A stretch of 64,000 nucleotides of DNA, from contig JAZONM010000018.1 in NCBI GenBank assembly GCA_045654505.1, positions 4,581 to 68,580 of the forward strand, read 5' to 3'. The number at the start of each line of letters is the position of its first letter. Position 1 is the stretch's first letter. Source of the stretch: Clostridia bacterium. Its GTDB lineage: Bacteria > Bacillota > Clostridia > Christensenellales > UBA1242. Under the pieces are notes generated by a model, which was given only the letters and a program-made list of their open reading frames with translations, was not told the origin of the DNA and searched no databases. Positions 1-64,000 of the stretch are shown here, one piece after another. Made by a program: the position numbers and the translations under genes.

Positions 1-89
1 TGTGAGTATAAATTCGGGTTATTTATGCTGATTTTTTTAGATTTAATTTTGTCATAAATTGTATATATTTGTCGTATTTTGTCCCAATA

Positions 90-821
90 CTATAAAATAT
101 CATCATCTATATCTACACTCTGTTTTCTTGGTAAACGCTTTTTTCTTGGTTTTCTAAACATTAAGTAAAGGATAAGGAGAGTCGGAAGAGTAAGGCAAAT
201 GACAATGATTGTGCATTGGGTGTTTGTCAGCGGATTTATTATCTTGGGAGTATCCTCAATAAAGGATAATTTTTCACCATTAGGAAAAACACTCGAAATG
301 CTGCTTACATAACTACTGTAAATATATCCCTTTACATTGAGATATTCGACATAATACCAAGTGTCTTTTCCAAAATCTTCGACTGTCTCGCCAATGGTTT
401 TTCCAATATATTTTAGGCTATCGCAATTAGCGGGTAGTATGGAGATTTTATTATCGTCATTACTCTCAGGGGTGTGTCTTAGATAACAATTTTTATTGTA
501 TGTCAAAATCCTGATATTATCTGGATATGGTATAGCGGGTGTCCCATTCACTTTACGCACTGCTGTGTGTTTTACATAACCGCCAATGCCATTATAATTC
601 ACGCGATATGAGTCATGTGTTTCGCCCACAATCTCGACAAAGTACGTGCTTTCTAGTAGACATATTAGATTGTCATAGTGGGTGTCGTATATATCGTATC
701 GGTATAAAAATTCGCCACTACTAATTATCTGTGCATACTGTGTTTTTTCACAGTATGCACTTTTTATTGGGTTGAATGAGTGGGTCAATAAAAGTATAAG
801 GATAAATAAAAATTTCACCAT
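90..821 (-). CDS. Secreted, C-terminally anchored protein with probable SH3b-like domains
   Basis: N-terminal signal peptide; two SH3b-like segments (YRVNYNGIGGYV; WYYVEYLNVKGYIYSSYV); C-terminal TM helix followed by basic tail; divergent from terminase gene. Confidence 0.6.
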   Translation of the reverse strand: MVKFLFILILLLTHSFNPIKSAYCEKTQYAQIISSGEFLYRYDIYDTHYDNLICLLESTYFVEIVGETHDSYRVNYNGIGGYVKHTAVRKVNGTPAIPYPDNIRILTYNKNCYLRHTPESNDDNKISILPANCDSLKYIGKTIGETVEDFGKDTWYYVEYLNVKGYIYSSYVSSISSVFPNGEKLSFIEDTPKIINPLTNTQCTIIVICLTLPTLLILYLMFRKPRKKRLPRKQSVDIDDDIL

Positions 822-896
822 AGTTTCACCTTAGAAGATTATACAATCTCTTTATGAATTTTTAAAAAAAATGATAAATAAGAAAACAAACTTTGG

Positions 897-903
897 TGTC
901 GAA
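897..903 (+). promoter_or_regulatory. Candidate Spo0A box upstream of terminase gene
   Basis: TGTCGAA, exact match to TGNCGAA, 20 bp before the TerL ATG; only a 7-mer, so chance match possible. Confidence 0.35.
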
Positions 904-923
904 AAAGGAAGATATAAGGAGAA

Positions 924-2357
924 ATGAGAAAAGATGAGATAAAAAAACGTATTTTGCTTATAAACAACGAGCTTAAAAATCGCCAAAACAATGGACGTAT
1001 ATTTGAGTACAATACGGGCGAAAAGGTGCATGAAAAACAGCTTACATTCCATAAATGTGACAAACACAACCGCTGGGTTTTTGGTGGAAATAGGAGCGGT
1101 AAGACTGAGTGTGGTGCTGTCGAGGCTTTGTGGATTGCGAGAGGTATTCATCCATATAGAGAAAATAAAGCGGATACGGAGGGTTGGGTCGTATCATTAT
1201 CTACTCAAGTGCAAAGAGATGTTGCGCAAAGAAAAATACTGCACTATATCAATAAGGATTGGATATATGACGTGGTTATGCTTAGTGGTAAAAAAGACGC
1301 TATGGAGATGGGGGTAATTGACACTCTCATTATAAAGAATGTTTTTGGAGGACTCAGTAGGATAAGTTTTAAAAGCTGTGACCAAGGTCGAGAAAAATTT
1401 CAGGGTACATCGCTTGATTGGGTTTGGTTTGATGAAGAACCACCATACGATATTTACCTTGAGTGTCTTATGCGTGTTATGGATAAAGACGGTGATATTT
1501 TTGGTACAATGACACCTTTAAAAGGGCTTTCATGGGTCTATAATACCATTTTTCTTAATGAGGGTAATAATCCTGAGGTTTGGCATATTCACATGGAGTG
1601 GGCGGATAATCCGTTTTTAAATCAAAAACAAATATCTAGGCTTTCAGAAAGTTTTGGAGAGGAGGAATTGAATGCTCGAAGATTTGGTTTGTTTTCTAGT
1701 TTTGGCGGACTTGTTTATGGCGAGTTTGATAACAATATTCATGTGATTGAGCCATTTGACGTGCCTAAGGAATGGTATGACAAGATTTCAATTGACCCAG
1801 GCTTAAAAAATCCGTTAAGTGCACACTGGTATGCTTGTGATTATGATGGAAATATATATGTAATCGCAGAGCATTATGAAAGTGATAAAGACATAATACA
1901 CCATAGTAAAAAGATATACGATATTTCGGATCGCCTTGGCTGGCATCGTAATCCTAATGGTATGATTGAGGTTTTGATTGATTCTGCTGCAAATCAACGC
2001 ACACTTGCGTCTACAAAAAGTGTAAGCGAACTCTTTTATGACAATGGTATATTAGTAAATTCACGAGTAAATAAAGATATGTTTTCAGGGATTCAGCGTG
2101 TTAAATCATATCTGAAAAACGCCAATGGCAAGGCGCGACTTTTTATATTCAAAAATTGTGTCAATATGATACGTGAAATTAAGGGTTATTTTTGGGGAAA
2201 TGAGGATTTGCCAATAAAAAAGGACGATCATGCAATGGATGACCTCAGGTACTATATTATGAGTCGTCCGGAAAATATAAAGAAAGAAAATATAAAGAGT
2301 CCAGTCCAATTAGACAAGGAGAGAAGAATAAGAGAACTTAGGAGGGAGAGAAGATGA
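924..2357 (+). CDS. Phage terminase large subunit
   Basis: Walker A GGNRSGKT, Walker B WFDEEPP, coupling motif TMTP, nuclease motifs IDPG and DDHAMDDLRY; RBS AAGGAG. Confidence 0.92.
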   Translation: MRKDEIKKRILLINNELKNRQNNGRIFEYNTGEKVHEKQLTFHKCDKHNRWVFGGNRSGKTECGAVEALWIARGIHPYRENKADTEGWVVSLSTQVQRDVAQRKILHYINKDWIYDVVMLSGKKDAMEMGVIDTLIIKNVFGGLSRISFKSCDQGREKFQGTSLDWVWFDEEPPYDIYLECLMRVMDKDGDIFGTMTPLKGLSWVYNTIFLNEGNNPEVWHIHMEWADNPFLNQKQISRLSESFGEEELNARRFGLFSSFGGLVYGEFDNNIHVIEPFDVPKEWYDKISIDPGLKNPLSAHWYACDYDGNIYVIAEHYESDKDIIHHSKKIYDISDRLGWHRNPNGMIEVLIDSAANQRTLASTKSVSELFYDNGILVNSRVNKDMFSGIQRVKSYLKNANGKARLFIFKNCVNMIREIKGYFWGNEDLPIKKDDHAMDDLRYYIMSRPENIKKENIKSPVQLDKERRIRELRRERR

Positions 2358-2638
2358 CCGATAAAGAAAAATTGGAAAAAGCATTGCTGAAGAAAGCACT
2401 TGGTTATACAGCAAAAGAAGTCAGTGAAGAGTATTCGAAGGTTGATGATGATCTTGTTTTGTCTAAGAGAAAACTTAATACAAAAAGTTATCCTCCTGAT
2501 TTGGCGTCCTTGCAATTGATGCTGTCGCGACTTGATAAAGAAGATGAGGAATTTAAAAATATGACCGATGTCGAGCTTTTACATGAAAGAGATAGGCTAA
2601 TTAAATTACTAGAAAAGGAGGAAAAAAGTGGTACTTGA
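2354..2638 (+). CDS. Terminase small subunit-like protein lacking N-terminal HTH
   Basis: EKALLKKALGY...YPPDLAS resembles the ENALLKRALGY...PPDT core of Firmicutes phage TerS; ATGA overlap with TerL stop. Confidence 0.6.
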   Translation: MTDKEKLEKALLKKALGYTAKEVSEEYSKVDDDLVLSKRKLNTKSYPPDLASLQLMLSRLDKEDEEFKNMTDVELLHERDRLIKLLEKEEKSGT

Positions 2639-2837
2639 TGAAGTGACCTATGTCGTTAAGTGCATTATTCCTGGCTGTAGGAATAATGGCAAATATCTAA
2701 TTAAAAATGAGGAAATCCAAGTACCAAGCAAAATCTGTATATGTGAAAAATGCGGAAAAGAAATTTATTCTTTGCTTGGGAAGAAAATTGTTCCGAAAAG
2801 TCCTAAAAATATTTTAAACAAAACAATAAAGAGGTGA
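2628..2837 (+). CDS. Small putative Zn-finger protein
   Basis: CIIPGC...CICEKC cysteine pattern; RBS AAGGAGG before GTG. Confidence 0.55.
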   Translation: MVLDEVTYVVKCIIPGCRNNGKYLIKNEEIQVPSKICICEKCGKEIYSLLGKKIVPKSPKNILNKTIKR

Positions 2838-2841
2838 AAAA

Positions 2842-4722
2842 GTGGATAAAGAATTTGAAGAAAAAATAGTAAAAGAAATACTAGAAGATTTTAATGAAAG
2901 ACGTCAAGCTAGAAAGAGTTTTGAGACGGCATGGCAGTTAAATATAAATTATCTTATTGGTAATCAGTATGCGTATATCAACGGCCAAAATGAAATTGTT
3001 AGTGAGAAAAAACAATATTTTTGGCAAGAACGTGAGGTTTTTAATCATATTGCGCCTTTGGTAGAACTTCGCATATCTAGACTCTCTAAAGTGCGTCCTA
3101 TACTCACAGTGCTTCCTTTTAGTGACGACCCTAAAGACGTTGCATGTGCGAAAGTAAGTAAAAATCTAATTAGGTCTGTGAGTTATGACCTTGATATGAG
3201 CCGTATAATTTCAGAAGCGACAATGTGGAGTGAAATTACTGGTAGTGCATTTTACAAAATAGGTTGGAATAATACAAAAGGCAGATTCATTGGAAAAAAT
3301 GAAACCGGTCGTGATATTTATGAAGGTGAGGTGGATATCAATGTGGTATCTCCATTTGAGATATTCCCAGACAGTAATACATACAATCGTATCGAAGATT
3401 GCAAGAGCATTATTCATGCACGTGCTTATCATAAAGACGAGGTTAGAAATATATGGGGAGTCGATGTGAAAGGTGAGGATACAGATGTATTCTCGTTACA
3501 AAATCTTAATGCTCTAGGTGGTTTAGGTTATACAGGAAATACAGCAAGTGTAGGAAAAATAGTTAAAAAGGATCAAGTAATTGTGCTTGAAAAATATGAA
3601 ATGCCTACAATTGAAAATCCAAACGGTAAATTGACAATTGTGGCAGGAGACCGATTGGTATATATGGGTGAATTGCCTTATGTTAATGGTTTGGGTGGAA
3701 AACGCGCATTCCCATTCATAAGACAAGTGAGTATAGCAGTGCCTAATTCATTCTGGGGTACATCGATAATTGAGAGATGTATACCAATTCAAAGAGCATA
3801 TAATGCTGTCAAAAACAGAAAACATGAGTTTTTGAATAGGATTTCGATGGGTGTGCTTGCTGTAGAGGATGGCTCGCTTGACATTGAAAATCTTGAAGAG
3901 GAGGGTCTGTCTCCAGGTAAAGTACTAGTGTATAGGCAAGGTGCAACACTGCCAAAACTACTTGAGAATGAAAATATCCCGTCAAGCTTTGATACTGAAG
4001 AAGAAAGACTGATGGAGGAGTTTGCTACTGTTTCTGGTGTAAATGACCTACAAAATCAAAGCGTTATGTATGGAAATGTAAGTGGTGTAGTGCTTCAATT
4101 GTTGCTCGAACAAGACGAAGCGCGCATTCAATCAAGTATTGATGAGATAAAGTCAAGTGTAAAAAACATTGCAAAACACATTTTGCGTCTATATAAGGAG
4201 TTTGCAGTAATTCCGCACACAACTCGACTTGTAAATGAGAATGGTGAAATTGAGATGTTGTATTGGAAGAACAGTGACCTTACATGTGAAGATATTGTAT
4301 TCGAAACTGAAAATGAGTTGGCTCAGACAATAGCGCAAAAGAGAAGTATGATTTTCGAAATTCTTAATGCGGGACTTCTGCAAGATGATGATGGCGAAAT
4401 GTCAAATTCGACACGACAAAAGATATTGGAACAATTAGGTTTTGGCATTTTGGAAACTTCAAAAGATGTAAAAACTCTTCATCGAAACAGGGCTAGCAAA
4501 GAAAATTATGATTTGCTTAATAAGAAAGTATTAAGGGAGCCAAAGGAGATTGATGCTCATGATATTCATATAAATGAGCATATATGCTTTGCTTTAGGAA
4601 AAGATTTTGAAAAAGCTGTTCAATACTGTCCAGAACTTGAAAAAGAGATGTATTCACATATAGCAAAACATAAAGAAATGTTAAGAAAAGAATCTTTATT
4701 TGAAGAGAATGCATCTAAATAA
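2842..4722 (+). CDS. Phage portal protein (podovirus/P22-like size)
   Basis: 626 aa between terminase and scaffold/capsid; portal-like segments (VFNHIAPLVE, VVSPFEIFPD, FWGTSIIERCIPIQRAYN); RBS GAGGTG. Confidence 0.8.
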   Translation: MDKEFEEKIVKEILEDFNERRQARKSFETAWQLNINYLIGNQYAYINGQNEIVSEKKQYFWQEREVFNHIAPLVELRISRLSKVRPILTVLPFSDDPKDVACAKVSKNLIRSVSYDLDMSRIISEATMWSEITGSAFYKIGWNNTKGRFIGKNETGRDIYEGEVDINVVSPFEIFPDSNTYNRIEDCKSIIHARAYHKDEVRNIWGVDVKGEDTDVFSLQNLNALGGLGYTGNTASVGKIVKKDQVIVLEKYEMPTIENPNGKLTIVAGDRLVYMGELPYVNGLGGKRAFPFIRQVSIAVPNSFWGTSIIERCIPIQRAYNAVKNRKHEFLNRISMGVLAVEDGSLDIENLEEEGLSPGKVLVYRQGATLPKLLENENIPSSFDTEEERLMEEFATVSGVNDLQNQSVMYGNVSGVVLQLLLEQDEARIQSSIDEIKSSVKNIAKHILRLYKEFAVIPHTTRLVNENGEIEMLYWKNSDLTCEDIVFETENELAQTIAQKRSMIFEILNAGLLQDDDGEMSNSTRQKILEQLGFGILETSKDVKTLHRNRASKENYDLLNKKVLREPKEIDAHDIHINEHICFALGKDFEKAVQYCPELEKEMYSHIAKHKEMLRKESLFEENASK

Positions 4723-4934
4723 AAATGGTGTAGTTATCGTCTAATTGATTATTAAAAAATAACAATTATACGCAAATAAATTAAAACAATTAAAGATATG
4801 AAAATATAATTATTTTCTAAACAAATAACAAAATAAAGTTTATTATAAAATGTTGTTTTTAAATTATATGTAATAGGTTATTACAATATAACTTTACAAA
4901 AATTTCCATACCACAATAAATTAAGGAGAAAAAC

Positions 4935-5549
4935 ATGATAGAAAAAGAAAGTTTTGGAGAACAACCAAAAGAGACCCCTTATGGCGTAGCGACGCAAATT
5001 GAAGAGAAGGCAGGCCTCTCTGATGGCTCTCCAATAGGTAAATTTAAAGATGCCAATATGCTTCTTTCTGCATATAATTCGCTTCAAGCAGAATTTACTA
5101 AAAAATGTCAGAAATTGGCTGAGTATGAGAAAAAACAAGACAATACTCAGGTACCTTGTTTTGATCGAGAAAATTGGCAAGATTCGGTAAACGATTTCTT
5201 TACAAAAAATCCCGAGGCTCGAGAATTGGGAGAGGAAATTGCACAGACTTTGTCTAGCGACAAAACTTTGGCCCTTGGTCAAAGCCCGCTATATGAAGCT
5301 TACAATAATATTTTGAAAAAGAAATGTACCGAAAACAATGACTTTCTGAATAATAATGACAAGATCGTAGACTATGTTTTGAAAAATGAGGACTTAGTAG
5401 GGCGATTGATTGCAAAATTTGCAGAAAGTATACCAAAGACACCTACCTTAATTTCGTCCAAGCGAAGTAGTGCGGAGGTGTTGACTCCTACAAACAAACC
5501 GAAAAATTTGGACGAAGCTAAAGAGATGGTGAATCAAATGTTTAATTAA
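4935..5549 (+). CDS. Probable capsid scaffolding protein
   Basis: Directly upstream of capsid; helical; GKFKD..LLSAYNSLQAEFTK motif resembles scaffold proteins; RBS AAGGAG. Confidence 0.6.
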   Translation: MIEKESFGEQPKETPYGVATQIEEKAGLSDGSPIGKFKDANMLLSAYNSLQAEFTKKCQKLAEYEKKQDNTQVPCFDRENWQDSVNDFFTKNPEARELGEEIAQTLSSDKTLALGQSPLYEAYNNILKKKCTENNDFLNNNDKIVDYVLKNEDLVGRLIAKFAESIPKTPTLISSKRSSAEVLTPTNKPKNLDEAKEMVNQMFN

Positions 5550-5563
5550 AAAGGAGAAATTTT

Positions 5564-6745
5564 ATGGTAACTTTATCAACAGCAGATAAAGCATTGAAAA
5601 GTGTTTATCTTGGTGTTCTTACCAATCAATTTAATCTAAACACCAATCCTTTATTTGCAAAAATCAAACAATCAAGCACATACGTAACAGGAAAAGAGGT
5701 ATTAAAAACAGCACCTTATGGAATTAATGGTGGTATTGGTGCCGGAACTGAAGACGGAGCACTTCCTACTGCAAGTGGAAATAGCTATGTGCAATTAAAA
5801 CAAACTCTTAAAAACCTATATGGTACAATTGAAATTAGTGACAAAGCAATACGCGCTAGTCAAAACAATGCAGGTGCATTTGTTAATCTTCTAAATGCCG
5901 AAATGGAGGGATTGATTAAAGCAAGTACTTTCAATTTTAGCAGAATGTTGATGGGAGATGGCTCAGGCATTTTGAGTAGAATTGTGACAGCAAGTGGCAA
6001 TTATGCGACAGTAGATAATGTGTCAAATATCATGGAAGGTATGATTGTTGACATTTTCAATGCAGATCTTGGCGAAATGCAAAATGATTATCGTGGTACA
6101 AAAATATTGAGTATTGATCGTGCTAAAAAACAAGTAACATTTGACAAAACTGTAGGTAATGTCGAAGATGTAAATGACGGCGGTTGCGCATTGATTGTAC
6201 AAAATTCATTAAATAACGAGATCTTCGGTCTAAAAGGTATTTTTGATACAGTTAATTTTCACTATATCTATGGTCTAAATCGTCAAGAACATCATTGGTT
6301 GACACCATATATTGACAAAGCAGCAGGTGAATTGTCTGATGCGAAAATCCAAACAGCAATTGACTATGTAGAAGATTATTTTGGAAGTGATATTGACTTT
6401 ATTACTTGCTCAAGTGATGTAAAACGTGCATACCAAACATATCTTGCATCTATATCTCGTAATATCGATATTATGAATCTTAATGGTGGATTTAGAGCAA
6501 TTAGTTATGCTGGTGTGCCACTACTTAGTGATAGATTTATGGAAAGTGGTACTATGTATCTTCTAAATTCTAAAAACTTCACGCTTCACCAACTTTGTGA
6601 TTGGGAATGGCTTGAAGACGAAGATGGTAGCATCTTAAAACAAAAACCTGGTTATCCTTGCTATAGTGCAACATTGGTTAAGTACGCAGAATTGATGTGC
6701 GAAAAACCATGTGGACAAGCAAAACTAGCAGGTATTACTGTATAA
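5564..6745 (+). CDS. Phage major capsid protein
   Basis: 393 aa after portal/scaffold; capsid-like segments (LKNLYGTIEISD, AEMEGL, YAGVPLLSDRF); strong RBS; followed by terminator. Confidence 0.8.
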   Translation: MVTLSTADKALKSVYLGVLTNQFNLNTNPLFAKIKQSSTYVTGKEVLKTAPYGINGGIGAGTEDGALPTASGNSYVQLKQTLKNLYGTIEISDKAIRASQNNAGAFVNLLNAEMEGLIKASTFNFSRMLMGDGSGILSRIVTASGNYATVDNVSNIMEGMIVDIFNADLGEMQNDYRGTKILSIDRAKKQVTFDKTVGNVEDVNDGGCALIVQNSLNNEIFGLKGIFDTVNFHYIYGLNRQEHHWLTPYIDKAAGELSDAKIQTAIDYVEDYFGSDIDFITCSSDVKRAYQTYLASISRNIDIMNLNGGFRAISYAGVPLLSDRFMESGTMYLLNSKNFTLHQLCDWEWLEDEDGSILKQKPGYPCYSATLVKYAELMCEKPCGQAKLAGITV

Positions 6746-6760
6746 ATTTAATATTGTGGG

Positions 6761-6790
6761 AGTGGTGGGGTATTCCCACCACTTTCTTTA
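6761..6790 (+). terminator. Intrinsic terminator after capsid gene
   Basis: AGTGGTGGG-gtatt-CCCACCACT hairpin followed by T-rich tract. Confidence 0.7.
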
Positions 6791-6805
6791 TTTAAAAGGA
6801 TTGAA

Positions 6806-7177
6806 ATGAAGAAAATTGAAAATGATTTATTTAATATCTCTGAAAGACTTAAAAATATCGATAGTGGATATTATTTAGTATACAATAATCGTCGTAGTAG
6901 ATATGAGGTGAGAAATAGTGATTTGGGTGATAAAATTTGCTTTGTTGTGCCATACAAATCATTGGACGAAAGGACGCTAATATACGCTCGAAAAACTTTT
7001 ATAAATAATAGCAAAAAATTGCTTAGTGACATCGAGAAAAATAATAAGGATATAGAGGATAAAAATTACAATAGGATTAAGGACGAGTGTCAATACAAAT
7101 TTAAAGAAATTTTTAATTATGAAAAATGTTCGAAAGAAATGAAAATGAATCAATCATTCAAAACAAAATGGGTATAA
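6806..7177 (+). CDS. Hypothetical virion-cassette protein
   Basis: 123 aa ORF with RBS AAAGGA inside the structural operon. Confidence 0.6.
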   Translation: MKKIENDLFNISERLKNIDSGYYLVYNNRRSRYEVRNSDLGDKICFVVPYKSLDERTLIYARKTFINNSKKLLSDIEKNNKDIEDKNYNRIKDECQYKFKEIFNYEKCSKEMKMNQSFKTKWV

Positions 7178-7186
7178 GGAGGAAAA

Positions 7187-7744
7187 ATGAAAGTTAAAGA
7201 AATTTTGAAAAATTGTGCAATATTATTAGATGATATAAAACTTGCAAAAAGTATTGAGAATGGAGACTGTACTGCTCAAGAAAATGAAGTGAGAGAAATG
7301 CTTCTTGAGTGCTGTCATATAGCAAATACTCGTATCGCTAGCGAATTTGTATTTCTAAAAGATGAAGTAGAGGTTGCTACATCAAATGGCGAAATCGCTT
7401 TTGATAATCTTTCTGCTAAAAACATACTGGATATAATTGCTGTAACAAAAGATGGTTATCCTATCAAATTTAATGTAAGAAAGGCTAAAATTTACACACA
7501 AAGCGGAAAAGTGAATGTACAGTATTCTTATTTGCCTGAGAAACATGACATTGATGATGATATTGACTATTATCCTGGTAGAATAAGTGAAAGAGTAATT
7601 GCTTATGCGACAGTGTCGGAGTATTTAGCTATTAAAGGAAATATTGACGAGTCTATTATGTGGAACGATAAATTCAAATCTAGTATCTCAAAGGTCTATG
7701 CAAAACATCGTGAAATCATTTTGCCAAAGCGCGCTTGGAGGTAG
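7187..7744 (+). CDS. Probable head-tail adaptor protein
   Basis: 185 aa after capsid; helical N and C termini around beta segment (VNVQYSYLP); RBS AAGGAGG; function inferred from position. Confidence 0.5.
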   Translation: MKVKEILKNCAILLDDIKLAKSIENGDCTAQENEVREMLLECCHIANTRIASEFVFLKDEVEVATSNGEIAFDNLSAKNILDIIAVTKDGYPIKFNVRKAKIYTQSGKVNVQYSYLPEKHDIDDDIDYYPGRISERVIAYATVSEYLAIKGNIDESIMWNDKFKSSISKVYAKHREIILPKRAWR

Positions 7745-7745
7745 T

Positions 7746-9209
7746 ATGAAAAATATATTAAAATACAAAACTTACGATTATTCGTCTTTGGATAAAGGTA
7801 TTGCGGTCGATAAAAATCCTAATGTTGTTTCTTCTGGGTATTCGGAAAAGTGTTTTAATTTTTCTTACAAAGATGGTGGACTTAGAGACGGTATTGGAAT
7901 AAATGAGATTAAATATTATCCATACGGAAGCAATATTGATGTTATATATTCTTTTCCTGAGACTTTATCGCCTGTAAAAATAACTCAATTTCCATTTTAT
8001 AATGAGGAGATGAGTTATGATGATAGAATGATTATATTTATATGCGAAGATGGTAGTGTGTATGGTTGGAAACCTAATGCTTCTAGTGAAGGCTTGCTTG
8101 CTTTGCCTTTTGAAGTGACTAAGGACACTATACTATTGAATTATGTCTTTGAAAACCAGACATACTTGTATGCAATAAATGATGGGGTAATGTATATTTA
8201 CAATATGACCTCAAAACACTTGGAAAAAATTCAAGAAAACGTACCTTTATTTGAAGAAATATGCTTTTATAAAGAACATGTATTTGGCAGGATTAAGGAT
8301 AAAAAACACACTCTTTGGTGCTCGGCTCAGAAAAATCCGGCTAATTGGTTGAGTGATGTCAATACATATTCATTTATTGATTTTAATGATTTAAAAGGTA
8401 ATTGTCTAAGACTCATATCTACAATTGATGGATTATATGTTTTTAGAGAATACGGAATTTCAAAAATAATCTTCAATGAAAATGAAGGAATTTTTGAGAC
8501 AGAAGAAGTGTGTAAAAGTACGGGAAAAATCTTTGGAAACAGTATCCAAGAATGTGGCGATTCTTTTGTATATATTACGACAGACGGATTGTATACATTT
8601 AATGGGATTTCGTCAAAAAAGATAACGACTCGAATGGAAGATGTCATCAGGCGACATTTTACTCACTTCTCACTTACTGCGTACAATAATGGCAAATATT
8701 ATGTTGCTTTGAAAATCAATTATGATGATGGCATATTTAATGATGGACATTATCAAAATAATACATTGATTGAATTGGATCTTGCAGACCTTACTGAAAA
8801 CATTCTTCGCGGTGTTGGTATTGTAGAACTGTCTAGTATAAATGAAGTCAATTCTTCTTTTATGTTTGCTATTATAAATACTGTCGGAAAAAACAAGGTT
8901 GGAGTAATCGGTAGGGGTGGAAAAATATTTGGAACTCCTTTGAAAAAGTATTGGAGGAGTGTGGAAAGCGACTATGGTTTGCCACATAAAAAGAAAATAA
9001 TTAGTAGATTCTTTATCGTTTCAAAAAGTGATATAAAAATAACTTTTCATGGTGATAATAAATCGTATTATTTTCAAATAAAAGGTAGCGAAAATGTACA
9101 GATTCTAAAACCAAATCTTTCAGCATATCGCTTTAGTGTGGAAATTGAGTCTAGTAGTGCTGATAATGACATAACAAATCTTAAAGCATTGGTGGGTTAT
9201 TATGATTAA
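7746..9209 (+). CDS. Probable podovirus tail nozzle/DNA-stabilisation protein (beta-propeller)
   Basis: Start reassigned to ATG 7746 after GGAGG; beta-rich blade-like repeats (LWCSAQKNPANW, LYVFREYGI, GLYTFNG); follows adaptor. Confidence 0.5.
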   Translation: MKNILKYKTYDYSSLDKGIAVDKNPNVVSSGYSEKCFNFSYKDGGLRDGIGINEIKYYPYGSNIDVIYSFPETLSPVKITQFPFYNEEMSYDDRMIIFICEDGSVYGWKPNASSEGLLALPFEVTKDTILLNYVFENQTYLYAINDGVMYIYNMTSKHLEKIQENVPLFEEICFYKEHVFGRIKDKKHTLWCSAQKNPANWLSDVNTYSFIDFNDLKGNCLRLISTIDGLYVFREYGISKIIFNENEGIFETEEVCKSTGKIFGNSIQECGDSFVYITTDGLYTFNGISSKKITTRMEDVIRRHFTHFSLTAYNNGKYYVALKINYDDGIFNDGHYQNNTLIELDLADLTENILRGVGIVELSSINEVNSSFMFAIINTVGKNKVGVIGRGGKIFGTPLKKYWRSVESDYGLPHKKKIISRFFIVSKSDIKITFHGDNKSYYFQIKGSENVQILKPNLSAYRFSVEIESSSADNDITNLKALVGYYD

Positions 9210-10386
9210 AAGTGATAATCGCTACGTTGCGTCAATTTATGGGACCACTCGCAAGCTTAAAAAAATGTACGACAAAGTCAGCAAAAGTAAATATTCTGCC
9301 AAAATCATAAAACTAAATCTAAGTTGTGCCGAAATCAATGAAAATGCTGTAAATTTCGTATTTGATGGATTAAAAGGAAGTATTGCACAATTTGTATTAG
9401 ATATCAATCAAAATGTCGATAGTCGTATGAAGTTTTCGCTCAATAATGTGACCATAGAAGAGAAAAATATAGCAAATGGAAGAATATATTTTACAGGTAT
9501 TATAGATAGTAAAAATTATATAAAAATTTTATTTTCAGACATCTCAAATCTAAATGATTTGTCAATTGAGATAATAGGTGAAGTGGCATATCAAAACAAT
9601 TTGTTTGAGTATAAAGTAGTGAGTTATTCAGATGGTATTTTATTATGCAAAACAGCCAATCAAAAAAGAATTTATCACGCAAACACTCTAGAAAACGTCA
9701 ATGAAAAAATCGCTCAAAAAAATTGCATCGAGTATGCAAAAAATTACCTCTTGGATTATGTGTATTTGCAGGGTGTAGATGGCGAGAAAAATCAAGAAAT
9801 TATGCTAGTAAATGATGGGAATATTCTTTTGCGAAATTTATCCACAAATACAACTCTGGTTATAGCAGATAAAGCAGATATGGGCTGTGTCATAGAATGT
9901 AATAATTCGTTTTGCAAAATAGCATTAGTTGTGAATGAAAAACTATGTTTTTTCGATATCGGTAATGACATGACCGTGACAAAATTGTCAAATTTTCTTC
10001 AAATAAATGAGAAAATTTTATCGATTTCTGGTATTCAGTTGTTTTCATCTTATAGAGAGGGCCTGCTTATTACTACAGACAGAAAAACGACTTACATTGT
10101 ATTTTTTAATAGTGATAATCTTCCTTTTGTCTATGACATAATCCATCATGCAAATGATGCACAAGGCACAATAATTGCCGACAAAATGTATCTTTTTGTA
10201 AAGAATTATGATAAGGCGATTAGTATATATGTCTACCAATTCTTAGAGCAAGAATTTTATAGAAAAAAGGTTATATTTCAAAAACAATATTTTAATTGTG
10301 ATGGGATGTTTGTTTTTGACGAAAAAATACATTTTATAAGCAATGGACTATGTACGGAGGAAGGACTTGAAGAGGATATGTCCTAG
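9202..10386 (+). CDS. Hypothetical beta-rich tail-associated protein
   Basis: 394 aa ORF overlapping the previous gene; no recognisable motif. Confidence 0.45.
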   Translation: MIKSDNRYVASIYGTTRKLKKMYDKVSKSKYSAKIIKLNLSCAEINENAVNFVFDGLKGSIAQFVLDINQNVDSRMKFSLNNVTIEEKNIANGRIYFTGIIDSKNYIKILFSDISNLNDLSIEIIGEVAYQNNLFEYKVVSYSDGILLCKTANQKRIYHANTLENVNEKIAQKNCIEYAKNYLLDYVYLQGVDGEKNQEIMLVNDGNILLRNLSTNTTLVIADKADMGCVIECNNSFCKIALVVNEKLCFFDIGNDMTVTKLSNFLQINEKILSISGIQLFSSYREGLLITTDRKTTYIVFFNSDNLPFVYDIIHHANDAQGTIIADKMYLFVKNYDKAISIYVYQFLEQEFYRKKVIFQKQYFNCDGMFVFDEKIHFISNGLCTEEGLEEDMS

Positions 10387-10447
10387 TCTTGGAAAAGAGA
10401 TAATAAATCAAAATCTAAAAAAATTTCAATTTAAAGGAGGAAACTCA

Positions 10448-11137
10448 ATGTTTGACTACAATCTTGATGATGCTTTTTCTTCTGCATTAAGTATAGCTGA
10501 AAATGAAGAGATGAGCATGAAAATGACAGAGCTAAACAATAAAATCGAAAATATGACATCTACCTTGATGGGTGAGAAGGAAGAGGAAGAAGCTGAGCTT
10601 GTACCTACATGGCTTGATAAAGCACTTGACCTCGAATTTCTGTCACCAGAGGATAAGGAAGAATATGAAAAATATGACTCGCTAAATAATACTCTTACTG
10701 GTCAATTAAATGGAATTTACCTTGAAATCGAACGTCTAAACAATGATAGACTAAGAGCATTGAAAGACTTTGATATTCCGACTGTTGTGGAGATTGACAC
10801 AAAACTCCAACAACTTTCAAAAGATTATAAAGAGAAATATGCGTCAGCAGAAGATGCAAGGAAAGAAATTATGTCCAAGAAAAACGAATGGGAGATAAGT
10901 CTTGATGATTTATCAAATAGCCTTAAGGGCGAGACTTGGGACATAAAAAAATCTTTTGATGCAAGTAAATACCAAAAAAGTGTCGTAAAAGAGTACAAGA
11001 AAAACAAAACCTTTGAAATGGTCAAAGATTTTGTTGAGGCTTTTCCAGCGGATAAAAGAAAAGATGTACTCAGAAATCCCCGCATTAAAGAAATGCTAGA
11101 TGGCGACTACAATAAGTTGGTCGCTGAGTATATGTAA
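10448..11137 (+). CDS. Coiled-coil hypothetical protein (possible ejection/internal protein)
   Basis: Start reassigned to ATG 10448 after AAAGGAGG; charged helical sequence. Confidence 0.5.
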   Translation: MFDYNLDDAFSSALSIAENEEMSMKMTELNNKIENMTSTLMGEKEEEEAELVPTWLDKALDLEFLSPEDKEEYEKYDSLNNTLTGQLNGIYLEIERLNNDRLRALKDFDIPTVVEIDTKLQQLSKDYKEKYASAEDARKEIMSKKNEWEISLDDLSNSLKGETWDIKKSFDASKYQKSVVKEYKKNKTFEMVKDFVEAFPADKRKDVLRNPRIKEMLDGDYNKLVAEYM

Positions 11138-11138
11138 A

Positions 11139-11378
11139 ATGTGGGATAAGATAATAAATCTTGCATTGAGCAACGGAATTTGGGCAGTCTTATTTCTAAT
11201 GCTTTTGGTGTTTCAATTGAAAGATAGTAAAACTCGAGAAAACAAATACCAACAAACAATAGAAAATCTGGGCAATGCCCTTCAAGTGGTAAAGGAAGTG
11301 AAGGAAGACGTAGAGGAAATTAAGCAAACACTAAATACAAGAAGGAGAAAAGTAAAGGATGAAGAAAGTATTGAGTAA
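11139..11378 (+). CDS. BhlA/UviB-family holin-like protein
   Basis: MWDKIINLALSNGIWAVLFLMLL...RENKYQQTIENL, typical of BhlA/UviB; ATG 11139 just after preceding stop. Confidence 0.8.
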   Translation: MWDKIINLALSNGIWAVLFLMLLVFQLKDSKTRENKYQQTIENLGNALQVVKEVKEDVEEIKQTLNTRRRKVKDEESIE

Positions 11379-11667
11379 ATTTAAAAAGTATTCATTTTGG
11401 ATTGCTTTTACCGGAGTCGTAGTTATATTTATAAAAAACATTGCCGAGCTTTTTGGTATTGAGATAGATACCGGAGCTATAGAGAATGTGATAATGTCGT
11501 TATGTGGAGTGTTGGTCGTACTAGGTCTGGTGATTAAAGAGGACGAATCTGCAAAGGCTGAGGAAAACAATCTCTTTGAGTCAGGCAATAATGATGTAAA
11601 TGATAATTGTGAGACATCTACACCTTCAGAAAAAACAAATAATGATGACTCAAGTATAGAAAAATAA
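11359..11667 (+). CDS. Phage holin-like two-TM protein
   Basis: KFKKYSFWIAF motif, two TM helices, acidic tail. Confidence 0.6.
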   Translation: MKKVLSKFKKYSFWIAFTGVVVIFIKNIAELFGIEIDTGAIENVIMSLCGVLVVLGLVIKEDESAKAEENNLFESGNNDVNDNCETSTPSEKTNNDDSSIEK

Positions 11668-11746
11668 CCATTCTTCCAAATAATATTTTTCAATAAAAAA
11701 CTTTTAATTTTGAATATGTTTTGCTATAATACATGAAAGGTGAGTT

Positions 11747-12697
11747 ATGTTATACAAAAATACATTCAAAATTTTATTTTCAAATGGCGGACTTATTTGG
11801 CGCGTATTGCTATTTTTGGTTTGCGCTTTAGGGGTCTTGATTGGTCTTGGTTCATTGATACTAATGCCAATCCACAAGGTGCTAGTCGGAGCCGGTTTTT
11901 TTGTCATGATAAGTGATGCTTATTATGATTTTCTTAATGCTGTCAATCTAAAACAATTGTTTGTCGATATTGGCGATATTGTTGAGAGTTTTTTTGCAAT
12001 AATTGTGGATAATATTGGTCAACTTTTACCATACATAATTATTTTTGTTTTCTTTGTTGTTTTTGTATGTACGCTTATTACTCGTTTTTATACAATGAGC
12101 ACTACAATATGTGTTAATTATTATATGAACAGTAATACTAAAGTAAAAATGTCCAACAATATTTTCGCATCGTTTGGAAAAAATATTAAGTATTTGCTTG
12201 CTTATGCTGTAACAGTACTACCAATAAATCTAATCATTTATGGTATTGTGTTCTTTATGTTGGGATTATTTGAGTTGGACGGATTGTTGTTTGCTTTTGC
12301 ACCATTTTTGATTATTCTTACATACACACTACTTGCATCGCTTAAGACAACCTTGTTTGGTGGTTGGTTGCCAGCGATTGTGTGTGGAAATAAAGGTGCT
12401 TTTGCATCAATGAAAAAAGGATTTGTTGTGCCAAAACGTAGATTTTGGCAAACATTCGGCAATTCATTTGCACTTTACCTTACTATTATATTCCTAAATT
12501 TCTTTGTAGGACTTTTAACTTTTGGTGTAGGACTTTCAATAACAATCCCAGCTACTTGTGTGACTGTTTGTATTTTTGGACTTGTAAGCTTCTATATGGC
12601 TACCGGTCAAAAATATTATGTCGATAGTTATAATGTAATAGCTCCTAAGACCAAAGAATTGACAGACAAATTTGAAAATCATAAATATATTGTTTAG
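11747..12697 (+). CDS. Multi-pass membrane protein of unknown function
   Basis: About 6 hydrophobic segments; own TGnTATAAT element upstream; terminator downstream. Confidence 0.7.
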   Translation: MLYKNTFKILFSNGGLIWRVLLFLVCALGVLIGLGSLILMPIHKVLVGAGFFVMISDAYYDFLNAVNLKQLFVDIGDIVESFFAIIVDNIGQLLPYIIIFVFFVVFVCTLITRFYTMSTTICVNYYMNSNTKVKMSNNIFASFGKNIKYLLAYAVTVLPINLIIYGIVFFMLGLFELDGLLFAFAPFLIILTYTLLASLKTTLFGGWLPAIVCGNKGAFASMKKGFVVPKRRFWQTFGNSFALYLTIIFLNFFVGLLTFGVGLSITIPATCVTVCIFGLVSFYMATGQKYYVDSYNVIAPKTKELTDKFENHKYIV

Positions 12698-12706
12698 TTT
12701 TTAATG

Positions 12707-12733
12707 AGACACTCCTCGTGAGTGTCTTTTTTT
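12707..12733 (+). terminator. Intrinsic terminator
   Basis: AGACACTC-ctcgt-GAGTGTCT followed by poly-T. Confidence 0.75.
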
Positions 12734-12763
12734 GTCGATTGATTTAAAATTATATAAAAGGGC

Positions 12764-12792
12764 TTGCAAATACTTAAAAAATAGGGTATTAT
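12764..12792 (+). promoter_or_regulatory. SigA-type promoter of rnj operon
   Basis: TTGCAA-17 bp-TATTAT. Confidence 0.55.
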
Positions 12793-12982
12793 TATTAAAA
12801 CACATCAGCGAGGGGTTGTGGGCTTAAAACCTCGTTGTCATTATATTCAAATAGCACACTTGGTGTTTTTTCGTTGTTTTGATGCGGTCAAAACGCTTTG
12901 TTGTGTCTAAATTTTATGTGTTATTAGCATAATGTGGCAATCACATTAGTGTTTTTATTATTAAATATTTTAAGGAGAAATT

Positions 12983-14653
12983 ATGAACAAACGAACTACA
13001 CAAAATTTAAAACTATCTTTTTTAGGCGGTGTAGGTGAAGTAGGTAAAAACTTGATGTGCCTTGAGTACGGTAATGATATGATTCTTATTGACTCAGGAC
13101 TTGCATTTCCTTCAGATGATATGATGGGTGTTGACCTAGTAATCCCTGATGTGACATACCTTATCAACAACCGCCAAAAAATAAAGGGCATAGTCCTTAC
13201 ACACGGACATGAGGACCATATAGGAGCGCTTCCATATATTTTACAAGACATCAGTGCTCCTGTATACGGAAGTCGTCTTACTTGTGCCCTTGTAGAAAAC
13301 AAACTTCGCGAGCACAAAAAAATCAATTGCAAACCTATCGTTGTAAAACCAAAACAAGTTGTCAAAATGGGTTGTTTTTCAGTTGAGTTTGTAAAAGTGA
13401 CACATAGTATTGCAGGGGCATATGGTCTTGCAATAACTACACCTGTCGGTGTATACTTCCACACTGGTGACTTCAAGATTGACTTGACACCAATTGACGG
13501 TGACGCGATGGATATGGCTCGTCTTAGCGAAATTAGTAAGCAAGGAGTTCTTCTTATGACAAGTGACTCTACCAATGCTGAGAGGCCGGGCTTTAGTATG
13601 AGTGAAAGAAAGGTAGGCGCGAGCATTGACAGTCTATTTGCACAAAATAAAGAAAAACGCGTGATAATCGCGACTTTTGCATCAAATATTCACCGTATCC
13701 AACAAATACTTGATATTTGTAAAAAGTACGATCGTAAGGTGGTGTTTACAGGAAGAAGCATGCTTAATGTGTGCGAAACAGCAAGCAAAATCGGCGAATT
13801 ACGTTTTGACCGTAGCATTCTTGGTGACCTAAACAATGTTGACAAGATGGCAGACGAACATACATGTATTATATGTACTGGTTCGCAAGGTGAGCCAAAC
13901 AGTGCATTGTCTCGTATGGCAGACGGTCAATTTCCAAAAATCGAAATCAATAATAATGACGTAATAATTTTCTCGTCATCAGCAATTCCAGGCAATGAAA
14001 CAAATATCAATATTGTTATCAACCAACTTTATCGTAAAGGCGCGACAGTAGTCCATGACCGTGACGCAGATGTTCATACATCTGGACACGCATATCAAGA
14101 AGAACAAAAGATAATGTTGTCTCTATTAAAGCCAAAATTCTTTGTTCCTTGCCATGGAGAATACAGACATCTTCGTGCTCATTCATTGTCAGCACAAGCA
14201 CTTGGTATTCCTGAGCGAAACATTGTACTTGCTGACCTTGGTGACCAAATTAGCATAAGCCGTAATGCAATTAAGAAAACAGGCACAGTACCTGCAGGAA
14301 TTCGCCTAGTAGACGGATTTGAAGTGACAGAAGCGGGCGGTGCAGTACAAAGAGATAGAGCCCTTCTTGCAGAAGAGGGGGTTGTGATGGCGATAATCAC
14401 AATCTCAGCAGCCAGCGGTCGTCTTACATCAAAACCTGACCTTATATCTCGTGGTTTTGTCTATATACAAGGCAATGAAGACCTATTTGATGAGGCGAGG
14501 GATATAATGCTAAACTCAATTATTAGTACCAATTTCAAAACTCAAGATTGGGCACAAATCAAGCAAAATTTGAAAAAGGTGCTTACAAATTATTTCTATA
14601 AAAGAATCCGTCGTAGACCAATGATAGTACCTGTTATTATCGAGACAGAATAG
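12983..14653 (+). CDS. rnj: Ribonuclease J
   Basis: LGGVGEVGKN, THGHEDHIG metallo-beta-lactamase motif, TGSQGEP, HTSGHA. Confidence 0.96.
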   Translation: MNKRTTQNLKLSFLGGVGEVGKNLMCLEYGNDMILIDSGLAFPSDDMMGVDLVIPDVTYLINNRQKIKGIVLTHGHEDHIGALPYILQDISAPVYGSRLTCALVENKLREHKKINCKPIVVKPKQVVKMGCFSVEFVKVTHSIAGAYGLAITTPVGVYFHTGDFKIDLTPIDGDAMDMARLSEISKQGVLLMTSDSTNAERPGFSMSERKVGASIDSLFAQNKEKRVIIATFASNIHRIQQILDICKKYDRKVVFTGRSMLNVCETASKIGELRFDRSILGDLNNVDKMADEHTCIICTGSQGEPNSALSRMADGQFPKIEINNNDVIIFSSSAIPGNETNINIVINQLYRKGATVVHDRDADVHTSGHAYQEEQKIMLSLLKPKFFVPCHGEYRHLRAHSLSAQALGIPERNIVLADLGDQISISRNAIKKTGTVPAGIRLVDGFEVTEAGGAVQRDRALLAEEGVVMAIITISAASGRLTSKPDLISRGFVYIQGNEDLFDEARDIMLNSIISTNFKTQDWAQIKQNLKKVLTNYFYKRIRRRPMIVPVIIETE

Positions 14654-14662
14654 GAGATAGAT

Positions 14663-15256
14663 TTGAAAAATATTGAAGAATTGGAAAAATACGCACATGA
14701 AAATTTTGTACCAATTATCCGCCCAAACACACTTGACCACCTAGTTTTGCATGTGCAAAAATATAAGCCGCACAACATACTTGAAATAGGTACAGCAATC
14801 GGTTATAGCGGTATAAAGATGCTAATGAATGGAGATATTGACTCAAAGCTAACAACAATCGAGAAAAACGAAAAGTCATTTGAGATTGCAAAACAAAACT
14901 TTGCACAATTTGGCATGACAGAAAGAGCAGAGTGTATCCTAGGTGATGCAAAAGAGGTATTGCCAAGACTTGTGCAAGAAAACAGAAAATTCGATATGAT
15001 TTTTCTTGATGGCCCTAAAGGTCAGTATATCTATTATCTTCCTTATCTAAAACAACTTCTGACTAAAGATGGCAGTATATTTGCAGACAATGTGCTGTTT
15101 CGCGGTATGGTACAAAGCACTGAATTTATCCCACATCGCAATCGCACAATAGTGGTCAATCTTCGCAAATATCTCGATGAGGTCAATAAAGCACCATTTA
15201 CTAGCACGATATATGATATTGAAGATGGTTTTTGCATATCAGTATCAAAAAAATAA
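14663..15256 (+). CDS. trmR: SAM-dependent O-methyltransferase (YrrM/TrmR-like)
   Basis: LEIGTAIGYS, FDMIFLDG.KGQY, ADNVLF; adjacent to U32 gene. Confidence 0.8.
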   Translation: MKNIEELEKYAHENFVPIIRPNTLDHLVLHVQKYKPHNILEIGTAIGYSGIKMLMNGDIDSKLTTIEKNEKSFEIAKQNFAQFGMTERAECILGDAKEVLPRLVQENRKFDMIFLDGPKGQYIYYLPYLKQLLTKDGSIFADNVLFRGMVQSTEFIPHRNRTIVVNLRKYLDEVNKAPFTSTIYDIEDGFCISVSKK

Positions 15257-15277
15257 AAAACACAAGAAAGGTGAAAT

Positions 15278-16510
15278 ATGTTGGAAATACTATCCCCAGC
15301 AGGGAATATGGAAAAATTAAAAACAGCCGTTTACTTTGGAGCAGACGCCTGTTATTTTGCGGGTAAACAATTTGGGCTTCGTGCCTTCAGTGACAATTTT
15401 GATGATGCCGAATTAAAAGAGTCGGTGGATTATTTGCACGCCAATGGCAAAAAAGCATATATTACACTTAATATTCTAGCACACAATGGCGATTTCACTG
15501 GACTTAAGGAGTATCTTCAATATCTGCAAGAAATCAAAGTCGACGCAGTAATAGTAAGTGATTTTGGTATAATGCAATTTGTAAGGGAAAACGCACCGAA
15601 TATTCCAATCCATGTTTCTACACAGGCGAATATAACAAATAAGTATTCTGCAAAAGCTTACTGTGATATGGGCGCGACACGACTTATCCTTGCTCGCGAA
15701 TTGTCAGTTGCTGAAATTAAGGAGATACGCGAATATATACCTAAAGAAGTAGAAATCGAGTGTTTTGTGCATGGAGCTATGTGTATTTCTTACTCGGGCA
15801 GATGTCTTCTTTCCAATTATCTTACTGGACGCGATAGTAATCGCGGTGCGTGTGTTCAAGCGTGTCGTTGGGAGTATACTATATGTGAGAAGGCTCGTTT
15901 TGATGAAGCAAAAGCCAAGGGGGTAGAGCCAAATACATACGAGATTCAAGAAGACAATCATGGCACATATATCCTAAACTCTAAGGATATGAATATGATT
16001 GCGCATCTTAAAGATTTAGTAGATGCAGGTGTTACTTCATTCAAAATTGAGGGTAGGATGAAAAGCCCGTATTATGTAGCGACAATTACAAATGCTTATC
16101 GTAGAGCACTTGACCTACTTGCTCAAGGTAAAGAGGTAGGGCAAGACCTTATTGATGAGTGTTTTAAAACAAGCCATCGCCACTACACAACTGGTTTTTA
16201 TTACGGCTCAAAAGATAAAGAATTTTTAGAGAGTAGTACTCCATTCCAGACTCATGAGTTTGTAGCCATTGTTACTGAAAATACAAATAATGGTTTTGCC
16301 AAAATCGAAATGCGAAATCGTTTTGAGATAGGTGACCAATTGGAAATTTTGGCACCAAACGATACTTTTAATAAAGTGATTACAATCACCAAGATTTTTG
16401 ACGATAAGGGTGACGAAATAACTATCGCTAATAAAGTCCAACAAATCCTTTCAATCTCCACACCTTACAACTTGAAAAATGGCGACATATTACGTCGTAA
16501 AATTAAGTGA
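15278..16510 (+). CDS. U32-family protein (TrhP/YrrO-like tRNA hydroxylation)
   Basis: LSPAG, HGAMCISYSGRCLLS, NRGACVQACR, KIEGRMKS. Confidence 0.9.
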   Translation: MLEILSPAGNMEKLKTAVYFGADACYFAGKQFGLRAFSDNFDDAELKESVDYLHANGKKAYITLNILAHNGDFTGLKEYLQYLQEIKVDAVIVSDFGIMQFVRENAPNIPIHVSTQANITNKYSAKAYCDMGATRLILARELSVAEIKEIREYIPKEVEIECFVHGAMCISYSGRCLLSNYLTGRDSNRGACVQACRWEYTICEKARFDEAKAKGVEPNTYEIQEDNHGTYILNSKDMNMIAHLKDLVDAGVTSFKIEGRMKSPYYVATITNAYRRALDLLAQGKEVGQDLIDECFKTSHRHYTTGFYYGSKDKEFLESSTPFQTHEFVAIVTENTNNGFAKIEMRNRFEIGDQLEILAPNDTFNKVITITKIFDDKGDEITIANKVQQILSISTPYNLKNGDILRRKIK

Positions 16511-16650
16511 TTTTATAGCTTCAAAATTAAATAATGTAAATTTACATTTGAGTTTGTGATTGAATATTTTGTAGAATATGATTCTTAAAAAAGTAAAGGA
16601 ATGCTATATTTAGCATTTCTTTTTTTGTTTTTTTATGACAAAACTTTCTG

Positions 16651-16680
16651 TCAATATTCGCCATGCTTCGACATATAAAT
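16651..16680 (+). promoter_or_regulatory. SigE/SigK-type promoter of sigK with overlapping reverse Spo0A box
   Basis: ATA-~15 bp-CATATAAAT; TTCGACA at 16667-16673. Confidence 0.5.
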
Positions 16681-16700
16681 AGTGTAGAAGGCAGGTAGAT

Positions 16701-17399
16701 ATGATATTTGAAAGTTTTGGTGCTTTTTTACAAAAGGTAATGATTTTTTCCGCCTATATCAATAAAAATTCTTCTTTTCCAAAACCGCTCACGGCAGAAC
16801 AAGAGAAAGAGTATTTGGACAGATTTCAGGCTGGGGATATATCGGCAAAAGAGGTACTTATCCAACATAATCTAAGACTTGTTGTACATATAGTGAAGAA
16901 ATATAATGGTACTGAAGAAGCTGATGACCTTATAAGTGCTGGAAGTCTGGGACTAATAAAGGCAATAAATACATATCAGACGGGACATGGGACGCAGTTT
17001 AGTACTTATGCTGCGCGCTGTATCGAAAATGAGATACTTATGCTTCTTAGGGTAAATAAAAAACACAAAAATACCGTATCTATTGAGGAGACGCTTTGTA
17101 GTGACGGGGAGGACAATGATTTAAGCATAATCGATTTGGCTTTTGAGCCTGAAAATGACCTTAATGATGAGGTGAGTAAGGTTATGTTGTGCGAAGCTCT
17201 GACAGAAATATTAAAAAAGTATCTGACACCTCGCGAATATCAAATACTCTCTATGAGGTACGGACTTAATGATACACCAGCACTTACACAGCGTGAAGTA
17301 GCAAAACACCTAGGAATAAGTAGAAGTTATATTAGTCGTATCGAGAAAAAAGCGCTCGAAACTCTACGCAATCATCTCAATAAAGACGATTATATGTAG
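16701..17399 (+). CDS. sigK: Pro-sigma-K sporulation sigma factor (uninterrupted)
   Basis: Hydrophobic pro-sequence then YINKNSSFPKPL; HNLRLVVHIVKKY; YAARCIENEILM; TQREVAKHLGISRSYISRIEKKAL. Confidence 0.9.
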   Translation: MIFESFGAFLQKVMIFSAYINKNSSFPKPLTAEQEKEYLDRFQAGDISAKEVLIQHNLRLVVHIVKKYNGTEEADDLISAGSLGLIKAINTYQTGHGTQFSTYAARCIENEILMLLRVNKKHKNTVSIEETLCSDGEDNDLSIIDLAFEPENDLNDEVSKVMLCEALTEILKKYLTPREYQILSMRYGLNDTPALTQREVAKHLGISRSYISRIEKKALETLRNHLNKDDYM

Positions 17400-17517
17400 G
17401 CTTAATTGTGTATAGTAGCTATATTATGCTACGCCTTAAGTTGTTGTGGAATATGCAGCAATATTATTAAGATAATAAGACACTTGCAAAAAATAAAGGA
17501 ATATGATATACTATACA

Positions 17518-17848
17518 TACAGATAGACAGACGGTCGCAAGGTGAAAACCTTGAGGAAAGTCGGAGCATCACAGAGCAGAGTGCCAGCTAACGGCTGGTG
17601 GAGGCGACTCCAAGGAAAGTGCAACAGAAATATACCGCCCGCTTATGTGGGTAAGGGTGGAAAGGCGAGGTAAGAGCTCACCACAAATTATGGCAACATA
17701 GTTTGGCTGTAAACCCCACTTGATGCAAGATAGAAGGGCGTTTTGACCTTGCTCGGTAGTCCTTCGTTACATCGCTTGAGCTTGTAGGCGACTGCAAGCC
17801 TAGATAGATGGCCGTCCAATACAGAACTCCGCTTATGGCTATTCTGTG
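17518..17848 (+). ncRNA. rnpB: RNase P RNA
   Basis: GAGGAAAGTC, GGAAAGTGCAACAG, TAGATAGATG...ACAGAAC..GCTTA conserved blocks; TTGCAA/TATACT promoter upstream and terminator downstream; ends approximate. Confidence 0.93.
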
Positions 17849-18053
17849 TATAAAACCACTCTTTTATGGGTGGTTTTTTATTTGCCCTAATTGTATCGAT
17901 TTGCTTGAGTCGAGAAGTATTGAAATGATACAAAATACATAAAAATATCTTCAATATAAAGGTCAGAAATAAGAAAAACAATAAACTATATTATAAATAA
18001 AGTCTTTCAATAATCTTTGCTTTGTGTTATACTAATCGAAATAGGTGAAAGTC

Positions 18054-19346
18054 ATGGATATGTTTGAAAACAATATAAAAAAATACGCACCGCTTGCTGA
18101 TAGAATGAGACCCACCTCATTAGAGGAATTTGTAGGTCAAGAACATTTGGTTTATAAAAACTCATTCCTAGTGCGCGCGATTAAAGCCAACTCCTTTGGA
18201 AGTTGTATTTTTTGGGGACCTCCTGGCACTGGCAAAACCACTATTGCAAACATAATCGCCAATACTTGCAATGGCATATTTAAAAAACTAAACGCAGTTT
18301 CGAGTGGGGTTGCAGACGCAAAGGAGATAATTGCTGAGGCGAGGACCAATTTGGAGTTGTACGGTACTAAGACTTATTTGTTGCTTGATGAGTGTCATAG
18401 GTGGAGCAAAGCCCAAAGTGATTGTGTGCTTGAAGCGATTGAGAATGGTAGTATCGTGTTTATAGGAAGCACAACCGAAAACCCATATATCAATATGACA
18501 CGTGCGATTGTCAGTCGTTGTAATGTTTTTGAATTCAAACCATTATCGAAGAAAAACATAATCGAGGCGCTAAATAAAGCTATTGCGAATAAAGATAAGG
18601 GTTATGGCAATATAAATGTAAAACTCGATGTAGATGCTGCCGAGTACATAGCGAGTGCTTGCGCAGGAGATATGCGCAATGCTTACAATGCGTTAGAACT
18701 AGGCGTAAAAACCACTCCTGCTGATAGGAATGGTGTGATTTGTTATACCAAAGAAGTGGCTGTTGATTGCATGCAAAAAAGGGTGTTGTCTTTAGATGAA
18801 AACACTAGTTTTGATATTCTAAGTGCGTTTTGTAAAAGTCTTAGAGGTAGTGATACTGACGCTGCATTGTTTTACTCCCAACAACTTCTTGCAAGTGGTT
18901 ATGACCCATTGATTATTGCTCGCCGTCTTATCGCTCATGCGAGTGAGGATGTGGGTATGGCGGACAGTAATGCACTTTTACTAGCAATCTCGGCGCTTAC
19001 TGCTTGTGAAAAACTTGGCCTTCCTGAGTGTGAATTAGCGCTTTCTCATGCGATAATATACATTTGTGAGGCGGAGAAAAGCAATTCGGTATACATGGCA
19101 ATGTCTAGAGCAAAAGCAGACGTACAAAAACATAATGATGCAAGAGTGCCAAATCATCTTAAAAACCACCCAAGTGGTTATGATGATAGGACAGGGAAGT
19201 ACAAGTATCCGCACGATTTCGGAGGTTATGTAAAACAACAATATCTTCCAGATGTTGTGAAAAATGCGATTTATTATATACCAAGCGAAAACGGCCGTGA
19301 GAAGAATATGTTGAGAAAGAAAAATGATCCTAGAGTAAAAAAATAA
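18054..19346 (+). CDS. rarA: Replication-associated recombination protein A (MgsA)
   Basis: PLADRMRP, GPPGTGKTT, DECHR, STTENP, KSLRGSD, ASEDVG. Confidence 0.95.
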   Translation: MDMFENNIKKYAPLADRMRPTSLEEFVGQEHLVYKNSFLVRAIKANSFGSCIFWGPPGTGKTTIANIIANTCNGIFKKLNAVSSGVADAKEIIAEARTNLELYGTKTYLLLDECHRWSKAQSDCVLEAIENGSIVFIGSTTENPYINMTRAIVSRCNVFEFKPLSKKNIIEALNKAIANKDKGYGNINVKLDVDAAEYIASACAGDMRNAYNALELGVKTTPADRNGVICYTKEVAVDCMQKRVLSLDENTSFDILSAFCKSLRGSDTDAALFYSQQLLASGYDPLIIARRLIAHASEDVGMADSNALLLAISALTACEKLGLPECELALSHAIIYICEAEKSNSVYMAMSRAKADVQKHNDARVPNHLKNHPSGYDDRTGKYKYPHDFGGYVKQQYLPDVVKNAIYYIPSENGREKNMLRKKNDPRVKK

Positions 19347-19371
19347 AGTTGTAGAAAATATATAAAAAATA

Positions 19372-19400
19372 AAAAAACACCTAAATTTAGGTGTTTTATT
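19372..19400. terminator. Bidirectional terminator
   Basis: AAAAACACCTAAA-T-TTAGGTGTTTT between convergent genes. Confidence 0.7.
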
Positions 19401-20249
19401 TTATATCTCTGGTCTAAAACTATCAAATATAATATTGTCGCAATGCATAGCCACACTAAGATATTCTTCTTGAGATTTAACATTATAAGCGATGACGCCT
19501 ACAGGTTTATGTTTTTTTATGTATTTGCATGGTAAGTCTTTTGCGTTGTATGCGATATAGTCTGCATTGGCAAGTTTGTTGTATTTTAGTTTTGTAAGTT
19601 TTTTAGCATTTAGATTCGCATATTTCTTAACTTTAAATACACCGCTTCTAAGAATTCGAGGAATCCAAGGAGTATTAATGCAAAACCATTGAAGGCTATA
19701 TGGATTAAGACTCATTACAGCTACGCTATCAAGAAGATTGTATTTTTCAATATACTTCTCGATTTCGTCGCGGATCTTTTCTTCCATTTTGCCGACATTG
19801 CATTCATTATAGATATCTAGTATTACCGGAACACGACCTTTTATTGTATCCAATGCCTCAGTAAGGGTAGGTATTGTACAATCTGTATCTTTAATCTTGT
19901 GTTCTTTAATATCAGCAAGATTCATTTTAGACACATATCCGCTTACATTAGCAACACGTGCAAGTGTGGAGTCAGCAAAGCAGATAAGCTCGCCCTCGTC
20001 AAGCATTTGCACTGGTAGAAGTATAGGATATCCCTCTTTAATGGCCTTCTCATAAGCAGGTAGAGTATTTTCATACACTTCTTCGTCATTCCAGCCAAAA
20101 CGCGCAATGTAGTCGTCTATTAGCCAAGAATGTTTCATTACATCAAAATAATTTTCATCAAAACGTAGATCTTTTAGTTTGCCTTCTTTATGAAGTCCCA
20201 CAATCTGTTTTTTGTGTTCTAGGTAATTTTCATTATTCAATTTATTCAT
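19401..20249 (-). CDS. Glycerophosphodiester phosphodiesterase-fold protein, catalytic residues degenerate
   Basis: ENTLPAYEKAI, IPTLTEAL, MSLNP motifs of GDPD; HRG, ExD and HD motifs replaced. Confidence 0.75.
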   Translation of the reverse strand: MNKLNNENYLEHKKQIVGLHKEGKLKDLRFDENYFDVMKHSWLIDDYIARFGWNDEEVYENTLPAYEKAIKEGYPILLPVQMLDEGELICFADSTLARVANVSGYVSKMNLADIKEHKIKDTDCTIPTLTEALDTIKGRVPVILDIYNECNVGKMEEKIRDEIEKYIEKYNLLDSVAVMSLNPYSLQWFCINTPWIPRILRSGVFKVKKYANLNAKKLTKLKYNKLANADYIAYNAKDLPCKYIKKHKPVGVIAYNVKSQEEYLSVAMHCDNIIFDSFRPEI

Positions 20250-20495
20250 ATATATCTCCAACTCACTTTACAAAAAATAAAGCAAGGACAATTCTAATTA
20301 TAATTAAAATTATTTTAGCAAAGAAAAGACAATATTGCTAGCAAATTTAAACAAATTGTTTAAAAATGAATCAAAAACAGCCAAAAAGTAGGCGATTTTC
20401 ACTATATAAGATATGTTTTGAGGATAAAATATACAACAAAAGTTGTTGAAAACCTTTTGGTTATGATATAATATGCAAGTATTAAGGAGCATAAA

Positions 20496-22295
20496 ATGAA
20501 GGACAGACAAAAGTATATACGAAATTTTTGTATAGTAGCTCATATCGACCATGGCAAAAGTACACTTGCTGATCGCTTGCTAGAATATACCGGCACTGTG
20601 CAAAAACGTGATATGACTGAGCAATTACTTGACAGTATGGATATTGAGAGGGAAAGAGGTATTACAATAAAACTTACTCCGTCTCGTATGAAGTATACAT
20701 ATAAGGGCGAGGAGTACACCCTTAATCTTATCGATACCCCAGGCCATGTAGACTTTACGTATGAAGTCTCGCGTAGCCTTGCGGCTTGCGAAGGGGCTAT
20801 TCTTATCGTTGATGCAACTCAAGGTGTCGAAGCCCAAACTCTAGCCAATGTGTATCTTGCTCTTGAGCACGACCTTGAGATATTGCCTGTTATCAATAAA
20901 ATCGACCTTCCGAGTGCTGACATAGACGGAACTCGTAAAGAAATAGAAGATGTTATTGGTCTTCCAGCTGATGAGGCTCCAGCAGTATCAGCAAAAGAGG
21001 GCACAAATATCGAAGCTGTTTTGGAGCAAATTGTTGAGCAAATTCCAGCACCAAGTGGCGACGAAAACGCTCCACTTAAAGCCCTTATTTTCGATAGTTA
21101 TTACGACAATTTCAAGGGTGCTGTAAGTCTTGTACGTATTGTAGATGGCAAAGTGAAAAAAGGCGACAAAATCAAATTCTTTACTACTGGAAAAGAATTT
21201 GACGTAACAGAAGTAGGTATATTTAATCCTGCGGCTAAAGAATGTGATATCCTAATGGCGGGAGATGTAGGTTATATTTCTGCATCAATCAAAAATGTAT
21301 CCGAGACACGTGTGGGTGACACAATAACCCTTACCGATAATCCAGCAAGTGATGCACTCCCTGGATATAAGGAAGTAAAACCTGTTGTGTTTAGTGGTGT
21401 CTTTTGTGTTGATGGCTCTAGATATAATGACCTAAAAGACGCTTTGGAAAAATTAAAACTTAATGATGCTTCGCTTGAATACACTCCGGAAGTCTCACAA
21501 GCGCTTGGATTTGGATTTCGTTGTGGATTTCTTGGCCTTTTACACATGGAGATTATTCAAGAAAGGTTAGAACGCGAATGGGATTTGGACTTAATTACCA
21601 CAGCTCCGACTGTGAGTTATCTTGTGCACAAAACAAGCGGCGAGGTGCTAACTATCAGCAATCCATGCGAATTGCCAGAGCCTCAAGCTATTAGTCGTAT
21701 TGAGGAACCGATGGTGAAAGTCAATATCTTTACTCCTCCTACGTATGTCGGTCCTTTAATGGAGCTTTGTCAAGACAAACGCGGTATATATCTTGATCTT
21801 CAATATATAGACGATAGTCGTTGTCAATTGATTTATAAAGTTCCGCTAAATGAGATAATGTTTGACTTCTTTGACAGCCTAAAATCACGTTCGAAAGGTT
21901 ATGCATCTCTTGATTATGAGATAATCGGTTATGAGGAGAGCAATCTTGTAAAATTGGATATTCTTCTAAATGGTGATCCATGTGATGCATTAAGTCTTAT
22001 TGTGCATCGTGATAAGGCTTATGCTCGCGGTCGTGCTATTGCTGAAAAACTAAAAGATATTATCCCGCGCCAACTTTTCGAAATACCTATTCAGGCTGCT
22101 GTAGGTAATAAAGTTATTGCGAGAGAAACTGTAAAGGCGCTTAGAAAAGATGTGCTAGCAAAGTGTTATGGTGGTGACGTAACTCGTAAAAGAAAACTTC
22201 TTGAAAAACAGAAAAAAGGAAAGAAAAGAATGAGACAAATAGGCAGTGTGGAAATTCCTAGCGAAGCCTTTATCTCAATCTTAAAGATAGATTGA
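20496..22295 (+). CDS. lepA: Elongation factor 4
   Basis: [32 protein letters not shown]. Confidence 0.98.
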
Positions 22296-23428
22296 TGAAA
22301 GAATTAGGAATATATATCCATATACCGTTTTGTGTTAAAAAATGCAAGTATTGCAATTTTCCGTCTTATCCAAATATGGAAGAGTTTCAAGATGAATATA
22401 TCAAAGCTTTATGTGAAGAAATAGATATCAATAAAGACAAATATAGAAAGTACTCTGTGACAACTGTCTTTATTGGAGGTGGTACACCTAGTCATCTAAT
22501 GGCTGGAGGTATTGCGACAATACTTAGCAAATTGCGTCAATCCTTTTCTATTGCGGAAGATGCGGAAATATCAATCGAGGCAAATCCCAATTCAATCAGT
22601 CTTGAGAAAGCTTATGAGTGGAAAAATTCGGGAGTAAATAGAGTAAGTGTCGGACTCCAAACCTGCAAAAACAATCTTCTAAAACTTATTGGAAGAGTTC
22701 ATACAAAACAAGACTATGTCAAAGCAATGAAGACATTGCAAGCGGTGGGTTTTGATAATATAAATACCGATTTGATGCTAGGGCTACCTGCGCAAAAACA
22801 AAGTGATGTCAAGGTTACTTTGAAATATGTTGTGAAAAATGGTTGTACCCATGTATCAGCATACACATTGATTTTGGAAGAGGGTACGCCACTATATAGT
22901 GAAGTACAAAGTGGTAAGGTAAAACTTCCAAAAGAAGAAAAGGTCTTAGCAATGTACGACTACACTAAAAAACACCTTGAAGAGTCTGGTTTTGAAAGGT
23001 ATGAGATAAGCAATTTTGCAAAACCAAATAAGGAGTGTCGCCACAATAAAAACTGCTGGAAGATGGTGGACTATGTGGGCTTTGGTGCTGGTGCTCATTC
23101 TTTTGTAAATGGTGTGCGTTTTAGCAATTTTGACACAATCCCAGAGTATTTGTCAAAACTTAAAGATGGCAGTGCTGTAGAGACTAAAGAAACTCTTTCA
23201 AATCAAGAACTTTTTGAAGAAGAGGTTATGCTAGGACTCAGACTTAAGGAGGGTATAAGTCTATCCGCAATCAAGGATAAATATAATATTGATTTACTTA
23301 AAATAAAGAAAGATGTTATATATAAATATATAGATATTGGTTTGCTCCAATTGACTGACAATACACTTTCCGCCACTAATGCTGGCTTTAAAGTACTAAA
23401 TAAATTGATACTAGATATCGTATATTGA
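22295..23428 (+). CDS. hemW: Radical SAM heme chaperone HemW (HemN-like)
   Basis: YIHIPFCVKKCKYC, GGGTPS, YEISNFA; lepA-hemW-hrcA synteny. Confidence 0.9.
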   Translation: MKELGIYIHIPFCVKKCKYCNFPSYPNMEEFQDEYIKALCEEIDINKDKYRKYSVTTVFIGGGTPSHLMAGGIATILSKLRQSFSIAEDAEISIEANPNSISLEKAYEWKNSGVNRVSVGLQTCKNNLLKLIGRVHTKQDYVKAMKTLQAVGFDNINTDLMLGLPAQKQSDVKVTLKYVVKNGCTHVSAYTLILEEGTPLYSEVQSGKVKLPKEEKVLAMYDYTKKHLEESGFERYEISNFAKPNKECRHNKNCWKMVDYVGFGAGAHSFVNGVRFSNFDTIPEYLSKLKDGSAVETKETLSNQELFEEEVMLGLRLKEGISLSAIKDKYNIDLLKIKKDVIYKYIDIGLLQLTDNTLSATNAGFKVLNKLILDIVY

Positions 23429-23536
23429 TTTATTGATATTTAAGACCACAGAGTTTGTGGTCTTTTTTTATTTGCCCATTAGATATAAATTGTAAATAAA
23501 ATCGACAAAATTTTTATTAAAATGTGTCATAAAGGG

Positions 23537-23565
23537 TTGACTTTATCATATAATAAGACTAGAAT
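23537..23565 (+). promoter_or_regulatory. SigA promoter of heat-shock operon
   Basis: TTGACT-17 bp-TAGAAT. Confidence 0.75.
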
Positions 23566-23569
23566 ATGA

Positions 23570-23596
23570 TTAGCAGTCAAAGGTGGCGAGTGCTAA
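23570..23596 (+). promoter_or_regulatory. CIRCE element (HrcA operator)
   Basis: TTAGCAGTC-N9-GAGTGCTAA, one mismatch to consensus. Confidence 0.92.
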
Positions 23597-23630
23597 CAAT
23601 TAAATTTTTAAACTGCTAAAAGAGGTAAAC

Positions 23631-24680
23631 TTGAAAAAGGAAATAAGTGATTTTAGACTCAGTGAGAGGAAAAAACAAATAATCCTTGGTGCTGTCGAGA
23701 GTTATATCGAAAACGCATTGCCAATTACAAGTGAAAAAGTGCAAAGCAATTTATTCACATCACTTTCTAGTGCGACTCTTCGGAACGAACTTTCGTCATT
23801 GGAGGAAATGGGTTTTTTAAAACAATTGCACACAAGTAGTGGGCGAGTGCCGACTACAAAAGCTTATCGTTATTATGTTGATAATCTTATGCAAAACCAA
23901 ATTTTCGACGATAAAGTAGTGGACGAGATAAAAGACAAATTTGTCGTGCGTTCCAATTTTCTTTTGGATACGCTGGATAAAGTTGCAAAACAAATTGGTG
24001 AGGTCATTGACTACCCAGTATTTGTAAGGACAACGGGTTATGAGAAATTGACTATTGTGGCAATCAATATAATACCATTGATTACAGGACAGGCGCTTTT
24101 CTTAATCCAGACCAATGAAGGCATTATCAACAATACAATCGATCTTCCAGACTATATCATGGAAGAACATTGCCGTGATGCTAGTAAATTTTTGTCCACC
24201 AATCTATGCAATAAGCAAGTGACAGATGTCATTGAAAATTTTGATAAGTACAATATCATGTTTAAAAATCAAATTAAATATTTTAATGAGATGTTTACAT
24301 CACTTACCGATTTGCTTAAAATGTATGTCGAAAAAGGTACGTCCTCGGTTGTTAGAGGTAGCACAAAAAAATTGCTTGAAAATCCTGAATTGAAAGATAT
24401 GGACAGAGCTAAGCGTTTTCTCAATATTGTCGAGAATGAAAGCGAAATAAAGGAGATAATCGAAAATATCGATGAAAACTCCAATAATGACATTGTTTTT
24501 TCGATTGGTGAGGAAAACAATCGCGAAGATATCAATGACTATTCGATAGTAAAGACCAATTATCACCTAGCAAGCGGTATCAATGCGAGCATTGGTGTTG
24601 TGGGACCTGAGCGTATGGATTATGCTAAAATAGCATCAGCTCTAAAATATATAATCGACGAGATGAAGAAAAAGGAGTAA
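23631..24680 (+). CDS. hrcA: Heat-inducible transcription repressor
   Basis: SSATLRNEL..LEEMG, HTSSGRVPT, GVVGPERMDY. Confidence 0.95.
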   Translation: MKKEISDFRLSERKKQIILGAVESYIENALPITSEKVQSNLFTSLSSATLRNELSSLEEMGFLKQLHTSSGRVPTTKAYRYYVDNLMQNQIFDDKVVDEIKDKFVVRSNFLLDTLDKVAKQIGEVIDYPVFVRTTGYEKLTIVAINIIPLITGQALFLIQTNEGIINNTIDLPDYIMEEHCRDASKFLSTNLCNKQVTDVIENFDKYNIMFKNQIKYFNEMFTSLTDLLKMYVEKGTSSVVRGSTKKLLENPELKDMDRAKRFLNIVENESEIKEIIENIDENSNNDIVFSIGEENNREDINDYSIVKTNYHLASGINASIGVVGPERMDYAKIASALKYIIDEMKKKE

Positions 24681-24683
24681 TAA

Positions 24684-25217
24684 ATGAGCGAAGATAAAAA
24701 GAAGAAATGCCATTGTAATGACCATTGCACTTGTGGTGACGATTGTCATTGCAATGAAAATCATAAATGCAGTGACGACTGCACATGTGGAAATTCGGAT
24801 AAAGCAAGTGAGTATCTAGAACTTGCTCAAAGAATAAAAGCGGAGTTTGAAAATTACAAACGTCGTAATACGGAAGTTGCATCTCAATCGTTTGATAATG
24901 GAGTTGCTTCTGCGGTTTCAAAACTACTTCCAGCGATTGATTCATTCAAACAAGCAAAAGCAAATATTACCGACGAGGGGACAATTAAGGGACTTGACAT
25001 GGTGCTTAGCCAAATACTAAATGGTTTTGCGGGACTAGGGGTTTTGAAGATTGAATGTTTGGATAAAGATTTTGACCCCAATTATCATAATGCAGTTCTT
25101 GTAGGAAAGGACGAATCAAAACCTGACAATATTGTTCTTGAAGAATACCAAGAAGGTTTTGTATTTAAAGATAAAGTTATACGTCACAGCGTAGTTAAAA
25201 TAAATAAATTGGATTAA
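24684..25217 (+). CDS. grpE: Nucleotide exchange factor GrpE with Cys/His-rich N-terminus
   Basis: AEFENYKRR, FDPNYHNAV, VIRHSVVK; position between hrcA and dnaK. Confidence 0.93.
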   Translation: MSEDKKKKCHCNDHCTCGDDCHCNENHKCSDDCTCGNSDKASEYLELAQRIKAEFENYKRRNTEVASQSFDNGVASAVSKLLPAIDSFKQAKANITDEGTIKGLDMVLSQILNGFAGLGVLKIECLDKDFDPNYHNAVLVGKDESKPDNIVLEEYQEGFVFKDKVIRHSVVKINKLD

Positions 25218-27056
<1,839 letters not shown>

Positions 27057-27065
27057 AGATAAATA

Positions 27066-28190
27066 ATGGCAAATAAAAATTATTATGATATATTAGGGGT
27101 TGATAAAAATGCAACCCCTGATGAAATTAAAAGTGCATATAGAAAACAAGCCAAAAAATATCACCCAGACCTAAATCCAAATAATGCCGAAGCTGCTGAA
27201 AAATTTAAAGAAGTAAATGAAGCCTATGAGGTTTTGTCTGACGCTACAAAAAAGAGTAATTATGATACTTACGGCAGTGCCACTGGTCCCAATCCAAATG
27301 ATTTCTTTGGTGGAAATGGCGGCGGTTTTGGTGGCTTTAATTTTGGTGGCATGGATGACTTGTTTAGTATGTTTGGCGGTTTTGGTAATCGAAGTGCGAC
27401 TGCCAGTGTGAAAGGTGATGATATTCAAGTAAAAATCAATATATCTTTCACTGACGCTGTCTTTGGCATAACACGTGAGATAAATGTTACTCGCATAGAA
27501 GAATGCACTAAATGTAGTGGTACAGGTGCAAAAAATGGTACCGAATATACAAAATGTAGTGACTGTAATGGTACAGGTACTGCACGCTATACTGAGACTT
27601 CATTGTTTGGCAGAGTAATACGTACTGGTCCTTGCTCAAGTTGTAATGGCACTGGTAAGATTATTCGTGAGAAGTGTAGCGAGTGTGGTGGTGATGGTAC
27701 TAAAAAAGTTAATGCAAAGATATCTGTCAATATACCTGCGGGTATTGATAATGGTCAAGTTATCACAATGCGAGGCAAAGGCAATGCGGGATATCACGGC
27801 GGACCAAATGGTGATTTGCACATAATAGTAAGTGTAAAAGAACACCCAATATTAGTTCGTGATGGTTATGATTTACTACTTAAAGTTTATGTGCCATTTA
27901 CGACACTGTTGCTTGGTGGCGAAATTACCATACCTCTTGCTAAAGATGTTACTACATTGAAGATACCAGAATTGACTCAAAGCAATACTGTATTCAAGTT
28001 GAAAGGAAAAGGAATAAAATATCTTAATTCAAATAATTATGGTAATCTGATTGTCACAATTGTAGGTGAGAGCCCTAAAAATCTTTCTAAAGAACAAAAG
28101 GCATCTATTAAAAAACTCGCTGAAAGTTTTGAAAACAATGATTTTAATAGATACAAAAATTATCTAAAAGACCTCAATGATCTTGATTAA
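27066..28190 (+). CDS. dnaJ: Chaperone DnaJ
   Basis: HPD J-domain, G/F region, four CxxCxGxG repeats. Confidence 0.98.
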
Positions 28191-28313
28191 AGAACACGCT
28201 TTAGAGAGCGTGTTTTTTATGTACTACATCAATTATCAATTTTACAAAAATGCTTTAATAATACTTTCTAATATGCTATACTAAAAGGGATAAATTATAT
28301 TCGAGATTAAAAA

Positions 28314-29042
28314 ATGAAACGTTATTTTATTGATGGTAAAAATTTTAATAAAGAAAATATTATTTTGGATGGGACAGAACACAACCATCTAAAAAATGTT
28401 ATGCGCACACAAGTCGGTGAACATGTTGTTGTGGTGACAGGTGATGGATTTGACTACGAATGCGAAGTAATTGCTATTGATAAAAACAAAACCCATCTAA
28501 ATCTGATAAGTGCCACTAAAAATCCAAATGAACCTAAGAGAAAACTTACAGTATATCAGGCTTTGACCAAAGCTGATAATATGAATCTCATTGTGCAAAA
28601 ACTCACCGAGCTTGGAGTCGTGAGACTAATTCCTTTTGAAAATGCCTTTGTCACAGCAAAGGATAAAAATGGTAAAACTGACAAATTGCAAAATATATCT
28701 AATCAAAGCATAAAACAATGTAAAAGAGGTTGTCCAATGATTGTCAATGACACACTATCATTCAAACAACTTCTTTCAGATTTAAAGCAATATGATATTG
28801 TTGTTTTTGCAAATGAATGTGAAAAAACTCGTTCGTTATCTTCGCTAAAATTTCCTTATGAAAACATAGCTATTATAGTAGGTAGTGAGGGAGGCTTTAG
28901 CGAGCAAGAAATTGCACAACTTAATAGTATCGACAATGTGGTTAGTGTAAGCCTTGGAAGACGTATACTTAGAGCTGAGACTGCAAGTATTGTTCTAGCT
29001 GGTGTTGTTATGTGTTTGCAAGGAGAGTGGAATTATGACTAA
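28314..29042 (+). CDS. rsmE: 16S rRNA m3U1498 methyltransferase
   Basis: HLKNVMR, QKLTELGV, GSEGGFS, LGRRILRAETA. Confidence 0.95.
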   Translation: MKRYFIDGKNFNKENIILDGTEHNHLKNVMRTQVGEHVVVVTGDGFDYECEVIAIDKNKTHLNLISATKNPNEPKRKLTVYQALTKADNMNLIVQKLTELGVVRLIPFENAFVTAKDKNGKTDKLQNISNQSIKQCKRGCPMIVNDTLSFKQLLSDLKQYDIVVFANECEKTRSLSSLKFPYENIAIIVGSEGGFSEQEIAQLNSIDNVVSVSLGRRILRAETASIVLAGVVMCLQGEWNYD

Positions 29043-30282
29043 GGTATCGATTATCACTCTTGGGTGCAAACTTAATAAATATGAAAGTGACTGTATGTCG
29101 CGCATTTTAGAAGAAAATGGTTATTTTACTTCATCAAAACTTGAATTTGCCGATATTTATATATTAAATACGTGCGGCGTCACTGCAGAAAGTGAGAAAA
29201 AAAGCAGACAGTACATTGCCAAATTTTCAAAGCTAAATCCAAATGCAAAAATAATCGTATGTGGTTGTGCCAGCCAAAACAATATTTCTCAATTTTTGGA
29301 TAAGCCTAATGTTTATTCTGTGTTTGGAAATGAAGATAAAAAAGATATATTGAAGTACATAAACAAAAGTTATAAGCAAATAACTGAATTTAGTGATAAG
29401 TATAATAGTATTTATTGTCCAAAAATTACAACAACGCGTGCTTATATGAAAGTCCAAGATGGTTGCAACAATTTTTGCAGTTATTGCCTTATCCCGTATC
29501 TTAGAGGTAGGACTCGTAGCAGAGAAATATCTGATTGTGTGAAAGAGGCGTATCAATTGTCTAAGATGGCAAAAGAAATTGTGCTTACAGGTATTGACCT
29601 TAGTAGTTTTTCTCCATCGCTTGGTGAATTGATGCTCGCGCTTAAAGATATTCCTTCTCGCATTCGCATAGGTAGTCTTGAAGTTGGGGTGATTACAAAT
29701 GATTTTCTGAAAATACTTTCTTCACTTACCAATTTTTGTCCTCAATTTCATCTTAGCCTTCAATCGGGTGATAATGAGGTTCTTAGGCGCATGAATCGTC
29801 ATTATACTAGGGAAGAATATAAAAGTAAGGTTGATTTAATAAGAAAATATTTTCCTGACGCAAATATTACCACAGATATAATTGTCGGCTTTGCGTGTGA
29901 AACTGAAGATGAATTTTTAAATACCCTTGATTTCGTAAAAGAAATCAATTTTGGTCATGTTCATGTTTTTCCATATAGTGTCAGGAAGGGCACTGCCGCG
30001 TCAAAACTTTATAAGGACCTTCCTATGAATTTGAAAAAAGAAAGAGTGGATAGACTAGAGGAAATTGCACGAATTTCTGAAGATAAATATATTGAAAGTC
30101 AAATAGGCAAAATCCATGAAGTTCTTACAGAGGAAATAGAAGGTGATGGTGTGGTGGGATATACAGCAAATTATTTAAAGGTTACATTACCTAAAAACAC
30201 ACCTTTGAATAAGTTGGTAAAAGTAAAACTACTAAGTCGTCAAGAAAACACATTATATGGAGATATTTTGGAGGTTTTGTAA
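29035..30282 (+). CDS. mtaB: tRNA methylthiotransferase MtaB
   Basis: TLGCKLN, NTCGVT, QDGCNNFCSYC; start set at ATG 29035. Confidence 0.92.
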   Translation: MTKVSIITLGCKLNKYESDCMSRILEENGYFTSSKLEFADIYILNTCGVTAESEKKSRQYIAKFSKLNPNAKIIVCGCASQNNISQFLDKPNVYSVFGNEDKKDILKYINKSYKQITEFSDKYNSIYCPKITTTRAYMKVQDGCNNFCSYCLIPYLRGRTRSREISDCVKEAYQLSKMAKEIVLTGIDLSSFSPSLGELMLALKDIPSRIRIGSLEVGVITNDFLKILSSLTNFCPQFHLSLQSGDNEVLRRMNRHYTREEYKSKVDLIRKYFPDANITTDIIVGFACETEDEFLNTLDFVKEINFGHVHVFPYSVRKGTAASKLYKDLPMNLKKERVDRLEEIARISEDKYIESQIGKIHEVLTEEIEGDGVVGYTANYLKVTLPKNTPLNKLVKVKLLSRQENTLYGDILEVL

Positions 30283-30283
30283 T

Positions 30284-30625
30284 ATGAATGATTGTTTGTT
30301 TTGTAAAATGATAAAAGGTGAAATTCCAGTAAAGAAAGTCTATGAAGATGATGATATGATTATCATAAATGACATAAGTCCTAAAGCACCAAAACATATG
30401 TTGCTTATTGTAAAGACGCATTATAAATATTTGCTTGAGCAAAACGAAAGTCAAGCCTTGACACTTGGAAGATGTTTGCATAGATTATCTACAATGAAAT
30501 GTGAGTTGGGTCTTGATGATGGATATAGGCTCGTAATCAATCAAGGTGATGATGCCGGTCAGACAGTACCACATTTACATGTGCATATTCTTGGTGGCAA
30601 GAAAATGGGTTGGGAGCCTGCATAG
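30284..30625 (+). CDS. HIT-family nucleotide-binding protein
   Basis: DCLFCK, GQTVPHLHVHILGG. Confidence 0.93.
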   Translation: MNDCLFCKMIKGEIPVKKVYEDDDMIIINDISPKAPKHMLLIVKTHYKYLLEQNESQALTLGRCLHRLSTMKCELGLDDGYRLVINQGDDAGQTVPHLHVHILGGKKMGWEPA

Positions 30626-30731
30626 AAATCTGCAAAACCACCATTTTACGAGATTTTTCGAAAATTTGGTTGACAAAATAAAAATTTGTAATATAATATA
30701 ATAGATTTTATTAGAAAAGTGGGTGAAAAAG

Positions 30732-30914
30732 TTGAGCACAGTTAAAGTTTACGAAAATGAAAGCGTAGAAAGCGCAATCAAAAGATTCAAACGTAAATGT
30801 CAAAAAGACGGCATTATTGGCGATCTTAGAAAACATGAAGCTTATGAAAAGCCAAGTGTAAAAGCTAAGAAAAAACAAAAAGCCGCTATCAAACGTAGCA
30901 GAAAAAGCAGATAG
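30732..30914 (+). CDS. rpsU: 30S ribosomal protein S21
   Basis: ESAIKRFKR, YEKPSVK; likely TTG start. Confidence 0.95.
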   Translation: MSTVKVYENESVESAIKRFKRKCQKDGIIGDLRKHEAYEKPSVKAKKKQKAAIKRSRKSR

Positions 30915-31048
30915 TATATTTGATGCAAATTACAAAGGTTGTCATTATTCGACAATCTTTGTTTTTTTTCTCGCAGATATGTATTTAGAGATATAAAAAC
31001 TCCTTGTTATAATATATTCACAAGATATTTACACGTAGAGGAGGAAGA

Positions 31049-31432
31049 ATGGAAAGCAATTTAAAAAGTCTTGCAAGCCTTGCAAAGCAAAGACTAAAAC
31101 AAGGTAATTATACTAGAGAGGTGATTCGTGCCGCAGAGAAAAACAAAGCAAAAGCGAGTGACTATTTCTATCAAAATATATTGTCAATGCGTAAGAAGAA
31201 TTACGTGGCTGAGTTTGTAAAAATAAATCCAAATGACGACCAAAAATTGATTAGTAAAATTCATGGTATACTTGACTCTGAGGAATATCCTTTTAATCCA
31301 ATAGGAAAACTCGTAGATGGCGAGTATTTCAAAATGCTTAATGATATCGAGAAACAACATTACATTCTAAAACTTTGTGAAAAATATAATAAAGTAAAAG
31401 ATGAATATTGTCTCCAACAAAAAATAGGCTAA
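31049..31432 (+). CDS. Hypothetical protein, monocistronic
   Basis: Strong RBS GAGGAGG; hairpin downstream (~31467-31499); no known motif recognised. Confidence 0.65.
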   Translation: MESNLKSLASLAKQRLKQGNYTREVIRAAEKNKAKASDYFYQNILSMRKKNYVAEFVKINPNDDQKLISKIHGILDSEEYPFNPIGKLVDGEYFKMLNDIEKQHYILKLCEKYNKVKDEYCLQQKIG

Positions 31433-31561
31433 AGATAAGTAATGTTTGTTTATAATACTCCTTTTGAAAACTATGTAATTATATATTACATAGTTTTTTG
31501 TATCTTTGTATTTTGTTAAATAGGAGTTTTGTGATACAATATATTGACTATGGGAGATATT

Positions 31562-33850
31562 ATGTACGACTTAAACCAACTAAACGAATTACAAAAGAAA
31601 ATAGTGTTAGATACAGACGGATATATTCTTGTATCGGCTGGAGCGGGGAGTGGCAAAACTCGACTTCTTACTCATAGAGTAGCCTACCTTATCAAAGAAA
31701 AGGGTGTTTCTGCTCAAAATATTCTGGCTATTACTTTTACCAATAAAGCGACGATTGAAATGAAAGAGCGTATTAGTGCAATGACTAATTCTGAGGATGT
31801 GTGGATTAGTACATTCCACTCGATGTGCGCTCGTATCTTGCGACAAAACATATCGGTGCTTGATGGATTTAATAGGTATTTTACTATTTATGATGAGTCG
31901 GATAAGGAAAAACTTATAAAACAAATATGTAAAAATAACGATGTGGATAAGGATCTTGTATCATCTATATCCAACAATATTTCCAATGCAAAAAATATGG
32001 GTTTGAATGCGGTCGAGTATCAAAAACTTACCAATTATGACCGTAATTGGAATACAATCTGTGAGATATATCAAAAATATGATGACGAATTAAAAAACAA
32101 CAATGCTCTAGATTTTGATGATTTGTTAATGAAGACTCTTTATATATTGGAAAAAAATGAGCGTGTACGTAATTATTACCAAACTCAATTTAGATATATA
32201 ATGGTGGATGAGTTTCAGGATACTAATACTGTACAGTATAAGATTTTAAAACAACTCGTAGGCGTGCATCATAATCTATTTGTTGTGGGAGATGAAGACC
32301 AAAGCATATATGGATGGCGTGGAGCCAATATTGAAAACATTAAAAATTTCATCAAAGATTTTCAAGGTGTTAAAGTTTACAAGCTTGAGCAAAATTATCG
32401 TAGCACTAAAAACATTTTGGAATGTGCCAATAAATTAATAGAAAACAATACTTCACGCATAGAAAAAACACTATACACTGAAAATGAGGAAGGCGAAAAA
32501 GTAAATTACAAAATCTGCTATGACGAAAAAGAAGAAGGCGATTGGGTTTGTAGAAAGATATCTGATCTCCATTATAGCGGTGTGGATTATGATGAGATTG
32601 GCATCTTAATGCGAATCAATTCTACCAGTAGGATTTTTGAAGAAAAACTACTAAATTACAATATTCCATATAAAATAAGCGGTGGTCAAAAATTCTATGA
32701 CCGTATGGAGATTAAAAATATACTTGCATATCTAAGTTTGATTGTAAACGACAAGGACAATGTAGCACTTGAGCGCATAATCAATTTTCCTCGTCGTGGC
32801 ATTGGTGATAGTACTATTGATAAAATCAATCAAATAGCAAAACAATATTCATTGTCTGAGTGGGAAGTAATAAATAAATTGACATACTTTGGTCTGGACA
32901 AATTGTCGGGAAAAGTAAAACCATTTGTAGATTTGATTATTGATTTAAAGGACCTTGCCGACAATAGCTTGCTTGCAGATTTTGTGGATAGTCTTATATC
33001 AAAAACTCAAATATTGGATGTCTTTAATTCGGGGACTGAAGATGATGATAATAGAAAGAGAAATATAAGAGAATTTGCAAAATCTGTAAAAGAGTGGTCA
33101 CTTGAGAATCCAGGTGCAACTCTAGTAGAGTATTTGGAGAGTGTCACATTACAAAATTCTGCATCAGATGAAGATTTGGAAGGTGGTAAGGTTACACTGT
33201 CCACCGCACATGCAGCTAAAGGTCTTGAGTTTGATTATGTATTTGTTGTTGCGTGTGAGGAAGGTATGTTTCCTCTTAGTCGATCAATAGATAATGGAGA
33301 TGTGGAAGAAGAGCGTAGACTTATGTATGTGGCAGTCACCCGAGCTAAAAAACAATTATTTATTTCTCGTGCAAAAAGTCGTATGGTTTATGGTTGTACA
33401 GGCAATACTATGCCAAGTAGATTCCTTGATGAGATGGGATTAAAGTCAATGGAAAAATTCCAAAAAACATTTGACTTCGATGATGATTATATTGAAGATA
33501 AAGGTTATGAATATATACCAAATAAAAGTTATGATTTTAGCTCAAAATTCTCCTTTGGTGGTGGTGTAAAACTAAACAACGAAGCACCAAAGACAAAGCC
33601 TCAAATTACGACTGATAATACTAATTACGTAGACAATAAATTATGGCAAACAAAACTAAATTCACAAAAGAAAAGCTTTGACGAATATCAAATTGGTGTA
33701 AAAGTATTACATCCGAAATTTGGCATTGGTGAAATTGTGAACACACAGATTATTGACAATAATAATTATGTTACTGTCAAATTCGTGGGTGTAGGAAACA
33801 AAACATTGGCGTTAAGCTTTGCGCCTTTGCAAATTTTGAAAAATAAATAA
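31562..33850 (+). CDS. pcrA: ATP-dependent DNA helicase PcrA/UvrD
   Basis: AGAGSGKT, VDEFQDTN, VGDEDQSIYGWRGA, EERRLMYVAVTRA, C-terminal HPKFG Tudor domain. Confidence 0.96.
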   Translation: MYDLNQLNELQKKIVLDTDGYILVSAGAGSGKTRLLTHRVAYLIKEKGVSAQNILAITFTNKATIEMKERISAMTNSEDVWISTFHSMCARILRQNISVLDGFNRYFTIYDESDKEKLIKQICKNNDVDKDLVSSISNNISNAKNMGLNAVEYQKLTNYDRNWNTICEIYQKYDDELKNNNALDFDDLLMKTLYILEKNERVRNYYQTQFRYIMVDEFQDTNTVQYKILKQLVGVHHNLFVVGDEDQSIYGWRGANIENIKNFIKDFQGVKVYKLEQNYRSTKNILECANKLIENNTSRIEKTLYTENEEGEKVNYKICYDEKEEGDWVCRKISDLHYSGVDYDEIGILMRINSTSRIFEEKLLNYNIPYKISGGQKFYDRMEIKNILAYLSLIVNDKDNVALERIINFPRRGIGDSTIDKINQIAKQYSLSEWEVINKLTYFGLDKLSGKVKPFVDLIIDLKDLADNSLLADFVDSLISKTQILDVFNSGTEDDDNRKRNIREFAKSVKEWSLENPGATLVEYLESVTLQNSASDEDLEGGKVTLSTAHAAKGLEFDYVFVVACEEGMFPLSRSIDNGDVEEERRLMYVAVTRAKKQLFISRAKSRMVYGCTGNTMPSRFLDEMGLKSMEKFQKTFDFDDDYIEDKGYEYIPNKSYDFSSKFSFGGGVKLNNEAPKTKPQITTDNTNYVDNKLWQTKLNSQKKSFDEYQIGVKVLHPKFGIGEIVNTQIIDNNNYVTVKFVGVGNKTLALSFAPLQILKNK

Positions 33851-33879
33851 AACAACAAAAATATTATGTTTTTTGATAA

Positions 33880-35853
<1,974 letters not shown>

Positions 35854-36043
35854 ATTTGATTTTAAATCTTCACTGATGTCTCTATAAATTTATTAAAATG
35901 AAGGGGTTTTATTCTTTGTGTGGTAATTAAAGATTTAAGCCCATTATATATTTAATTTAAAGAAAATATATAATTATGGTTGAAAAAAAGAAAAACGTAT
36001 GATAAAATCAATGCGTACAAATAGAAATTTTAAGGAGCAGATA

Positions 36044-36232
36044 ATGTTACTAGAGCCACCTATTGACAATCTTGTCGCTAAAGCAGGCAATCCTTACAAA
36101 CTTGCAGTTTTAGTTGGAAAACGCGCTGCTGAGTTGTACAACACTCTTAGCGAAGAAGAAAAAGAAAAGAAACCTGTTGTTTCAAAAGCTGTTGAAGAAT
36201 TTCACAATGGCAAAATAATCGAGAAAAAATAA
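36044..36232 (+). CDS. rpoZ: RNA polymerase omega subunit
   Basis: MLLEPPID, YKLAVLVGKRA, KPVVSKAVEE; RBS AAGGAG. Confidence 0.88.
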   Translation: MLLEPPIDNLVAKAGNPYKLAVLVGKRAAELYNTLSEEEKEKKPVVSKAVEEFHNGKIIEKK

Positions 36233-36297
36233 ATCTATTTTTCAAATTCTATTGTACAAACTTTTTGTTGCGATAGAATTTTTTTTGACGGTAGAAT

Positions 36298-38487
36298 ATG
36301 ATTGCAGAAGTAATAGTTGATGTTTTGAATGCAGAAGTCGACCGAATATTTGAATACATGTTTGATGCTGACCAAGACATATCCATGGGAGATAGAGTAT
36401 CTGTTCCTTTTGGAAGCAGAACAATCGAAGGTTATGTATTAGGAACTAAAGAAAATAGCGATTTTGACCCATCAAAACTTAAAAAAATCAACAAAAAACT
36501 AGACAAAACTCCAATAATTAAGCCTCATATGATAAAACTGTGTTATCAAATGAAGGAAAAACTGCACTTGCGTATGCTAGATGCCATACGTCTTGTTTTG
36601 CCGTCTCCTGTGAGAAATAATAAAGTAAAACATATTGAGCAAAAGATGTGTTATTTGGCTGACGAGATTGATGGTTATATAAGTAAAATCAGAGCAAATG
36701 CCAATAATGAGAGGGGGCTTATAAAATATCTTCAAGACAATGGTGAGTGTGATTTTACTCGACTTGCTAAGATGTTTTCAAATGCCACTCTAAATAAATT
36801 AATAAAAAATGACATAGTAAAGTTTAGGACTGAGGTCGTCAATAGAAAGGTCGAATTTGATAAAAGCAAAGACAAAAAAGTCAATCTTACTGCCACCCAG
36901 CAAAATGCTGTCAATACTATACTCAATGGTGGAAAACACCTTTTACATGGTGTAACTGGTAGCGGTAAGACCGAAGTTTATCTTAATGTCATCGATAAAG
37001 TTTTGGAAGAAGGCAAGTCGGCGATTATGTTGGTGCCTGAGATATCCTTGACCCCACAAATGATACGTATTTTCTCTGCTCGTTTTGGTGATAAGGTCGC
37101 TCTTCTTCATAGTGGTCTATCGCTCGGTGAGAAGTATGACGAGTGGTATCGACTTTATTCAGGCGAAGCAAAAATTGCAATCGGCGCTAGAAGTTGTGTC
37201 TTTGCGCCCCTTGATAATCTTGGAGTGATTATTATTGATGAGGAGCATGATAGCTCATATGTGGCAGATAGTAATCCAAGATACAACACTTTTGATATTG
37301 CTTCTCTTCGTTCGGATAATGAAAACTGTCCTTTAGTAGTCGGTAGCGCGACTCCAAGCATTGAGACATACTATCTTGCAAAGTCTGGAGCACTTAATCT
37401 TATAGAAATGCCAGTACGTGTCAACAACAAAGCAATGCCTGCAATCGAGATTGTAGATATGTGTAATGAGTTTAGACGAGGAAACACAACTCCTTTTTCC
37501 ACACCATTACTTGAGAGACTTACAGATGTTGTCGACAATTCAAAACAAGCGATATTGTTTATAAATCGTAGAGGTTTTTCCTCCTTTTTGATGTGTAGAG
37601 ATTGCGGTTATATACCAAAATGTGATGCTTGTGATGTATCTTTAGTATATCATAAAAATGACAATCAATTAAAGTGTCACTATTGTGGTAAAAGATACCA
37701 TGCCATAAATACATGTCCAAACTGTGGTGGTCATGATTTAAAATATGGTGGAGTAGGCACTCAGCAAGTTGTGGAAGAACTAAACAAACTTTTCCCAAAT
37801 ACAAAAGTATTTCGCATGGACAATGACACCACTCAAACAAAAAATGCTCATGGCAAGATTCTAAAAGAATTTGGCGAGACCAAACCCGCAATACTTGTAG
37901 GTACTCAAATGGTCGCAAAAGGTCATGACTTTCCGGAAGTTGGTTTTGTCGGAATACTTGATGCAGACTTAAGTCTCTTCTTTAGTGATTTTCGTGCCAG
38001 TGAGAAGACTTTCCAACTTATCACTCAAGTAGCAGGAAGGGCAGGAAGAAGTTTGCTTGAAGGACATGTGGTTTTGCAGACTTATTTCCCTAAAAACTAC
38101 GTCTACAAATTATGTGCAAATTACGACTACAATCGTATTTATGATAAAGAAATAAATTTAAGAGAAACCACCAATTATCCACCTTATTCTAAGATATTGC
38201 GACTTCTTTTCACGTCTCAAAAAGATGATGTCGTACGTAATCTTACTCATGAAGTTTTTATGAAACTCAAAGAACTGAGAATACAGAATAAAGAGGACTT
38301 TCTATTTTTGGAAGGGATGAAGTCTCCAATTACAAAAATAAAAAATAAGTATCGTTATCAGATACTAGTAAAACTTCGTCTTGACAATAGTGAAAAAATG
38401 ATAGACGAAATATATCGTGTTTTAGATAAATTTGTACTTAAAGATGTATCGACTTTTGTGGAGATAAATCCACTTAATTTGAGTTGA
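36298..38487 (+). CDS. priA: Primosomal protein N'
   Basis: GVTGSGKTEVY, DEEH, GSATPS, Cys-rich region, QVAGRAGR. Confidence 0.97.
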   Translation: MIAEVIVDVLNAEVDRIFEYMFDADQDISMGDRVSVPFGSRTIEGYVLGTKENSDFDPSKLKKINKKLDKTPIIKPHMIKLCYQMKEKLHLRMLDAIRLVLPSPVRNNKVKHIEQKMCYLADEIDGYISKIRANANNERGLIKYLQDNGECDFTRLAKMFSNATLNKLIKNDIVKFRTEVVNRKVEFDKSKDKKVNLTATQQNAVNTILNGGKHLLHGVTGSGKTEVYLNVIDKVLEEGKSAIMLVPEISLTPQMIRIFSARFGDKVALLHSGLSLGEKYDEWYRLYSGEAKIAIGARSCVFAPLDNLGVIIIDEEHDSSYVADSNPRYNTFDIASLRSDNENCPLVVGSATPSIETYYLAKSGALNLIEMPVRVNNKAMPAIEIVDMCNEFRRGNTTPFSTPLLERLTDVVDNSKQAILFINRRGFSSFLMCRDCGYIPKCDACDVSLVYHKNDNQLKCHYCGKRYHAINTCPNCGGHDLKYGGVGTQQVVEELNKLFPNTKVFRMDNDTTQTKNAHGKILKEFGETKPAILVGTQMVAKGHDFPEVGFVGILDADLSLFFSDFRASEKTFQLITQVAGRAGRSLLEGHVVLQTYFPKNYVYKLCANYDYNRIYDKEINLRETTNYPPYSKILRLLFTSQKDDVVRNLTHEVFMKLKELRIQNKEDFLFLEGMKSPITKIKNKYRYQILVKLRLDNSEKMIDEIYRVLDKFVLKDVSTFVEINPLNLS

Positions 38488-38603
38488 TTTTTACTAAACA
38501 CTTGTTTATTTAATTGAAAATAGTTATAATCAAATAATAATTTGACACAAGATATTGTATTTTTAATCGACAAATCATCAATATTTTGTGGTAGGAGAGA
38601 AAT

Positions 38604-39095
38604 ATGGCAATTAGAAATATAGTTTTGAGCCCAAGTGAAACATTGAAAAAAGTAAGTAAAGAAGTCAAAGTTTTTGATGAAGCTTTGTCCACCCTTCTTG
38701 ACGATATGTATGACACAATGGTTTATAATTATGGTGTGGGTCTAGCTGGTCCACAAATTGGTGTCCTAAAACGTGTTGTGGTAATCGAGATAAATGGCAT
38801 AAAACTTGACCTTGTAAATCCTAAAATCATCAAGAAAGAAGGTTCGTGCAGAGACGTGGAGGCCTGTCTTTCTGTAAAAGGAGTTCAAGGCTGGGTAACA
38901 CGGCCTGAAAAAGTCACAATAACAGCATTTGATAGAGAGGGTAATCAATTTGAGTTTACTGGCGTCGGTCATATGGCTCAATGTATCTGTCACGAATTAG
39001 ACCACCTTGACGGAATACTTTTCACTGATGTTATGGATGAAGTTTATATGTCTGGTGGCAAGAAAAATAAAAAGAAAAACAAAGGTAATGACTAA
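38604..39095 (+). CDS. def: Peptide deformylase
   Basis: GVGLAGPQIG, EACLS, HELDHLDG. Confidence 0.96.
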   Translation: MAIRNIVLSPSETLKKVSKEVKVFDEALSTLLDDMYDTMVYNYGVGLAGPQIGVLKRVVVIEINGIKLDLVNPKIIKKEGSCRDVEACLSVKGVQGWVTRPEKVTITAFDREGNQFEFTGVGHMAQCICHELDHLDGILFTDVMDEVYMSGGKKNKKKNKGND

Positions 39096-40066
39096 TGAAA
39101 GTTATATTTTTAGGCACTCCCGAATTTGCAGTTCCTACACTTAAAGCACTGATTGAAAATCATGAAGTTGTGGGTGTGGTTACACAATTGGACAAACCTG
39201 TTGGCAGAAGCAAGACTCCTGTTTTTTCTCCTATCAAAAAAATAGCAATCCAAAATAATATTCCTGTCTACCAATATAGAAGAATACGAAAAGAGGGCAT
39301 AGAGGACCTTAAAAATCTTAATGCAGATGTTATGGTGACTTGTGCATATGGTCAAATATTAAGCCAAGAAATTTTGGACATAACTCCAATTGGGGTAATC
39401 AATGTACATGGTTCGTTGTTGCCTAAATACAGAGGGGCAGCTCCAATTCAATGGAGTATAATCAATGGCGACAAAACCACTGGGATTACCATATTGCGTA
39501 GTGAGGCTGGTATGGATGATGGCGACACAATGCTTAAAAAAGAGGTCGAGATTTTGCCTTATGAAACAAGCGAAAGTTTGTTTTCGCGCCTTAGTACTAT
39601 TGGTGCAGATTGTTTAATTGAAGCGCTACGATTGATTGAAAATGGGGAGGCAGTATTTACTCCTCAGGACCATGATAATGCTACAATTTGTAAAATGCTA
39701 AAACCTGAGATGGCAGTACTTGATTTTTCTCTACCAGCGATCCAACTTTGTAATATTATTCATGGGCTAAATCCATGGCCTGTTGTAAAACTTAAAATCA
39801 ATGATTTTATTTTTAAAGTGTTTACCGCTCGTGTTTTGAGTGAGGAAGAGGTGTCAAGATTTGTACCCAATTTAAGCGAGTTTTGTCAAGGTCAAGTTGT
39901 GTTGTCATCGCCAAAACGCGGTCTTGTAATAAAGTGCGGTAGGGATTATATCTATCTTTTAGAGATACAAAATCAAAACTCAAAAAGAATGACGAGTAAT
40001 GCATTCCTTAATGGTAAAAATATTCCACAAGGCAGTTATGCTGAAAGTGTGATTAGCCATGAATAA
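39095..40066 (+). CDS. fmt: Methionyl-tRNA formyltransferase
   Basis: FLGTPEFA, NVHGSLLPKYRGAAPI. Confidence 0.96.
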   Translation: MKVIFLGTPEFAVPTLKALIENHEVVGVVTQLDKPVGRSKTPVFSPIKKIAIQNNIPVYQYRRIRKEGIEDLKNLNADVMVTCAYGQILSQEILDITPIGVINVHGSLLPKYRGAAPIQWSIINGDKTTGITILRSEAGMDDGDTMLKKEVEILPYETSESLFSRLSTIGADCLIEALRLIENGEAVFTPQDHDNATICKMLKPEMAVLDFSLPAIQLCNIIHGLNPWPVVKLKINDFIFKVFTARVLSEEEVSRFVPNLSEFCQGQVVLSSPKRGLVIKCGRDYIYLLEIQNQNSKRMTSNAFLNGKNIPQGSYAESVISHE

Positions 40067-41342
40067 AGAACTTAGAAAAGCCTATGACATTCTAAAAAAG
40101 GTGTATATAGATAAGAGTTTTGCGAGTATTCAATTGAATAAAGATGCTGACAAAAGCATCAATTTTGGTCTGGTAACCAAAATAGTGTATGGTGTCATAG
40201 AAAAGGACATTTACCTTGAGTATCGAATAAAACAATTTGTCAAAAATCCCACAAAACCCAATATTCTTATAATTTTGAAAATTGGTGCATATGTACTGGA
40301 AAATATCAATTCTATTCCTCCATACGCATGCATAAATGAGTGCGTCGAGATAGTCAAGGGTGAGAGTGATAAGTATATTGCGGGATTTGTTAATGCCACA
40401 CTTAAAAACCTTCTAAAACAAGCTCTAATACTTCCTGATGCAAAAAATAGTATTTCAAGATACTTATCAATCAAATATTCTTATCCCGAATGGATAATTA
40501 AAAAGTTGCTTGCTTACAAAACAGTTGGTTTTATCGAAGAAATGCTTTCAAAACAACTCACAACTCTAACACATATAAGAGTATTAAAAGATTTTGCTTT
40601 ATTTAAATCAAGGCTTGATGAGAAAAAAATCACTTATGTGATGAGTCAAATTGACAATTGTCTATATGTTGAGTATTCATCATTACTTGAATGGGTCGAG
40701 TTGTCGTCATATTATACTGTACAAGGGCTTCCGAGCATTATCTCTGCATTGACTCTAGGAGCTAAGAGCGGAGACAAAGTGCTTGATTGTACCGGAGCTC
40801 CTGGTGGAAAATCAGGCGTTATTGCGTCATTACATGAAAAGATTGAAGTTACGTGTTGTGATATTCATTCGCATAGAGTATTGCTTATAAAACAGTATAT
40901 GAAAAAACTCGGATTAAACAATGTCCTTGCACTTCGTCAAGATGCGACAGAATATAGGGAAGAGTGGTCCGAAAATTTTGATTGTGTGTTATGTGATGTA
41001 CCTTGTAGTGGTATTGGTGTAATAAATAAAAAACCAGACATTATGCTTAATCGTGTGCCACAAGACATAACAGCACTTGCTTCCACTCAATACAAAATTT
41101 TGTCAAATAATTCAAAATATGTTAAGCAAAACGGAACATTGGTGTATAGCACATGTTCGATTTTGAAAGAAGAAAATGAAGATGTAGTAATGAGATTTTT
41201 GAAAAACAATCCTCAATTTCAATTAGAAAAAATCGAAACCTTTGGTGTCAATGTTTTGGAAAGTAATAACATGTACACTTTCTATCCTCATGTATCGGAT
41301 ACAGAAGGATTTTTCATAGCTAAATTAAAAAAGATTAAGTAG
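40059..41342 (+). CDS. rsmB: 16S rRNA m5C967 methyltransferase
   Basis: NusB-like N-terminus, DCTGAPGGKS, DVPCSG, YSTCS. Confidence 0.92.
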   Translation: MNKELRKAYDILKKVYIDKSFASIQLNKDADKSINFGLVTKIVYGVIEKDIYLEYRIKQFVKNPTKPNILIILKIGAYVLENINSIPPYACINECVEIVKGESDKYIAGFVNATLKNLLKQALILPDAKNSISRYLSIKYSYPEWIIKKLLAYKTVGFIEEMLSKQLTTLTHIRVLKDFALFKSRLDEKKITYVMSQIDNCLYVEYSSLLEWVELSSYYTVQGLPSIISALTLGAKSGDKVLDCTGAPGGKSGVIASLHEKIEVTCCDIHSHRVLLIKQYMKKLGLNNVLALRQDATEYREEWSENFDCVLCDVPCSGIGVINKKPDIMLNRVPQDITALASTQYKILSNNSKYVKQNGTLVYSTCSILKEENEDVVMRFLKNNPQFQLEKIETFGVNVLESNNMYTFYPHVSDTEGFFIAKLKKIK

Positions 41343-41351
41343 GATAAAATT

Positions 41352-42584
41352 ATGAAGATTTTACTAGATAACAATTTAAAACAAATTACAAATATTGTGA
41401 CCTCACTAGAAGAAAGTGCTTTTAGGGGCCAACAACTTTATAATGCAATGCTTAATGGTAAAGACTTTGGAGACAAAATCAATTTGCCTAAGTCGTTACT
41501 AGATAAACTGCAAGAAAAAGGCTGGCTTTTACAACCACTTAAAATAGAAAAGCAAATCAAGTCAAATACAAAAGGCGACAATAATATCAAATTTCTTTAT
41601 AGACTTAGTGATGGAAATATAATAGAGGGCATGCTTATGCAATATAAGTATGGCAATACTTTATGTGTAAGTACGCAAGTCGGTTGTAAAATGAATTGTG
41701 CTTTTTGTGCAAGCGGACTAAATGGCTGGATACGCAATCTTACTTCAGGTGAGATATTAGGTCAAGTTGTGGCTGTAAATGCACTTCTAGGTGGTACTGT
41801 CAAAGATAGAAAGATTACAAATGTAGTCCTTATGGGCACTGGTGAGCCTCTTGACAATTTTGACAATACAGTAGATTTTTTAAAGGCAATTACTGCTGAT
41901 AATAATTTTAATTTTAGTGTGCGAAATATATCCCTTTCTACATGTGGTATTCCTGCTAAAATTGAGGCGCTTGCAGACTTGGGGCTTCCTATCACTCTAT
42001 GTATATCACTACACGCTCCCAATGACGAAATCCGCAAAACTATAATGCCGATTGCACGTTCTTTTTCTATAAAAAGCGTGCTTGAGAGTGCAAAGCACTA
42101 TCACACTCTTACAAATCGCCGAATCATTATTGAGTATGTTTTGATAGAAGGTATCAATAATAGACTTGCTGACGCGAAAGAACTTGCCTCCCTTCTTCGC
42201 GAACTCCCTTGTCATGTCAATTTGATTAGACTAAATGAGGTGGACGAAAGGGGATTAAAAGCACCGACAATCAAATCTTGCGAAATGTTTTTAAATAATC
42301 TGCATATGTTTGGTGTTAGTGCTACAATGCGACGCACAATTGGTGATGATATTGATGGAGCATGTGGTCAATTACGAAATAAAAATTTAAAAGAATCAGG
42401 CGTATCTAATCATCAGGGTAAAAAACTTGATGACGCAAAAAAACAAAAGACTGAGAAAGCAGTACAAAAAACATACAAAACATCTACAAATAAAGATGCA
42501 AAGGCATCAAAACGTGGCTCTAATGTTGTTTCAAAAAGTCAAAATGTAGATAAAAACACAAAAAAATATCGTAAAAGTAGATAA
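41352..42584 (+). CDS. rlmN: Dual-specificity RNA methyltransferase RlmN with basic C-terminal tail
   Basis: CVSTQVGCKMNCAFC, MGTGEP, DIDGACGQL. Confidence 0.95.
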   Translation: MKILLDNNLKQITNIVTSLEESAFRGQQLYNAMLNGKDFGDKINLPKSLLDKLQEKGWLLQPLKIEKQIKSNTKGDNNIKFLYRLSDGNIIEGMLMQYKYGNTLCVSTQVGCKMNCAFCASGLNGWIRNLTSGEILGQVVAVNALLGGTVKDRKITNVVLMGTGEPLDNFDNTVDFLKAITADNNFNFSVRNISLSTCGIPAKIEALADLGLPITLCISLHAPNDEIRKTIMPIARSFSIKSVLESAKHYHTLTNRRIIIEYVLIEGINNRLADAKELASLLRELPCHVNLIRLNEVDERGLKAPTIKSCEMFLNNLHMFGVSATMRRTIGDDIDGACGQLRNKNLKESGVSNHQGKKLDDAKKQKTEKAVQKTYKTSTNKDAKASKRGSNVVSKSQNVDKNTKKYRKSR

Positions 42585-42595
42585 GGAAAATAATA

Positions 42596-43480
42596 TTGGA
42601 TAGATACAGAGTGGTCCGTATAATGGGCGGAGACATAACAGTTACAGATGGTGAAAAAAGTTATGATTGCATATCTAAAGGCAATCTAAAGAAAAGTAGC
42701 AAAGTCTGTGTCGGGGATTATGTCAAAATAAGCGAAAACAATTATAGTAAGGGCAAGTACGTAATTGACAAGGTTTTGCCTCGAAAAAATCAGTTGATCC
42801 GACCTAATGTTACCAATATTGACCAATTGGTTATTGTCCTTGCCACAACTCCCCAACCTGATTTGAGCCTTATTGACAAGTTGATTATCTTTGCCGAACT
42901 TAACGATATTTCGCCAATACTTGTAATAAATAAGGTTGACATTTCGAATGAAACAGAGATACAAAATCTGGTTTTGCAATATAAAGATGTTGTGAAAGAA
43001 ATCATCGTAATCAGTGCAAAAAACAACATTGGAATTGAAAATCTAAAATTAGTACTTAAAGGTAAATTTTCGGCTTTGGCAGGGCAGAGCGCAGTGGGCA
43101 AAAGCACCCTTATAAATGCGCTTGACTCCAAACTAAATCTTGATACAAATGGACTTAGCGAAAAAATCTCTCGTGGAAAACATACGACACGTCATTCAGA
43201 AATATACAAGATAGATGACATTTTGATCGCTGATACACCTGGATTTAGTATGCTTGAAATAGATAAGATATCCTACGTTGACTTGCATTATTATTACAAA
43301 GATTTTGCACCATATTTTGCTGAGTGCAAATTTTCTGGCTGTACACATATCAATTGTACTGCTGACAATTGTGAAGTTGTAAAGAATGTCAAAAACGGCA
43401 AAATACATTTGGAAAGATATCAAAGATATTGTAAAATGTACAATGACATGAAAGAAAAATGGAGAGAAAAATATGATTAA
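42596..43480 (+). CDS. rsgA: Ribosome small subunit-dependent GTPase A
   Basis: NKVD, GQSAVGKST, GKHTTR, DTPGF, CKFSGCTH. Confidence 0.95.
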   Translation: MDRYRVVRIMGGDITVTDGEKSYDCISKGNLKKSSKVCVGDYVKISENNYSKGKYVIDKVLPRKNQLIRPNVTNIDQLVIVLATTPQPDLSLIDKLIIFAELNDISPILVINKVDISNETEIQNLVLQYKDVVKEIIVISAKNNIGIENLKLVLKGKFSALAGQSAVGKSTLINALDSKLNLDTNGLSEKISRGKHTTRHSEIYKIDDILIADTPGFSMLEIDKISYVDLHYYYKDFAPYFAECKFSGCTHINCTADNCEVVKNVKNGKIHLERYQRYCKMYNDMKEKWREKYD

Positions 43481-44129
43481 AATTGCACCAAGTACTCTTG
43501 CAGAAAAAGAAGAACGACTTGTAGAATATGTAAAGGAATTGCAAAAACTTAATGTTGATTATGTTCATTGTGACGTTATGGACGGAAAATTTGTGCAAAA
43601 TACCTGTCTTTCATATGACTTGCTTAAAGAGGTTAGAGCAAATACTGCACTTCCACTTGATGTTCATTTGATGGTTAAGGACCCTAATTCAGTACTTGAT
43701 AAGTATTGTGCTCTTCGTCCTACCATACTTACAGTACATTTTGAAGCTTTTTCCAATCAAGGCACTCTTATGTCTGCGATTAAGAAAATACGAAAATCAA
43801 AGGCTCTTGTCGGTATCAGTATTAAGCCTACCACACCTGTAAATCGAATACTTCATCTTCTTCCATACATTGACCTTGTATTGGTTATGGGTGTTGAGCC
43901 AGGCAAATCTGGTCAAAAAATGATTTCCAATACATGTCCTAAGGTGAAAGAACTTAGAGGTTTTATCTACGACAGCAATCTAGATGTTAAAATTGAGGTT
44001 GATGGTGGTGTTAATGAAGAAAACCTTAAAAATCTAGCACTTGCTGGAGTTGATATTGTTGTTATGGGAAAACATTTTTATGAGCATACAAAAAAATCTC
44101 AATTGATAGATAAAGTACACAGACAATAA
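43473..44129 (+). CDS. rpe: Ribulose-phosphate 3-epimerase
   Basis: HCDVMDGKFV, DVHLM, EVDGG. Confidence 0.93.
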   Translation: MIKIAPSTLAEKEERLVEYVKELQKLNVDYVHCDVMDGKFVQNTCLSYDLLKEVRANTALPLDVHLMVKDPNSVLDKYCALRPTILTVHFEAFSNQGTLMSAIKKIRKSKALVGISIKPTTPVNRILHLLPYIDLVLVMGVEPGKSGQKMISNTCPKVKELRGFIYDSNLDVKIEVDGGVNEENLKNLALAGVDIVVMGKHFYEHTKKSQLIDKVHRQ

Positions 44130-44240
44130 TTCAATTCAAATAGTAAAAAAGGCAAATACAAGAATTTGTCTTTTTTTATTGCAATTTGTAATAATTTGTT
44201 TTATTATATAAATAATAAAATTAGTATAATGAGGAATATT

Positions 44241-47200
44241 ATGAAAAAACTTTTCAATTATATTTTTGTGTCTATTCTTGCGGTTTCGTCTATTATAGCT
44301 ATAGGACATTTTACAAAGCCTCAAAAAAGTCAATCCATTAGCGCAGAAATTAAGTACCAAACATTATCATCCGAAGATGTTATTCTTTCTGATAGCTACT
44401 ATGGTTCTGGTCTTGATGACAGACATGAATTGGGTACTGCGTATGAAGAAGAGCTTGTGTCTGAAAGTAGTGTCAATAAGAATCTTCCTTGTTATGCAGT
44501 TGTGGGCTTAAAGCAATCTGCAAAAGATAAAATTAAAGCAAATCCATACATAAAACTTCCTACAATGGTGAAAAGTTCTGATGAAAAACTTGCGGGATAT
44601 ATTGTGGGTGTGTCTTATTATGTTGCTGGTGATAATGTAGAAGATTTTGAAGGTTTTGGTAATCGTGGTGCATTTCAAGTTATTGAGGAAATTGATAGTG
44701 AAAGCAATCCAATTTGCATTTATGACACTGAAATCAATAAAATTATAAAAGGTGTAACTATTCCTAGTATTTATAAATATGTTTCTTATTGTTCTTTTTC
44801 AAACAATACATCTGTGGAGGAAGTGTGTTTTGAAGCGTATGACAAACTGACTTTACTGGGTGCATATGCATTTCAAGGCACAACAAACCTTAAAAATGTA
44901 GTTACTTATTCTGATAAAGTTGTTTACAAATATTCCTCGTTGCCAATAGAAATCGGAACAATTGGATCATATGCGTTTAGTCGTTCTGGTATAGAGTCCA
45001 TTACATTAAAAGATGGCATCAATATTGATATTGGCTCATTTGATTCTTGTACAAATCTTAAAGAAGTTAAATTTGAAGTATCTTCCACTATTACGGTTAA
45101 TGAAGTGGAGGTAGAAGGTACAAATATAACAATAGGCAACAATGCTTTTAGAAATTGTTACAATCTTTCTTCCATTTCTTTACCATATGGACTGACCAGT
45201 CTAGGTGTTGCTTGTTTTGAAAATTGTTATAGACTAAATTTAATTGAAATTCCTGAGACAGTGACCAGTATCGCTTATAATGCATTTAAATTAAATAATC
45301 ATGTTCCTGCCTCAAATGAAGAAGAAAGTATGAATTTGTCACTATACAATTCACGTTCTATTATTTTAAAAGGAAATCATGATAAAGTATCGACCGCATA
45401 TCCTTTCAATAATAATGGTAATCTTAATGCTCCTGATTTTGGTAGTACTACAAACAAAAAATACACAATACTTTTCATAGAATCTACCAATGAATCATAC
45501 CTTAATTTAATAAAAAACACTATTACATCTTTAGATTCTACACTTACAAACAATCTTGTTTTATCTACTAAAAACACTTTAAAACTATTTGTTAAAGACC
45601 CTGTTTCCAATACTAAAATAGAGTATGACGCTACAAATAGTGGTGCATCTGTCGTAAAAACATCTTACTATCCGCAAGAAGAAATTACTTGCTTGCATAC
45701 TCCTGTTACTGAAGGGCTTATGGTTGATGAAACAAAACCAATTGACCTTACAGGGTATGTATTTGATGGTTGGTATATTGATGGCTCATACGAACAAAAA
45801 ATTGAAAATGGTTTTAAGGCAAATTATGGTGTACTTAATCTTGTTGCACTATATAAATTACAAAAATTTGACTTTAATATAATAGACGGTTCAGATACCT
45901 ATACGTTTAATGGCGTATATGGTGATACTTTTAAGAATGTTTTGACCAAAAACAATTTAACACTTGATACACTTAGACTGTGTTATTTGGATTTTACAGG
46001 ATTTTATAAAGATGCATCAAACACAACTTTAATTGATTATACTCAGAAAATAACTTCTGATAATACTATATATCTTGGTCGCAAATCTTTGGGAGAATTG
46101 TTTGATTTTACATACAATAAGTCTACAGATTCATACACAATTTCTTCTTTAAAACAAAACGTCGTTTCTCAAGTTTATATTCCAAAACAATACAATGGTA
46201 AAAATATTACAAAGCTTGATTCAAGTCTATTTATTGGAAACACTTATATCAATAAAGTATTCTTTGCCCTTGATAGTGAAGTGGTAGAAATTGGTACATA
46301 TGCATTCCAAGGTTGTTCCAATTTGACATATTTTGAGATTCCTGCTAAATGTAGTGACAATTTTGTAGAAAAACACATACTTGATAATACCAAAAATCTA
46401 AAAGAAATCGTCATACTTGGCTCTATCGAATGTGGATCACGCGCCAACGCACCGGTTCTTCCAGATTACGATGGTGCGGTAAAGCTTTCAGTAGCATCTG
46501 AAGATAAATACCTTGGATCATATGGGGCAGAATATACCTCAGCATATACAATGTCAGTTCAGATTGTCACTGATCCTATTGGTAATGTTGCAAATGAAAA
46601 CCCTTTACTAAATCCTGAAAATTGTGGTCTAAAACTAATTACTTTATTCCCTGGACATTTCATAACCTTAGAAACTCTTTCTAAGACCGGATACCATTTT
46701 AATGGTTATAATATAATTATTGATGGTGAGGCGGTTTCTGAGACAGTCTACGGCCCAGATGACACCACTATTACTCAAAAAGTTGTGTTGGAAAGCAATG
46801 ACTATACATATTCCTTTCTAAATAATCCTAAGTACATCGCTTATAATGATTCTACATTAGGAAACGTTGTTTATTTACGAGCAGATTATACTTCGAAATT
46901 TAGTGTTGAGAATGTATTGGATGGCAGTAATCAATATTCATTTACGCGTATTACTGGTTGGAATACAGAATATGTGGAAAATTTGAAAGGTGACACAACA
47001 ACAGCAGACCTTCCAAGGTATGTTGTTGATGCCAATGGTTATACTCGTCTAGTTACACAAATAGGAAATAATGCATTTAATGGTTATGGCGATTTTAGTA
47101 AAGGCATGCAAAAAATAATCATTCCTAATAGCATTCTTTATATTGACCAAGAAGCATTTTACGGTGTAAAAACACTTAAAATTGTAGAATTTGAAAAAGA

Positions 47201-49037
47201 GTCAAATCTTGTATCTATTAGTTTTGCTGCTTTTTCCCAATCTGCTATCCAAAACTTTGTGTGTGATTCTACAAAACTTTTGACAATAAGTGAAGCAGTA
47301 TTTTATCAATGTGAAAATTTAGCAACTTTTGAAATCCATAGCCCGCTTACCGAGATTGCGTATACATTATTTATGGATTCAGGTCTAACAACATTTACAT
47401 TACCATCAAGTGTTACCAAAATATGTGATGGTGCTTTTAGAAATACTACAAAACTTTCTCTATTTATCATTCCAGATGATACAAATTTAAATTATATTGG
47501 TGAGAGTGCATTCGAAAATTCGGCAATAAGCAGTATTGCACTGCACAAAACAACAAGTGCTTTGACTATTGGTGGTTTGGCTTTTGGAGATACCGAAAAT
47601 TTGACTAGTATCAATCTTGCTTGTGATGGCATGGCAGGTTTGATTCTATATGATGGTATATTTTCAAGAAGTAATGTAAGCAATGTAACTTTACCTAGTA
47701 ATGTTACGTTTGTAACCAACATACTTTCTACATTTGATGGTGCAAACAATATGTCCATTATTAAAATCGAAGAGGCGAGCACTATAAATATTACTGATCA
47801 TATGGTAGGCGAAACTGGACATGACAATATTGTCTACTCATTGTCTGATGATAATATGATTATTGAGTACATTCCAAGACTATTTAATGGTGACTTGGTA
47901 ATCAATGAAAAGATTTTAAAACTTTCTAATGTAGATGAAATATTTGAGTATTTGCCTAATGTTAAAAATATCATTGCTAAAAACAGTGAAAATTCCGAAT
48001 TTTATGTTGTTGATGATTGTATATATCTATTAGACAAAACTCATTCTACAGCTACACTTGCTTTTGTTTCTAATGTGAAAAATGTTTCTCGTTTTGTTGT
48101 TCCTGCTAGTATTGAGATTGCTAAGGATAAAGAATATGCAGTCGTTAATCTTGAAAAGTATGCACTTAACAGTAATGAGAACATCAAAATACTTTCATTT
48201 GATAAAGGTTTTACTCCAGTAGACATCAATGGAATATGTGCTCTAGACATTATATATTCAAATGTTGTTGTTGTGGAAATAAGCAAAAATATAGAGTATA
48301 TGACTAAAGACAACTTTATCAATTTTAAAAATCTTCGTACTCTTAGAATATTAAATCCTGCTAAAGATAGACAATCGGGCAATTTATTTGCTGTAAAAGA
48401 TACTACAATTGATAAAGTATTTAAAGTTGTGCCTACAATCCTAGTTCCATCAAGTGAACAAGCAATCTATTCTACATTGTCTGGTTGGGAAGATGTAAAT
48501 GTCGCATCAAAACTTACTATCACATTCGTGACAAATGGTGGAGCAGAAATACCATCTATATCTCTTGATTTTGAAGAGACACCAGCAATTTCCAATCCTA
48601 CAAAAACAGGTTATGATTTTACAGGCTGGTACACTGATTCGGCGCTTACCAACCTTTATGAAAACGGGGCATTGCTTTCTGATCTTACACTGTATGCGGG
48701 ATTCAAAGTACACGAATATGCATATACATACATGGTAGACGATAAAGTGTATTATACTCAAAAAGTAGCATATGATACATTGCCTAGCGGGCCAGAAACA
48801 GCTCCTAAGAAAACAGGTAAAGTATTTGATAAATGGGTTACAAAAGATGGTGATGTCTATGACCTTTCTAAAACCAAGGCTACAAGTGATATGGTACTAT
48901 ATGCGTCATTTAAGACAGATACAAAATTTGTTACTAAAATTATAATTATTGCTGCCGCTTCTCTTGTTGTGCTGATTGTAATAATTACAATAATTGTAAA
49001 AGTCGCAAGAAAGAAGCGAGCGAAAAAAGATTATTAA
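44241..49037 (+). CDS. Large surface protein with BspA-type leucine-rich repeats and InlB-B (Flg_new) repeats
   Basis: Signal peptide from ATG 44241; many IGxxAFxxCxxL repeats; PTKTGYDFTGWY-type repeats; C-terminal TM followed by RKKRAKK. Confidence 0.85.
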   Translation: MKKLFNYIFVSILAVSSIIAIGHFTKPQKSQSISAEIKYQTLSSEDVILSDSYYGSGLDDRHELGTAYEEELVSESSVNKNLPCYAVVGLKQSAKDKIKANPYIKLPTMVKSSDEKLAGYIVGVSYYVAGDNVEDFEGFGNRGAFQVIEEIDSESNPICIYDTEINKIIKGVTIPSIYKYVSYCSFSNNTSVEEVCFEAYDKLTLLGAYAFQGTTNLKNVVTYSDKVVYKYSSLPIEIGTIGSYAFSRSGIESITLKDGINIDIGSFDSCTNLKEVKFEVSSTITVNEVEVEGTNITIGNNAFRNCYNLSSISLPYGLTSLGVACFENCYRLNLIEIPETVTSIAYNAFKLNNHVPASNEEESMNLSLYNSRSIILKGNHDKVSTAYPFNNNGNLNAPDFGSTTNKKYTILFIESTNESYLNLIKNTITSLDSTLTNNLVLSTKNTLKLFVKDPVSNTKIEYDATNSGASVVKTSYYPQEEITCLHTPVTEGLMVDETKPIDLTGYVFDGWYIDGSYEQKIENGFKANYGVLNLVALYKLQKFDFNIIDGSDTYTFNGVYGDTFKNVLTKNNLTLDTLRLCYLDFTGFYKDASNTTLIDYTQKITSDNTIYLGRKSLGELFDFTYNKSTDSYTISSLKQNVVSQVYIPKQYNGKNITKLDSSLFIGNTYINKVFFALDSEVVEIGTYAFQGCSNLTYFEIPAKCSDNFVEKHILDNTKNLKEIVILGSIECGSRANAPVLPDYDGAVKLSVASEDKYLGSYGAEYTSAYTMSVQIVTDPIGNVANENPLLNPENCGLKLITLFPGHFITLETLSKTGYHFNGYNIIIDGEAVSETVYGPDDTTITQKVVLESNDYTYSFLNNPKYIAYNDSTLGNVVYLRADYTSKFSVENVLDGSNQYSFTRITGWNTEYVENLKGDTTTADLPRYVVDANGYTRLVTQIGNNAFNGYGDFSKGMQKIIIPNSILYIDQEAFYGVKTLKIVEFEKESNLVSISFAAFSQSAIQNFVCDSTKLLTISEAVFYQCENLATFEIHSPLTEIAYTLFMDSGLTTFTLPSSVTKICDGAFRNTTKLSLFIIPDDTNLNYIGESAFENSAISSIALHKTTSALTIGGLAFGDTENLTSINLACDGMAGLILYDGIFSRSNVSNVTLPSNVTFVTNILSTFDGANNMSIIKIEEASTINITDHMVGETGHDNIVYSLSDDNMIIEYIPRLFNGDLVINEKILKLSNVDEIFEYLPNVKNIIAKNSENSEFYVVDDCIYLLDKTHSTATLAFVSNVKNVSRFVVPASIEIAKDKEYAVVNLEKYALNSNENIKILSFDKGFTPVDINGICALDIIYSNVVVVEISKNIEYMTKDNFINFKNLRTLRILNPAKDRQSGNLFAVKDTTIDKVFKVVPTILVPSSEQAIYSTLSGWEDVNVASKLTITFVTNGGAEIPSISLDFEETPAISNPTKTGYDFTGWYTDSALTNLYENGALLSDLTLYAGFKVHEYAYTYMVDDKVYYTQKVAYDTLPSGPETAPKKTGKVFDKWVTKDGDVYDLSKTKATSDMVLYASFKTDTKFVTKIIIIAAASLVVLIVIITIIVKVARKKRAKKDY

Positions 49038-49120
49038 AATAAAAACACCTCATGTATTTGAGGTGTTTTTTGTGTCAAACAACAACCTGTCTTCATATAT
49101 AGTAATATAGGGGTGCAAAG

Positions 49121-49195
49121 ATGAAAATATATTGTATAAAATGTCCAAGATTTTTAAAACCATTATTAAAACTAATTTTTCGTAAAGAAATATAA
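49121..49195 (+). CDS. spoVM: Stage V sporulation protein M (24 aa; missed by ORF track)
   Basis: MKIYCIKCPRFLKPLLKLIFRKEI with conserved Pro9; RBS GGGGTG; CATATATAGT SigE-like -10 upstream; canonical position convergent with rpmB. Confidence 0.85.
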   Translation: MKIYCIKCPRFLKPLLKLIFRKEI

Positions 49196-49247
49196 ATTAC
49201 ATATACAAAACAAAAAAAAGACCTAAATCAATTAGGTCTTTTTTATA

Positions 49248-49439
49248 TTACTTATTTTCGGTGTTTTTCATTGTCTTTAAGCAACGTGTACAGATATTTA
49301 CTTTAGTAAGTTTTCCATCTATCTCAACAGGTTTCTTTTGCAAGTTGGCACCGAATGTACGTTTTGTAGCGATGTGTGAGTGACTAACTTGATTTCCAGC
49401 CACTTTTGATTTGCCACAGATATAGCATTCTTTAGACAT
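49248..49439 (-). CDS. rpmB: 50S ribosomal protein L28 (Zn-binding type)
   Basis: MSKECYICGK, GNQVSHSH, ICTRCLK. Confidence 0.96.
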   Translation of the reverse strand: MSKECYICGKSKVAGNQVSHSHIATKRTFGANLQKKPVEIDGKLTKVNICTRCLKTMKNTENK

Positions 49440-49657
49440 TTTAAGCACCCCCATAATAATACTTCATAAATTACGCTATACATTATAACAAAGGATTTTG
49501 CGTTTTGCAAGGAAAAATTGCACAAAAGTTTTATAAAATAGGGTATATGTCTAATTAAAAGGATTTTTTATGCTAAAACTCTTGCAAAAAAGCCCAACAT
49601 CATGTAAAATTAGTTAGTGTTAGAAATAACGGTGATTTTAAAAACTTTGGAGGTTTT

Positions 49658-50008
49658 ATGGCAGTTAATACATCAAATGCTTACGGAAAAATAACCATTA
49701 GCAATGATGCTATAGCTCGCGTAACAAGTCATATTGTTAGAGAGTGTTATGGCGTAATTGACTTGGTCGGACAAAATTTCTCCGACAATTTTTCCGAGAT
49801 GAAGCGCAAAAAACCTAAATGTAAAGGTATTAAAATCCTTACCGTAAACAATCGTATCTATATAGATTTATACGTTATTATTAAATATGGTGTATCTATT
49901 GCGACTGTTACTGAAAACTTGAAAAGCGCTGTAAAATATGGCGTAGAGAAGTTTACAGGCATGATTATCGACTGCGTAAATGTCAATGTAGTCGGAGTAA
50001 GAGTGTAG
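49658..50008 (+). CDS. Asp23/Gls24-family protein (YloU)
   Basis: YGKITIS, IDLYVIIKYGVSI, VNVNVVGVR; rpmB-yloU-yloV synteny. Confidence 0.9.
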   Translation: MAVNTSNAYGKITISNDAIARVTSHIVRECYGVIDLVGQNFSDNFSEMKRKKPKCKGIKILTVNNRIYIDLYVIIKYGVSIATVTENLKSAVKYGVEKFTGMIIDCVNVNVVGVRV

Positions 50009-50034
50009 TCGTAAGAGGTTTTTAAGGAGATATT

Positions 50035-51678
50035 ATGCAAAAGTTAATAAATAGCACTATGCTAAGAAAGATGATGAATGCTGGTGCTAAGGTTTTGGAT
50101 GACAACAAAAAATTTGTCGATTCCCTAAATGTATTCCCAGTTCCGGACGGTGATACTGGTACAAATATGAGTCTTACATTTAATAACGCTGTGAAAGAAC
50201 TTAATTCTTGTCTTGAGAGTTCGTTTTCATCAATTGCTGAGAGTTTGTCTAAAGGTGCGCTTCGTGGTGCTCGCGGAAACTCAGGCGTTATTTTGTCACA
50301 AATTATAAAGGGTATTACTTCAGTGCTTGCTACAGCAGATAAGGATATCAATACAAAACTTTTTGCTAAAGCTATCAATGAGGGTAGTAATGTAGCATAC
50401 AAGGCTGTTACCCAACCAAAAGAGGGTACTATCCTTACAGTTATTAGAGTAATGGCAGAGTCGGCTATGCGTAATTGCAAAAAATATAGCGACTTTGAGA
50501 AATTCTTCGAGGCGATACTTTTCGATGGCGAAGCTATTCTTCAACAAACTCCTGAAATGCTTCCAGTGCTTAAAAAAGCAGGCGTTGTTGATGCGGGCGG
50601 ACGTGGACTATTGGTTATCTTCACTGGTATGCAAAAAGCATTGCTAGGCGAGGAAGATTTTGAAATCAATATTGAAGAAATGATCAATACAGTTGAGAAA
50701 GGAAATGACTTCCTTATCAATTTGGACAATCTTGCTGATATCGAATTTGCTTATTGTACAGAATTCATGGTATCACACATGAAAAAGAAAACAACAGTGA
50801 GCGATATTGACAAACTTCGTGAGAGTCTTATGAATATAGGTGACTCTGTAGTTTGTATCGGTGACTTAGAGCTTGTAAAAGTGCACGTACATACAAATGA
50901 GCCAAATTTAGCACTAGGATTTGCTCTAGAACTTGGTGAAATTATAAATATTAAAATCGAAAATATGGTTGAGCAAAACCGCGAATTAAAACGCCAACAC
51001 ACTCAACAAGAGCAAGACCTTAAAGAATTTGGTATGGTTGCTGTTGCTCCTGGTGATGGTATTGCAAGTGTATTTAGTGATATCTTAGTCGATAATATCA
51101 TTGAAGGTGGACAAACTATGAATCCATCTGCTGACGATATTGCTAAAGCTGTAGATAGAGTACCTGCTCGCAATGTATTTGTATTCCCTAATAATAAAAA
51201 TATTATTCTCGCAGCTGAGCAAGCGAAAGGTCTTACAAAGAAATTTATTCATGTAATCGCTACAAAATCTATCCCTGAAGGACTTTCTGCAATGCTAGCA
51301 TTCAATCCTGACGGAACACTTGAAGAAAATATCGAAGCTATGAATAGTGCAAAAGAGGCAGTTACTAGTGGTTCAATTACATATGCTGTACGTACCACCA
51401 ATGTAGATGGTTTTGACCTTGAGAAAGGGGATATAATCGGTCTTGACGAAAAAGCAATAATTGCAAAAGGTAGCCTTGTAAAAGAAACTACACTTCAACT
51501 TATTGATAAGCTTTACAATCCTGACAATGTAAACATTACATTATTCTACGGTAAAGAAATCCCAGAAGAAGAGGCGCAAAAACTTGCATCTGAATTGGAA
51601 GAAAAATATCCAAATTGTGATGTTACACTTCTTTATGGTGGCCAGCCAGTATATTACTACATAATATCTCTTGAATAA
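50035..51678 (+). CDS. fakA: DAK2-domain fatty acid kinase subunit A (YloV)
   Basis: LNVFPVPDGDTGTNM, GARGNSGVILSQ, YCTEF, KVHVHT, GGQTMNPS. Confidence 0.93.
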   Translation: MQKLINSTMLRKMMNAGAKVLDDNKKFVDSLNVFPVPDGDTGTNMSLTFNNAVKELNSCLESSFSSIAESLSKGALRGARGNSGVILSQIIKGITSVLATADKDINTKLFAKAINEGSNVAYKAVTQPKEGTILTVIRVMAESAMRNCKKYSDFEKFFEAILFDGEAILQQTPEMLPVLKKAGVVDAGGRGLLVIFTGMQKALLGEEDFEINIEEMINTVEKGNDFLINLDNLADIEFAYCTEFMVSHMKKKTTVSDIDKLRESLMNIGDSVVCIGDLELVKVHVHTNEPNLALGFALELGEIINIKIENMVEQNRELKRQHTQQEQDLKEFGMVAVAPGDGIASVFSDILVDNIIEGGQTMNPSADDIAKAVDRVPARNVFVFPNNKNIILAAEQAKGLTKKFIHVIATKSIPEGLSAMLAFNPDGTLEENIEAMNSAKEAVTSGSITYAVRTTNVDGFDLEKGDIIGLDEKAIIAKGSLVKETTLQLIDKLYNPDNVNITLFYGKEIPEEEAQKLASELEEKYPNCDVTLLYGGQPVYYYIISLE

Positions 51679-51782
51679 CAAACAAAAACACCTAAATATA
51701 GGTGTTTTTTTGTAGTATTATACTTGATATAATTTGCAATAACTGGAATTATAGTTGCTAAAAATACGGGGTAGGAGACAAA

Positions 51783-51863
51783 AAAAAGAAGTCATACGAC
51801 TTCTTAAAATTCTCTATGGTGCTAAAGACCGGAATCGAACCGGTACGGTGTTGCCACCGCAGG
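51783..51863 (-). repeat. Duplicated tRNA-Leu 3' end plus terminator (att-like remnant)
   Basis: 51817-51863 is identical to 52015-52061; adjacent hairpin AGAAGTC..GACTTCT also duplicated. Confidence 0.85.
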
Positions 51864-52014
51864 GCCGACTCGTAAAGAAAATGTGCCAGTGGTCACATTT
51901 TTAGACAAAGGCGGGAGCACGCCATGTGCGGTCTGGGTACGACAGTACTTAAGTCCGATGGACTTAAAATCAGGTGGCGATAAAAAAGAAGTCGTATAGA
52001 CTTCTCAAATTGTA

Positions 52015-52101
52015 TGGTGCTAAAGACCGGAATCGAACCGGTACGGTGTTGCCACCGCAGGATTTTAAGTCCTGTGCGTCTGCCTGTTCCGCCACTTTAG
52101 C
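52015..52101 (-). tRNA. tRNA-Leu(TAA)
   Basis: GCTAAAG...CAGGA-CTTAAAA-TCCTG, long variable arm, GTTCGA, CCA. Confidence 0.95.
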
Positions 52102-52113
52102 AAAGATAGAAAA

Positions 52114-52188
52114 TGGAGGCACCACCCAGATTCGAACTGGGGCATAAAGGTTTTGCAGACCTTGGCCTTACCGCTTGGCTATGGTGCC
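52114..52188 (-). tRNA. tRNA-Cys(GCA)
   Basis: GGCACCA...AAGGT-CTGCAAA-ACCTT...TCCA. Confidence 0.95.
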
Positions 52189-52223
52189 ATCGTTTGTAAA
52201 GGTAAGTTTGACTTAAAACAAAA

Positions 52224-52298
52224 TGGAGCGGGGCTCGGGATTCGAACCCGCGACATTCGCCTTGGCAAGGCGACGCTCTACCACTGAGCCACCCCCGC
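52224..52298 (-). tRNA. tRNA-Gly(GCC)
   Basis: GCGGGGG...TCGCC-TTGCCAA-GGCGA...TCCA. Confidence 0.95.
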
Positions 52299-52306
52299 AT
52301 AAAAAA

Positions 52307-52382
52307 TGGTGGGAACTATAGGGCTCGAACCTATGACCCCCTGCTTGTAAGGCAGATGCTCTCCCAGCTGAGCTAAGCTCCC
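52307..52382 (-). tRNA. tRNA-Val(TAC)
   Basis: GGGAGCT...TCTGC-CTTACAA-GCAGG...ACCA. Confidence 0.95.
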
Positions 52383-52646
52383 ACGCATTACATTCATATC
52401 GAATGCTCTAATAATATATCAAAGATTCTAAAAAAAATCAACAGTTTTTTCAAAGTTTTTATAAAATATTGAAAAATATATTTTAAAGTAGGAGCGTATT
52501 AAAAAATATTCCTATATTTCGTGGCTTTGCTAATATGTCTTAGTCTAAATATATGAGTATTTATGTTCATTTGTTAATAATTAGAGAATAAAAAAGGATA
52601 CAGAAGATAATGAAGTCTGTATCCTTTTTCTGAAATTTAGGCTAAA

Positions 52647-52772
52647 TTAGTTGCAAGCCTTAGTAGAATTTGATCTTTTAGCGTTTGTAGTAGTACCGCG
52701 TTTTGCTTCAGTACTAGTTTCGCTACATCTACGACCTTGCTTTTTTGTAGACGCTTTCGCCTTAGTTGCCAT
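52647..52772 (-). CDS. 41-aa basic small protein, possibly spore-associated
   Basis: GGAGGTG RBS; MATKAKASTKKQGRRCSETSTEAKRGTTTNAKRSNSTKACN; hairpin terminator downstream (~52595-52630). Confidence 0.65.
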   Translation of the reverse strand: MATKAKASTKKQGRRCSETSTEAKRGTTTNAKRSNSTKACN

Positions 52773-52954
52773 AATTTCACCTCCTATATTCACAAAGCGA
52801 TTGCTTTGTACTTTTATTATTTGTTGATTTAAGAATATAATACGCGTATTCCATCTGGTAAATAATGTTAATTTGTTTGTATTAATTATATATAAATATA
52901 ACAATTTAGTATCATTCTTTTGCAAAACGCCTTAATCTTTGATATAATCATACC

Positions 52955-53761
52955 ATGAGTAAAAAAGCAAAACAATGCAAGGTAGTAATAATTACCGGTG
53001 CGAGTAAAGGTATAGGTAGAGCCACTGCCGAATTTCTCAAAGATAAAGGTTATGTGGTATATGGTATATCTCGTTCAAAACCCGAGAATATCGATTTTAA
53101 TCACTACACATGTGACGTAACAGACTATGATAGGTACAGAGAGATTCTTGACGAGATTAAAAACAAAGAAGGTCACATTGATATCCTTATCAATAATGCA
53201 GGAATGGGTATTTCTGGCTCGATTGAAGGCACAAAACCTGATGATATTTCGCGACTATTTAATATAAATGTAAATGCACTTATCACATTGACTTCTATCA
53301 CACTTCCATATCTTAGGGAAAGCAAAGGTAGAGTGGTGAATATCGGTAGTGTCGCAGGTCCAATCCCAATACCATTTCAAGCTTGTTATTCTGCATCAAA
53401 ATCCGCAATTGAGACATTCTCATTAGCACTCGATATGGAAGTTAGGGATTATGGGGTTCGCGTGACATGTGTGCGTCCTGGAGATACAAAGACTTCGTTT
53501 ACTGATAGTAGAGTTAAATCTGAGATGTCACAGGACAATGTATATGCCGACCGTATCAATCGCTCAGTATCCAAGATGGAAAAGGACGAACAAAACGGTG
53601 TACCACCAGTAAAAGTAAGTAAAGTTATTTACAAAACACTTAAAAGAAAGCACCCGCCACTTGTGGTGACTGTTGGATTTGGATACAAATTTTTATGTGG
53701 TATCGCAAAGATACTGCCAAATTGTTTAAAAAATAAAATTATAAAATTATTATATGGTTAA
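52955..53761 (+). CDS. Short-chain dehydrogenase/reductase
   Basis: TGASKGIG, NNAG, YSASK catalytic motif. Confidence 0.92.
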   Translation: MSKKAKQCKVVIITGASKGIGRATAEFLKDKGYVVYGISRSKPENIDFNHYTCDVTDYDRYREILDEIKNKEGHIDILINNAGMGISGSIEGTKPDDISRLFNINVNALITLTSITLPYLRESKGRVVNIGSVAGPIPIPFQACYSASKSAIETFSLALDMEVRDYGVRVTCVRPGDTKTSFTDSRVKSEMSQDNVYADRINRSVSKMEKDEQNGVPPVKVSKVIYKTLKRKHPPLVVTVGFGYKFLCGIAKILPNCLKNKIIKLLYG

Positions 53762-53778
53762 GAGTAAGGAGAAACAAA

Positions 53779-54966
53779 ATGGATTTATTTAAAAAGACAG
53801 AAAGAGAACAAATTTATGATGTCGCAAAAAATGCGGGTATTTACCCTTATTTTCATGAGTTGCGCACAGGACAAGATACGGTTGTAGACATGGAAGGTCA
53901 CCGCACAATTATGATTGGCTCCAACAACTATCTTGGACTTACTTCTCACCCAGAAGTAGTAAAGGCTGGTGTTGAGGCTATTGAGAAATATGGTAGCGGT
54001 TGTAGTGGTTCTAGATTCCTAAACGGAACACTTGATATTCACGTTGCATTTGAAAAAGAACTTGCAGAGTTTTTGCACAAAGAAGCTTGTGTTACATTTA
54101 GTACTGGCTTTCAATCAAATCTTGGCATAATCAGTGCAATTTGTGGCCGTAACGACTATATTATGTGCGATAAAGAAAACCACGCATCGATATACGACGC
54201 TTGTAGATTGAGTTATGGAAAACTTGTAAGATATGAGCACAATGACATGGAAGACTTGGAAGAGAAATTAAAACAAGTACCTGAAGAGTGTGGAATTTTG
54301 ATTGTTACCGACGGTGTATTTAGTATGAGTGGAGAGATTTGCAATCTTCCAAAACTTGTAGAGCTAAAACACAAATATGGTGCTAGAATAATGATTGACG
54401 ACGCTCATGGTCTAGGTGTTCTTGGAAAATGCGGTCGTGGCACTGGCGAACACTTTGATTTGGAAGACGAAGTTGATATTATTATGGGTACTTTCTCAAA
54501 ATCATTTGCGAGCCTTGGCGGATATATGGCTAGTTCAAAAAGGGTAGTAGAGTATGTAAAACACACATCTCGTCCATATATATTTAGTGCAAGTATTACA
54601 CCTGCAAGTGTTGCTTGTGCGAGAAAATCACTTGAAATTTTGAAAAGAGAACCTGAGCGTGTAGAAAATTTACGCAATATCAGCAATTATATGAGAAATG
54701 GACTTAAAAATCTTGGAGTTGATTTGATTGAAGCAGAGACTCCGATTATTCCTATTTATGTATATGATGATAAAAAGGCTTTCATTGCTTGTAAAATGTT
54801 GTTGGAGCGTGGTGTATATGTAAATCCTGTTGTTTCTCCTGCGACTCCAGTAGGACAAGCACTTCTTCGTACATCATACACTTCCACCCATACTAAAGAG
54901 CAAATGGACGAAGCTATGACAAAAATTAAAGAGGTTTTGGATATTTTAAAAGATATGGAAGTATAA
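53779..54966 (+). CDS. PLP-dependent alpha-oxoamine synthase, serine palmitoyltransferase-like
   Basis: IYPYF, SNNYLGL, GSRFLNGTLDIH, NHASIYD, DDAH, GTFSKS. Confidence 0.8.
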   Translation: MDLFKKTEREQIYDVAKNAGIYPYFHELRTGQDTVVDMEGHRTIMIGSNNYLGLTSHPEVVKAGVEAIEKYGSGCSGSRFLNGTLDIHVAFEKELAEFLHKEACVTFSTGFQSNLGIISAICGRNDYIMCDKENHASIYDACRLSYGKLVRYEHNDMEDLEEKLKQVPEECGILIVTDGVFSMSGEICNLPKLVELKHKYGARIMIDDAHGLGVLGKCGRGTGEHFDLEDEVDIIMGTFSKSFASLGGYMASSKRVVEYVKHTSRPYIFSASITPASVACARKSLEILKREPERVENLRNISNYMRNGLKNLGVDLIEAETPIIPIYVYDDKKAFIACKMLLERGVYVNPVVSPATPVGQALLRTSYTSTHTKEQMDEAMTKIKEVLDILKDMEV

Positions 54967-54994
54967 TTTCCAAAACTCTACAAAAGAGATAGAT

Positions 54995-56722
54995 ATGTTG
55001 ATTAGAGATTATTTAGACAATATTTTAATAAAGACATTTGAAAAATTGGGCTATGACACAAGTCTTGCCCATGTGTCTTTTTCTGACCGTACTGACATTG
55101 CTCACCTTCAATGCAATGGGGCATTTGGTCTTGCAAAAACATTACACAAAAATCCGTTTGATTTGGCCACTGAAATCTCAGAGGAACTAAAACAACAACT
55201 TCCTCAATTTGAAATTAGTGTTGTGCGTCCAGGTTTTATCAATTTTATAATAAAATCTGAGTTTCTAGCTGAAACAGCCAAAAAACTTGTTGCGGATAAA
55301 AGGTTTGGTCTTCCATATATAAATAAAGGTGAGAAGGTCGTATTTGACTATGGTGGAGCCAATATTGCAAAACCACTTCACGTAGGTCATCTTCGACCGG
55401 CTATTATCGGTGAAGCCCTAAATTCCCTTTACAAGCTTCTTGGATTTGACACAGTAAGTGATGTACACCTTGGTGATTGGGGTCTTCAAATGGGACTTAC
55501 TATTGCCCAACTTATGGACGATTACGACATGAGTGGATATTTTGAAGAAGGTAAACCAAAGACTCCAATTTCTCTTGAAATGCTTGATATATGTTATCCA
55601 AAAGCATCAGCTAGAAAGAAAGAAGATGACGAGTTTAATGCACGTGCAAGCAAGATCACGTTAGAACTTCAAAATGGACATAAAGCTTATCGTGAAATGT
55701 GGAAACAAATCTGCGATGTCTCAATAGTCGATTGTAAAAAACTTTATGACGAACTTGGCGCACACTTTGATTTGTGGTTAGGCGAGAGCAGTGTAAACGA
55801 GCTGGTACCTAATGTAGTAGAGGATCTAAAACAACAAGGCATTGCGTATAAGAGTGAAGGTGCATTGGTTGTTGATGTGGCTGATGATCTGCCACCTGCT
55901 ATTATTTTAAAGAGCAATGGCGCGCAAATGTACGCTATTACAGACATTGCGACCATTGTCGACAGAGTGAAAAAATACAAGGATTTGCGCCGTATTATCT
56001 ACCTTACTGATGCAAGACAAGGTCTTCACTTCAAACAAGTATTTACAGTATGTAGAAAAGCCAATTTTGTAGATGATAAATTTAATCTTACACATATTGG
56101 GTTTGGTACAATCAATGGCAAAGATGGAAAACCTTTCAAGACTCGTGATGGCGGAACAGTAAAATTGCGCTCTCTTATCAATATGGTCGAAGAAAAGGCT
56201 CACGAAAAACTTCTTCAAAACAATGCCAATGTCGACGATACTCATAGACTTGCAAGTCAAGTTGCAATGGCTGCAATCAAATATGGCGATTTGTCCAATG
56301 TTGTGTCAAAAGACTATATTTTTGATGTTGACAAATTTACTAGCTTTGAAGGAAAGACTGGTCCATATATCCAATATACCGGAGTGCGTATAAAATCCTT
56401 GTTGAATAAAGCAAACTATGTATTCAGTCCAAAGACATTTAATGTCAGTATAAATAATGCAGAGACTCAAAACATTATGCTTGCATTATTTAAATACCTG
56501 GATTCATTTATACAATCCTACAAAGACAATTCACTTAATTCATTATGTCTAGAATTGTACAATCTTTGTAGCGCATTCTCCACATTCTACAATAATGTTA
56601 AGATATTGATAGAACCTGATAAAAAATTGCGTGAAAGTTATCTAAACTTGTCTCAATTGGTACTAAAAGCAATAAATCTTGGCACAGATATTCTTGGTTT
56701 TGTTATTCCCGAACAAATGTAG
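54995..56722 (+). CDS. argS: Arginine-tRNA ligase
   Basis: NIAKPLHVGHLR, HLGDWG, FKTRDG, GPYIQY. Confidence 0.96.
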   Translation: MLIRDYLDNILIKTFEKLGYDTSLAHVSFSDRTDIAHLQCNGAFGLAKTLHKNPFDLATEISEELKQQLPQFEISVVRPGFINFIIKSEFLAETAKKLVADKRFGLPYINKGEKVVFDYGGANIAKPLHVGHLRPAIIGEALNSLYKLLGFDTVSDVHLGDWGLQMGLTIAQLMDDYDMSGYFEEGKPKTPISLEMLDICYPKASARKKEDDEFNARASKITLELQNGHKAYREMWKQICDVSIVDCKKLYDELGAHFDLWLGESSVNELVPNVVEDLKQQGIAYKSEGALVVDVADDLPPAIILKSNGAQMYAITDIATIVDRVKKYKDLRRIIYLTDARQGLHFKQVFTVCRKANFVDDKFNLTHIGFGTINGKDGKPFKTRDGGTVKLRSLINMVEEKAHEKLLQNNANVDDTHRLASQVAMAAIKYGDLSNVVSKDYIFDVDKFTSFEGKTGPYIQYTGVRIKSLLNKANYVFSPKTFNVSINNAETQNIMLALFKYLDSFIQSYKDNSLNSLCLELYNLCSAFSTFYNNVKILIEPDKKLRESYLNLSQLVLKAINLGTDILGFVIPEQM

Positions 56723-56785
56723 AAATTGGCAATATAATGACTTAAAAGAGCACATTTTGTGTTCTTTTTTTATTGCTAAATTTTG

Positions 56786-56815
56786 CATAATAAAACTCTT
56801 TCTTTTGCATAGAAT
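56786..56815 (+). promoter_or_regulatory. SigE-type promoter
   Basis: CATAATAA...CATAGAAT upstream of the ytxC-like gene. Confidence 0.55.
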
Positions 56816-56831
56816 AATTGCGAGAGGAGAT

Positions 56832-57560
56832 ATGAAAAAAATTGTTGTACATTTTATTCTGAATCATCATAAATATGTTCAAGAATTGCTAGTGAGACTT
56901 AAATTGATAGACAATATTTCTGTAGCATGCAAAAAAACAAAGTATGTATCAGTGGCGATTATAATCAATAGCGATATTGAAGAGACATATGACAATCTGA
57001 TTGTCATTATATCTTCATATATTCTAAAAGCATACAAAACAGATTACTTTAATCAAAGCACTCGTATTTCAAAACAGTTGGAAAATTGTAAAACAGCACT
57101 TGTGAAGTCATTGGTAGGGTTTGATTTTGAAAACGAACTTTTTTATTTGTCGGGTTTGATTGATGATTATGATGAAATATATACTGACTCATTATACTTT
57201 TTTAAAATGCAAAAGTTGCAAATGAAGTGGGGAGAATTTTCGTGTGTGGTAAACTTAAGCACGAAGGTTGATCAAAATCCTGACCTGTATATTGAATTTT
57301 TAAGATTTTTATCCAGTAATAAAAATGATGATATTATGGAAGTAAATTTGCATATCAAAGACAACTCGTATTTGTTATGTGATAATAACCAAAATCTCTT
57401 ATGTAAAATAACAAGTCTTAAAGACACAATAGGACTTGCAACTATCCTGGTAAATTTGTCTCCAAAAGTAATAAATATTTACAATTTTACAAATATGAAC
57501 CGTGACACATTCAAGTCACTATATTATATTTTCAGCACAAAAATAAATATGTTGGTGTAA
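56832..57560 (+). CDS. YtxC-like sporulation protein
   Basis: RBS GAGGAG; YIEFLRFL and LVNLSPKVINIY segments; directly upstream of thrS as in ytxC-thrS. Confidence 0.6.
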   Translation: MKKIVVHFILNHHKYVQELLVRLKLIDNISVACKKTKYVSVAIIINSDIEETYDNLIVIISSYILKAYKTDYFNQSTRISKQLENCKTALVKSLVGFDFENELFYLSGLIDDYDEIYTDSLYFFKMQKLQMKWGEFSCVVNLSTKVDQNPDLYIEFLRFLSSNKNDDIMEVNLHIKDNSYLLCDNNQNLLCKITSLKDTIGLATILVNLSPKVINIYNFTNMNRDTFKSLYYIFSTKINMLV

Positions 57561-57691
57561 ATAATCGCTTAAATCATGTGTTTTTAGGCGATTTTTTTGT
57601 CTATCCACTTTGAAAAACATTGCAAAACTCAACTATATTTGTTATACTTAATAAGTCTTTTTTAAGACAATAAATCAAAAAGGTGGAAATT

Positions 57692-59422
57692 ATGAGCGAA
57701 CAAAATGAAAAAGAAATGATGCAAAGACACAGTATGGCGCATGTTCTTGCAAAAGCACTTTGCCAAATTTATGGAGATGTAAAACTTACAATCGGTCCTG
57801 CAATCGATAATGGATTTTACTACGACATAGATATGACGACGGCTCTTACACCTGAAGATTTTCCAAAAATTGAAGAAAAGATGACAGAGATTATCAAAAA
57901 CAACGAGGATTTTACTCGTAAAGAAATCTCAAAGTCAGACGCATTAAAATTATTTAAAGACAATGCATATAAGACCGAACTTATAAACGAACTTCCTGAA
58001 GGTGAGGTTATATCAGTATATTATCTAGGTAAAGATTTTGTCGACCTATGCCGTGGACCTCACGTAGAAAACACAAAATATTTGCGCGGTTTTGCTTTCA
58101 AAATCAATAAAGTGGCAGGCGCATACTGGCGTGGAAATGAAAAAAATAAGATGTTGCAAAGAGTATATGTATATGGCTTTATGGACAAAAATGGTCTTAA
58201 AGAACATTTGCGTATGATAGAGGAGGCTGCAAAACGTGACCACAGAAAACTTGGTCGTGATTTAGACCTATTCTTTATATCAGAGTATGCTCCAGGATGC
58301 CCTACATACATGCCTCATGGTATGTTGCTTAAAAACCAACTTATCGATTACTGGCGCGAAATGCACAGAAAGGCTGGTTATGTTGAGATTGAGACTCCAA
58401 TTACAATGAATAGAAAACTATGGGAGACTTCTGGACACTGGGAGCACTATAGAAAGAATATGTATACATTCAAGATTGAGGACGAAGATTTTGCTGTAAA
58501 ACCTATGAACTGTCCAGGTGGACTTCTATACTACAAGGAAAATATCCACTCATACCGCGAATTTCCATTGCGTGTGGCCGAACTTGGTCGTGTACACAGA
58601 CATGAGGCAAGTGGTACATTGCATGGTTTGATGCGTGTACGTACATTTGTACAAGACGACGCACATATCTTCATGCTTCCTAATCAAATAGCTGACGAGG
58701 TTAAAAATGTATTGACCTTAGTAGATGAAATGTATAAGACATTTGGTCTAGAATATCACCTTGAGCTTTCAACAATGCCTGAGGACCATATTGGTGACAT
58801 TAAGGATTGGGAGTTTGCTGAAAATTCACTTAAAGAGGCTCTTGCACTTATCGGTCGTGACTACGAATTGAATGAAGGTGATGGTGCTTTCTATGGTCCA
58901 AAAATCGATATTCATATTAAAGATGCTATTGGTCGTACTTGGCAATGTGGAACAATCCAACTTGATATGCAACTTCCAAAAAGATTTAATATAGATTATA
59001 TTGATAGCGACGGAACAAAGAAAGAACCTGTTATGATTCACCGCGTTATTTATGGATCGATTGACCGCTTCATTGGTATTATCATTGAAAACTTCGCAGG
59101 TGCATTCCCAGTATGGCTAAGCCCAGTACAAGCGAAAGTTATGAATATCAGTGACAATTCATTAGAGTACGCAAAACATGTAGTCGAGGAATTGAATAAA
59201 TACAATATACGTGTAGAACTTGACGATAGAAATGAGTCTATCAATAAAAAGATTCGTGATGCGCAAGTACAAAAGACTCCATATATGCTAGTAGTAGGCG
59301 ACAAGGAAATGGCTGATGGTAGTGTTGCTGTAAGAAAAAGAGGCGAGGGAGATAAAGGGGCTGTAAAACTTGATGACTTTATCTCATCAATCCTAAAAGA
59401 AATCGCCACTAAAGCATTATAA
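57692..59422 (+). CDS. thrS: Threonine-tRNA ligase (no N-terminal TGS domain)
   Basis: HSMAH, DLCRGPH, RDHRKLG, KPMNCP, GAFYGPKID. Confidence 0.97.
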   Translation: MSEQNEKEMMQRHSMAHVLAKALCQIYGDVKLTIGPAIDNGFYYDIDMTTALTPEDFPKIEEKMTEIIKNNEDFTRKEISKSDALKLFKDNAYKTELINELPEGEVISVYYLGKDFVDLCRGPHVENTKYLRGFAFKINKVAGAYWRGNEKNKMLQRVYVYGFMDKNGLKEHLRMIEEAAKRDHRKLGRDLDLFFISEYAPGCPTYMPHGMLLKNQLIDYWREMHRKAGYVEIETPITMNRKLWETSGHWEHYRKNMYTFKIEDEDFAVKPMNCPGGLLYYKENIHSYREFPLRVAELGRVHRHEASGTLHGLMRVRTFVQDDAHIFMLPNQIADEVKNVLTLVDEMYKTFGLEYHLELSTMPEDHIGDIKDWEFAENSLKEALALIGRDYELNEGDGAFYGPKIDIHIKDAIGRTWQCGTIQLDMQLPKRFNIDYIDSDGTKKEPVMIHRVIYGSIDRFIGIIIENFAGAFPVWLSPVQAKVMNISDNSLEYAKHVVEELNKYNIRVELDDRNESINKKIRDAQVQKTPYMLVVGDKEMADGSVAVRKRGEGDKGAVKLDDFISSILKEIATKAL

Positions 59423-59450
59423 ATTATATGCAGTATAAACATGCTGATTT

Positions 59451-59479
59451 AAAAGACACCGATCGGTGTCTTTTTTTTT
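59451..59479 (+). terminator. thrS terminator
   Basis: AAAAGACACCGATCGGTGTCTTTTTTTTT. Confidence 0.8.
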
Positions 59480-59536
59480 GCATATTGACAACAACAATAA
59501 TTTGTGATAATATACTTCTACTTGAGAGGTGTAATT

Positions 59537-60247
59537 ATGTCATATTTAAGGTATATTGATCATGTTTTGTATAAAGCGGTTTTAAATGGCGATTTTGATA
59601 AAGTGGAAGGCTTGATTAAGCAAGGTGCTAATCCAAATATTAAAATATCAAGCGGATATTCTCTTTTACATATTGCCGCTAAAAGTAATTATAGTGAAAT
59701 TTGCAATGCCTTGATAAATGCTGGTGCTGATCTAAACAAATTAAATTTAGATAAAATATCTCCATTACACATGGCTTGTATTTATAATAGTGAAGAGAGT
59801 GTAGATGTTTTGCTTAATGCTAAAGCAGAACTAGATATCAAAGGCGTTGATGGAGCTACACCGCTACATTCAGCTTCAAGATGGGGTAGAGTAAGTATAA
59901 TAGAAAAACTTGTAAATGCTGGTGCATCAATAAACATAGAGGACAATAATCGTAATACTCCACTGCACTATGCTGTTAGGGAAGATGTAAACGGCGCAGT
60001 ATCATGTTTGATAGAGAATGGTGCCGCTATCGATCCAGTAAATTCACAGTTTGAGACGCCTCTTTTTGTCGGAGTAAAGACCCATGCGCAAAAAAATATA
60101 CTCAAAACATTGTTAGATAATGGTGCCAATCCTCATAAAGAGAATTTTTTTGGAGATACACCATATTCAATTTCAAGAGGTACTACACGACATTTGTTTG
60201 ATAGACATATTGAAAATAGTTCATCAAAAACTGACGTAAGTAAATGA
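59537..60247 (+). CDS. Ankyrin-repeat protein
   Basis: About 6 G/NxTPLH.A...L.nAGA repeats; RBS GAGGTG; own TTGACA..GATAAT promoter. Confidence 0.92.
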   Translation: MSYLRYIDHVLYKAVLNGDFDKVEGLIKQGANPNIKISSGYSLLHIAAKSNYSEICNALINAGADLNKLNLDKISPLHMACIYNSEESVDVLLNAKAELDIKGVDGATPLHSASRWGRVSIIEKLVNAGASINIEDNNRNTPLHYAVREDVNGAVSCLIENGAAIDPVNSQFETPLFVGVKTHAQKNILKTLLDNGANPHKENFFGDTPYSISRGTTRHLFDRHIENSSSKTDVSK

Positions 60248-60255
60248 AAATAAAG

Positions 60256-60280
60256 AAAGACACCAATCGGGGTCTTTTTT
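60256..60280 (+). terminator. Degenerate copy of thrS terminator
   Basis: AAAGACACCAATCGGGGTCTTTTTT. Confidence 0.6.
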
Positions 60281-60367
60281 TAATCTATTTTAAAATAGTA
60301 GAGTCAATATTAAAAAATAAGTAAAAAGTGTTGACAAGCGTGGAGTTATGTCATATAATAGACTCGT

Positions 60368-60485
60368 AAAAAGTAGAAGAAACTTACTTCTCACCAGCAA
60401 ATGAAAGATTTTCGCTTGGTAATCATAAATACAATTAGGTTGTTTTTTATGTGAGAAGTGGGTAGTATGTATCCACTTTTTTTAA
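60368..60485 (+). promoter_or_regulatory. L20 ribosomal protein leader
   Basis: AGTAGAAG...CTTCTCAC...GTGAGAAG, then GTGG..CCAC-polyT hairpin upstream of infC-rpmI-rplT; TTGACA/TATAAT promoter at 60331-60359. Confidence 0.8.
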
Positions 60486-60526
60486 TGCCTGTACGTCAGG
60501 TGAAATATTTTTGGAGGTAAACTACT

Positions 60527-61039
60527 ATTAAAGACTTATTGATCAATGAGCAGATTACTGCTAAAGAAGTTAGATTGATTGGAAGTGACGGGACCCAACA
60601 TGGAGTTGTATCACTATCATTTGCAATGCAAAAAGCAGATGAAGAAGAATTTGACCTTGTGTTGATTTCACCTACAGCCAATCCACCAGTATGTAAAATT
60701 ATGGACTACGGAAAATATCGTTTTGATGCATCTAAAAAAGAAAAAGACGCTAAAAAACGCCAAAAAGTAGCCGAGCTAAAAGGTATGCAACTTAGCATGA
60801 ATATAGCCGATAATGATATGCAATTTAAAGCAAAGAATGTAAGAAAATTTATCACTAACGGCGATAAGGTAAAAGTAAGCCTTCGTATGTTTGGACGCCA
60901 ACTAGCAAATCCGCAAATGGGACTTCCAATCATGGAGAAATTTTACCAAATGTTGAGTGATGTAGCAGACCTTACATCAAAACCTGAAATCAATGGCCGA
61001 AATATAATAATGGTACTATCACCAAAAAACACAAAATAA
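60527..61039 (+). CDS. infC: Translation initiation factor IF-3 (ATT start)
   Basis: GGAGG then in-frame ATT at 60527; INEQI, PPVCKIMDYGKY. Confidence 0.95.
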   Translation: MKDLLINEQITAKEVRLIGSDGTQHGVVSLSFAMQKADEEEFDLVLISPTANPPVCKIMDYGKYRFDASKKEKDAKKRQKVAELKGMQLSMNIADNDMQFKAKNVRKFITNGDKVKVSLRMFGRQLANPQMGLPIMEKFYQMLSDVADLTSKPEINGRNIIMVLSPKNTK

Positions 61040-61065
61040 ACAATTAGAATAAAAGGAGAAAAATT

Positions 61066-61260
61066 ATGCCAAAGCAAAAAACAAACAGCGCAGCGAAGAA
61101 AAGATTTAGCCTTAAGAAATCTGGCGTAATCAAAAGAAACAAACAAAATCGCCGCCACATACTTACTAAAAAATCACAAGATAGAAAAAGAGGACTTAGA
61201 AAAGCAACTTACGTATCAAGTGCAGACTACGATACAGTAAAGAGAATGCTTAATAGCTAA
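61066..61260 (+). CDS. rpmI: 50S ribosomal protein L35
   Basis: MPKQKT..AAKKRF, HILTKK. Confidence 0.96.
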   Translation: MPKQKTNSAAKKRFSLKKSGVIKRNKQNRRHILTKKSQDRKRGLRKATYVSSADYDTVKRMLNS

Positions 61261-61274
61261 TAGAGGAGGAAATT

Positions 61275-61634
61275 ATGAGAATTAAGAGAAGTGTTAATGC
61301 TTTAAAGAAAAGAAGAAAAATATTAAGAGCTGCTAAAGGTTATAGAGGTTCTCGTAGCAAACTTTATCGTATAGCTAATCAAGCAGTTATGAAAAGCGGA
61401 AACTACGCATATGTAGGAAGAAAACTTAAAAAGAGAGATTTCCGCAAACTATGGATTGCACGTATCAATGCTGGTTGTCATGCCAATAATATGTCATACA
61501 GCCAATTTATGCACGGTCTAAAACTTGCTAATATCAATCTTAATCGTAAAGTTCTTGCTGACCTTGCACTTACAGACGAAAAAGCATTTGCAAGCCTTGT
61601 AGAAACAGCAAAAACAGCTATTGCCAATGCCTAA
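61275..61634 (+). CDS. rplT: 50S ribosomal protein L20
   Basis: AKGYRG, RDFRKLWIARINA, LNRKVLA. Confidence 0.97.
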   Translation: MRIKRSVNALKKRRKILRAAKGYRGSRSKLYRIANQAVMKSGNYAYVGRKLKKRDFRKLWIARINAGCHANNMSYSQFMHGLKLANINLNRKVLADLALTDEKAFASLVETAKTAIANA

Positions 61635-61683
61635 TTTTTATGCCACTACTTTTTTAGTGGCATATCTTTTGTAAGGAGGGGAT

Positions 61684-62451
61684 ATGGAAGTTATCTCTAG
61701 CAAATCAAACGACATTATAAAATATGCTGTCGGACTTAAGGACAAAAAACACTGTATCAAATCAGGCGAGTGTCTTGTGGAAAGTGAAAAAGTGGTTCAT
61801 GACCTTATCAAAAACAACAAAATGATTTCCACACTGCTTGTTAATGAAAAGAAAAGAGATAGATATGAATATATAACAAATTCTTTTACTGGAAAGGTTG
61901 TTTATATTACAGAAGCTCTGTCAGACTATCTTTGTGATACAGTGACTTCAAGTGGTATATTTGCATTCGTAAAAACACCAAAAAACACGCTTAAGAAAGG
62001 CAATTTTATTGTGCTTGAAAATTTGCAAGATCCATCAAATCTTGGTGCAATAATCCGTTCTGCCCGAGCTTTTAATTACAACAATATTATTATGATTAGT
62101 GGTGTATTTCCGTACAATTATAAAGTAATCAGAAGTAGCATGGGTTATGTTTTCGACGTCAATATTGTCGAGATGACATATGATGAATTGGACGAGTACA
62201 TCAAAGGTAATAATATGCTTTTGTACTGTGCTGATATGGACGGTTTTGATGTATTCGATACGCCTTCCACTTCATGCAATTACGGTTTTGTAATAGGAAA
62301 TGAAGGGAATGGTGTAAGTTTGCAAATGAAAAACATGTGCAATAGCGTCCTATCCATTCCAATGCAAAACAATGTAGAAAGTCTTAATGCTAGTGTCAGT
62401 GCTAGCATCATGATGTATATGCTAAACAAAATCAATAAGGAGAAGAAATAA
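61684..62451 (+). CDS. TrmH/SpoU-family RNA methyltransferase
   Basis: QDPSNLGAIIRSA, GNEGNG, ESLNASVS. Confidence 0.92.
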   Translation: MEVISSKSNDIIKYAVGLKDKKHCIKSGECLVESEKVVHDLIKNNKMISTLLVNEKKRDRYEYITNSFTGKVVYITEALSDYLCDTVTSSGIFAFVKTPKNTLKKGNFIVLENLQDPSNLGAIIRSARAFNYNNIIMISGVFPYNYKVIRSSMGYVFDVNIVEMTYDELDEYIKGNNMLLYCADMDGFDVFDTPSTSCNYGFVIGNEGNGVSLQMKNMCNSVLSIPMQNNVESLNASVSASIMMYMLNKINKEKK

Positions 62452-63182
62452 TGAGTGGTCATAATAAGTGGAGTAAAATCAAAAATGTAAAAGCTGCAAA
62501 TGACGCTGCCAACTCAAAAATTTATTCAAAACTTGGTCGCGAAATCACTGTTGCTGTAAAACTTGGTGGTCCTGACCCTAATAGCAATCCTAGATTAAAG
62601 ACTGTTATTGCTAAAGCTCGTGCTGTCAATATGCCAAATGACAATATCAATCGTAATATCAAGCGTGCTACTGGTGAGGATGCTAATGTAAACTACGACA
62701 ATATTACATACGAAGGATATGGCATAGCTGGTAGTGCAGTTATGGTATATGCTTTGACTGACAATAAAAATCGCACAGCAAGTGATGTAAGACACTTGTT
62801 TGACAAATTCGGGGGAAGTCTTGGCGCTACCGGTTGTGTCAATTATTTGTTTGACCGTAAGGGTGTTATTGTTGTTGCGAAAGGTAAAGGCATTAGTGAT
62901 GATGATATCATGATGCATGCACTAGAGGGCGGTGCTGATGACGTTGAGATCAATGACGATTGTTATGTTGTCTATACTAGCACTGAAAATTTTGAGGCTG
63001 TAAAAACATATTTTGACGACAATAAAATCGCTTATGAGGAAGCAGATCTTGATATGATTCCTCAAAATTATGTTACACTTCCTGAAGATAAAATCCCTAC
63101 ATTTGCTAAGTTTATCAATGCTCTTAATGACAATGATGACGTGCAAGAAGTGTATCATAATGTAGAAAATTTTGATGAATAA
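62451..63182 (+). CDS. YebC/PmpR-family protein
   Basis: MSGHNKW, YEGYG, TDNKNRT, DDVQEVYHN. Confidence 0.96.
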   Translation: MSGHNKWSKIKNVKAANDAANSKIYSKLGREITVAVKLGGPDPNSNPRLKTVIAKARAVNMPNDNINRNIKRATGEDANVNYDNITYEGYGIAGSAVMVYALTDNKNRTASDVRHLFDKFGGSLGATGCVNYLFDRKGVIVVAKGKGISDDDIMMHALEGGADDVEINDDCYVVYTSTENFEAVKTYFDDNKIAYEEADLDMIPQNYVTLPEDKIPTFAKFINALNDNDDVQEVYHNVENFDE

Positions 63183-63342
63183 AATTTAAGACAGGCATAC
63201 CTGTCTTTTTTTAATAAATATTTTAGAAAGTAAGTTTGTAAAGAGTAAATAATTTATAAACAAATATAATGACACGATTAGAGACTGACGTTGACTTAAA
63301 AAAATTATAATGATATACTCAAAAAAATTGGGCGGTGAGAAA

Positions 63343-64000
63343 ATGGAAGTAAGAATTTTAGCGACAAGCAACAACGAACAACATATGAATAAAGATAATT
63401 TTAATACTTTTTCTGGCAAAATTGCAGGGATTTGTTATAGTGAAGATGGCTACGCGCGTCTTGAAAACGAACCAAAAAAACGCACTGAAAGACGTATTCA
63501 AATGACAAAAGGCAATGGTCACCATAGCGTATACGAACACGAATACATTACACTATATTTAGAAAATGTGCCAAAGCTTTTTGCTATGCTTATAAATAAT
63601 GAAAAGGTTTATGTCACAAGTGAAAAATCGGGCAGATACACTAAGATGTTGGGTGATGGTCTAGAAAACGATTTATATGATAAGTGGCAAAAGATATTTG
63701 TCGAGGAAATAACAAAGAAATATTCAACCATTCCATATTTCACCGAAAGCAGAATCGACAAACTTGCAAAGGAAAATGCACGCCTTTTATTGTCAATATT
63801 TACCCCTGGAAGTGCCATGGCGTACACTACGTCCTATCGCCAACTAAACTATTTATATGGCTGGATGAAAAATATCAATGAGACCTCTCATCCTCTTTTA
63901 TTTAAACTTAAGCCATACATGGATGAATTTTGTCAAAAACTTGAAGAGAATAATCTAATTGATTGTGATTTACAAAATGATGGCAAAGGCAGAGGATTTT
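63343..64000 (+). CDS. ThyX-like FAD-dependent thymidylate synthase (partial, runs off window)
   Basis: Own translation: AGICY, GHHSVYEH, SEKSGRY, KENARLLL; no stop before the window end. Confidence 0.75.
   Translation, partial: MEVRILATSNNEQHMNKDNFNTFSGKIAGICYSEDGYARLENEPKKRTERRIQMTKGNGHHSVYEHEYITLYLENVPKLFAMLINNEKVYVTSEKSGRYTKMLGDGLENDLYDKWQKIFVEEITKKYSTIPYFTESRIDKLAKENARLLLSIFTPGSAMAYTTSYRQLNYLYGWMKNINETSHPLLFKLKPYMDEFCQKLEENNLIDCDLQNDGKGRGF

Follow-up and report, generated by a model that had tools for sequence, protein, structure and literature searches.

A phage-derived module of packaging, head, short-tail and lysis genes, long kept by a lineage of gut Clostridia, as a candidate gene transfer agent

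The stretch of DNA analysed here, called the window, is 64,000 nucleotides long (G000:C18:4581-68580); 4,580 bases lie to its left before the contig ends, and ~6% of the genome is unassembled. Between positions 924 and 11667 of the window there are 13 co-oriented ORFs on the + strand, running from a gene for the large terminase to two holin genes. A first-pass annotation, made from the letters of the DNA, had described an uninterrupted series of this kind ending in two holins, and the ORF listing agrees. It had also put labels on most of the genes. Family matches support the labels TerL, TerS-like, portal, capsid and holin, and the ORF labelled Zn-finger has four cysteines; the labels scaffold, adaptor, nozzle-like and coiled-coil came from position and architecture and obtained no confirming family match.

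The first gene (924..2357, +) codes for TerL, the large terminase with ATPase and nuclease, which matches Terminase_6N with 53.5 bits (cut-off 22) and phrog_2 with E 4e-29. The Walker A and Walker B motifs, the coupling motif and the acidic motifs of the nuclease are >=95% conserved in 37 orthologues, which contain no stops, and TerL was the sole terminase match in the genome when two terminase families were searched. It is followed by g94 (2354..2638, +), which codes for a small-terminase-like protein of 94 aa. The protein matches phrog_309 "terminase small subunit" with E 1.5e-5 in an alignment that spans only profile positions ~197-262 of 319; 23 of 24 orthologues match the same family (best E 1.2e-10) and 7 of 24 match phrog_23444. 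No Pfam or NCBIfam family was found for g94, and judged from the partial profile match it appears to be without a recognisable DNA-binding domain. The third gene, g69 (2628..2837, +), codes for a zinc-ribbon-like protein of 69 aa with two CxxC pairs in the translation; it gave no match in Pfam, NCBIfam or PHROG, and orthologues are present in many, not all, loci.

The portal protein (2842..4722, +) is P22/SU10-like. It matches P22_portal with 62.5 bits (cut-off 26.1) and phrog_156 with E 8.4e-34, and SU10_portal with 27.8 bits, which is below the cut-off of that family. An ORF of 204 aa (4935..5549, +) stands between the portal and capsid genes in every locus and is a putative scaffolding protein by this position; it had no family match in Pfam, NCBIfam or PHROG. 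The major capsid protein (5564..6745, +) matches phrog_14242 "major head protein" with E 3.3e-55, and in its closest ESM-Atlas clusters SU10_MCP is found on 19-37% of the members. Behind the capsid gene a GC-rich hairpin followed by a T run (6758..6786, +; a 13-pair stem with 7 GC pairs) resembles an attenuator or terminator, and a stable hairpin is found 3' of the capsid gene in 15 of 25 loci (z <= -3.5 against shuffles) despite differing stem sequences. The next gene, g123 (6806..7177, +), codes for a conserved protein of the virion module of 123 aa, with orthologues 3' of the capsid gene across the order and also in a family of another order (f96), and without a significant match in Pfam or PHROG.

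The tail genes begin with g185 (7187..7744, +), a putative head-to-tail adaptor of 185 aa, so named for its position and for the known architecture of adaptors. Its AlphaFold model (pLDDT 90.8) starts with a helix bundle at the N terminus, followed by a small beta domain, a pair of helices near the C terminus and a loose tail; PHROG and PDB gave no sequence match. The following ORF extends from 7644 to 9209, and its likelier start is the ATG at 7746, right behind the preceding stop, so that g521 (7746..9209, +) codes for a virion structural protein of 487 aa. PHROG family phrog_3287 "virion structural protein" is matched by 13 of 18 orthologues (best E 1.6e-12). The AlphaFold model of g521 (pLDDT 85.5, pTM 0.86) consists of beta strands throughout; we read it as a propeller-like part with a C-terminal sandwich, putatively a nozzle or tail hub. 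The gene g394 (9202..10386, +) codes for an orphan of 394 aa, putatively a receptor-binding or distal tail protein, in a hypervariable slot: an ORF of 327-404 aa is present in 16 of 18 same-genus loci, and these ORFs split into clade-specific BLAST groups. Among 5.8 billion clusters the sole relative of g394 is a copy with 97% identity, and the best ESM-Atlas score is 0.83. The last of these genes, g264 (10343..11137, +), codes for a charged protein of 264 aa whose family is retained 5' of the holins; 24 ORFs, other families of the order included, form one BLAST family, and the match to DUF7934 is weak, below the cut-off. The distal tail genes are absent from 2 of 18 same-genus loci and from three other genera of the family, and particles of such lineages may be tail-less or use other genes. 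The tail may well be short: the portal is of P22/SU10 type by family match, the nearest isolates are podoviruses, and adaptor and nozzle are putative readings of AlphaFold models and position. No ORF is longer than the portal gene, and the cassette ORFs gave no tail-tube, sheath or tape-measure match in Pfam and PHROG.

The series ends with a BhlA-family holin (11100..11378, +; Holin_BhlA, 61.9 bits, cut-off 22.6) and a class-1 phage holin (11359..11667, +; Phage_holin_1, 29.1 bits, cut-off 22; phrog_297 "holin"); no endolysin gene was found in the locus. Directly 3' of the holins lies mem316 (11747..12697, +), which codes for a polytopic membrane protein of 316 aa; wherever it was identified in the genus (12 loci) it has this position. 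It was not found in other families and had no family match of the Pfam, NCBIfam or PHROG type. A terminator-like hairpin at 12706-12728 stands 3' of mem316, which is possibly the last gene of the unit, an assignment that we consider uncertain.

At the left border of the cassette there are two more genes. The 3' end of sigL reaches into the window (1..31, +); the full gene (G000:C18:4033-4611) lies mostly left of it and codes for a regulator of 192 aa resembling sigma-70 region 4. It matches phrog_36 "transcriptional regulator" with E 9.5e-11, the matches to Sigma70_r4_2 and DUF1492 are weak, and a profile of 19 orthologues matches region 4 of RpoE, SigF, SigW and FliA with E 1.5e-4 to 5e-2. 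The linkage of sigL with TerL was seen in 17/17 same-genus loci, in 5/5 genomes of a genus in which TerL has moved, and in several other families. Between them, on the opposite strand, is SH3m (90..821, -), a type-I membrane protein of 243 aa with an extracellular SH3 domain (SH3_3, 28.4 bits), a signal peptide and a C-terminal TM segment. The divergent SH3 membrane gene on the left and rnj on the right had both been pointed out before and are borne out. SH3m separates sigL from TerL in each of the 17 same-genus loci, as it does in the relocated sigL-SH3m-TerL trio, and is co-inherited with both; in other families the position is taken by a divergent ORF of 250-330 aa.

The first-pass annotation had seen no integrase, replication gene, tape measure or att repeat. 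This holds for the window and for the 4.6 kb to its left up to the contig end, where an ABC-2 fragment, a secreted surface protein of 928 aa and the sigma-like regulator are encoded; the regulator was out of view for the first-pass annotation. Direct repeats between the two borders do not exceed 11 bp, a length reached or surpassed in 90% of shuffles, and none is att-like. The two tyrosine recombinases of the genome are on contigs other than that of the cassette. Both borders are bridged at ~98% identity by contigs from 4 runs of 2 studies, and none of the contigs in this comparison skips the cassette. In other families of the order, too, the phage structural and packaging genes come without replication, integration or lysogeny genes, and the flanks are housekeeping genes.

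The locus was compared with those of related genomes, and the claim that the cassette is a stand-alone unit maintained by the host came out strongly supported by synteny, near-universal single-copy presence in genus and family, clades common to cassette and host, purifying selection, and the lack of an integrase or att site in the 4.6 kb outside the window. The gene order from sigL and SH3m over TerL to the holins is kept in 17/17 same-genus loci, and in 10 of the 17 rnj-OMT-U32 come next. Identity to the window among these loci is 64-70% for TerL, 54-62% for portal and 50-62% for capsid protein, and 65-74% for rnj, 63-69% for U32 and 48-58% for OMT; by these values the divergence of the cassette matches that of its flanking genes and is core-like. 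A cassette tree and an RpoB+RpoC tree agree on three clades, each with full support, and on both sister pairs, and the distances correlate with r = 0.94 over 91 non-independent pairs. The AU test rejects identical topologies of cassette and host (p = 0.017 and 0.009), and therefore the fine-scale branching differs. The window's capsid protein is 61-63% identical to that of another clade but only 51% to that of its own sister species. Recombination or model error could account for this and for the differences in topology.

The lengths of the orthologues are nearly constant and there are no stops in the 17 same-genus loci; the genes are also intact in other families. In the closest pair of genomes (G012/G023, NG86 method) dN/dS is 0.024 for TerL, 0.039 for portal, 0.076 for capsid and 0.07-0.21 for the other cassette genes, compared to 0.017-0.051 for the flanking genes; the values are rough because dS is saturated in every pair. 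As judged from these alignments all particle genes are under purifying selection, with no sign that it is relaxed. GC3 of the cassette is 0.277 and that of the host 0.276, and the codon-usage distance falls within the values given by random sets of host genes, so that codon usage equals that of the host.

Presence among close relatives is not patchy. The capsid gene was found in 23 of the 24 other species of the genus, the lone miss being a genome that is 63% complete; among the 23 positive species, 21 gave one match each and the other two have the gene in two pieces. It was further found in 20/20 sampled genomes from the rest of the family and in 191/401 genomes of the order, where some families are rich in it (17/21, 17/20, 6/6 and 10/11) and others gave none (0/21, 0/21, 0/20 and 0/20). 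Most other sampled Clostridia families had no match to the capsid profile. In all, >=595 species-level genomes (genome_contigs) carry a relative. The module is found in genomes of 0.8-1.2 Mb, 98-100% complete, of which it takes up ~1%; that such strongly reduced genomes spend this much of their DNA on a particle argues for a real benefit. A sister genus with genomes of 0.8-0.9 Mb has the locus split in 5/5 genomes searched: the sigL-SH3m-TerL trio is intact and stands apart from the portal-capsid block, likewise intact, at a distance of 38-53 kb in four genomes and ~10 kb in one.

The locus thus has a complete set of head, packaging, short-tail and lysis genes inherited with the chromosome throughout an order of gut Clostridia with small genomes, and it is therefore most likely the code for a host-owned GTA-like particle. 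We hold it to be very probable that the host has domesticated the element and that selection acts on it, and the evolutionary evidence that the host owns it is unusually clear. The fuller reading, a phage-derived particle module (a viriform) which has long been owned by the bacterial lineage, is GTA-like and is no resident prophage, is the one we favour as probable. The model proposes that a single long operon is activated by the linked sigma-region-4-like regulator, probably in a fraction of the cells. A procapsid would be formed from portal, putative scaffold and capsid protein, and the hairpin 3' of the capsid gene would hold capsid mRNA above tail-gene mRNA. TerL, whose ATPase and nuclease motifs are observed to be intact, would together with g94 fill the heads by a headful mechanism. 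As there are no replication genes and no excision, the host chromosome would be the only substrate and the cargo therefore host DNA, as in GTAs; that host DNA is packaged in this way has in our judgement an even chance or slightly better, and its transfer to recipients is less certain still. The portal would be closed and a short tail made by g123, g185 and the all-beta g521, and the distal, cell-recognising part would consist of the hypervariable 394-aa protein and the 264-aa protein. Finally the two holins would open the membrane, and since there is no endolysin in the locus a murein hydrolase of the host would be needed. The 1.0 Mb host genome contains ComEC and DprA, both of which are common genes. 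None of the RNA runs contained the locus, a result that speaks neither for nor against its expression.

Other explanations are less probable. A dead prophage remnant under neutral drift, with its decay still to come, would have lost its lysogeny and replication modules, which are indeed absent, and some distal genes, which some lineages indeed lack. It is already contradicted by ORFs that have kept their integrity and length in the 17 same-genus loci as well as in other families, by dN/dS far under 1, by the retention of the module in small and nearly complete genomes at the cost given above, and by the maintenance of both parts after the locus was split, and we regard it as extremely improbable. 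Another is an active or recent temperate phage, or a cf-PICI-like satellite, inserted repeatedly at the same site and with lysogeny and replication genes elsewhere or unrecognised. In its favour, every structural gene is intact, the capsid gene is matched two or three times in a few genomes, 64 IMG/VR contigs with the capsid gene are classed as viral, and distant relatives (33-38% identity) are found on viral contigs of 42-60 kb. However, of the IMG/VR contigs with close matches 7 were checked, and 3 carry host flank genes and the others cassette genes only; among 50,697 phage records only 14 match, at <=27% identity. The window and the 4.6 kb left of it gave no sign of an integrase, a repressor, replication genes or att repeats, and no contig from the 4 runs skips the cassette. 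Clades common to host and cassette, core-like divergence, codon usage of the host type, and a portal gene up to 53 kb from TerL in a whole sister genus also speak against a mobile element, which we consider very improbable.

A further explanation accepts domestication for another use: PBSX-like killing of relatives, programmed lysis that releases DNA or nutrients, or altruistic-lysis defence, with packaged DNA as an undelivered by-product. Every result on domestication fits this equally well, and two holins with a dedicated regulator suit a lysis programme. Several lineages do without the distal tail genes, which suggests that adsorption and injection are not always required, and the account of FpGTA in PMC12946183 leaves the same question open for that element. 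On the other hand TerL motifs, TerS-like gene and portal are intact everywhere, split loci included, as would hardly be expected if the packaging of DNA did not matter. The short-tailed particle would also be without the contractile or long tail by which tailocins are established to kill, and ComEC and DprA, though common genes, are kept in a genome of 1.0 Mb. We consider such other uses unlikely, and prefer the GTA-like particle.

To our knowledge GTAs are well studied almost only in Alphaproteobacteria, and the only Gram-positive cases described are PBSX and, recently, FpGTA. RcGTA of Alphaproteobacteria resembles the present locus in having head and tail genes without replication or integration genes, order-level vertical inheritance, purifying selection, host-like composition, a short TerS without DNA-binding domain, and more than one locus in some lineages. 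The siphovirus-like RcGTA has a tape measure and is regulated by genes of its host, whereas the particle proposed here has a short tail, and its locus includes holins next to a linked sigma-like regulator of its own; the two have no sequence relationship. PBSX of Bacillus subtilis is a host-maintained defective phage which packages host DNA, lyses its producer and has a long contractile tail in a killing particle. The Gram-positive host and host-maintained, phage-derived particle genes are common features, but TerL reached only 24.9 bits with TIGR01547, the model of the PBSX terminase family (cut-off 105), and no contractile-tail genes were found, so a PBSX-like defective phage was rejected. 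A cf-PICI is likewise small and chromosomal and encodes capsid, portal and terminase itself; it is mobile, carries integrase, replication and regulatory genes and uses helper tails. The present locus differs by the lack of integrase and att, by vertical inheritance, and by the absence of another terminase in the genome (two families searched). An integrated functional prophage was likewise rejected, with no integrase, att or replication/lysogeny module adjoining and TerL apart from portal in the sister genus.

The nearest isolates are Arthrobacter phage Jasmine with its relatives and Microbacterium phage Shocker, podoviruses with head modules of SU10/P22 type, which have the order TerL, small ORFs, portal, ORF, capsid in common with the cassette. 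Jasmine is described as a podovirus whose head measures 60 nm and whose tail measures 10 nm (PMC5513430). These are autonomous lytic phages of Actinobacteria with genomes of 45-47 kb, only 22-27% identical to the cassette, and their tail genes have no detectable relation to those of the cassette (hhalign probabilities 2% and 8%).

The first-pass annotation knew of no characterised GTA of this kind in Clostridia, a statement now outdated by the publication of FpGTA of Faecalibacterium prausnitzii, a podovirus-like GTA-like element for which PMC12946183 describes electron microscopy, proteomics and packaged-DNA data. By the description given there FpGTA also has a gut host of the class Clostridia and a ~10 kb operon with TerS-like, TerL, portal, scaffold, capsid and short-tail genes; it is without replication or integration genes, near-ubiquitous in its own genus, and has holins in the system. 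FpGTA (in FpGTA I, capsid RCH50849.1 and portal RCH50851.1) is known as particles with their proteome and about 8.5-9 kb of cargo, and the present locus from its genes alone. In FpGTA the TerS gene (CDS15) is 5' of TerL (CDS16), whereas here the TerS-like gene is 3' of TerL; FpGTA also depends on a second operon of 5.5 kb, ~125 kb away, with baseplate, fibre, holin and endolysin, whereas here head, tail and holins are together and no endolysin was found (PMC12946183). By this comparison of gene order and content an FpGTA-type organisation was rejected. The same source reports for Christensenellaceae MAGs a GTA-like packaging of evenly spread host DNA, with the gene cluster unassigned in that account, and the present analysis offers named candidate genes for it. 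We suggest tentatively, at rather less than an even chance, that the cassette is the gene cluster behind this packaging in human faecal virus-like particles: an ancient order-wide GTA of podovirus ancestry, domesticated independently of FpGTA, surviving in genomes of 0.8-1.0 Mb and as two separated loci, whose hypervariable distal tail protein would set the donor-recipient range. Homologues of FpGTA were, as stated in PMC12946183, not found in neighbouring genera, whereas the present family spans an order; with >=595 species-level genomes, and ~half of that order, it is a second and far wider candidate GTA family in gut Clostridia.

The cassette, at positions 924-11667 of the window, consists of 13 ORFs which are all co-oriented and closely packed or overlapping. 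The ORF listing bears out the first-pass annotation, which had described co-oriented virion ORFs followed by two holins. TerL matches Terminase_6N (53.5 bits), the portal is of the P22/SU10 type (62.5 bits), the major capsid protein (5564-6745) matches phrog_14242 (E 3.3e-55), and the family search placed one holin in BhlA and the other in class 1. A 69-aa ORF (g69) carries two CxxC pairs. The Walker A, Walker B, coupling and nuclease motifs of TerL are conserved at 95% or more across 37 sequences, and a search of the host assembly with two terminase families gave the cassette TerL alone and no second terminase. No curated family was matched by the putative scaffold g204 or by g123, g185, g394 and g264. 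Nor did any cassette ORF match a tape measure, tube or sheath protein; the portal is the longest ORF.

The ORF directly after TerL, g94 (94 aa), is by profile match small-terminase-like; phrog_309 is matched by 23 of its 24 orthologues (best E 1.2e-10). The alignment is confined to profile positions ~197-262 of 319, and this partial coverage suggests a protein lacking the DNA-binding domain. A search for g94 relatives of at least 218 aa found none, which is weak evidence. The start of g521 is most likely at 7746, and 13 of 18 orthologues received the PHROG label "virion structural protein". AlphaFold models of g521 and g185, made from alignments of 18 sequences, are both confident. The g521 model (pLDDT 85.5) has beta strands throughout, which we read as a propeller-like part plus a C-terminal sandwich; the g185 model (pLDDT 90.8) consists of a bundle of helices, a small beta domain, a C-terminal pair of helices and a loose tail. 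Presumably the first shape fits a nozzle or hub and the second a head-to-tail adaptor, as in T7- and P22-type tails, and on these models g521 is a putative nozzle/hub and g185 a putative adaptor. PDB sequences gave nothing significant with the g521, g185 and capsid profiles (a single hit, with g521, reached E = 0.056), and hhalign of g185 and g521 against two virion proteins of Arthrobacter phage Jasmine gave probabilities of 1.8% and 8.1%.

The slot after g521 holds an ORF of 327-404 aa in 16 of 18 same-genus loci, and these ORFs are similar within clades only. Its occupant in the window, g394, has no match in Pfam, PHROGs, NCBIfam or the ESM Atlas, and a scan of 5.8 billion protein clusters gave a single relative, with 97% identity. 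We infer that the slot encodes a putative cell-recognition protein under diversifying pressure.

The host assembly is 1.01 Mb and 94% complete. The 4.6 kb to the left of the window, out to the contig end, hold three genes: an ABC-2 fragment, a gene for a 928-aa secreted, membrane-anchored surface protein (locus L002, 914-3700, minus strand), and sigL, which encodes a regulator of 192 aa (phrog_36, E 9.5e-11); one of its domains resembles sigma-70 region 4 and weakly matches that region in solved sigma factors. The order from left to right is sigL, the divergent SH3 membrane gene (SH3m), TerL. To the right of the cassette follow a 316-aa membrane protein, a terminator-like hairpin, rnj, an O-methyltransferase (OMT) and a U32 peptidase. 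The first-pass annotation saw no integrase, repressor, replication gene or att repeat, and this holds near the cassette with the 4.6 kb to the left included; no direct repeat above chance joins the borders. Two tyrosine recombinases are found in the genome, each on other contigs than the cassette.

SH3m (90-821, minus strand) and the 928-aa surface protein, a conserved left neighbour of the cassette within the genus, have a common layout of signal peptide, SH3-like repeats, one C-terminal transmembrane helix and a charged tail. Elsewhere the reduced genome has kept ComEC (contig C2, 40385-41176) and DprA (C12, 32794-33408). It also encodes four secreted proteins of 6,492-7,577 aa (C14, 18220-40953; C5, 152483-174034, 131916-152117 and 69782-89260) and several of 1,600-2,950 aa (in the window at ~44229-49037). 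These giant secreted proteins take up a very large share of the 1.01 Mb genome and may point to a cell that lives attached to surfaces or depends on a host.

A stable hairpin lies directly 3' of the capsid gene in 15 of 25 loci. It recurs despite differing stem sequences, which suggests that a control of expression is maintained at this point. The 120 nt preceding TerL, compared across 14 loci, showed no conserved promoter motif, and a scan for sigma-70 promoters scarcely exceeded the shuffles (81 vs 62.9 ± 7.6).

Synteny within the genus agrees with the host-maintained particle which the first-pass annotation had proposed: the gene order from sigL to the holins is identical in 17 of 17 loci. 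The cassette is followed by rnj-OMT-U32 in 10 of the 17, and in one six-locus clade by other ORFs or the contig end. The divergence of the cassette from the window sequence corresponds to that of the neighbouring core genes, with identities of 64-70% for TerL, 54-62% for the portal and 50-62% for the capsid protein, and of 65-74% for rnj, 63-69% for U32 and 48-58% for OMT. Maximum-likelihood trees of RpoB+RpoC and of TerL+portal+capsid from 15 genomes bear out congruence with the host phylogeny in part. Three fully supported clades and two sister pairs are common to both, and pairwise distances of cassette and host correlate with r = 0.94 (91 pairs, which are non-independent), but identical topology is rejected by AU tests, in which each data set rejects the topology of the other (p = 0.017 and 0.009). 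Either exchange of parts between relatives or model error could account for this.

The window capsid protein is 61-63% identical to that of one different clade versus 51% to that of the sister species, whereas TerL, portal and RpoB/C agree with the species tree; an exchange of the capsid gene between clades may lie behind this. One locus in a genus of the same family (L206, contig G210:C2) has two intact capsid genes in tandem, at 8035-9207 and 9162-10379, with 48% identity between them.

Of the 24 other species of the genus, 23 gave a match to the capsid gene, and the sole miss has a genome that is 63% complete. In 21 of these carriers there is a single match, and in the remaining two the gene lies in two pieces. 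At a threshold of E ≤ 1e-20, 191 of 401 genomes sampled from the order match (166 of 346 in the high-quality subset), and presence tracks families: 20/20 in the own family, 17/21, 17/20, 6/6, 6/7 and 10/11 in other high ones, and 0/21, 0/21, 0/20, 0/12, 0/20 and 0/20 where it is absent. In the own family, genomes are 98-100% complete and measure 0.8-1.2 Mb; the cassette thus takes up ~1% of a strongly reduced genome. A class-wide sample gave 28 matches in 400 genomes; 15 of the 28 do not belong to the order, and a single family accounts for nine of the 15. These nine genomes match the capsid profile at ~E 1e-142; four of their loci have only g123 and the capsid gene (46-47% identity) in common with the cassette, and no TerL or portal of the cassette type lies within 10 kb. 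These loci may represent a second element with the same capsid at its core.

Species-representative genomes in public collections hold at least 595 confirmed loci; the deposited names among those listed are mostly uncultured Clostridia, Christensenellaceae, Christensenella sp. and Candidatus Borkfalkia. In nine further families the gene order is preserved, including a divergent 250-330-aa ORF between regulator and TerL, and the flanks are different housekeeping genes. The sequencing runs with the locus are animal gut metagenomes, mainly ruminant; no RNA run is among those listed, which is uninformative either way. Contigs from four runs of two studies span window positions 1-17000 at ~98% identity and bridge both borders. 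None of the contigs skips the cassette, which is weak evidence because contigs drop rare variants. The only contig joints seen were short-sided and of low support (e.g. one from 11608 to 16517 that rests on 21 bases at one end) and were set aside.

We are highly confident that the cassette is a domesticated, vertically inherited particle module derived from a podovirus. Its most likely role, which we hold with moderate confidence, is that of a gene-transfer-agent-like particle which would package host DNA. The chief competing reading keeps the particle domesticated but gives it another use, e.g. in a lysis or killing programme. That the cassette is a neutral remnant is very unlikely. Orthologue lengths are near constant and without stops, and the selection presumed for a maintained locus is seen in the dN/dS of the closest pair (TerL 0.024, portal 0.039, capsid 0.076, the rest 0.07-0.21; flanking genes 0.017-0.051), figures which are rough because dS is saturated throughout. 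GC3 is 0.277 in the cassette versus 0.276 in long host ORFs, and its codon usage is indistinguishable from that of the host.

An active phage is likewise very unlikely. All five genomes searched from a sister genus (0.8-0.9 Mb, 98-100% complete) carry an intact sigL-SH3m-TerL trio separated by host genes from an intact g94-portal-capsid-g521-holin block on the same contig, by 38-53 kb in four and ~10 kb in one (contigs G168:C1, G280:C11, G118:C2, G191:C2 and G056:C9; loci L209-L213, L203 and L205); g394 and g264 are lost in this genus. Such an arrangement cannot work for a phage and can work for a system run by the host.

Among 50,697 phage records the capsid protein has 14 matches at ≤27% identity, namely Jasmine and its relatives, Microbacterium phage Shocker and Cellulosimicrobium phage DS1. 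Jasmine, a podovirus (PMC5513430), has the order TerL, small ORFs, portal, ORF, capsid as in the cassette. There are 64 related contigs in IMG/VR. Among the seven close ones checked, host flank genes occur on three and cassette genes alone on the others; distant ones (33-38% identity) have only head genes in common. The literature searched contained no published gene cluster of this kind in Christensenellales, nor the cassette family, its breadth or its evolutionary record. The kind itself is known, and the first-pass claim that no such GTA had been characterised in Clostridia falls, since the podovirus-like FpGTA of Faecalibacterium has been published (PMC12946183). That paper also reports GTA-like packaging in Christensenellaceae MAGs (HGM11616, QANA01; 3 of 25 events, genes not found). 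As described there, FpGTA is encoded in two operons, one of 10.5 kb for TerS, TerL, portal, scaffold, capsid and the short tail, the other of 5.5 kb for baseplate, fibre, holin and endolysin. The FpGTA particles measure ~40 nm in diameter and contain host DNA of ~8.5-9 kb. Compared by gene content and order alone with what is described of FpGTA, the cassette differs in its organisation.

Follow-up and report, generated by a model that had tools for sequence, protein, structure and literature searches.

Immediately behind the large terminase (TerL) gene of a Clostridia bacterium (Christensenellales; UBA1242) stands a short gene whose product resembles a phage small terminase (TerS) that begins without an HTH. 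This locus raises the questions of whether the product, ORF94, is a relative of the phage proteins, what it has lost with respect to them, and what it could still do in the gene set to which it belongs.

The stretch of DNA analysed, referred to as the window, is 64,000 nt long (assembly GCA_045654505.1, contig JAZONM010000018.1, positions 4,581-68,580, forward strand). Comparison loci from 22 species-level genomes were collected with peptide patterns derived from ORF94, so that all of them carry ORF94 by design; with the window they make 23 cassettes. The cassette has the order TerL, ORF94, Zn-ribbon protein, portal, scaffold, podovirus-type capsid protein, five unknowns and two holins. Its features and neighbours in the window are:

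90..821, - strand: SH3-domain membrane protein, divergent neighbour of TerL (SH3_3, E 1.9e-6; in the same place in 13/22 loci)
924..2357, + strand: large terminase TerL (Terminase_6N, E 3.3e-14; phrog_2, E 4e-29)
2354..2638, + strand: ORF94, small-terminase core without HTH (94 aa; phrog_309 match)
2628..2837, + strand: Zn69, small zinc-ribbon-like protein with four Cys in a conserved pattern and a VPKSPxN tail
2842..4722, + strand: portal protein, P22-like (P22_portal, E 3.6e-17; phrog_156, E 8.4e-34)
4935..5549, + strand: probable scaffold, assigned from gene order alone (portal-capsid interval), with no family match; 19/22 loci
5564..6745, + strand: major capsid protein, podovirus type (capsid_maj_Podo, E 2.8e-75, 253 bits, cut-off 80; phrog_14242, E 3.3e-55)
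6758..6786, + strand: terminator-like hairpin after the capsid gene, a 13-bp stem followed by a T-run (consensus match only)
6806..9209, + strand: three conserved virion-module genes (123 aa, 185 aa and ~490-521 aa)
9202..11137, + strand: two fast-evolving distal genes (394 aa and 264 aa), possible receptor-binding or tail parts
11100..11667, + strand: two holin genes (Holin_BhlA, E 5.6e-17; Phage_holin_1, E 1.4e-6)
11747..12697, + strand: polytopic membrane protein adjoining the cassette, with no family match; a terminator-like hairpin follows at 12706-12728

ORF94 is encoded directly behind TerL

The initial annotation described a TerS-like gene downstream of TerL whose product begins almost at the block EKALLKKALGY...PPD. 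Inspection of the open reading frame confirmed a protein of 94 aa that contains YPPD: the first start codon past the in-frame stop is the ATG at 2354, so that an N-terminal extension is impossible. This ATG overlaps the TerL stop codon by 4 nt (ATGA) and is preceded, 7 nt 5', by the Shine-Dalgarno sequence AGGAGG. The protein is acidic overall (pI 5.3).

The position behind TerL is also as described. In the window, as in 21/22 loci, ORF94 lies 3' of TerL and is read in the same direction; these 21 are all the loci that reach TerL, the contig of the remaining one starting after this gene. The gap between the two genes varies from -14 to +196 nt.

Relationship of ORF94 to phage small terminases

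ORF94 matched phrog_309, "terminase small subunit", with an E-value of 1.5e-5 (residues 6-79 against profile positions 197-262 of 319), and the same profile was matched by 24/24 aligned family members, with a best E-value of 1.9e-7. Only the C-terminal two thirds of the Firmicutes phage small terminases of PHROG 309 take part in the alignment. Profile-profile comparison with hhalign of the 145-sequence ORF94 family with six phage TerS gave a probability of 97.4 % and an E-value of 1.2e-11, which is partly circular since the six were picked for matching a family member; the family aligned to residues 59-145 of the 149-aa phage protein. The independent test of homology is therefore the PHROG scan, the E-values of which are modest.

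Three queries were compared with phage records by tblastn, and only one of them, the family member P0111, reached annotated phage TerS genes: it matched 39 phage records, and most of the 30 listed matches fell under "terminase small subunit" genes. The window ORF94 gave no match at E ≤ 1e-3 among 50,697 phage records, and the member P0027 matched one record only, at E 0.05.

The mixed alignment of ORF94 and phage proteins shows no variation at E8, A10, L11, A15, G17, Y18, E22, E26, K44, P48 and L57. The core kept by ORF94 consists of a helix ending in ALLKKALGY, an acidic/basic segment E..EEY....L.KRK..TK and the sequence PPD..A..LL. A common core, ..ENALLKRALGY..E.T.E....TK..TK..PD.TA.., is found in the TerS of Lactococcus phage Tuc2009 (orf30), Clostridium phage phiCDHM19 (gp1), Enterococcus phage AE4_2 and Ruminococcus phage RG-TP1 (gp16), all members of PHROG 309. 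Judged from these alignments, ORF94 descends from a Firmicutes phage small terminase of the PHROG-309 type; the homology claimed for it at the outset is thus borne out by the PHROG 309 matches and by the profile-profile comparison.

The other sources searched did not name the protein. No family of Pfam or NCBIfam matched ORF94, and PDB sequence searches gave nothing significant either with the ORF94 family profile (best match TraI, E 0.15) or with the phage TerS profile. In the ESM Atlas the nearest clusters are unnamed; clusters bearing Terminase_2 were found at 0.87-0.88, which was rated as a lead only.

What ORF94 has lost

The five phage TerS of PHROG 309 compared are 149-155 aa long, one being annotated as 115 aa, and have an HTH region, an FWLKNRxPxxWRD motif and a place upstream of terL; the 94-aa ORF94 has none of the three. 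In their stead it has a linker of acidic character and a C-terminal segment that is amphipathic and probably helical.

The initial annotation held that in Firmicutes phages the conserved block follows an N-terminal HTH and that terS normally precedes terL. Both statements describe the phage proteins correctly. HTH-type Pfam matches, sub-threshold to threshold (HTH_23, HTH_Tnp_1, Terminase_5 and GP3_package, E 1e-5 to 1e-3), were found ahead of the block in 5/5 phage TerS, and all five annotated genes lie immediately upstream of terL. The matches span the N-terminal ~20-75 residues in the four full-length proteins; the fifth, the one annotated as 115 aa, begins inside the HTH region and has its match at residues 2-42.

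These N-terminal ~60 aa are missing from ORF94, the alignment beginning at about residue 59 of the phage protein, which is exactly the truncation point that had been proposed. Homologues in syntenic cassettes, for which the initial annotation had proposed the same check, lack the HTH too: in 23/23 cassettes the open frame before the block is short or unconserved. At most 45 residues precede the core motif in 148/157 family proteins in which it could be located. No HTH family matched the window ORF94; a weak HTH_23 match (E 0.0075) was found in only 1/24 family members, and none of 22 longer relatives had an HTH family match. Among 7999 candidates scored with the family alignment, no fused or longer relative was found at E ≤ 0.01, which is weak evidence.

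The motif FWLKNRxPxxWRD follows the PD turn and is invariant in the six phage TerS aligned. At this position the window ORF94 reads LQLMLSRLDKED, and the family as a whole has an LL-rich sequence. ORF94 thus differs from the phage proteins by more than a simple N-terminal deletion, and a second TerS function may have been lost together with the motif.

The ORF94 family is under purifying selection

At E ≤ 1e-3, an exhaustive search for homologues of ORF94 returned 434 representatives. Of the 33 candidates scored, 29 were short homologues (90-106 aa), and the homologues located within cassettes are 86-134 aa long. The median dN/dS was 0.18, calculated for the 38/253 locus pairs with 0.05 < dS < 2 (overall 0.05-0.31; 0.05-0.10 in the five pairs with least saturation). 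This is a real gene rather than a chance ORF, and strong purifying selection acts on it.

Two further segments of the protein are conserved: the amphipathic C-terminal segment, with D72, L75 (97 %), E78, L82 (90 %) and L86 (85 %) and a helical hydrophobic moment of ~1.0, and a basic patch, K38-R39-K40-K44.

The cassette and its neighbourhood

The TerL sequences GGNRSGKT and WFDEE, and several C-terminal Asp/His residues, are invariant in 18/18 aligned sequences; we take them to be the Walker A/B and nuclease motifs. TerL also gave a weak, sub-threshold match to the NCBIfam model of the PBSX family (E 1.2e-5; 24.9 bits, cut-off 105). PBSX of Bacillus subtilis is a domesticated Gram-positive phage-like element that packages random host DNA. 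Unlike the present cassette, it is a long-tailed, defective prophage of ~28 kb with a conventional terminase gene order, and the weak TerL match is the only link found between the two.

The three virion-module genes were found by tblastn in 20 (123 aa), 19 (185 aa) and 18 (~490-521 aa) of the 22 loci, some of the contigs in which they are missing ending earlier; the largest matched phrog_3287, "virion structural protein" (E 2e-8). The distal genes change faster: their positional equivalents in two loci, L002 and L005, are 38-40 % identical, against ~85 % identity for TerL and portal, and the 394-aa gene had no tblastn match at E ≤ 1e-4 in any of the 22 loci. The element measures ~11 kb, and no tail tube, tape measure or endolysin genes were recognised in it. 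The polytopic membrane protein gene occurs in 11/22 loci; several other contigs end before it.

Just upstream of the cassette, a protein with a sigma-region-4-type HTH is encoded in 15/22 loci. A split TerS was considered here, and the first 60 residues of four phage TerS were compared with this protein: matches were weak (E 0.011-0.87, in 10 loci), nothing was found in the window cassette, and the result was read as generic HTH similarity. Alignment of 11 SH3-TerL intergenic regions gave no clear conserved promoter.

The cassette behaves like a vertically inherited host locus

The same gene order was found in all 22 genomes, with identities of 42-70 % in TerL, portal and capsid protein. In 13 Christensenellales/Clostridia species the cassette occupies the same chromosomal locus, flanked by gyrA/parC-like, deacetylase and SSB-like genes on one side and by RNase J, lepA and dnaK on the other; upstream neighbours are shared in 12-13 loci and downstream neighbours in 11. 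Distances between cassettes follow those between the host flanks (Pearson / Mantel r 0.97, Mantel p ~2e-4, 12 loci), the means being 0.26 and 0.24 respectively. The genes of the window include no integrase, replication genes or second TerS, and no att-like repeats were found. The cassette behaves as a domesticated element, vertically inherited at one locus.

The nearest isolated phages are distant, with at most 30 % identity in TerL and at most 27 % in the capsid protein. In Microbacterium phage Shocker, two small ORFs separate TerL from portal and a third directly precedes terL; all three were examined as relatives of ORF94 and rejected (hhalign probability at most 0.2 %). Relatives of TerL were found in 4861 clusters at E ≤ 1e-30. 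The best 120 of these are at least 65 % identical to the window TerL and lie on contigs of up to 0.9 Mb; no Faecalibacterium name occurs among them. Such cassettes may thus be common in gut and rumen Clostridia, as these thousands of TerL relatives suggest.

Proposed role of ORF94

On balance, and reading from the genes alone, we favour the view that ORF94 serves as the small terminase of a GTA-like packaging, head and lysis cassette that has been domesticated and fixed in the chromosome of Christensenellales/Clostridia. The retained core would still oligomerise, and the C-terminal helix (D72 to L86) would touch the ATPase domain of TerL, as helix 3 of RcGTA gp1 does in its system. Contact of the patch K38-R39-K40-K44 with DNA would be independent of sequence, and a complex devoid of the HTH would have no preference for a pac site. 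TerL would then begin headful packaging on any cellular DNA, the podovirus-type heads would come to hold host fragments, and the particles would be set free by the two holins. The step from HTH loss to random packaging is drawn by analogy with RcGTA gp1, as presented in the available part of its description (PMC6854486); a missing HTH alone is no proof that packaging is non-specific. DNA recognition could be provided by the universal neighbour Zn69 or by the HTH protein encoded upstream.

The first of these two candidates leads to a different reading, in which the small terminase has two parts, ORF94 being the oligomeric, TerL-binding core and Zn69 a DNA-binding module that replaces the HTH. 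Packaging need not then be random, since binding by Zn69 might keep a sequence preference. A small four-Cys ORF is indeed present between ORF94 and portal in the window and in 22/22 loci (19 found by tblastn, the other three by a four-Cys ORF at the same position). All 17 aligned sequences share the cysteines C12, C17, C39 and C42 and the PKSP motif of the VPKSPxN tail; the tail is basic, and the GTG start, preceded by AAGGAGG, overlaps the 3' end of ORF94 by 11 nt. However, nothing significant links Zn69 to a DNA-binding family: no family matched it, and the only match in PDB, to the uS14 Zn-ribbon, was non-significant (E 0.036). The three most divergent copies lack the VPKSP tail, and the roles of small Zn-ribbons are many. 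We regard a two-part enzyme as unlikely, if worth keeping in view.

ORF94 might also have ceased to be a terminase subunit and been reused, for example to complete the head, to dock at the portal or to hold the TerL nuclease in check; TerL would then package DNA alone or with a TerS from elsewhere. The loss of both the HTH and the otherwise invariant FWLKNR..WRD motif, the shift of the gene from upstream to downstream of terL, and the unrelated small ORFs between TerL and portal in the most similar isolated phages are all in line with reuse; so is the statement, in the available part of PMC11841831, that GTA accessory genes often lie at other loci and that CcGTA packages without a known TerS. 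Against it, TerS is the only homology detectable for ORF94, the linkage to TerL is tight, size and layout are like those of RcGTA gp1, and a comparison of the 39 window proteins with PHROGs, covering 64 kb of the genome, revealed no other TerS-like gene. Reuse therefore appears improbable to us. The small size of the element, its lack of recognised tail tube, tape measure and endolysin genes and its shortened TerS could finally be those of a decaying prophage or a phage satellite, with ORF94 a functionless remnant of terS. A remnant would be hard to reconcile with the strong purifying selection on ORF94, with a full gene order kept across 22 species at 42-70 % identity, with a shared chromosomal locus and a divergence that matches host genes, or with intact TerL motifs and the lack of integrase and att-like repeats. 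This explanation, very improbable, was rejected on the grounds of selection, synteny and co-divergence.

Comparison with known GTA systems

The indiscriminate packaging of DNA by GTAs is ascribed to the lack of a DNA-binding domain in their small terminases. To our knowledge, the known cases rest on structure prediction of proteins without recognisable phage relatives. ORF94 aligns residue by residue with full-length phage TerS, so that what was lost, the HTH and the aromatic/basic motif, and what was retained can be read directly; both are open to domain swapping.

A GTA small terminase without a DNA-binding domain, the kind proposed here for ORF94, is already known from RcGTA gp1 and FpGTA, and the available part of PMC11841831 describes all known GTA TerS candidates as devoid of this domain. 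RcGTA gp1 (rcc01682 of Rhodobacter capsulatus) is a protein of 107 aa without DNA-binding domain, the C-terminal helix of which binds the TerL ATPase domain, according to the accessible part of its description (PMC6854486). Compared by that description, it shares with ORF94 a size of ~100 aa, a core that begins at the start of the protein and a conserved C-terminal segment, which in ORF94 is probably helical, and in both systems the gene adjoins TerL within a head-packaging cluster that is domesticated and passed on vertically. The two differ in gene order, RcGTA g1 lying upstream of terL and ORF94 downstream, and in the way they were recognised: gp1 was assigned by structure prediction and has no sequence-recognisable phage TerS relative in that account (PMC6854486), whereas the alignment of ORF94 leads to one defined family of phage TerS. 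The hosts differ as well, Alphaproteobacteria for RcGTA and Bacillota for ORF94, the latter with a podovirus-like cassette and a Zn-ribbon partner.

Searches of the literature on GTAs and terminases of Christensenellales-Clostridia for this cassette turned up only the FpGTA study (PMC12946183). Set side by side by description, operon I of FpGTA (Faecalibacterium prausnitzii) resembles the present cassette in size (~10.5 kb), in its place on the chromosome of a gut member of the Clostridia and in gene content, with TerL, portal, scaffold and capsid genes, several genes for hypothetical proteins and a putative TerS without DNA-binding domain; in both, the proteins are of the short-tailed-phage type and replication genes are lacking (PMC12946183). 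The TerS candidate of FpGTA, CDS15, is encoded upstream of TerL, whereas ORF94 is downstream, and its lysis genes form a second operon, whereas those of the present cassette lie inside it. In the same study, virus-like particles from human faeces gave signs of GTA-like packaging of Christensenellaceae DNA (3/25 events), with no locus identified in the part available (PMC12946183). The cassette is a candidate for the genetic basis of this packaging.

A wider proposal is put forward tentatively, as a possibility we hold to be somewhat doubtful: that the cassette is an ancient, vertically inherited GTA, widespread in gut Clostridia and the source of the GTA-like packaging in Christensenellaceae, and that ORF94 is the first GTA TerS with a sequence-recognisable phage ancestor. 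If this were true, domestication would have consisted in the deletion of the HTH and of FWLKNR..WRD from the TerS of a pac phage, the movement of the gene downstream of terL and a Zn-ribbon partner; it would also suggest inspecting the region downstream of terL in GTAs without a known TerS, such as CcGTA. The place of ORF94 after terL, always with a Zn-ribbon gene, provides a hint for annotation where searches upstream of terL miss TerS.

ORF94 and its neighbours

ORF94, the small-terminase (TerS)-like gene, exists as placed by the initial annotation: it encodes 94 aa, carries YPPD at residues 46-49 and lies directly downstream of the large terminase gene (TerL). After an in-frame stop, no start codon occurs before 2354, so that no upstream extension of the frame is possible. 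The ORF94 start codon overlaps the TerL stop codon (ATGA), AGGAGG is located 7 nt 5' of ORF94, and the 3' end of ORF94 overlaps by 11 nt the GTG start of a 69-aa ORF.

Features of the cassette and its borders in the window
90-821 (-): divergent neighbour of TerL, secreted or membrane protein with SH3_3 domains
924..2357: TerL, adjoining ORF94 on the 5' side (Terminase_6N E 3.3e-14, phrog_2 E 4e-29)
2354..2638 (+): ORF94
2628-2837 (+): 69-aa Zn-ribbon-like protein with four Cys residues
Then, in order: P22-like portal, scaffold-sized gene, capsid, five family-less genes, two holins
Downstream of the scaffold-sized gene: podovirus-type major capsid protein (NCBIfam capsid_maj_Podo E 2.8e-75)
6758-6786 (+): terminator-like hairpin, just past the capsid gene
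9202-11137 (+): two genes that follow the 521-aa virion protein and precede the holins
11100-11667 (+): the two holins
12706-12728 (+): terminator-like hairpin, past the membrane-protein gene that ends the cassette

No endolysin could be recognised beside the two holins.

Homology to phage small terminases

The ORF94 protein gave no match in Pfam or NCBIfam. In a scan of the PHROG library its top match was phrog_309, 'terminase small subunit' (E 1.5e-5), with residues 6-79 aligned to profile positions 197-262 of 319, a stretch running from the interior towards the C-terminal part of the model; phrog_309 was also matched by all 24 aligned homologues (best E 1.9e-7). When the ORF94 protein was compared by tblastn with 50,697 phage records, nothing was obtained at E<=1e-3. 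P0111, a more typical family member, matched 39 phage records (E from 4e-5 to 1), and most of the 30 listed matches fell under genes annotated as small terminase. Phages with such genes included those of Enterococcus, Clostridium, Ruminococcus, Lactococcus (Tuc2009), Staphylococcus, Flavonifractor and Fusobacterium.

Five phage TerS genes were retrieved; four encode 149-155 aa and one is annotated as 115 aa. The expected phage background, an HTH ahead of the core block and terS before terL, was seen in all five: each gene is immediately upstream of terL, and each product gave concordant, mostly just sub-threshold Pfam matches to HTH_23, HTH_Tnp_1, Terminase_5 or GP3_package, covering the N-terminal ~20-75 residues of the four full-length proteins and residues 2-42 of the 115-aa one.

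In a joint alignment ORF94 begins exactly at the phage block ..VENALLKRALGY.., approximately 60 residues into phage TerS. Comparing the profile of the ORF94 family (145 sequences) with that of six phage TerS gave 97.4 % probability and E 1.2e-11, a value that is partly circular because the six were chosen for matching a family member; the independent evidence is the PHROG scan. ORF94 residues 1-90 were aligned with residues 59-145 of the 149-aa TerS of Enterococcus phage AE4_2. The motif FWLKNRxPxxWRD, invariant after the PD turn in the six phage TerS compared, is missing from ORF94 and its family, which carry instead a linker of acidic character and, at the C-terminus, a conserved amphipathic segment. 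The proposed TerS homology was borne out by the phrog_309 matches and the profile comparison, and from its sequence ORF94 is very probably homologous to the TerS core and devoid of the HTH.

Absence of the HTH across the family

A word-indexed search scored 33 candidates, of which 29 were homologues 90-106 aa long, and an exhaustive representative search gave 434 clusters at E<=1e-3 and 84 at E<=1e-10. No more than 45 residues (median 17) precede the A-x-G-Y motif in 148 of 157 family proteins, the motif being located by a regular expression that missed 20 of 177. A Pfam scan found no HTH family in any of the 22 longer relatives, whose extensions are low-complexity Lys/Ala-rich tails, with one DapB chimera. 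Much longer relatives were not returned, which is weak evidence given the search method itself.

A pattern scan, with one genome per species, yielded 22 syntenic loci, all from Christensenellales, 'Christensenella sp.' or Clostridia MAGs. The presence of ORF94 in them is by construction, because the loci were located through it; that of its neighbours is not.

Cassette genes in the 22 loci, with identity to the window
TerL directly upstream of ORF94: 21/21 loci with a contig extending that far; 57-70 % (full-length matches)
Portal: 21/22; 42-65 %
Capsid: 21/22; 43-65 %
Four-Cys small ORF between ORF94 and portal: 22/22 (19 by tblastn, 3 by inspection)
BhlA-type holin: 18/22

The location of the TerS-like gene downstream of TerL, pointed out initially for the window, is thus the same in 21/21 TerL-reaching loci, with a spacing of -14 to +196 nt. 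In all 23 cassettes, the window included, a few residues lie between the start of the ORF94 homologue and its core block, and the absence of the HTH holds in 23/23; three loci have longer open frames upstream, which are not conserved and are broken up in the closest relatives.

One homologue (L014:9995-10396, 134 aa) has a C-terminal extension of NDNHEK/SDNQEK repeats. Locus L018 carries a tandem pair of capsid-gene copies (3275-4438 and 4459-5616, sharing 43 % and 46 % identity with the window capsid). The two genes preceding the holins evolve far faster than the rest of the cassette: their equivalents in L002:16701-18675 and L005:16884-18807 are 38-40 % identical, against ~85 % for TerL and portal, and the 394-aa window gene of the pair had no tblastn match in any locus. 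They could encode receptor-binding or tail parts.

Selection and inheritance of the cassette

Nei-Gojobori dN/dS of ORF94 was calculated on 253 locus pairs. The median was 0.18 (38 pairs with 0.05<dS<2), and the five least saturated pairs gave 0.05-0.10. In 18/18 TerL sequences the motifs that we take to be Walker-type and Asp/His were invariant.

The host flanks are shared. The divergent SH3-domain protein upstream is common to 13 loci; in 12 of these a polysaccharide deacetylase and an SSB-like gene lie further upstream, preceded mostly by a gyrA/parC-like gene. A downstream membrane protein is common to 11 loci and is followed by RNase J in the two loci reaching that far and in the window. 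In the 12 loci for which every marker was available, distances for TerL+portal correlated with those for two genes of the host flanks (Pearson 0.97, Spearman 0.94, Mantel p ~2e-4), with near-equal means (0.26 and 0.24).

Family scans found no integrase, repressor or replication gene in the cassette, and a search of two loci for att-like repeats at the flanks was negative. The nearest isolated phages, among them Microbacterium phage Shocker, Arthrobacter phage Jasmine and an environmental podovirus, are at most 30 % identical in TerL and 27 % in the capsid protein. TerL relatives are very numerous. Of 7999 scored, 4861 clusters reached E<=1e-30; identity was 65 % or more throughout the best 120 of the 4861, whose contigs extend to 903 kb.

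Taken together, flank synteny, co-divergence, selection, the lack of integrase and att repeats and the distance from phages mark the cassette as an old phage-derived element with vertical inheritance and not as a prophage. A decaying remnant was rejected on the selection, shared flanks, co-divergence, intact TerL motifs, missing integrase and, in the two loci searched, missing att repeats. Support for the initial interpretation is partial: it covers the TerS homology, the truncation, the conserved synteny and the domesticated state of the cassette, while random packaging with no further DNA-recognition subunit is a prediction. Our analysis shows that ORF94 derives from a phage TerS core, lacks the HTH, is linked to TerL and is under selection, within a domesticated head, packaging and lysis cassette.

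Possible mechanism and alternatives

RcGTA gp1 is described as a 107-aa protein without a DNA-binding domain, whose C-terminal helix binds the TerL ATPase domain (PMC6854486). By analogy, the ORF94 core would oligomerise, its C-terminal helix (L75 conserved in 97 %, L82 in 90 % and L86 in 85 % of the family) would touch TerL, and the conserved K38-R39-K40-K44 patch would contact DNA independently of sequence; with no pac-recognising HTH, headful packaging would begin anywhere on host DNA. We lean slightly towards this full statement, from core and TerL contact to random packaging.

The small terminase may instead be in two parts, with the Zn-ribbon neighbour as the DNA-binding half. This protein had no family match; it is universal in the cassettes, and C12, C17, C39, C42 (CX4C...CX2C) and a VPKSPxN tail are invariant in the 17 sequences aligned. 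Another candidate is a 183-238-aa sigma-70 region 4/DUF1492 HTH protein just upstream of the cassette in 15 loci (L001:7146-7697 +), matching phrog_36 'transcriptional regulator' (E 1.8e-10). Its gene converges on the SH3 gene, lies beyond the left edge of the window in the present DNA, and has a counterpart in phage AE4_2, where a sigma-like gene likewise stands ahead of terS; it is probably a late-operon activator and not a packaging factor. ORF94 may also have changed function, since two conserved TerS features are gone and the gene has been relocated.

Beside the regulator, L001:4053-6818 (-) and equivalents in 13 loci encode an ~850-920-aa protein with weak beta-propeller/NHL matches, ~25 % identical between loci where neighbouring genes are ~65 % identical; this gene evolves fast.

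Comparison with known GTAs

GTA small terminases that have no DNA-binding domain are an already known kind, to which we assign ORF94; a review describes all known GTA TerS candidates in this way (PMC11841831). In organisation, the nearest published counterpart is FpGTA of Faecalibacterium. It is a 10.5-kb operon with portal, scaffold, capsid gene and short-tailed-phage-type proteins, and its particles, of ~40 nm, hold roughly 8.4-8.9 kb DNA each (PMC12946183). Its DNA-binding-domain-less TerS candidate lies upstream of TerL, whereas ORF94 lies downstream. That text also gives GTA-like packaging in 3/25 events for Christensenellaceae, the locus not being named there (PMC12946183). In the literature searched, neither the ORF94 cassette nor a GTA with a TerS gene downstream of terL was described. 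Three points set ORF94 apart: its sequence can be shown to descend from a family of full-length phage TerS, it lies downstream of terL, and it has an obligate Zn-ribbon neighbour.

Remainder of the window

The remaining genes are housekeeping (RNase J, lepA, hemN, hrcA-grpE-dnaK-dnaJ, pcrA/uvrD-like, ligA), together with:
17519-17851 (+): RNase P RNA (262 bits)
44166-49037 (+): 1623-aa ORF, matched repeatedly by two PHROG families whose function is unknown, unrelated to the cassette
52015-52382 (-): four-tRNA cluster (Leu, Cys, Gly, Val)
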